A model generated the notes under the pieces. The model ran no database searches. It worked only from the letters and a program-made list of their open reading frames with translations, and was not told the origin of the DNA. A program made the position numbers and the translations under genes. From contig JBJHDK010000005.1 of NCBI GenBank assembly GCA_050486505.1, positions 1 to 20,942 on the forward strand: DNA of 20,942 nt. Reading direction: 5' to 3'. This document shows, piece by piece, positions 1 to 20,942 of the stretch. Position 1 is the first letter of the stretch; every line of letters starts with the position of its first letter. The DNA is from Fibrobacteria bacterium. Its GTDB lineage: Bacteria; Fibrobacterota; Fibrobacteria; UBA11236.

Positions 1-297
1 ACCTAACCGAGAACCGACTTTCTCAGGATCCTGTGCACCGTGGAAAACTCCGTAAACGATGACAGACGCATCATTGTGCTCGAAATAGATCGCATAAGGG
101 AAGCGACGGATCAGGATTCTTCGAAAGTCATCGAAACGTACGGGGTAAATCCCGGGATCGTTGCTGATACGTGATAATGCCGCATCAGCACACCGGAGAA
201 ACTCTTCACCTAAACCGCGAGCTTGTTCCTCATACCACCAGTACGCGGTGTTAATGTCACTCTGCGCCTTGGGGAGGACGATGATTTCCCTAGGCAC
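1..297 (-). CDS. RelE/ParE-family type II toxin (3' end runs off the window)
   Basis: Hand translation from GTG at 297: MPREIIVLPKAQSDINTAYWWYEEQARGLGEEFLRCADAALSRISNDPGIYPVRFDDFRRILIRRFPYAIYFEHNDASVIVYGVFHGAQDPEKVGSRLG. Has the RRFPYxIYF and VFHxxxDP ParE motifs and overlaps the antitoxin stop. Absent from the ORF track. Confidence 0.9.
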   Translation of the reverse strand, partial: MPREIIVLPKAQSDINTAYWWYEEQARGLGEEFLRCADAALSRISNDPGIYPVRFDDFRRILIRRFPYAIYFEHNDASVIVYGVFHGAQDPEKVGSRLG

Positions 298-508
298 GAC
301 CCGACCGGATGTTTTGCTTCGCCTGTTCCCAAGGAATTCCAACGCCCGGATTGGCCAGGTATTCCGCCTTGCGCTCACGAAGCGTGTTCGCAACGGAAGG
401 GTGATCGGGGAGCGCGTGCTGATCCTCCGCAATGGAATCCCACAGGTCTTCGACCAGCTGAAGCCGTTCGGACAACGGGAGTGCCTTTAATTCGGAGAGA
501 GGGGCCAT
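290..508 (-). CDS. Addiction module antitoxin (TIGR02574-like)
   Basis: MAPLSELKALPLSERLQLVEDLWDSI...IPWEQAKQNI matches the family pattern. Lies directly upstream of the ParE-like toxin. ATG at 508 has TATATT 6 nt upstream. Confidence 0.88.
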   Translation of the reverse strand: MAPLSELKALPLSERLQLVEDLWDSIAEDQHALPDHPSVANTLRERKAEYLANPGVGIPWEQAKQNIRSGRA

Positions 509-681
509 GAGCGAAATATACTCAGGGCGCGGAACGGGGAATTCCCCCACAAACGGAGCATGTGACGCCGGTCACGGCAGTGCGGACGACGACAAAACGC
601 GATGCGCCTCTTTGCCCCTCCTTTGCGGCGATTAAATGCCACGAGAGAACGCAAAGGAAACAAAGAGAGAGGGGGGAAGGA

Positions 682-758
682 TGGTCGGGACGGCGGGATT
701 CGAACCCACGACCCCTTGAACCCCATTCAAGTACTCTACCAGACTGAGCCACGTCCCG
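682..758 (-). tRNA. tRNA-Pro(GGG)
   Basis: Reverse complement CGGGACGTGGCTCAGTCTGGTAGAGTACTTGAATGGGGTTCAAGGGGTCGTGGGTTCGAATCCCGCCGTCCCGACCA: 77-nt cloverleaf, anticodon GGG, encoded CCA. Confidence 0.97.
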
Positions 759-867
759 AACAGGCGGGTCAATGTAGATGCGTGCCTGCCGAACGTCAAT
801 GCAATTGTCCGCGAAGCGGCCCCAAACAGGGGAAAAAACCGGAATCGGGGCCCCCCATCCTTTTAAT

Positions 868-1052
868 GTGGGGGTGTGCCGTGTGGTCACGCGTCCCTTG
901 GGGAGGCTCCGTTGAAAGAGGCCGCAGGATTTGACTCCTCCGGCTCCTGTGCTCGAAACCGTTGGTTCCAACCGTGAGATCGACCGGTTTCGAGAGGTCG
1001 CCTGCGGAGTTAAATCCTGCGGCCGAATCGACACGGCATCCAGGATCCCCAC
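868..1052. ncRNA. Candidate structured RNA (long rod-like fold, 6S RNA-sized)
   Basis: Nested inverted repeats: 868-873/1047-1052, 877-884/1031-1038, 920-938/1006-1024 (19 bp, one G.U) and 952-961/985-994 (10 bp). Confidence 0.4.
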
Positions 1053-1132
1053 GGGTTTCGTCCCGGGCGGCCCGGAGTTAAATTTGCCGCCTCGCATATC
1101 CATACGAAAACCCGAAATCACACGGAGACACT

Positions 1133-2794
1133 GTGAAAGACCTGTCCGCGCTCGATCGTCAACGCAAGGCCTACCAACCCAAGCTCCCCCCCGCCCTGGC
1201 GCAGGGCGCCGACCACGTCTCCGTGAAGGCGGGCGCGGCCACCGAGCCGGTGAAGGACAAGGAAGCGATCAAGCTGGCGTTTCCGAACACCTACGGCATG
1301 CCCTTGCTCGACTTTGCCGCGGGCGAAGCATCGGGGGGCGAGGCGAAGGCCCTGAAGGTGGGGGTGGTTCTCTCCGGCGGCCAGGCTCCGGGCGGGCACA
1401 ATGTGATCGCCGGAATCTTCGACGCGGTGCGCGCGATCCACAAGGACAGCCAGGTGATCGGATTCACCGGCGGTCCCGGCGGATTGGAGCACGGCAAGTA
1501 CGAAGTCATTACTCCCGAGCTCATGGATGCGTATCGCAACACGGGCGGGTTCGACATCATCGGCTCGGGCCGCACCAAGCTCGAGACGACGGAGCAGTTC
1601 GACCGCTGCATCGAGGTGATCAAGAAGCTGTCGCTCGACGCGGTGGTGATCATCGGCGGCGATGATTCGAACACGAATGCCGCCGTGCTGGCGGAGTATT
1701 TCCTCGCGAAGGGTTTGAAGACCTGCGTGGTCGGCGTGCCCAAGACCATCGACGGCGATTTGAAGAACGCGCAGATCCCCACCTCGTTCGGGTTTGACAC
1801 GGCGGTGAAGACCTACTCCGAGCTGATCGGCAATATCGCGCGCGACGCGCGCTCAGCCCGCAAGTACTGGCACTTCATCAAGCTCATGGGCCGCTCGGCC
1901 AGCCACATCACGCTGGAGGCGGGCCTGCAGACGCGCGCCAACGTGACCTTGATCTCCGAGGAGATCGAAGCGAAGAAGATGACGCTCGACCAGGTGGTGG
2001 AGCAGATTGTGCGTCCCATCAAGGCGCGCGCGGCGCAGGGGAAGAACTACGGGGTGGTGTTGGTGCCCGAGGGACTCGTGGAGTTCGTGCCCGCACTCAA
2101 GGCGCTGGTGGCCGAAGTGAACCACCTGCTGGCGGAGAAGGAGACGGAGTTCTCGAAACTCGAGACCACCGCCGACAAGATCGCCACGCTGGCGGGTTGG
2201 TTGAAGCCGCAGAACGCCGCGACCTTCAAGTCGCTGCCGGCTTCGATTCAGGCGCAGCTGCTGCTCGACCGCGATCCGCACGGCAACGTGCAGGTGTCGC
2301 TGATCGAGACCGAGAAGCTGCTGTCGGAGATCGTGGCGGGCAAGCTGAAGGACGATGCGGAGTACAAGGCGGCGGGCGGCAAGTTCACCGCGCAGCATCA
2401 CTTCTTCGGGTACGAGGGTCGCGCGGCGGCGCCGTCCAACTTCGATGCCGACTATTGCTACGGGCTCGGCTCCGTCGCGGCGGTGCTGGTGCGCAACGGG
2501 AAGACGGGTTACATGGCTTCCATCCGCAACCTGTCGAAGGGCCCGGCGAACTGGATCGCGGGCGGCATTCCCATCACCATGCTCTTCAACATGGAGTCGC
2601 GCCACGGTCGACTCAAGCCGGTGATCCAGAAAGCCTTGGTCGAGCTCGAAAGCCCGGCGTTCAAGGAGCTGGTCGCGCATCGCGCGGAGTGGGAAGTCGA
2701 GGACGCGTATTTGTTCCCCGGCCCGATCCAGTACTTCGGTCCCGCGGAGGTTTGCGATGCGATTACGAGGACGTTGGAACTGGAGAGGGGATAG
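1133..2794 (+). CDS. pfp: Pyrophosphate-dependent phosphofructokinase (diphosphate--fructose-6-phosphate 1-phosphotransferase, long clade)
   Basis: 553 aa with SGGQAPGGHN, GGDDSN, PKTIDGD and MGRSASH motifs. GGDD plus PKTID is the PPi-specificity signature. Confidence 0.96.
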   Translation: MKDLSALDRQRKAYQPKLPPALAQGADHVSVKAGAATEPVKDKEAIKLAFPNTYGMPLLDFAAGEASGGEAKALKVGVVLSGGQAPGGHNVIAGIFDAVRAIHKDSQVIGFTGGPGGLEHGKYEVITPELMDAYRNTGGFDIIGSGRTKLETTEQFDRCIEVIKKLSLDAVVIIGGDDSNTNAAVLAEYFLAKGLKTCVVGVPKTIDGDLKNAQIPTSFGFDTAVKTYSELIGNIARDARSARKYWHFIKLMGRSASHITLEAGLQTRANVTLISEEIEAKKMTLDQVVEQIVRPIKARAAQGKNYGVVLVPEGLVEFVPALKALVAEVNHLLAEKETEFSKLETTADKIATLAGWLKPQNAATFKSLPASIQAQLLLDRDPHGNVQVSLIETEKLLSEIVAGKLKDDAEYKAAGGKFTAQHHFFGYEGRAAAPSNFDADYCYGLGSVAAVLVRNGKTGYMASIRNLSKGPANWIAGGIPITMLFNMESRHGRLKPVIQKALVELESPAFKELVAHRAEWEVEDAYLFPGPIQYFGPAEVCDAITRTLELERG

Positions 2795-2820
2795 GATCCC
2801 CGCGACGTTGTCGTGCATCC

Positions 2821-2911
2821 GGGCGACCCGGCGGGTCGCCCTTACACGCCTGCGACGTCAATGGTTCTGTGATAACGCAGGCGTGTAAGGGCGAGGCGTT
2901 GCCTCGCCCTT
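2821..2911. repeat. REPIN/BIME-like pair of GTAG-type REP palindromes between convergent genes; probable bidirectional terminator
   Basis: GGGCGACCCGGCGGGTCGCCC-TTACA (2821-2846) and TGTA-AGGGCGAGGC GTT GCCTCGCCCT (2884-2910), joined by the inverted repeat CCCTTACACGCCTGCG/CGCAGGCGTGTAAGGG. Confidence 0.8.
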
Positions 2912-3597
2912 CATGACCGGAGTTCCGCGATCTCCTCCCCCGTCAGCTTTCTCCACTTCCCCTCAGGCACATCCCCGAGCGCAATGCCGCCGAAGGCGAC
3001 GCGCTTGAGGTCGGTGACGTGGTGGCCCAGCGCCTGCAGGAGGCGGCGGATCTCGCGCTTTTTGCCTTCGGTGAGGGTCAGCCGGTAGCCGGTCTTGGTG
3101 GTTTCGACTTCCTTGCAGCGGAAGACCACGTCGGGTTCGACTTCGACGCCACCGAGCAAATCCTGGATGTCTTCGTCGGTGAGGGGGTAGCGCGTGCGCA
3201 CGGCGTAGATGCGCGGGATCGCGTTGCGGGGGTGGGTCAGGTGCAGGGTGAAGTCGCCGTCGCTGGTGAAGAACAGGAGGCCTCGGCTGTCCATGTCCAA
3301 ACGGCCCACGTAGTGCAGGTTCTGGTATTCGGGCGGGAGGAGGTCGTACACGGTGGGGCGGCCGTGGGTGTCGCCGCGCGAGCAGACGTAGCCGGCGGGT
3401 TTGTTGAAGAGGATGTAGGCGTGTTCGTCCGCGGGTTTGACGGGCTTGCCGTCCATCGCGACGACGTCGTCATCGCCCACGGCGGTGCCGAGTTCGGCGG
3501 GTTCGCCGTTGACGGTGATGCGGCCGAAGCGGATGAGGTCTTCGACCGAGCGGCGGCTGCCGAGGCCGCAGAGTGCGAGGTAACGGTTGAGTCTCAT
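2911..3597 (-). CDS. rRNA pseudouridine synthase, RsuA/RluB family
   Basis: 228 aa from ATG 3597 (MRLNRYLA..SRR, S4 domain), with NKPAGY, catalytic GRLD and EGKKREIRR. The ORF-track extension to 3672 lies inside a tRNA-like element. Confidence 0.95.
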   Translation of the reverse strand: MRLNRYLALCGLGSRRSVEDLIRFGRITVNGEPAELGTAVGDDDVVAMDGKPVKPADEHAYILFNKPAGYVCSRGDTHGRPTVYDLLPPEYQNLHYVGRLDMDSRGLLFFTSDGDFTLHLTHPRNAIPRIYAVRTRYPLTDEDIQDLLGGVEVEPDVVFRCKEVETTKTGYRLTLTEGKKREIRRLLQALGHHVTDLKRVAFGGIALGDVPEGKWRKLTGEEIAELRS

Positions 3598-3641
3598 ATT
3601 AACTAGAACGGTAAAACTTAATATGGCGCGAGTAGATAAGG

Positions 3642-3740
3642 TGGAGATGGTGGGACTCGAACCCACAACCATCGCTTCCTAAACTATTCCCGAGAAGAGC
3701 ATAGGAAGGCGACTGCTCTGCCATTAAGAGCTACACCCCC
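3642..3740 (-). ncRNA. tRNA-like RNA with 26 extra nt in the anticodon arm and a G3.U70/A73 acceptor
   Basis: GGGGGTG-TA-GCTC TTAATGGCA GAGC-A-GTCGC-[CTTCCTATGCTCTTCTCGGGAATAGTTTAGGAA]-GCGAT-GGTT-GTGGG TTCGAGT CCCAC-CATCTCC-A. D and T arms are canonical. The genome continues CCT, not CCA. Confidence 0.8.
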
Positions 3741-3749
3741 AAAATTTTG

Positions 3750-3845
3750 AGCAAGACCCGTCACAACTGGAATTGAACCAGTAACCACCGTTCTCTGTGA
3801 TGGCCGATTTAACCAAAATCGGGAAATGCGATTTTGGGTCTCACT
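3750..3845 (-). ncRNA. Second tRNA-like cloverleaf with elongated, bulged closing stem
   Basis: AGTGAGACCC/GGGTCTTGCT (10 bp), TCGCA/TGTGA, CCGATTT-TGGTT-AAATCGG, CCATC-9 nt-GGTGG and a T-arm ACTGG-TTCAATT-CCAGT. Confidence 0.6.
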
Positions 3846-3850
3846 GAGAA

Positions 3851-3885
3851 AATATAGAATATGCGGTGGATGAAATAAAGCAAAA
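3851..3885 (-). promoter_or_regulatory. Putative sigma70-type promoter for the tRNA-like RNAs
   Basis: Minus-strand TATATT (3856-3851) ends 5 nt before the 5' stem of the second element. AT-rich upstream sequence includes TTGCTT. Confidence 0.45.
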
Positions 3886-4094
3886 AGTTACAAAAATAAC
3901 ATTGTGTACTAAGATTAAGAGTATCTAGGATATTCGTAGTGTCGAAACAGTCTCTAATATCTGAATGCCCCGCCTTCCCGCAGTGGCAAGTGTTTTGATC
4001 CGATTCTCTTGCCGCGTAGCCTCATCATCGCACAGTCATTGTTTTTTGGCACGGAAGAAATTCTTGAGTTCTGTGGATTTGAGTTAATCGGCTT

Positions 4095-4526
4095 TCAGTT
4101 CTCCCCGAAGACGCGGATCCCTTCCTTCTTCGCGGCCCGCACCAGCTCCTTGTCGAAGCACACGAAGGTGACGTCGGGTTGAACCTTTCTGAGCTGGAGC
4201 AGGCAGAACAGGTGCCCGGCATCCGCGGCCCGCAGACGATGCTTGTCCAGCAGCTTTCGGACCATCGCATGATGACCTGCCTGAGGTTCAATGCCGAGAA
4301 AGTCGAAGAATGAGAGGTAGTGATTGAGCAGCTTCAAATCTTCCGGTGCCGCAGTTCTGCGCATCACGGCTCCATGAGCCTCCATTTCCATCCAGTTCCA
4401 TGAGTAGTTCTTGTCCGTCGCGATGTGAGCCTTGCGGGCTGCGGATGTATGCGGCTCCTGAAAGATCAGCGCCAGGATGGCGCTTGCATCCCAATACTGG
4501 ACTGAATTGTGCGAAGGTTTGGACAT
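4095..4526 (-). CDS. VapC/PIN-domain type II toxin
   Basis: YWDASAIL N-terminal PIN motif, LRAADAGHL, FVCFDKELxxAA; downstream of a Phd antitoxin. Confidence 0.88.
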   Translation of the reverse strand: MSKPSHNSVQYWDASAILALIFQEPHTSAARKAHIATDKNYSWNWMEMEAHGAVMRRTAAPEDLKLLNHYLSFFDFLGIEPQAGHHAMVRKLLDKHRLRAADAGHLFCLLQLRKVQPDVTFVCFDKELVRAAKKEGIRVFGEN

Positions 4527-4536
4527 GATCGGAGTC

Positions 4537-4857
4537 TCAATAATCCCGCTCGTTCCGAATCATTTCCATGGTGGAAATATCCGTTCTGCCATCGGGAGCG
4601 ACTCTGGGAGAAACCTTTGCCGAGCGGAACGGCTTGGGTTCTGTTTCGCGCAGATACAGCTTAACGTTCTTTTTCGCCGCTTCCTCAAGCAGGCGTTCCC
4701 GTTCGATTTTCCACGAAGGGATTTTGGATTTCTTCGTCACGGGCGCGAGGGTGGCGACGGGTTTGTTGCGCAGCATCACGGTGATGGTTTCTCCCTGTTC
4801 GACGAGCCGCAGGTAGTGGCTGAGGCGGTTTTTGAGTTCGGCGGTTTTGACCTTCAT
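4537..4857 (-). CDS. Phd/YefM-family antitoxin
   Basis: MKVKTAELKNRLSHYLRLVEQGETITVMLRNKPVATLAP is the Phd/YefM N-terminal signature. Confidence 0.92.
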   Translation of the reverse strand: MKVKTAELKNRLSHYLRLVEQGETITVMLRNKPVATLAPVTKKSKIPSWKIERERLLEEAAKKNVKLYLRETEPKPFRSAKVSPRVAPDGRTDISTMEMIRNERDY

Positions 4858-4891
4858 AGTTGGCCAAGTTAGTCAAAAAACATGGCCAACT
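4858..4891. promoter_or_regulatory. Probable TA autorepression operator
   Basis: Inverted repeat AGTTGGCCA (4858-4866) / TGGCCAACT (4883-4891) abutting the antitoxin start codon. Confidence 0.6.
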
Positions 4892-5048
4892 TGGAGAGGG
4901 CCTTTCCGCTGTCGGTGCAGGGAGATCAAACGTCGTGCCACGTTAAAAGCGGGGAAATTTCCGGAAAAACGCGGGCAAGGGTGAAAAACGGGGAAATGAA
5001 GCCGGGAAGATGCACGTCCGGATCCGGGCGCAACAGCGGGGCGAAATG

Positions 5049-5432
5049 CTACGGCTTTTCCGGAGATTGCGGATCGGCGGGAGGCGCGGGCGCGTCGGCT
5101 TCGGAAGTACCGGCGGTCACATCCGGAAGTCTCGAGGCGAACTCCTTCATCAACCGGTCGGGCTGGGTGAGGAATTCACGCGCGATGCCAACGGCGACAT
5201 CCACCGAGTCTTGCCCGTGGCGTTCGACCCAGCCGGCGACGAGCGCGGACGTGTCCGTTCCCAAAGGCTTGCCGTCGCGCAGTTCCGCGGCCATGGTCAG
5301 CGCGAGGCGCATGCCGAGGCCGCTGCGCAGTCGCTCGATGTTCTCGGTGCGGCCGATCAGGTCGTCGAGCCGCTTCAAGGTTTCGTCCAGGTGCGCGGCG
5401 TCGAGGTGGGCCATGCGTTGTTGATCCGTCAC
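5049..5432 (-). CDS. Hypothetical protein (127 aa)
   Basis: GTGA overlap with the radical SAM stop suggests translational coupling; helical-looking sequence; no family recognised. Confidence 0.7.
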   Translation of the reverse strand: MTDQQRMAHLDAAHLDETLKRLDDLIGRTENIERLRSGLGMRLALTMAAELRDGKPLGTDTSALVAGWVERHGQDSVDVAVGIAREFLTQPDRLMKEFASRLPDVTAGTSEADAPAPPADPQSPEKP

Positions 5433-8065
5433 GGGTGGGCCCCCTGTGAGGGCGACCCGGCGGGTCGCCCGTACATGTGTGCCGGGTCGATCGGGCCCCC
5501 CAGGGTGAAATCAACCTTGGCCAGCGCCTCGCCGCGCAGGTCTTCGGGGTCGACGCCGAGGACGAGGGCGAAGATGGCGTAGGGGCTCATGGTCGATCCG
5601 TTCTCGGCGGCGCGGAGGCGGAGGTTCAGATGGCCGTCTTCGATCCAGGATTCGATGACCTCATCCTGGGCCTGAATGGTTTTGTCGCGGTGCATGCCCG
5701 CGGGAACGAGTCCATTCCGCAGACGCCCCAAACCTTGCTCGAGCGCGGAGAGGCCCCCCGAATAACTCTTGTCGAGACGGTACAATACGCTTTCGGTGCG
5801 CGGGACTTTCGGGAGCGCAGTCGGTTCGAGCGCGATGACGTCCATGCCTTCGGGAAGGCATTCGGAGAGACGGGCGCATGTGGTGTCCGCATCATCCAGT
5901 TTCCGCGAGAACTCGACGATGAGCATTTCACGGCGCGATTCGAGACCGAGCGGGAGGGCGCCGGTGTTCTTGATCTGCGGGCGCGGGTTGTATCCCGACG
6001 ACATGCGCACGGGGAGGCGCAGGCGGCGGAAGGCCTTTTCGAAAAGGTCGAGCGTGTTCTGGTGCGCGATGAAGCGGGAGAGCCCGGTCTTGCGGTAGAT
6101 GAGGCGGTGGGGGAACGATCCGTCGGAGTTGCGCGTGCGGCGCTCGGCGGCCATGGCGGCGATCTCTTGCGGCGTCCTGCTTTTGGCGACATGGCGCACG
6201 GGATCGAGGCCCAGCTGCGTGTCCTCTCCGTTGCCGGGGATGCCGCACTTTTGGCAGTCGCCCCATTTGCAGTCGGGCACGGGCGCGGCGTCTTCCTTGA
6301 ACATCTTCTTGTATTCGTTCTTCAAATACCCTTTGTTCGCGCCGGCGTGGATGAAGTCCCAGGGGAACACTTCGTCCATCTCGCGCGTGTCGTAGATGCG
6401 CGACATGTCGTAGTTGTTCTCGTCCCAGATCTTCTTCCATCCCTCGAAGGAGAAATGTTCGCCGAAGGATTCGAAGACCATGCCGCGCTTGTAGGCCTCG
6501 TAGATCATCGACGACAACGAACGGTCGCCGCGCGAGTAGAAGCTTTCGACCCAGGCCAGACCGTAGTCGGCCCAGGTGATGCGCACGCCCTTGGTGTAGC
6601 GGAAGGCCTCGCGCACGTAGTCGATGTGGCGCTTCACCGTGGGCTCGTCCATGAAGGCCACCCACTGCATGGGGGTGAACGGCTTGGGGATGAGGATGCC
6701 GATGTTGGCGTGCACGGTATTCCTCGGATTGTGTTTCCTGGCAATCGCGTGCAGGTTGCGGATGAGTCCGCAGAAGGCTTCCATGTCTTCGAGGTTCTCG
6801 GTGGGGAACCCGATCATGGTGTAGAGCTTGATGTTGTGGAAGCCGCTTTGAAAGACGCCTTCGGCGGCTTCGTACATGTCTTTGTCGCTGATGGTCTTGT
6901 TGATCATCTTGCGGATGCGTTCGGATCCGGTCTCGGGCGCGAAGGTCGTGCTCTTGCCGCCGGTGAGCGCTGCCGCCTTGCGGGCGATGTTCTGCCCGAA
7001 GCTGTTGGCGCGCAACGAGGGCAGCGACAGGTCCATGCCGTCGAAGCTTTCGTCTTCGACCATGTAGTCGAGCACTTTTTCAACGGGCTTGTAGTCGGCG
7101 GTCGAGAGCGACAGCAGTCCGAGTTCGCGCTCGCCGGTGGCCTCCATGCCGCGCTTGGCGAGGTCGATGGTGTCGTCGGCGCTGAGCTCGCGGTTGGGGC
7201 GGTACCAGTAACCGGCCTGGCAGAAGCGGCAGCCTTGCGTGCAGCCGCGCATGACTTCGACCGAAAAGCGGTCGTGCACGAGTTTCATGTGGGGGACGAG
7301 GTTTTTCACCGGATAATCGGCGGGGTCGAGTTTTTCGACCCAGTGTCGCTTCACGCTCTTCGCCCGGAGGTAGGGACCCTGCGAGGCCTCGACCTGCGGG
7401 ACGGTTTCTCCGCGGGCGTTGGTGGTGACGTCGAGCAGGGCGGGCACATACACGCCGCGCAGCTCGGCCGCTTCGCGCAGGATGTCGATGCGCGCCTTGC
7501 CGGCGCGGCGCCCTTCGCCGAAGAGGCGCAGCAGCTTGGGCGCGAGGCCCTCGCCGTCGCCGATGACGAAGAGATCGAAGAAGTCGGCCACCGGCTCGGG
7601 ATTGGCCATGCACGGCCCGCCACCGATGACGAAGGGCTCCAGCTCGCCGCGATCGCGCGCGAAGGCGGTGACGCCGCCGAGTTCGAGGACGTAGGGGACG
7701 TTGGTGAAGTTGAGCTCGGTTTGCAGCGAGATGCCGACGGCGGTGAATTCGGAGATGGAGCGGTACGATTCGAGCGTGTACAACGGAATCCCCGCAGCGC
7801 GCATGGCGTCGCCCATGTCGGGCATGGGTGCGAACGCCCGCTCGGCGGCGAGGTCGTCTTCGCGGTTGAAGAGGTGGTAGAGCACCTTGGTGCCGTTGTG
7901 CGACATGCCGAGCTCGTAGGCGTCGGGGAAGACGAGGGCGATGGAGGCGAGCAGCGACCCGGGATCTTTGACGACCTGGTTCGCCTCGCCGCCGAGGTAG
8001 CGTCCGGGGTTTTTGACCTTGGGGAGGATGCGCGGGAGCGCGGTGCGGATTTCGGCTGGATTCAT
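5429..8065 (-). CDS. B12-binding radical SAM protein (TIGR03960-like) fused to a C-terminal DUF2344/TIGR03936-like domain
   Basis: FPDAYELGMS, RGCTQGCRFCQAG (CxxxCxxC), TFAPETGSER, IPKPFTPMQW, C-terminal CxxxxCxxC cluster, then FIAHQ..FRRLRLPVRMSSGYNPRP. Confidence 0.92.
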   Translation of the reverse strand: MNPAEIRTALPRILPKVKNPGRYLGGEANQVVKDPGSLLASIALVFPDAYELGMSHNGTKVLYHLFNREDDLAAERAFAPMPDMGDAMRAAGIPLYTLESYRSISEFTAVGISLQTELNFTNVPYVLELGGVTAFARDRGELEPFVIGGGPCMANPEPVADFFDLFVIGDGEGLAPKLLRLFGEGRRAGKARIDILREAAELRGVYVPALLDVTTNARGETVPQVEASQGPYLRAKSVKRHWVEKLDPADYPVKNLVPHMKLVHDRFSVEVMRGCTQGCRFCQAGYWYRPNRELSADDTIDLAKRGMEATGERELGLLSLSTADYKPVEKVLDYMVEDESFDGMDLSLPSLRANSFGQNIARKAAALTGGKSTTFAPETGSERIRKMINKTISDKDMYEAAEGVFQSGFHNIKLYTMIGFPTENLEDMEAFCGLIRNLHAIARKHNPRNTVHANIGILIPKPFTPMQWVAFMDEPTVKRHIDYVREAFRYTKGVRITWADYGLAWVESFYSRGDRSLSSMIYEAYKRGMVFESFGEHFSFEGWKKIWDENNYDMSRIYDTREMDEVFPWDFIHAGANKGYLKNEYKKMFKEDAAPVPDCKWGDCQKCGIPGNGEDTQLGLDPVRHVAKSRTPQEIAAMAAERRTRNSDGSFPHRLIYRKTGLSRFIAHQNTLDLFEKAFRRLRLPVRMSSGYNPRPQIKNTGALPLGLESRREMLIVEFSRKLDDADTTCARLSECLPEGMDVIALEPTALPKVPRTESVLYRLDKSYSGGLSALEQGLGRLRNGLVPAGMHRDKTIQAQDEVIESWIEDGHLNLRLRAAENGSTMSPYAIFALVLGVDPEDLRGEALAKVDFTLGGPIDPAHMYGRPAGSPSQGAHP
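5450..5475. repeat. REP palindrome inside the 3' end of the radical SAM gene
   Basis: GGGCGACCCGGCGGGTCGCCC (5450-5470) is identical to 2821-2841 and is followed by GTACA. Confidence 0.85.
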
Positions 8066-8490
8066 GCGTATTTCTTGATTCTGGACGGGGTTAAGGCCCG
8101 CCGGAAGGGGATTTGCAAAGGTAGGAAACGGAGGGAGAATGAGGTAAGAGCCATGAAGTCGCCGGAGGCGACTGAATCATTTAGCCCTCACTCCGGTTTT
8201 CGAGCCTGCCCCGGCGAAGGCCGGGGGTGGGGGTCGGGGTGGGGCGAAAACGGCTTTTATGGGGGGCCGGATGGGGGCGATGCGGTGGAGGGGGTTGTGT
8301 TGGGAAGAGTCATATGACAACTCGAGTGGATCCGCCGGAAATTTGGTTGGGGGGACGGTGGGGATGAGTTATAATGGAGGGCTATATCATGGGAAACTTC
8401 TCACATTCTGTTGGGATTCGCGGGGCTTGCCGCGTTATACCATAGGGCTCTGTGTTATTCGGTTCTGATCGGGAAGATTGTTAGCCCGAA

Positions 8491-9783
8491 ATGACGTCAA
8501 GAAAACCCAAGGAAGCCAACCGCGTCATGGCAAGCAAGTCGCTGAACCAAGGTCTGGGTGCCGCTAAGGTGGCCAAGCAGGATGAGTTCTACACCCAGTA
8601 TATCGATATCCAGAAAGAGGTCGAGGCGTACCTTGAGTTCGACCCCAGCACGTTCCGTGGTAAGGTTGTCTACTGCAACTGCGACGACCCCTTCGAAAGC
8701 AATTTCTTCAAGTATTTCGCCGCGAACTTTAACAAGCTTGGCCTTAAAAGGCTTGTCTCCACTAGCTATGACGGATCTCCCATCGCAGGCCAAACAACGT
8801 TGTTCCCGGAATACGACGAGGGGAATGGTAAACGCCAAAAGCCCAAGGCGCTCGCTGTCATCCTCGATCATGTGAAAGATGAAGACGGTGATGGTGCCGC
8901 GAACATAACCGACGTCGAACTTTTTCTCAAACGGAACAAGGCCGCCAGAACAGCATTGCGGGGCACCGACACATACCCCGGTGGCGATTTCCGGAGCCCG
9001 GAGTGCGTAGCACTACTAAAAGAAGCCGATATTGTGGTCACCAACCCGCCCTTCTCGCTTTTTCGCGAGTATGTTGCCCAGCTTGTGGAGTACAGTAAGA
9101 AGTTCCTGGTTATCGGCAATGTCCAGGCGATCACCTACAAAGAGATCTTTCCACTCATCAAGGCAAACAAGCTTTGGATGGGCGTCACCATTCACAGTGG
9201 CGACCGTGAATTTCGAGTACCAGACCACTATCCATTGAACGCTGCTGGCTCGCGCATCGACGAAAATGGCGTCAAGTACATCCGCGTCAAAGGTGTTCGC
9301 TGGTGGACGAACTTGGATCATGGCCGACGCCACGAATTATTGCCCCTGATGACCATGGCGGACAACTTGAGATTCAGCAAGCACAAGGAGATCAAGGGAA
9401 AAGCGGCATACGGCCGGTACGACAACTACGACGCGATTGAAGTTCCCTTCACCGACGCAATCCCCGGCGATTACAACGAAATGATGGGAGTCCCCATCAC
9501 CTTCCTCGACAAGTACAACCCCGACCAATTCGTGATTCTGGGGATCACGCAGTCTTGGGACGGGAGCGCTTCAAAAATCTATCCCAGGCAAATCCAAGTC
9601 GACAAAAACGGTAAAAAGTCGGAAGTGACAAAACTGAATGATGGAGCGGCAACCAAGGTTGACACCCCTCCAGACGACCAGACTTACTACATCGTCGGCG
9701 GCGACTTCTTCACAAAATCCTATTGCCGCCTCCTCATCCGCCACCGCCGTCGCGCCCGGCCCACAAAGGGGACGAAAAAGTGA
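8491..9783 (+). CDS. Adenine-specific DNA methyltransferase, EcoRI family
   Basis: [37 protein letters not shown] (catalytic NPPF), [22 protein letters not shown]. The start may be ATG 8527. Confidence 0.92.
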
Positions 9784-10946
9784 AAACCACTCTGCGAACC
9801 GACATCACTGTCGCCGACATCTGCGAGGGCTTCGTGTACAACGAACTGGAAGGTAAGGGGCTGTTCGGGCTAAGCGGAATGCTCACAATTCAGCCCGAAT
9901 ACCAGCGAAATTACATCTACAAGGATGGTGATGGAAAGAGGGAGCAAGCGGTCATTCACTCGCTGCTTAAGGGGTATCCGCTCGGCCTGATTTACTTCAA
10001 TAAAGTCGGCGAGAAAGCGTTCGAGGTGCTGGATGGCCAGCAGCGAATTACCAGCATCGGTCGGTTCGTTACGAATAAGTTCGCGATCATTGACGCAGGA
10101 AATCCCAAGAACTACGACAGCCTACCCGCCGATCTGCAAGCCAAGATTCGAGACTCGAAGCTTCTGATCTATGAGTGCGAAGGCACGGAGAGCGAAATTA
10201 AGCAATGGTTTGAGACAATCAACATTGCTGGTTCGCCCCTCAACTCCCAGGAGCTTTTAAATGCGATCTACTCAGGCCCGTTCGTGACGCTTGCGAAAGC
10301 CGAGTTCAGCAATAGCAAGAACGCCAACATCCAGAAGTGGAGCGCTTATATCAAAGGCGACGTCAACCGTCAGGAGTTCTTGGAGCGGGCATTGAGTTGG
10401 GTGAGTAAAGGGGAAATCGGCGGCTACATGAGTGCCCATCGCAATGACAACAATATCAACGAGCTCAAGACCTACTTCAATAGTGTGATCGACTGGATTT
10501 CGGGCGTCTTTAATGATGTCGAGAGTGAAATGCGGGGGCTTGAGTGGGGCCGGCTTTACGAGGAATACCATTCAAAATCATATGATCCGACTAAAGTGTC
10601 TGCAGAAGTGAGGCGGCTTTATGGTGATCCGTACGTCAAGAATCGCCGTGGTATCTTCGAATACATTCTTGGTGGCCTTAAAGATTCGAATCTTTTGGGC
10701 GTACGCGTGTTCGATGATGCAACAAAGAAATCTGTCTACGCCAAGCAGACTAAAGCTGCCGAAGCCAGCGGAATATCAAATTGTCCGCTTTGTGCAGTTG
10801 GCCATTCTGCCAACAAGAGCAAGATATGGAAGTCCTCCGAAATGGACGCTGACCACGTTTCCGCATGGAGTAAAGGTGGTGAAAGCTCAGCCGAAAACTG
10901 CCAAATGCTCTGTGTTACCCACAATCGATCCAAAGGCAATCGATAA
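9780..10946 (+). CDS. DUF262 (GmrS-like) plus C-terminal HNH nuclease; probable restriction partner of the MTase
   Basis: GTG at 9780 overlaps the MTase TGA. Motifs [20 protein letters not shown], then [26 protein letters not shown]. Confidence 0.88.
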
Positions 10947-11117
10947 ACTGCGAGTTTCACGTCTCGCCTAGTGCAGCAAGGGCTGAAAGCAGGAACCGGC
11001 GAACGATCTATTGCTGTGCAAGACTCACAATAGCCGGGCATTAGGGGGCAGGCTCAGCCTGTGTGCTAGTGCTTGAGCTTTCAGATGGGCGTCAAATGCC
11101 ATACGAGGATTCATCCG

Positions 11118-13289
11118 ATGAGGTTAACTGAACTATCGATTACGAATTACCGGGCGCTTCGGGATGTGACGATTCCTCTTTCCCGTTTTGGTTGTCTAAT
11201 CGGTGAGAACAATTCGGGTAAGTCCACCTTCTTGCAGGCGTTGGCTTTGTTTTTCTCTGGCAACAAGTTGGGGCCTTCCCATTTCTTCGACGAGGCCGAA
11301 CCTATCCGCATCGCAGTAACTTTCGATGATATCGGTGAGGCAAACTTGGCCCGACTGGCAGATGAGCACCGTACAAGGCTTGCTGGGATCGTTAAAAATG
11401 GCCGCATTGTTCTCGTCCGTACCTACGACACCACTGGGAAGAGCTCACTGCTCTATAACACGCTGACACCTAACGACGCTCGTTTTTCTGCGGAGAATAT
11501 TGCCAACCTTGTGAAGGGCGGTCGTCCAGGGCAAGCCTTTGTCACCAAAGTGGTGAACGAATTCCCGGAACTGACCGGCATCGTTGATGCGACCATGAGT
11601 CAGGAAGTCGTCAAGCAAAAGATTCAGGAACTTGCAGACTCATTACCAGATGATCAGAAGGCTCCTGCCGATCAGGCGCTGCCCACCGGCATTGATAAAA
11701 GTATCCAACCGATGCTGCCTGACCCGATCTACATCCCGGCGGTTAAGGACCTCGCCGATGACATCAAGACAACCGAGAGTACCCCATTTGGAAAAATTTT
11801 AGCCATCTTGCTTCAGGCGGTTGAGCCGAAATTGCCGGATGCCAAGAAGCTCTTCGAGGAACTCAACACCAAGCTCAATCTTGTCCAGCAGCCTGACGGG
11901 ACGGTCGTGGATGGACGGCTCGACGAAGTGAAGTTGATCGAGTCCACCGTCGAAAAGTATGTTCGCGAGAGTTTTTCTGATGTGGCACTTCGCATCGCCA
12001 TACCGCCTCCGGAGTTGAAGACCGTATTCTCGTCAGCGCGCATTTATGCTAATGATGGCGTAGACGGCCTGATCGACTCCAAGGGTGATGGTCTGCGTCG
12101 CGCAATCATTTTCTCCATTCTGCGATCCTACGTAGAACTCAAAACAAGGCTTGCACCAATCGCGGCGTCAGACGAAGCACCTGCCCAAGCTGCCGAACCG
12201 ACGCAGCCCCAGGTGGAACCCGCTCCCGCATCTTATCTACTGTTGTTCGAAGAACCCGAGTTGTTCCTTCACCCCAAGGCACAGCACACCCTTTTCGATG
12301 CTCTCCGTGTGTTCGCCAAGGAACACCACGTTCTCGTTACCACGCACTCCCCGATGTTTTTTGATCCCAGTGCAACCGAGACGTTCGTCAAGCTGCGGAA
12401 GGAGTCGAATGCTGCGATAGCATCTAGGCCATACACCCAGGTTCAGCCCGTTGATCTGTCTGACATGACCGCCAAGGATCAGTTCCAGATCATCTGCTTC
12501 GAGAATAACAATGCAGCCTTCTTCGCGGACACAGTAGTGCTTGTCGAAGGTGATAGTGACTACCTCCTCATGCCGCACATCGCCAGAACCCTTAATTCCT
12601 CGTGGGATGTTGCGCAGGTACCGTTGCTGTTCGCTCGCATCACAGGCAAAGGAAACATTCGGCGATACCGTGAGTTTTTCACGCGCTTTGGTGTTAGGGT
12701 GCCGGTCATTGCCGACCTCGACTTGTTGGTAAATGGTTTCGACCATATCGCTCCCACCGAATCGGCGAAAACCGCGAGGGCCAATCTTCTCGCAACGGTC
12801 GATGCGCTGATCGTGCCAGATACCAACGGCCCATCTGCGCGAGAAGCCAGAGCTGCTCACGAATCTGGCGAATTGCGGGGCCTCTGGCGAAAGGTCAGAG
12901 ATTCCCAGGCCGCTTTTCAGGCCGGTACCTGTACGCAAGCGGAGCATGATGAAGCTGTGGAGTCATTCTTCGCATGGCAGCGCAAGGCGGATCGGCTCAC
13001 CGTCCTCCAGTCTAACACCGATGAGGCGATGCTTCGATTGAAGTACGAGTTGCTAGAGATTCTGCGGGGGTTCGACGTCTATGTTCTTGAACGCGGCGCG
13101 ATCGAGCAGTACTACCCGGACACCATCACGGGGGCGGATAAGCCATCCCTTGCGCAGGACTTCTGTACCAAGGTCGCGACACGAGAAGATATTCTTGCCT
13201 GTTGTGGTGATCAGCCAGTAGGGGACGGCGTCACGCGTGTTAAAGAGTTTGATCTCATCTTCAGTCGGATATTCAATGGAAATAGTTGA
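11118..13289 (+). CDS. OLD-family ATP-dependent nuclease (ABC ATPase + TOPRIM)
   Basis: ATG 11118 with GAGG RBS; Walker A GENNSGKST, signature KGDGLRR, Walker B LLFEEPE, H-loop TTHSP, TOPRIM VEGDSD and DLD. Confidence 0.9.
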   Translation: MRLTELSITNYRALRDVTIPLSRFGCLIGENNSGKSTFLQALALFFSGNKLGPSHFFDEAEPIRIAVTFDDIGEANLARLADEHRTRLAGIVKNGRIVLVRTYDTTGKSSLLYNTLTPNDARFSAENIANLVKGGRPGQAFVTKVVNEFPELTGIVDATMSQEVVKQKIQELADSLPDDQKAPADQALPTGIDKSIQPMLPDPIYIPAVKDLADDIKTTESTPFGKILAILLQAVEPKLPDAKKLFEELNTKLNLVQQPDGTVVDGRLDEVKLIESTVEKYVRESFSDVALRIAIPPPELKTVFSSARIYANDGVDGLIDSKGDGLRRAIIFSILRSYVELKTRLAPIAASDEAPAQAAEPTQPQVEPAPASYLLLFEEPELFLHPKAQHTLFDALRVFAKEHHVLVTTHSPMFFDPSATETFVKLRKESNAAIASRPYTQVQPVDLSDMTAKDQFQIICFENNNAAFFADTVVLVEGDSDYLLMPHIARTLNSSWDVAQVPLLFARITGKGNIRRYREFFTRFGVRVPVIADLDLLVNGFDHIAPTESAKTARANLLATVDALIVPDTNGPSAREARAAHESGELRGLWRKVRDSQAAFQAGTCTQAEHDEAVESFFAWQRKADRLTVLQSNTDEAMLRLKYELLEILRGFDVYVLERGAIEQYYPDTITGADKPSLAQDFCTKVATREDILACCGDQPVGDGVTRVKEFDLIFSRIFNGNS

Positions 13290-13405
13290 AGACGCGTAGT
13301 TGCCGACACCTAACAATATCATGTAGAGGGCGGTTCTACGCGCAACGACAGGAAAGAATGCTGGCCTTCGCTCAGACGAAGGACAAAATTGAAGGATAAC
13401 TAGCC

Positions 13406-14728
13406 ATGCATGAAATCATCTGTCCGCATTGCAACAAAGCATTCAAAATCGATGAAGCTGGATATGCCGACATACTCAAGCAGGTTCGTGATCACGAGTT
13501 TGAGCAGCAGTTGCACGAACGACTCGAGTTGGCCGAACAGGACAAGCTGAATGCCGTTGAGCTCGCGACAACCAAGGTCACCAGCGAATTAGAGAAGGCA
13601 GCCGCAGCCAAGGATTCTGAGATTGAGAAACTGAACGCCAGGCTCGATGCTGGTGAGATCGCAAAAGAACTCGCCGTAGCTCAAGCGCTAAGTGACGTGG
13701 AAAAAGAGCGAGATAGACTCGCGAACGAACTCAAGCAAGTAGAGCGTGACAATCAGGCCGCTTCTCAACTTTTCGAGGCGAAGCTTGCAAATGAATTGCA
13801 GAAAGCAGCTGCAACCAAAGAATCAGAAATTCAGGAGTTGAAGAACGACCTTGAGCGTGAAAAGCTTGAAAAACAGCTCGCCGAGACGGCGCTCAAAGAC
13901 AAGTACGAGACGCAGATAAAGGATAAAGAAAAAGAGATAGAGCGTTACCGAGACATGAAGGCACGCCTATCGACCAAGATGGTTGGAGAAACCCTTGAGC
14001 AGCACTGCGAGATCGAGTTCAATCGTATTCGTGCGACCGCGTTTCCGAGAGCCTTTTTCGAGAAAGACAACGATGCGCGGACAGGGAGTAAGGGGGATTA
14101 CATCTTTCGTGACTCGGTTGAGGACGGCACCGAAGTCCTATCAATCATGTTCGAGATGAAAAACGAGAGTGACGAAACAGCTACCAAGAAGAAAAACGAA
14201 GACTTTCTCAAAGAGCTCGACAAAGACCGTACCGAGAAGGGTTGTGAATACGCCGTCCTGGTTTCACTTCTTGAGCCTGATAGCGAGCTTTACAATTCCG
14301 GCATAGTTGATGTGTCGCACCGTCATCAGAAGATGTATGTCGTCCGGCCGCAATTCTTCATCCCGATTATTTCGGTGCTGCGAAACGCCGCTCAGAACTC
14401 ACTCAAGTATAAAACTGAGCTCGCGTTAGTGAAATCGCAAAACATTGATATCACGACCTTCGAGAACGATCTCGAGGCGTTTAAGACAGGCTTCGCTCGG
14501 AATTACGAACTGGCGTCCAAAAAGTTTAAGACGGCTATTGAGGAGATCGACAAAACCATCGACCATCTTCAAAAGACCAAAGATGCGCTACTCGGTTCTG
14601 AAAATAATCTCCGCCTTGCCAATAACAAAGCTGATGATTTGACCGTCAAGAAACTGACTAAGGGTAACCCCACAATGGCCGCAAAGTTTGCTGAGCTTAA
14701 GAACGATGAGGTGCCCGAAGTCGAATGA
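13406..14728 (+). CDS. DUF2130-family coiled-coil protein
   Basis: IICPHC N-terminus, long coiled coil, [39 protein letters not shown]. Confidence 0.88.
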
Positions 14729-14765
14729 AATGAGTCGTGCCCGCATCTCCGCTGAAGAGGTTGAC

Positions 14766-14822
14766 GGGTAGCAAGTCATTACTGGCGACCGGCTAGGCCG
14801 GTGCCATATCTCGACGTTAGGT
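14766..14822 (+). mobile_element. Degenerate integron attC site (57 bp)
   Basis: GGGTAGC (R''-like, AAC changed to AGC)-AAGTC-ATTAC-TGGC(G)ACCGGC TAG GCCGGT GCCA-TATCTCGAC-GTTAGGT (R' = GTTRRRY). Lies between two co-oriented genes. Confidence 0.6.
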
Positions 14823-14841
14823 AGTCGCTTGGAGATATGAG

Positions 14842-15192
14842 ATGGGACTCCGATTCCGCATAGGTCCGTTCACGTTCGGCCGCACAGGCACGCGTTTGAG
14901 TCTGTGGTCCCGCGGGTCGGCCATCTCTATCCCTTTTTTCAAGAAGAAAGGCCGCACTTTCGGCAAGATCGGCTTCGGTCCGTTCAGCTGGCATTTCGGT
15001 GGATCGCGTCGAAAGAAGGCAGATGAAACGCAATCACAAGACAAAAGCGCGAAGGGTGCGTGGAGAAACAATCCCGCTACTGAACGGCAAAAGCGCTTTG
15101 CCGATGATCTGGGCATTCGATATCCGGAATCCGTAACCAGAGGCGAACTATCAGACGTGATTTCCAAGGTGACAGGGAAGCAACGAAAATGA
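14842..15192 (+). CDS. Small basic hypothetical protein (DUF4236-like N-terminus)
   Basis: MGLRFRIGPFTFGRTGTRLSLW start, C-terminal PATERQKRFADDLGI..TRGELSDVI motif, GGAG RBS; directly follows the attC-like site. Confidence 0.6.
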   Translation: MGLRFRIGPFTFGRTGTRLSLWSRGSAISIPFFKKKGRTFGKIGFGPFSWHFGGSRRKKADETQSQDKSAKGAWRNNPATERQKRFADDLGIRYPESVTRGELSDVISKVTGKQRK

Positions 15193-15310
15193 TTCGTTTA
15201 TGCCCAACAGTGCGCTCTACCGGATATCGTTATCCACCTACGCATTACGGTGTTCACGGACGCCACGCTGGACAACTTCGTATCCTTCCCGTGACGAGGA
15301 GGGAAACAAA

Positions 15311-16018
15311 ATGAAATCCATCTACACCTTCGCAACCGCAAGCATCCTCACCCTGGGCGCGATGGGCTGCGACATCCTGACTTCTGACGACCCGAATTCC
15401 GAAGATTTCCGTTTCGGATACAGCTACAACCTTATTGTAAGTGACAGCCTGCCACGCTTGCAAGGCGACTCCCTCTACGTCCAGGTCAGCTACAGCGGCT
15501 GCGGGCCCGGCCACGCGTTCACGCTCGAGTCTTCCCAAGCCGGCCCGTCTTCATATGAAATCTGGTTATTCAAAGAGAATGCAGAGGATTGTCTCGCCGC
15601 ATTAGGCGAAACGCGCGCGTTCAAGGTTCCGGATGAGGTCAGGGACGCCCAATCAGTTGAGCTCGTTACCCCCACCAACGAGCGGATCGAGTTGATTCCG
15701 GAGCCCACAGAGGACGGCGATACCAACCGTTTCGGATACAGTTATACCCTTATCGAAGGAGACGGCTTGCCGCGCCTGCAAGGTGATTCCCTTTATGTCA
15801 CGTTGGGCTATACCTGCGCTGCGTCGTTCACGCTTCGGCATATGGAAACCGGTGATTCGTCCTATGAGATCTGGTTGCATAACGCCGGGACGATGTTGGC
15901 TTGCGCGGTTCCGGTGATCGACAGCGCGAGGGCGTTCAAGGTTCCCGATGAGGTCAGGGACGCCCAGTCCGTTGAGCTCATTGCCCCCACAAACGAACGG
16001 ATCGAGTTGAAGAACTAG
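15311..16018 (+). CDS. Lipoprotein paralogue 1 (signal peptide + B + B repeat domains)
   Basis: GAGGAGG RBS, signal peptide with lipobox GAMGC, two ~105-aa repeats RFGYSY..LQGDSLYV..C..YEIWL..C..RAFKVPDEVRDAQSV..ERIEL. Confidence 0.85.
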   Translation: MKSIYTFATASILTLGAMGCDILTSDDPNSEDFRFGYSYNLIVSDSLPRLQGDSLYVQVSYSGCGPGHAFTLESSQAGPSSYEIWLFKENAEDCLAALGETRAFKVPDEVRDAQSVELVTPTNERIELIPEPTEDGDTNRFGYSYTLIEGDGLPRLQGDSLYVTLGYTCAASFTLRHMETGDSSYEIWLHNAGTMLACAVPVIDSARAFKVPDEVRDAQSVELIAPTNERIELKN

Positions 16019-16083
16019 AGGTGCCCTCAAAGTGCCCTGATGCCCTCAAGGCGCGCGGCGATTCCACCGAGCCCCCCATCACG

Positions 16084-16109
16084 GCACCGACCGCACAGAA
16101 ACGCCCCCG
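16084..16109 (+). repeat. Junction repeat copy 1 (GCACCGACCGCRCAGAAACGCCCCCG)
   Basis: Direct repeat also at 16820, 17534, 18409 and 19479, each preceded by a C-rich CCCC-CAYCAC-like tract. Confidence 0.9.
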
Positions 16110-16140
16110 TCACGTACTCCCTTGGCCGGATCCGAATTTA

Positions 16141-16291
16141 TGCAACAGCTTGTTGCACAATTGCCGCACGCGTCGTGTGCAACTCCGCGCAGCTTTCGCT
16201 GTCACATCCATCTCACTCTTTCGGATCCCAGCCAGCCACTTTCCCCCCAAAGCCAAAATTCCCCCACGTCAACTGCTGGCACACGAATTGC
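16141..16291 (+). promoter_or_regulatory. sigma54 (-24/-12) promoter with upstream palindromic enhancer-like sites
   Basis: TGGCAC-ACGAA-TTGC at 16277-16291. Upstream are TGCAACA-GCT-TGTTGCA (16141-16157) and GTTGCACA/TGTGCAAC (16152-16183). Confidence 0.65.
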
Positions 16292-16396
16292 CGCGGTATC
16301 CGAAAAAGGAATCGCACCATGGCACAAAAACACCTCAACTCAGTCAGACTTACCCCCCCGGCATCGGCACCAACCGGATTATTAGCTTATCCCGGT

Positions 16397-16690
16397 ATGA
16401 AAACCCTCGAAGCGGATGTGAAAGTCGGAGCCGACGGCAGCCTGAAGCTGCTCGTGCCCCTGCCGGCTTGGCTCAAGCCGGGCCGCCGCCATGTCGTGCT
16501 CGTAGTTGATGATTCGGCACCCAGCGCAAGAGCAAAAGTGTCGGCGAAGGTCTCGGCAGTGCCGTCAAAGAAGGCGAACGCCAAACGCTCCAACCCCGTT
16601 GATGCTCTTCGTAAAATCGCCCGCAAAGGCGGGGTTGGCATTAAGGACCCCGTCGCCTGGCAGCGGGAAGAGCGTCGTGACCGCTTTTAG
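16397..16690 (+). CDS. Putative antitoxin (DPVAWQRE-type); alternative in-frame start at 16319
   Basis: MKTLEADVKVGADGSLKL..P..HVVLVVD N-terminus and IKDPVAWQREERRDR C-terminus, a type I recall preceding PIN toxins; followed by a PIN remnant. Confidence 0.7.
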   Translation: MKTLEADVKVGADGSLKLLVPLPAWLKPGRRHVVLVVDDSAPSARAKVSAKVSAVPSKKANAKRSNPVDALRKIARKGGVGIKDPVAWQREERRDRF

Positions 16691-16779
16691 AGAATGCCAT
16701 TCCACTTGTGACGCGAAACACCAAAGATTTTAGACACATTCCGAACCTTGAACTCGTGAATCCTTTCGACGAATTCTAA
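16687..16779 (+). pseudogene. C-terminal remnant of a VapC/PIN toxin
   Basis: Hand translation LENAIPLVTRNTKDFRHIPNLELVNPFDEF* matches the PIN C-terminus (LVTRNxKDF..NP). No start codon or N-terminal part is present. Confidence 0.8.
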
Positions 16780-16819
16780 GAGACATTCGGTCGCAGCCGT
16801 CAAAACCACCCCAACCACC

Positions 16820-16845
16820 GCACCGACCGCGCAGAAACGCCACCG
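16820..16845 (+). repeat. Junction repeat copy 2
   Basis: GCACCGACCGCGCAGAAACGCCACCG, followed by the lipoprotein promoter/RBS block. Confidence 0.9.
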
Positions 16846-16888
16846 CAAATTCGTATTGTATTCTTCCTGTGACGAGGAGGGAAATACA

Positions 16889-17488
16889 ATGAAACACCTC
16901 TACTCCCTTGCGGCCGCAATCACCCTCGCCTTGGTTGCGATCAGCTGCGACATCCTGCCTTCCGGCGAAAACCCTGATTCCCAAAACATTCGCTTCGTGC
17001 CCGGTGAGCTTCTCGTCGAAATGAACCAGGGATACACCTCCAATGACCTGGACTCCCTGTTGGCGGGTCTCGAACCCGAGCGCAGTGGAGGCTTCATTCC
17101 GGGGGTCATCCGCGTTGTCGTCCCCGAAGGCCGGGAGACACATTGGGCCGCGCTTCTGGACAACGAAGAAATCATCCGCGCCGCGCGGATCAACCGTTTC
17201 GGATACAGCTACAACTTTATTGCAAGCGACAGCCTGCCACGTTTGCAAGGCGACTCGCTCTACGTCCAGGTCGGCTACAGCGGCTGTTCACCCGGCCATG
17301 ACTTTACGCTCGAGCATTCCCAAACCGGCGCGTCTTCTTTTAAAGTCTGGCTGTTCAAGGAGTATGAAGAGTTTTGTCGTGCCGCCTTTGTCGAAGTGCG
17401 CGCGTTCGAGGTTCCGGATGAAGTCAGGGACGCCCAATCGGTTCAACTCATCAAGCCCCTCGATGAACGGATTGAGTTGAAGAACTAG
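16889..17488 (+). CDS. Lipoprotein paralogue 2 (signal peptide + A + B domains)
   Basis: GAGGAGG RBS, lipobox VAISC, A domain IRFVPGELLVEMN..., one B repeat ending ERIELKN. Confidence 0.85.
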   Translation: MKHLYSLAAAITLALVAISCDILPSGENPDSQNIRFVPGELLVEMNQGYTSNDLDSLLAGLEPERSGGFIPGVIRVVVPEGRETHWAALLDNEEIIRAARINRFGYSYNFIASDSLPRLQGDSLYVQVGYSGCSPGHDFTLEHSQTGASSFKVWLFKEYEEFCRAAFVEVRAFEVPDEVRDAQSVQLIKPLDERIELKN

Positions 17489-17533
17489 AGGTACCCTTAG
17501 GGGGGCGGCGATTTCACCGAGCCCCCCACCAAC

Positions 17534-17558
17534 GCACCGACCGCACAGAAACGCCCCG
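17534..17558 (+). repeat. Junction repeat copy 3
   Basis: GCACCGACCGCACAGAAACGCCCCG. Confidence 0.9.
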
Positions 17559-17724
17559 TCAAGGTTTTGCGCCTTTTTTACACTATTTCATTTATTTCCG
17601 ATTAAATGATTCGTGAAAAGAATCCGTGGGCCGACAGGGACATCCATTGATGAATCGGAAACGGTCAAGTATTTTCAGCCCCGAAACAGCAGACCTTGAA
17701 GGTTGTATTTCAAGGAACTTGATC

Positions 17725-17913
17725 ATGGCCAAACCGATTGCACCCACGCCTCCGATCACCGGAAAAGCCGCCATCGCCTTCAACGCAAAGGCGGATCGTA
17801 TTGCGCGTGGTGAAATCACGGATGCCGAGCGCAAGGCTGCTGCCGATCTCTTCGATCGCGTCTTCGCATCCTACCGTCCCTCCCAGCTCCCTCGCCGCAC
17901 AGACACGCAATAA
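17725..17913 (+). CDS. Small putative antitoxin of a GNAT toxin
   Basis: AAGGA RBS; MAKPIAPTPPITGKAAIAF resembles the MAKPIxxTPxLxGxxAxxF small proteins found before GNAT genes. Confidence 0.65.
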   Translation: MAKPIAPTPPITGKAAIAFNAKADRIARGEITDAERKAAADLFDRVFASYRPSQLPRRTDTQ

Positions 17914-18276
17914 TCTGCCAAGCTCGCAAGATTAGGGGTCGCCAAAACACATCAGGGAAAAATGATCGGATCCTGGATCATTGAGTTCCTGAAGGCCTAC
18001 TTTCTCCTGAACAACAAAACCGGGTGTCGCTACTTGACTGTGGACGCCTATCCGCATCGGACCAAGTTCTACGAAAGCAACGGTTTCACCAGATTCGGCC
18101 CGATGTCCCCCGATCCTCAAGCCGAATACATCCACATGGAGTACGACCTCAAGATCACCAAGGACCTGTATGATGGGGATCCCGCAAGGCTGGAGCTCGC
18201 AAAAGCCATGATCAACGAAACCCTGAGCCTCGATGGTTTCGGTTTGGCATTAGCGCGCGTTCAAGGTTCCGGATGA
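17914..18276 (+). pseudogene. 5'-truncated GNAT acetyltransferase toxin
   Basis: Frame opens right after TAA 17911-17913: SAKLARLGVAKTHQGKMIGS..KTGCRYLTVDAY..FYESNGF (acetyl-CoA motifs). The N-terminal half is missing and the 3' end runs into a lipoprotein remnant. Confidence 0.75.
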
Positions 18277-18343
18277 AGTCAGGGATGCCCAGTCCGTTGA
18301 GCTCATTGCCCCCACAAACGAACGGATTGAGTTGAAGAACTAG
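18254..18343 (+). pseudogene. 3' remnant of a fourth lipoprotein paralogue
   Basis: Encodes RAFKVPDEVRDAQSVELIAPTNERIELKN*, near-identical in DNA to the end of paralogue 1; downstream 18344-18433 matches 16019-16109. Confidence 0.9.
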
Positions 18344-18408
18344 AGGCGTCCTCAAAGTGCCCTGGTGCCCTCAAGGCGCGCGGCGTTTCCACAGAGCCCC
18401 CCACCACC

Positions 18409-18433
18409 GCAGCGACCGCGAAGACGCGCCCCG
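18409..18433 (+). repeat. Junction repeat copy 4 (diverged)
   Basis: GCAGCGACCGCGAAGACGCGCCCCG, in the same position relative to the lipoprotein stop as copy 1. Confidence 0.75.
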
Positions 18434-18556
18434 CGATGTCATTTGACATGAGCCGATAACCCCCCTCAGAGGGGCTTCCTGCAACTTCGCCTTCACCAAC
18501 ATTCCCATTCTTGCCTGCCCCGCCCCGCATTTCCGCTGAAATCACGGAAAATCCGG

Positions 18557-18571
18557 CGGCACGTTCTTTGC
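18557..18571 (+). promoter_or_regulatory. Putative sigma54 promoter
   Basis: CGGCAC-GTTCT-TTGC with correct GG-N10-GC spacing. Confidence 0.5.
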
Positions 18572-18663
18572 CAAGAACCGGTACCATGAAAACACTACAG
18601 CAGAATGTCCCCGGCAGGTTGACGGATTTGCGGCGGGGAGCGCAAGGCACTACATTGTCTTAC

Positions 18664-18981
18664 ATGAGCCCTCCCAAGAAAACAATCAAAAAGACCGTCA
18701 AGAAGAGTTCAGCGAAGAGTTCCGTGAAGGGGCCCGTGAAGTCTCCCGACAGGAGCGCCGGCAAATCCGCATCCCTGACGATCCGGCTTGACCCGCAAAT
18801 GGCCCGCTTGTTGGATGAGCTCGGTCAGGAGACGAACAAGTCGCGCAGCGAGATCGCGCGCGACGCGCTCCGTCGGCAACTGCGGCTGGCCCGGTTCGAG
18901 GCGATCCGCAAGCGCCTGATGCCTTATGCCGAAGCCCGGGGAATCCTCACCGACGAAGACGTATTCGCCATCGTTTCCTGA
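18664..18981 (+). CDS. Ribbon-helix-helix (CopG-like) antitoxin with Lys-rich N-terminal tail
   Basis: SLTIRLD..LDEL..KSRSEIARDALRR..AEARGILTDEDVF. TTGCGG-17 nt-TACATT promoter ends 7 nt before the ATG. Confidence 0.85.
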   Translation: MSPPKKTIKKTVKKSSAKSSVKGPVKSPDRSAGKSASLTIRLDPQMARLLDELGQETNKSRSEIARDALRRQLRLARFEAIRKRLMPYAEARGILTDEDVFAIVS

Positions 18982-18989
18982 GGCGCGCC

Positions 18990-19391
18990 GTGAGAGTCTT
19001 CTTCGACACGAACGTGCTCGTCAGCGCGTTCACCGCCCGCGGGCTGTGCAACGAGCTGTTCAAAGGGGCCACCGTCTCGTGTACGCTCGTCGTCTCCGAC
19101 CCTCTGCTGGGGGAAGCACGCCGCATTCTCCTGGAAAAATTCAAGGCCCCGCGGGAGTACGTCGACGAAGCGATCGCCATCATTGAAGAAGATGCCGTGA
19201 AAGCGCCGACCGCTTCCACTCTCGAGATCCGGATCAAGGATCGGGACGATATCCGGATTCTATCGTCCGCGTTTCACGGAAAGGCCGACTTCTTCGTCAC
19301 CGGCGACAAGGAAGTGCTCGCCCTCGAAAACCTCGGCCCCATGCGCATTCTTTCGCCACGGGAGTTTTGGGGCGTGCTTCGAGGCCGGTGA
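18990..19391 (+). CDS. PIN-family toxin (TIGR00305/PIN_3-like)
   Basis: MRVFFDTNVLVSAF, DRDDIRIL, ADFFVTGDKEVL, ILSPREF. Confidence 0.9.
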   Translation: MRVFFDTNVLVSAFTARGLCNELFKGATVSCTLVVSDPLLGEARRILLEKFKAPREYVDEAIAIIEEDAVKAPTASTLEIRIKDRDDIRILSSAFHGKADFFVTGDKEVLALENLGPMRILSPREFWGVLRGR

Positions 19392-19478
19392 GCTCATCGT
19401 CATACGTTCAACCCGGCGACTCCACCCTCCCACGGCGAGACTGCGCCGGGGGCGCTGTTCGGGTAATCCCCCACCATC

Positions 19479-19504
19479 GCACCGACCGCGCAGAAACGCC
19501 CCCG
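19479..19504 (+). repeat. Junction repeat copy 5
   Basis: GCACCGACCGCGCAGAAACGCCCCCG, followed by the same promoter/RBS block as copy 2. Confidence 0.9.
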
Positions 19505-19547
19505 CAAATTCGTATTGTATTCTTCCTGTGACGAGGAGGGACGTACA

Positions 19548-20468
19548 ATGAAACACCTTTACTCCCTTGCGGGCGCAAGCATCCTCGCCTTGGCCGTGAT
19601 CAGCTGCAACATCGTGTTTAACGGTGAAACCCCTGATTCCCAAAACATTCGCTTCGTACCCGGCGAGCTTCTCGTCGAAATGAACCACGGCTACACCTCC
19701 AATGACCTGGACTCCCTGCTGGCGGATCTCGAACCCGGGCGCGGCGGAGGCTTCTCTTCCGCAATCCACCGCGTTGTCGTCCCCGAAGGCCGGGAGACGC
19801 ATTGGGTCGCACTTCTGGACAAAGAAGAAATCATCCGCACCGCGCAGCTCAACCGTTTCGGATACAGCTACAACCTTGCCGAAAAGGACGGCTATCCCTA
19901 CCTGCAAGGCGACTCGCTCCATGTTTGGGTCGGCTACAGCGGCTGCGATCCCGATGTCGACTTTTCGCTCGAGCACGCCCGGACAGGTCCGTCCTTTTAC
20001 GAGGTCTGGTTGTTCAAAGAGGAGGAAACCGACTGCGCGGCCGCATGGATCGAAGAGCGCGCGTTCAAGGTTCCGGATGAGGTCAGGCACGCCCAATCGG
20101 TTCGGATCATCAAGCCCATCGATAAACGGATTGTGTTGATTCCGCCGCCCATGGGCGGAGTCGACAGCATCATCGGGTTCGGAGACCCCTACACGCTCCA
20201 TCAACGCGACGGTTATCCCTACCTGCAAGGCGACTTCCTCCATGTCTGGATCACCTATACCGGTTGCGGCGGCGAGACCGTTTCCCTCAAGTCTTCCCGC
20301 ACCGGCCCCTCGTCTTACGACATCTGGCTCCACCTGGAAGAGCGCGTGATCACGTGCCAGGCCGAAGTCGGCATGAAGGGAGGAATCAGGGTCCCGGATG
20401 AAATCAGGGCGGCCCTATCGGTTCAGCTCATCACGCCCCAGGGGGATCGCATCGAGTTGAAAAATTAG
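19548..20468 (+). CDS. Lipoprotein paralogue 3 (signal peptide + A + B + diverged B')
   Basis: GAGGAGG RBS, lipobox AVISC, A domain highly similar to paralogue 2, two B repeats, ends RIELKN. Confidence 0.85.
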   Translation: MKHLYSLAGASILALAVISCNIVFNGETPDSQNIRFVPGELLVEMNHGYTSNDLDSLLADLEPGRGGGFSSAIHRVVVPEGRETHWVALLDKEEIIRTAQLNRFGYSYNLAEKDGYPYLQGDSLHVWVGYSGCDPDVDFSLEHARTGPSFYEVWLFKEEETDCAAAWIEERAFKVPDEVRHAQSVRIIKPIDKRIVLIPPPMGGVDSIIGFGDPYTLHQRDGYPYLQGDFLHVWITYTGCGGETVSLKSSRTGPSSYDIWLHLEERVITCQAEVGMKGGIRVPDEIRAALSVQLITPQGDRIELKN

Positions 20469-20590
20469 GGCGCTCCTGCCCGCTGTCATTTGACACGACC
20501 GGTGAGGCACGCCGCATCCCCTCGCCCCTGCAATTCTGGGACATACTCCGAAACCGCTAACCTCCCCGCAGGTGTTAAATTCCCTCCTCC

Positions 20591-20932
20591 ATGTCCACAG
20601 CGACCTCGCACGTGAAATCCTACAAGCGTCCCGCCAAAACGCTTATGCTCGACCGGGCCACGTGCATCTCGTGCGCCGGGTGCGTGGGTACCTGCCCCGA
20701 CGAGGCGCTCGACATGTTCGGCCTCGACCTGCAGGTGTTCCAGGACAAATGCACCTATTGCACCATCTGCGTACGGTTCTGCCCCGTCGGGGCGCTGTCG
20801 ATCGAAAAGCGCGCGCCGCAGCCCGAGGATAATGCGATGCAGGCACCCAAGACTCCCGCAGACTTCCACTGGCCGGCGCCGGGCAATGTAGGGGCAAATA
20901 ATCATTTGCCCCTACAGGACGGGACGCCGTGA
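20591..20932 (+). CDS. 2x[4Fe-4S] dicluster ferredoxin
   Basis: CISCAGCVGTCP and CTYCTICVRFCP motifs; C-terminal extension includes a REP palindrome. Confidence 0.88.
   Translation: MSTATSHVKSYKRPAKTLMLDRATCISCAGCVGTCPDEALDMFGLDLQVFQDKCTYCTICVRFCPVGALSIEKRAPQPEDNAMQAPKTPADFHWPAPGNVGANNHLPLQDGTP
20887..20916. repeat. GTAG-type REP palindrome inside the ferredoxin 3' end
   Basis: TGTAGGGGCAAAT-AATC-ATTTGCCCCTACA, a perfect 13-bp stem. Confidence 0.8.
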
Positions 20933-20942
20933 AGGCGTCCCG

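Follow-up and report, generated by a model that had tools for sequence, protein, structure and literature searches.

The short direct repeat (R) that lies at the junctions between lipoprotein genes and TA modules in this array is a local form of a motif found throughout the source genome (G000): two C-runs 30 bp apart, 36 bp in all, of which degenerate versions are scattered across the chromosome. The motif is genome-wide, patchy among lineages, colinear with orthologous DNA, present on both strands and densest in the promoter-side gaps of core genes. The five copies of R in the window (the whole 20,942-nt stretch analysed here, a contig of an uncultured Fibrobacteria bacterium) would, on a reading to which we give slightly better than an even chance, be near-identical copies of one instance of this motif that were carried along when a lipoprotein gene was duplicated, with later rearrangements ending at the C-runs. 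The local array is probably the outcome of ordinary duplication, rearrangement and gene turnover. Its features, with one further instance of the motif elsewhere in the window, are these:

8259..8294, minus strand: instance of the motif in an unrelated context, at the left end of the variable slot
15311..16018, plus strand: Lip1, a predicted lipoprotein (signal peptide Cys; domain of ~95 aa, present twice; no Pfam family)
16073..16109, plus strand: R1, a copy of the 36-bp paired-C-run motif
16122..16170, plus strand: short DUF1016/YhcG gene remnant (a palindromic stretch), which G009 also has, directly behind its lipoprotein remnant
16397..16690, plus strand: small ORF, putatively antitoxin 1 from its position and a sequence motif
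16684..16779, plus strand: C-terminal remnant of a PIN/VapC toxin (weak match to the VapC model, E 0.017)
16809..16845, plus strand: R2
16889..17488, plus strand: Lip2, with a relative at 50% identity that occurs as a cassette within an attC array (L034)
17494..17528, plus strand: strong instance of the genome-wide motif, distinct from R3 but chained to it through one C-run common to both
17523..17558, plus strand: R3
17725..17913, plus strand: 62-aa ORF, putatively antitoxin 2 from its position and a sequence motif (no family; its four relatives are 68-84% identical)
17914..18251, plus strand: GNAT toxin-like gene of which the C-terminal half is present and the N-terminal half missing (PF13673, E 1.6e-4, below cut-off)
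18252..18343, plus strand: 3' remnant of a lipoprotein gene, 94% identical, with its trailer, to the end of Lip1
18398..18433, plus strand: R4, degenerate
18664..18981, plus strand: RHH antitoxin (PF01402)
18990..19391, plus strand: intact PIN_3 toxin (PF13470)
19468..19504, plus strand: R5, with two inner substitutions in sequencing run X2
19548..20468, plus strand: Lip3, with no R after it

The cargo identities proposed in the first-pass annotation hold in part: the RHH and PIN_3 genes pass the Pfam cut-offs, but the GNAT and PIN remnants do not reach that standard and Pfam-type searches give no family match for either ORF read as an antitoxin. Lip2 has a top score of 0.76 in the ESM Atlas, with no usable name, and L035 and L204, which match weakly over 36 residues (E 9e-5 and 2e-4), were dropped. 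A sigma54-like GGCAC-N5-TTGC lies at 16277, ahead of the TA1 ORF; such boxes before TA1 and TA3 were set aside, the pattern occurring 23 times against 23 in a reversed control, with no genome-wide enrichment.

The five copies begin where the earlier annotation had placed them (16084, 16820, 17534, 18409 and 19479) and share a homologous core of 36-37 bp. Its 26-mer is exact in R1 and R5, has one mismatch in R2 and a 1-nt deletion in R3, and differs at about six places from R4. Compared pairwise, R1, R2, R3 and R5 differ at 3-5 of 37 positions and R4 differs from them at 7-9; against R1, R4 shows 3 differences up to nt 22 and about 6 beyond, and it may be a hybrid between R and some other instance of the motif. 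The last bases of R are CCG, and the next three are TCA, CAA or CGA. A weaker motif instance at 16044 is chained to R1 from 29 bp upstream. A putative sixth copy upstream of Lip1 obtains no score from the ungapped matrix and appears only in loose alignment, and an X2 contig end that matched R1 with foreign upstream DNA was not reproduced, is absent from the genome and was dropped. Near-exact R is confined to the array: a profile finds five matches at E<=4.3e-6 in 2.4 Mb, the next best having E 3.6. One match, with 3 mismatches, turned up in 31 genomes of the family and none in the JGI, viral or GTDB scans; positions 15000-20942 hold no Rfam match. Scatter of the repeat over the genome had been named as grounds for refuting a cassette system, and it is found for degenerate versions but not for near-exact copies.

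The motif was detected without recourse to any model, as a peak at 30 bp in the spacing of CCCC pairs (1,078 against ~300); likewise, 749 of 6,538 runs of five or more Cs have a CCCC partner at 29-32 bp, as compared with 183-215 at control spacings. A protein periodicity is ruled out since the 30-bp peak survives synonymous shuffling (GGGG, 428 against 131, baseline ~85; CCCC, 325 against 238, baseline ~165). The un-iterated matrix built from the five R copies finds 57 matches (4-19 with reversed or shuffled seeds) and, at 16 bits, 28 (0-1). An iterated count of ~570 sites was set aside as inflated, shuffled seeds also growing to 233-619. The matches are loosely related, with pairwise identity centring on 17-18 of 36 positions; the inner positions carry less than 1.1 bits each and are weak in an unseeded profile too. 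Held-out genomes G001 and G011 have 16.5 and 11.8 matches per 100 kb (in G001, 53 against 2 in 380 kb) and held-out G002 has none in 440 kb. In all, the motif is present in three of twelve sampled genomes of the genus; the three (G000, G001 and G011) form no clade, and G002 and G004-G010 count as non-carriers. Orthologous sites, when aligned, show substitutions and no 30-bp insert (25 of 50 spanning alignments are ungapped and 4 have gaps of at least 20); the motif as a 30-bp in-frame insertion is ruled out because orthologues are colinear. Its positions are mostly unshared between G000 and G001 (1 of 7 ungapped sites). The inserted, near-identical or hairpin-forming copies that would mark a REP, MITE or CRISPR repeat were not found, and the literature searched yielded no published description of such a motif.

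Most sites are intragenic, on both strands, but per 10 kb there are 7.2-9.7 sites in gaps with a promoter, 2.7 in gaps between convergent genes and 1.8 within genes, and 143 gap instances, against 40, point toward a same-strand gene. Within contigs the strands are balanced (chi-square 24.6, 37 contigs), and there is no replichore polarity (correlation with GC skew, rho -0.31, p 0.098). The motif is scarce in foreign DNA and less frequent at island borders than between core genes. A search for the protein that might read it, over eight families compared across the genus genomes, found none that tracks it. There is no histone match (PF00808 or PF09123); HU/IHF proteins are present in 2-4 copies in all twelve genomes, with no carrier-specific change seen by eye; ComEC is in twelve of twelve, with or without the motif; and GyrA, Cas1 and the C5 and N4/N6 methyltransferases do not follow its distribution. 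Of the methyltransferase families, PF00145 is confined to G000 and PF01555 occurs in six of twelve genomes in an unmatched pattern, counts to be read with the completeness of G001 and G011 (86% and 74%) in mind.

The geometry at the edges of R is what gave the array its look of a recombination system. Comparison of 80-nt flanks by local alignment against shuffles bears out the attL/attR-like pattern in the earlier description: R1, R3 and R4 have a common upstream flank (z 16-41), R2 and R5 have a common downstream flank (z 47), and no remaining pair exceeds z 3.2. The leaders of TA1 and TA3 show no significant sign of shared descent (z 1.5-2.0). At five junctions homology is lost within ~3 nt of the edges of R, which is more than chance erosion explains. 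Since blocks of homology end at these edges, the rearrangements must have used R. Elsewhere in the genome 2 of 136 repeated-block ends fall at motif edges, against 0.8 expected; the C-runs are therefore not established as general breakpoints. Ordinary recombination would call for several separate events at the edges of R.

We have considered whether a protein-directed cassette system, in which an enzyme, the host's own or a visiting one, would recombine or cut DNA at the motif, accounts for this geometry; each insertion would duplicate the 36 bp between the C-runs, and R-bounded units would be excised and swapped. The exact attL/attR-like flank pattern, the five boundaries at the edges of R and the three unrelated TA families between copies speak for such a system, as does the precise deletion in Synechococcus that is described as flanked by HIP1 repeats (PMC13756078). 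We nevertheless think it improbable. Contigs of the two runs, X1 and X2, contain no joint that skips a TA module, no excision or circle joint and no empty Lip-R-Lip site of the kind that had been predicted, although contigs drop rare variants; of two apparent joints, one is the contig with R4 and R5 and the other the internal repeat of Lip1, both aligned on the shorter stretch, and neither is an excision product. The window lacks a recombinase, as had been noted, and no candidate for a dedicated enzyme was found in G000 (99% complete) in a search that covered IntI, tyrosine and serine recombinases and Cas1: IntI (TIGR02249) is below cut-off, there is no PF00239 serine recombinase and no Cas1, and the two PF00589 matches are one XerC-like and one phage-type tyrosine recombinase. 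Nowhere among short direct repeats within 8 kb does a second motif pair surround cargo, and none of 14 other TA-like pairs is flanked on both sides by the motif in the same orientation. The copies around one module (R1-R2, 5 differences; R4-R5, 7) are not the closest pairs, which are R2-R5 and R3-R5 with 3 each, small numbers all. In relatives, moreover, the slot gains TA genes without R: G009 has a lipoprotein remnant, with the same start point as that at 18252..18343, and behind it an RHH-PIN block whose pair is 78% identical to that of the source array, and the slot of G002 holds a different TA-like pair with no direct repeat. The scattered motif, the missing recombinase, the unflanked TA pairs and the R-less TA genes of relatives together tell against the dedicated TA-capturing cassette system first proposed. 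Slightly less probable again is that R is kept as a promoter-side protein-binding site before each gene while the surrounding DNA is replaced or erodes. A gene lies downstream of every R, the gap densities and orientations given above fit, and a -10-like hexamer is slightly commoner after paired runs (22 of 491 against 84 of 3,287, p 0.026). Set against this are the intragenic majority of sites on both strands, the absence of a scoring copy upstream of Lip1 and the R5 of run X2, which is no more conserved than its surroundings (2 of 37 positions changed, 15 of 508 overall); the abrupt loss of homology beside 94%-identical DNA is also left unexplained.

That R might be the attC leftovers of an eroded integron array (a CALIN) is very unlikely, and has already been largely refuted. 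TA cassettes are common in integrons, the relative of Lip2 in L034 is a true cassette among six attC sites, TIGR02249 is above cut-off in three of eleven other genus genomes (G002, G003 and G009), and an attC-like 47-mer adjoins a ferredoxin gene in G010. R itself, however, has no attC structure, as the first reading had recognized: DNA folding of 80-nt windows on both strands gives no hairpin (z -1.96 to +1.02; one seen by eye around R is not significant), the AAC and GTT core triplets are not found at its ends, with no GTT at the right, and an attC-like scan of the window reports no site there. A covariance model from the six L034 attCs finds nothing at E<=5, although it is narrow and missed the attCs of G009 too; R is unlike those 64-bp attCs and fits the genome-wide motif of its host instead. 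There are very long odds against the array being in part an assembly artefact of short repeats in a metagenome bin. The R1|TA1 junction, bridged by none among the pieces listed, is taken from the assembly alone, at a depth of ~7-10, and X2 covers 14500-18040 in short pieces only and so is uninformative there. Two more runs, X3 and X4, contributed no aligned piece, and no RNA run is listed as containing the sequence. Against this, contigs of X1 account for 0.94 of the sampled words and run through the TA1|R2, R3, R4 and TA3|R5 junctions with no differences, R5 is spanned in X2 as well, independently, and each R copy has distinct substitutions.

Copying of R with the lipoprotein gene, the reading that we prefer, might have proceeded as follows. 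One tandem duplication would have placed R on both sides of a lipoprotein unit; homologous exchange anchored in the lipoprotein genes, its far end resolved at C-runs or at another motif instance, may then have set TA modules and decaying remnants between copies of R. The motif itself could be bound by a protein that recognizes a pair of C:G tracts, spaced by some three turns of the helix, and would spread by substitution, as HIP1 does. As to its role, a chromatin or global-regulator site falls somewhat short of an even chance; an uptake or self mark under molecular drive is a good deal more doubtful, and mutation bias a little more so.

The hyper-abundant marks already known (HIP1, uptake sequences and Chi) are all short words of exact sequence, and this sets the motif apart. 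HIP1 of cyanobacteria is described as hyper-abundant in coding and non-coding DNA, spread by substitution and lineage-patchy, and also as an exact, position-conserved 8-bp palindrome tied to two methyltransferases (PMC5861425; PMC4390886; PMC13756078). The motif, too, is in excess both in genes and in gaps, arises through substitution and is patchy across lineages; unlike HIP1 it is a 36-bp, non-palindromic, low-information direct pair of C-runs whose positions are mostly unshared between G000 and G001. The DUS of Neisseria and USS of Pasteurellaceae are non-palindromic, on both strands, lineage-specific, and rich in resident and poor in foreign DNA; the Pasteurellaceae USS spans ~30 bp, and DUS pairs gather in convergent gaps as terminators. 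The motif shares all of these traits, including the span, except that it has no conserved 9-10 bp core and is scarce in convergent gaps. (DNA uptake sequences are named as a class in PMC4390886.) Chi, KOPS and AIMS octamers are given as strand-biased in PMC5861425; the motif resembles them in being non-palindromic and in occurring about once per few kb, and differs in being strand-balanced within contigs. With integron attC arrays and CALINs (PMC4889954; 10.1101/2022.09.11.507474) R has in common its place between unrelated small genes, TA pairs included, and the cassette relative in L034, and it is unlike them in having neither bottom-strand hairpin nor AAC/GTT cleavage triplet, in a genome without IntI. 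Microhomology-mediated tandem duplication is reported to give arrays in which each duplicated unit is bordered by short direct repeats (10.64898/2026.02.28.708716), whereas R is 36 bp long, belongs to a genome-wide motif and has unrelated cargo between its copies. Also comparable are the dispersed, fixed-spacing motif pairs of Comamonadaceae, in genes and gaps, for which PMC5217627 gives no role; CCCCC is a member of some of the Rhodoferax pairs (listed distances, 16-31), but the partner words there are of the TAGC type rather than a second C-run, and none of the 10 CCCCC-holding rows of its supplement file 2 is a CCCCC_CCCCC pair.

What is at hand, then, is a bipartite 36-bp mark, written by substitution into coding DNA at hundreds of sites, found in some species of one genus and undetected in close kin. 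It is a long shot that a patchily inherited protein drives this motif as a self-mark into those sites and also cuts or recombines at its C-runs. If so, DNA entering at one site would duplicate the mark in full, and the lipoprotein-TA array would be the first outcome of this process to be seen: an array of cassettes founded on a genome-wide mark and not on an att site. With carriers and non-carriers in one genus, the origin of such marks becomes testable through gene content, and the protein responsible would represent a novel type of sequence reader.

The five copies of the repeat R (R1-R5) lie where the first-pass annotation had placed them, in the gene order that it gave for lipoproteins (Lip1-Lip3) and TA modules (TA1-TA3), and their homologous core is 36-37 bp, spanning C-run to C-run:

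16073-16109, core of R1
16809-16845, core of R2
17523-17558, core of R3
18398-18433, core of R4
19468-19504, core of R5

R1, R2, R3 and R5 differ from one another at 3-5 of 37 positions, and R4 from these at 7-9. The attL/attR-like sharing of flanks that had been claimed is borne out: copies trailing a lipoprotein gene have 80 nt of upstream DNA in common (z 16-41), copies preceding one have downstream DNA in common (z 47), and all remaining flank pairs fall at z<=3.2. The palindrome TGTCATTTGACA follows R4 (18437-18448) and again Lip3 (20484-20495); it has no other exact copy in the genome, and wider homology around the two is not significant. The reading of the cargo as TA modules stands in part: the RHH and PIN_3 proteins exceed Pfam cut-offs, the GNAT piece and the first PIN piece are remnants with weak matches only, and the first two genes are putative antitoxins, so named from position and motifs only. 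The array is the right-hand part of a 12.5-kb insert that runs from a radical SAM gene to a ferredoxin gene; the left part is of lower GC:

8491-15192, left part of the insert: EcoRI-type methyltransferase, GmrSD-HNH nuclease, OLD-family ATPase/TOPRIM, DUF2130

R is not at the bounds of two further TA-type loci of the window, an addiction-module antitoxin near tRNA-Pro (290-550) and a Phd + PIN pair (4095-4857). A GTAG-type REP-like palindrome with copies across the genus (20887-20916) follows the ferredoxin gene.

A gapped profile of R recovers only the five copies from the source genome. The ungapped five-copy matrix finds 28 sites at >=16 bits, against 0-1 with reversed or shuffled matrices; when a Markov background is used, it finds 57 where these controls find 4-19. 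In a model-free count, CCCC recurs 30 bp after CCCC 1,078 times, where other lags give ~300; a second, smaller bump lies at 60. A CCCC partner 29-32 bp upstream accompanies 749 of the 6,538 C5+ runs, where three control spacings give 183-215, which implies several hundred true sites. R thus belongs to a motif of paired C-runs (30 bp apart, 36 bp overall) whose degenerate versions are scattered genome-wide, including these instances in unrelated contexts of the window:

869-904, minus strand, motif instance
1362-1397, minus strand, motif instance
5725-5760, plus strand, motif instance
8259-8294, minus strand, motif instance
17494-17528, plus strand, motif instance

Genes, on both strands, and gaps alike show the 30-bp peak, most of which is lost on synonymous shuffling. 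Iterating the matrix yields ~570 hits, but shuffled seeds also expand, to 233-619, and the iterated set is therefore used solely to describe where sites lie. Inner position preferences are weak, strand polarity is absent and sites are spaced as if at random.

Between the radical SAM gene and the ferredoxin gene, the slot is empty (<250 bp) in four of the 11 other genomes of the genus (G005, G006, G007 and G008) and filled in G002 and G009, with different DNA ahead of the ferredoxin gene in G004 and G010; occupancy could be judged in all but G001, G003 and G011. In the G009 slot there are a lipoprotein relative and a lipoprotein remnant, the latter with the same start point as that of the source genome, together with the RHH-PIN pair again (78% identity) and a short remnant of a DUF1016/YhcG gene; R is absent from it. 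The G002 slot holds a small ORF and a DUF2283 gene, read as a TA pair, and no direct repeat. TA genes therefore accumulate in the slot without R. Short palindromic remnants of DUF1016/YhcG genes occur at module junctions (16122-16170 in the window; 8144-8187 and 9156-9186 in locus L021), and a perfect 31-bp palindrome of that type follows the PIN gene in G009, so that related palindromes bracket RHH-PIN in that genome. A single attC-like 47-mer (L060:7820-7866) lies just upstream of the G010 ferredoxin gene.

The dedicated cassette system proposed in the first-pass annotation is unlikely, R being traceable to a genome-wide bipartite motif. That R lacks attC structure, as had been said, is supported: R with its upstream DNA folds no better than shuffles, has no AAC/GTT triplets (the integrase cut site, according to 10.1101/2022.09.11.507474), and resembles neither the attC sites of L034, as scanned with a narrow attC model, nor the 64-bp attCs of the G009 integron (L056:48-111, 719-782 and 3477-3531). 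L034:1-4473 is an integron cassette array of low GC that has six attC sites. Its last cassette is a 50%-identical lipoprotein relative, and the lipoprotein gene may for that reason have been integron-derived originally; the family is rare (9 proteins, 3 from this window; 2 of 121 class genomes). That R is an eroded attC array is very improbable. The recombinase families searched gave no candidate: in the source genome (99% complete by markers) IntI stays below cut-off, serine recombinases and Cas1 are absent, and the two tyrosine recombinases look XerC-like and phage-type. G002 and G003 (L057, L059) have two tandem IntI genes each, with no attC nearby by the scans run. Module-skipping joints, as of an empty site or excision, are absent from the contigs of two informative runs, contigs being prone to drop rare forms. 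Misassembly of the array is hardly credible: contigs from a run covering 0.94 of the sampled words span four R junctions. The R1|TA1 junction has no bridging piece among the listed contigs.

We somewhat favour an origin of the array in ordinary duplication and exchange of the lipoprotein unit, with R carried along. The R copies descend from a single site, because matches elsewhere share ~17-18 of 36 positions. Tandem duplication of the unit would have left a copy of R on either end of it. Exchanges with their anchor in lipoprotein genes would have followed, ending at C-runs or within another motif instance, as the mixed halves of R4 suggest; TA modules already accumulating in the slot would have ended up between R copies, and two would have lost most of their toxin. 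R copies placed alike relative to the lipoprotein are at least as similar as copies flanking one TA, and copying of the unit thus fits better, on small numbers, than one duplication per TA capture. Against this origin, five boundaries at R edges are many for chance, repeated blocks elsewhere show no clear tendency to end at motif edges (2/136, with 0.8 expected), and the test for a common ancestry of the TA1 and TA3 leaders is not significant. A protein-directed system acting at the motif is an unlikely maker of the array; of 14 other small gene pairs read by eye as TA, none is flanked left and right by like-oriented motif instances. Retention of R as a promoter-side site is rather doubtful. 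By our own gene calls, the motif occurs 7.2-9.7 times per 10 kb of promoter-holding gaps, against 2.7 in convergent gaps and 1.8 in genes. Between core genes the figure is 7.9, falling to 5.1 at borders and to 1.7 between atypical genes, and the restriction-defence part of the insert is free of the motif; orientation bias in gaps may be partly compositional.

Scanned with the source-genome matrix, 23-440 kb from each of the 11 other genomes of the genus gives, per 100 kb, 16.5 sites in G001, 11.8 in G011, 2.1 (one match) in G008 and 0 in the other eight; G001 has its own C-run pair peak at 30-31 bp. A strict pattern has 12 occurrences in the source genome, six in G001 and one in G011, and is missing from 29 other family genomes; a second pattern turns up in 2 of 151 class genomes, both tallies counting the unpublished G025 as negative. 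Since ComEC and GyrA trees each split the source genome from G001 + G011, the motif is either gained twice or lost in between. (The source genome's ComEC branch is the longest, 0.83 against a median of 0.36; an HU gene immediately precedes comEC throughout the genus, here at C7:16543-19343, L124.) In orthologous DNA at motif sites the differences are substitutions (50 spanning alignments, 25 ungapped), and one of seven ungapped G001 sites scores as motif. None of the protein families tested across genomes tracks the motif. A C5 DNA methyltransferase at C41:16600-17763 (L205) of the source genome is the sole match among the 12 genomes of the genus.

In its working the motif most resembles HIP1, which is likewise abundant and polyphyletic and spreads by substitution (PMC5861425, PMC4390886), and which is reported at the ends of a deletion (PMC13756078); being neither a palindrome nor an exact word, it is not a HIP1 member. 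Readings as an uptake sequence and as Chi/KOPS failed a core test and a strand-bias test, respectively. Section 13 and the CCCCC/GGGGG supplement rows of a 569-genome survey of spaced motifs (PMC5217627) hold no like C-run pair, and a literature search outside subscription papers and bioRxiv supplements found no published description. The motif is apparently an undescribed, lineage-patchy, genome-wide bipartite DNA mark, whose fixed spacing, close to three turns of the helix, suggests a protein that would read one helical face.
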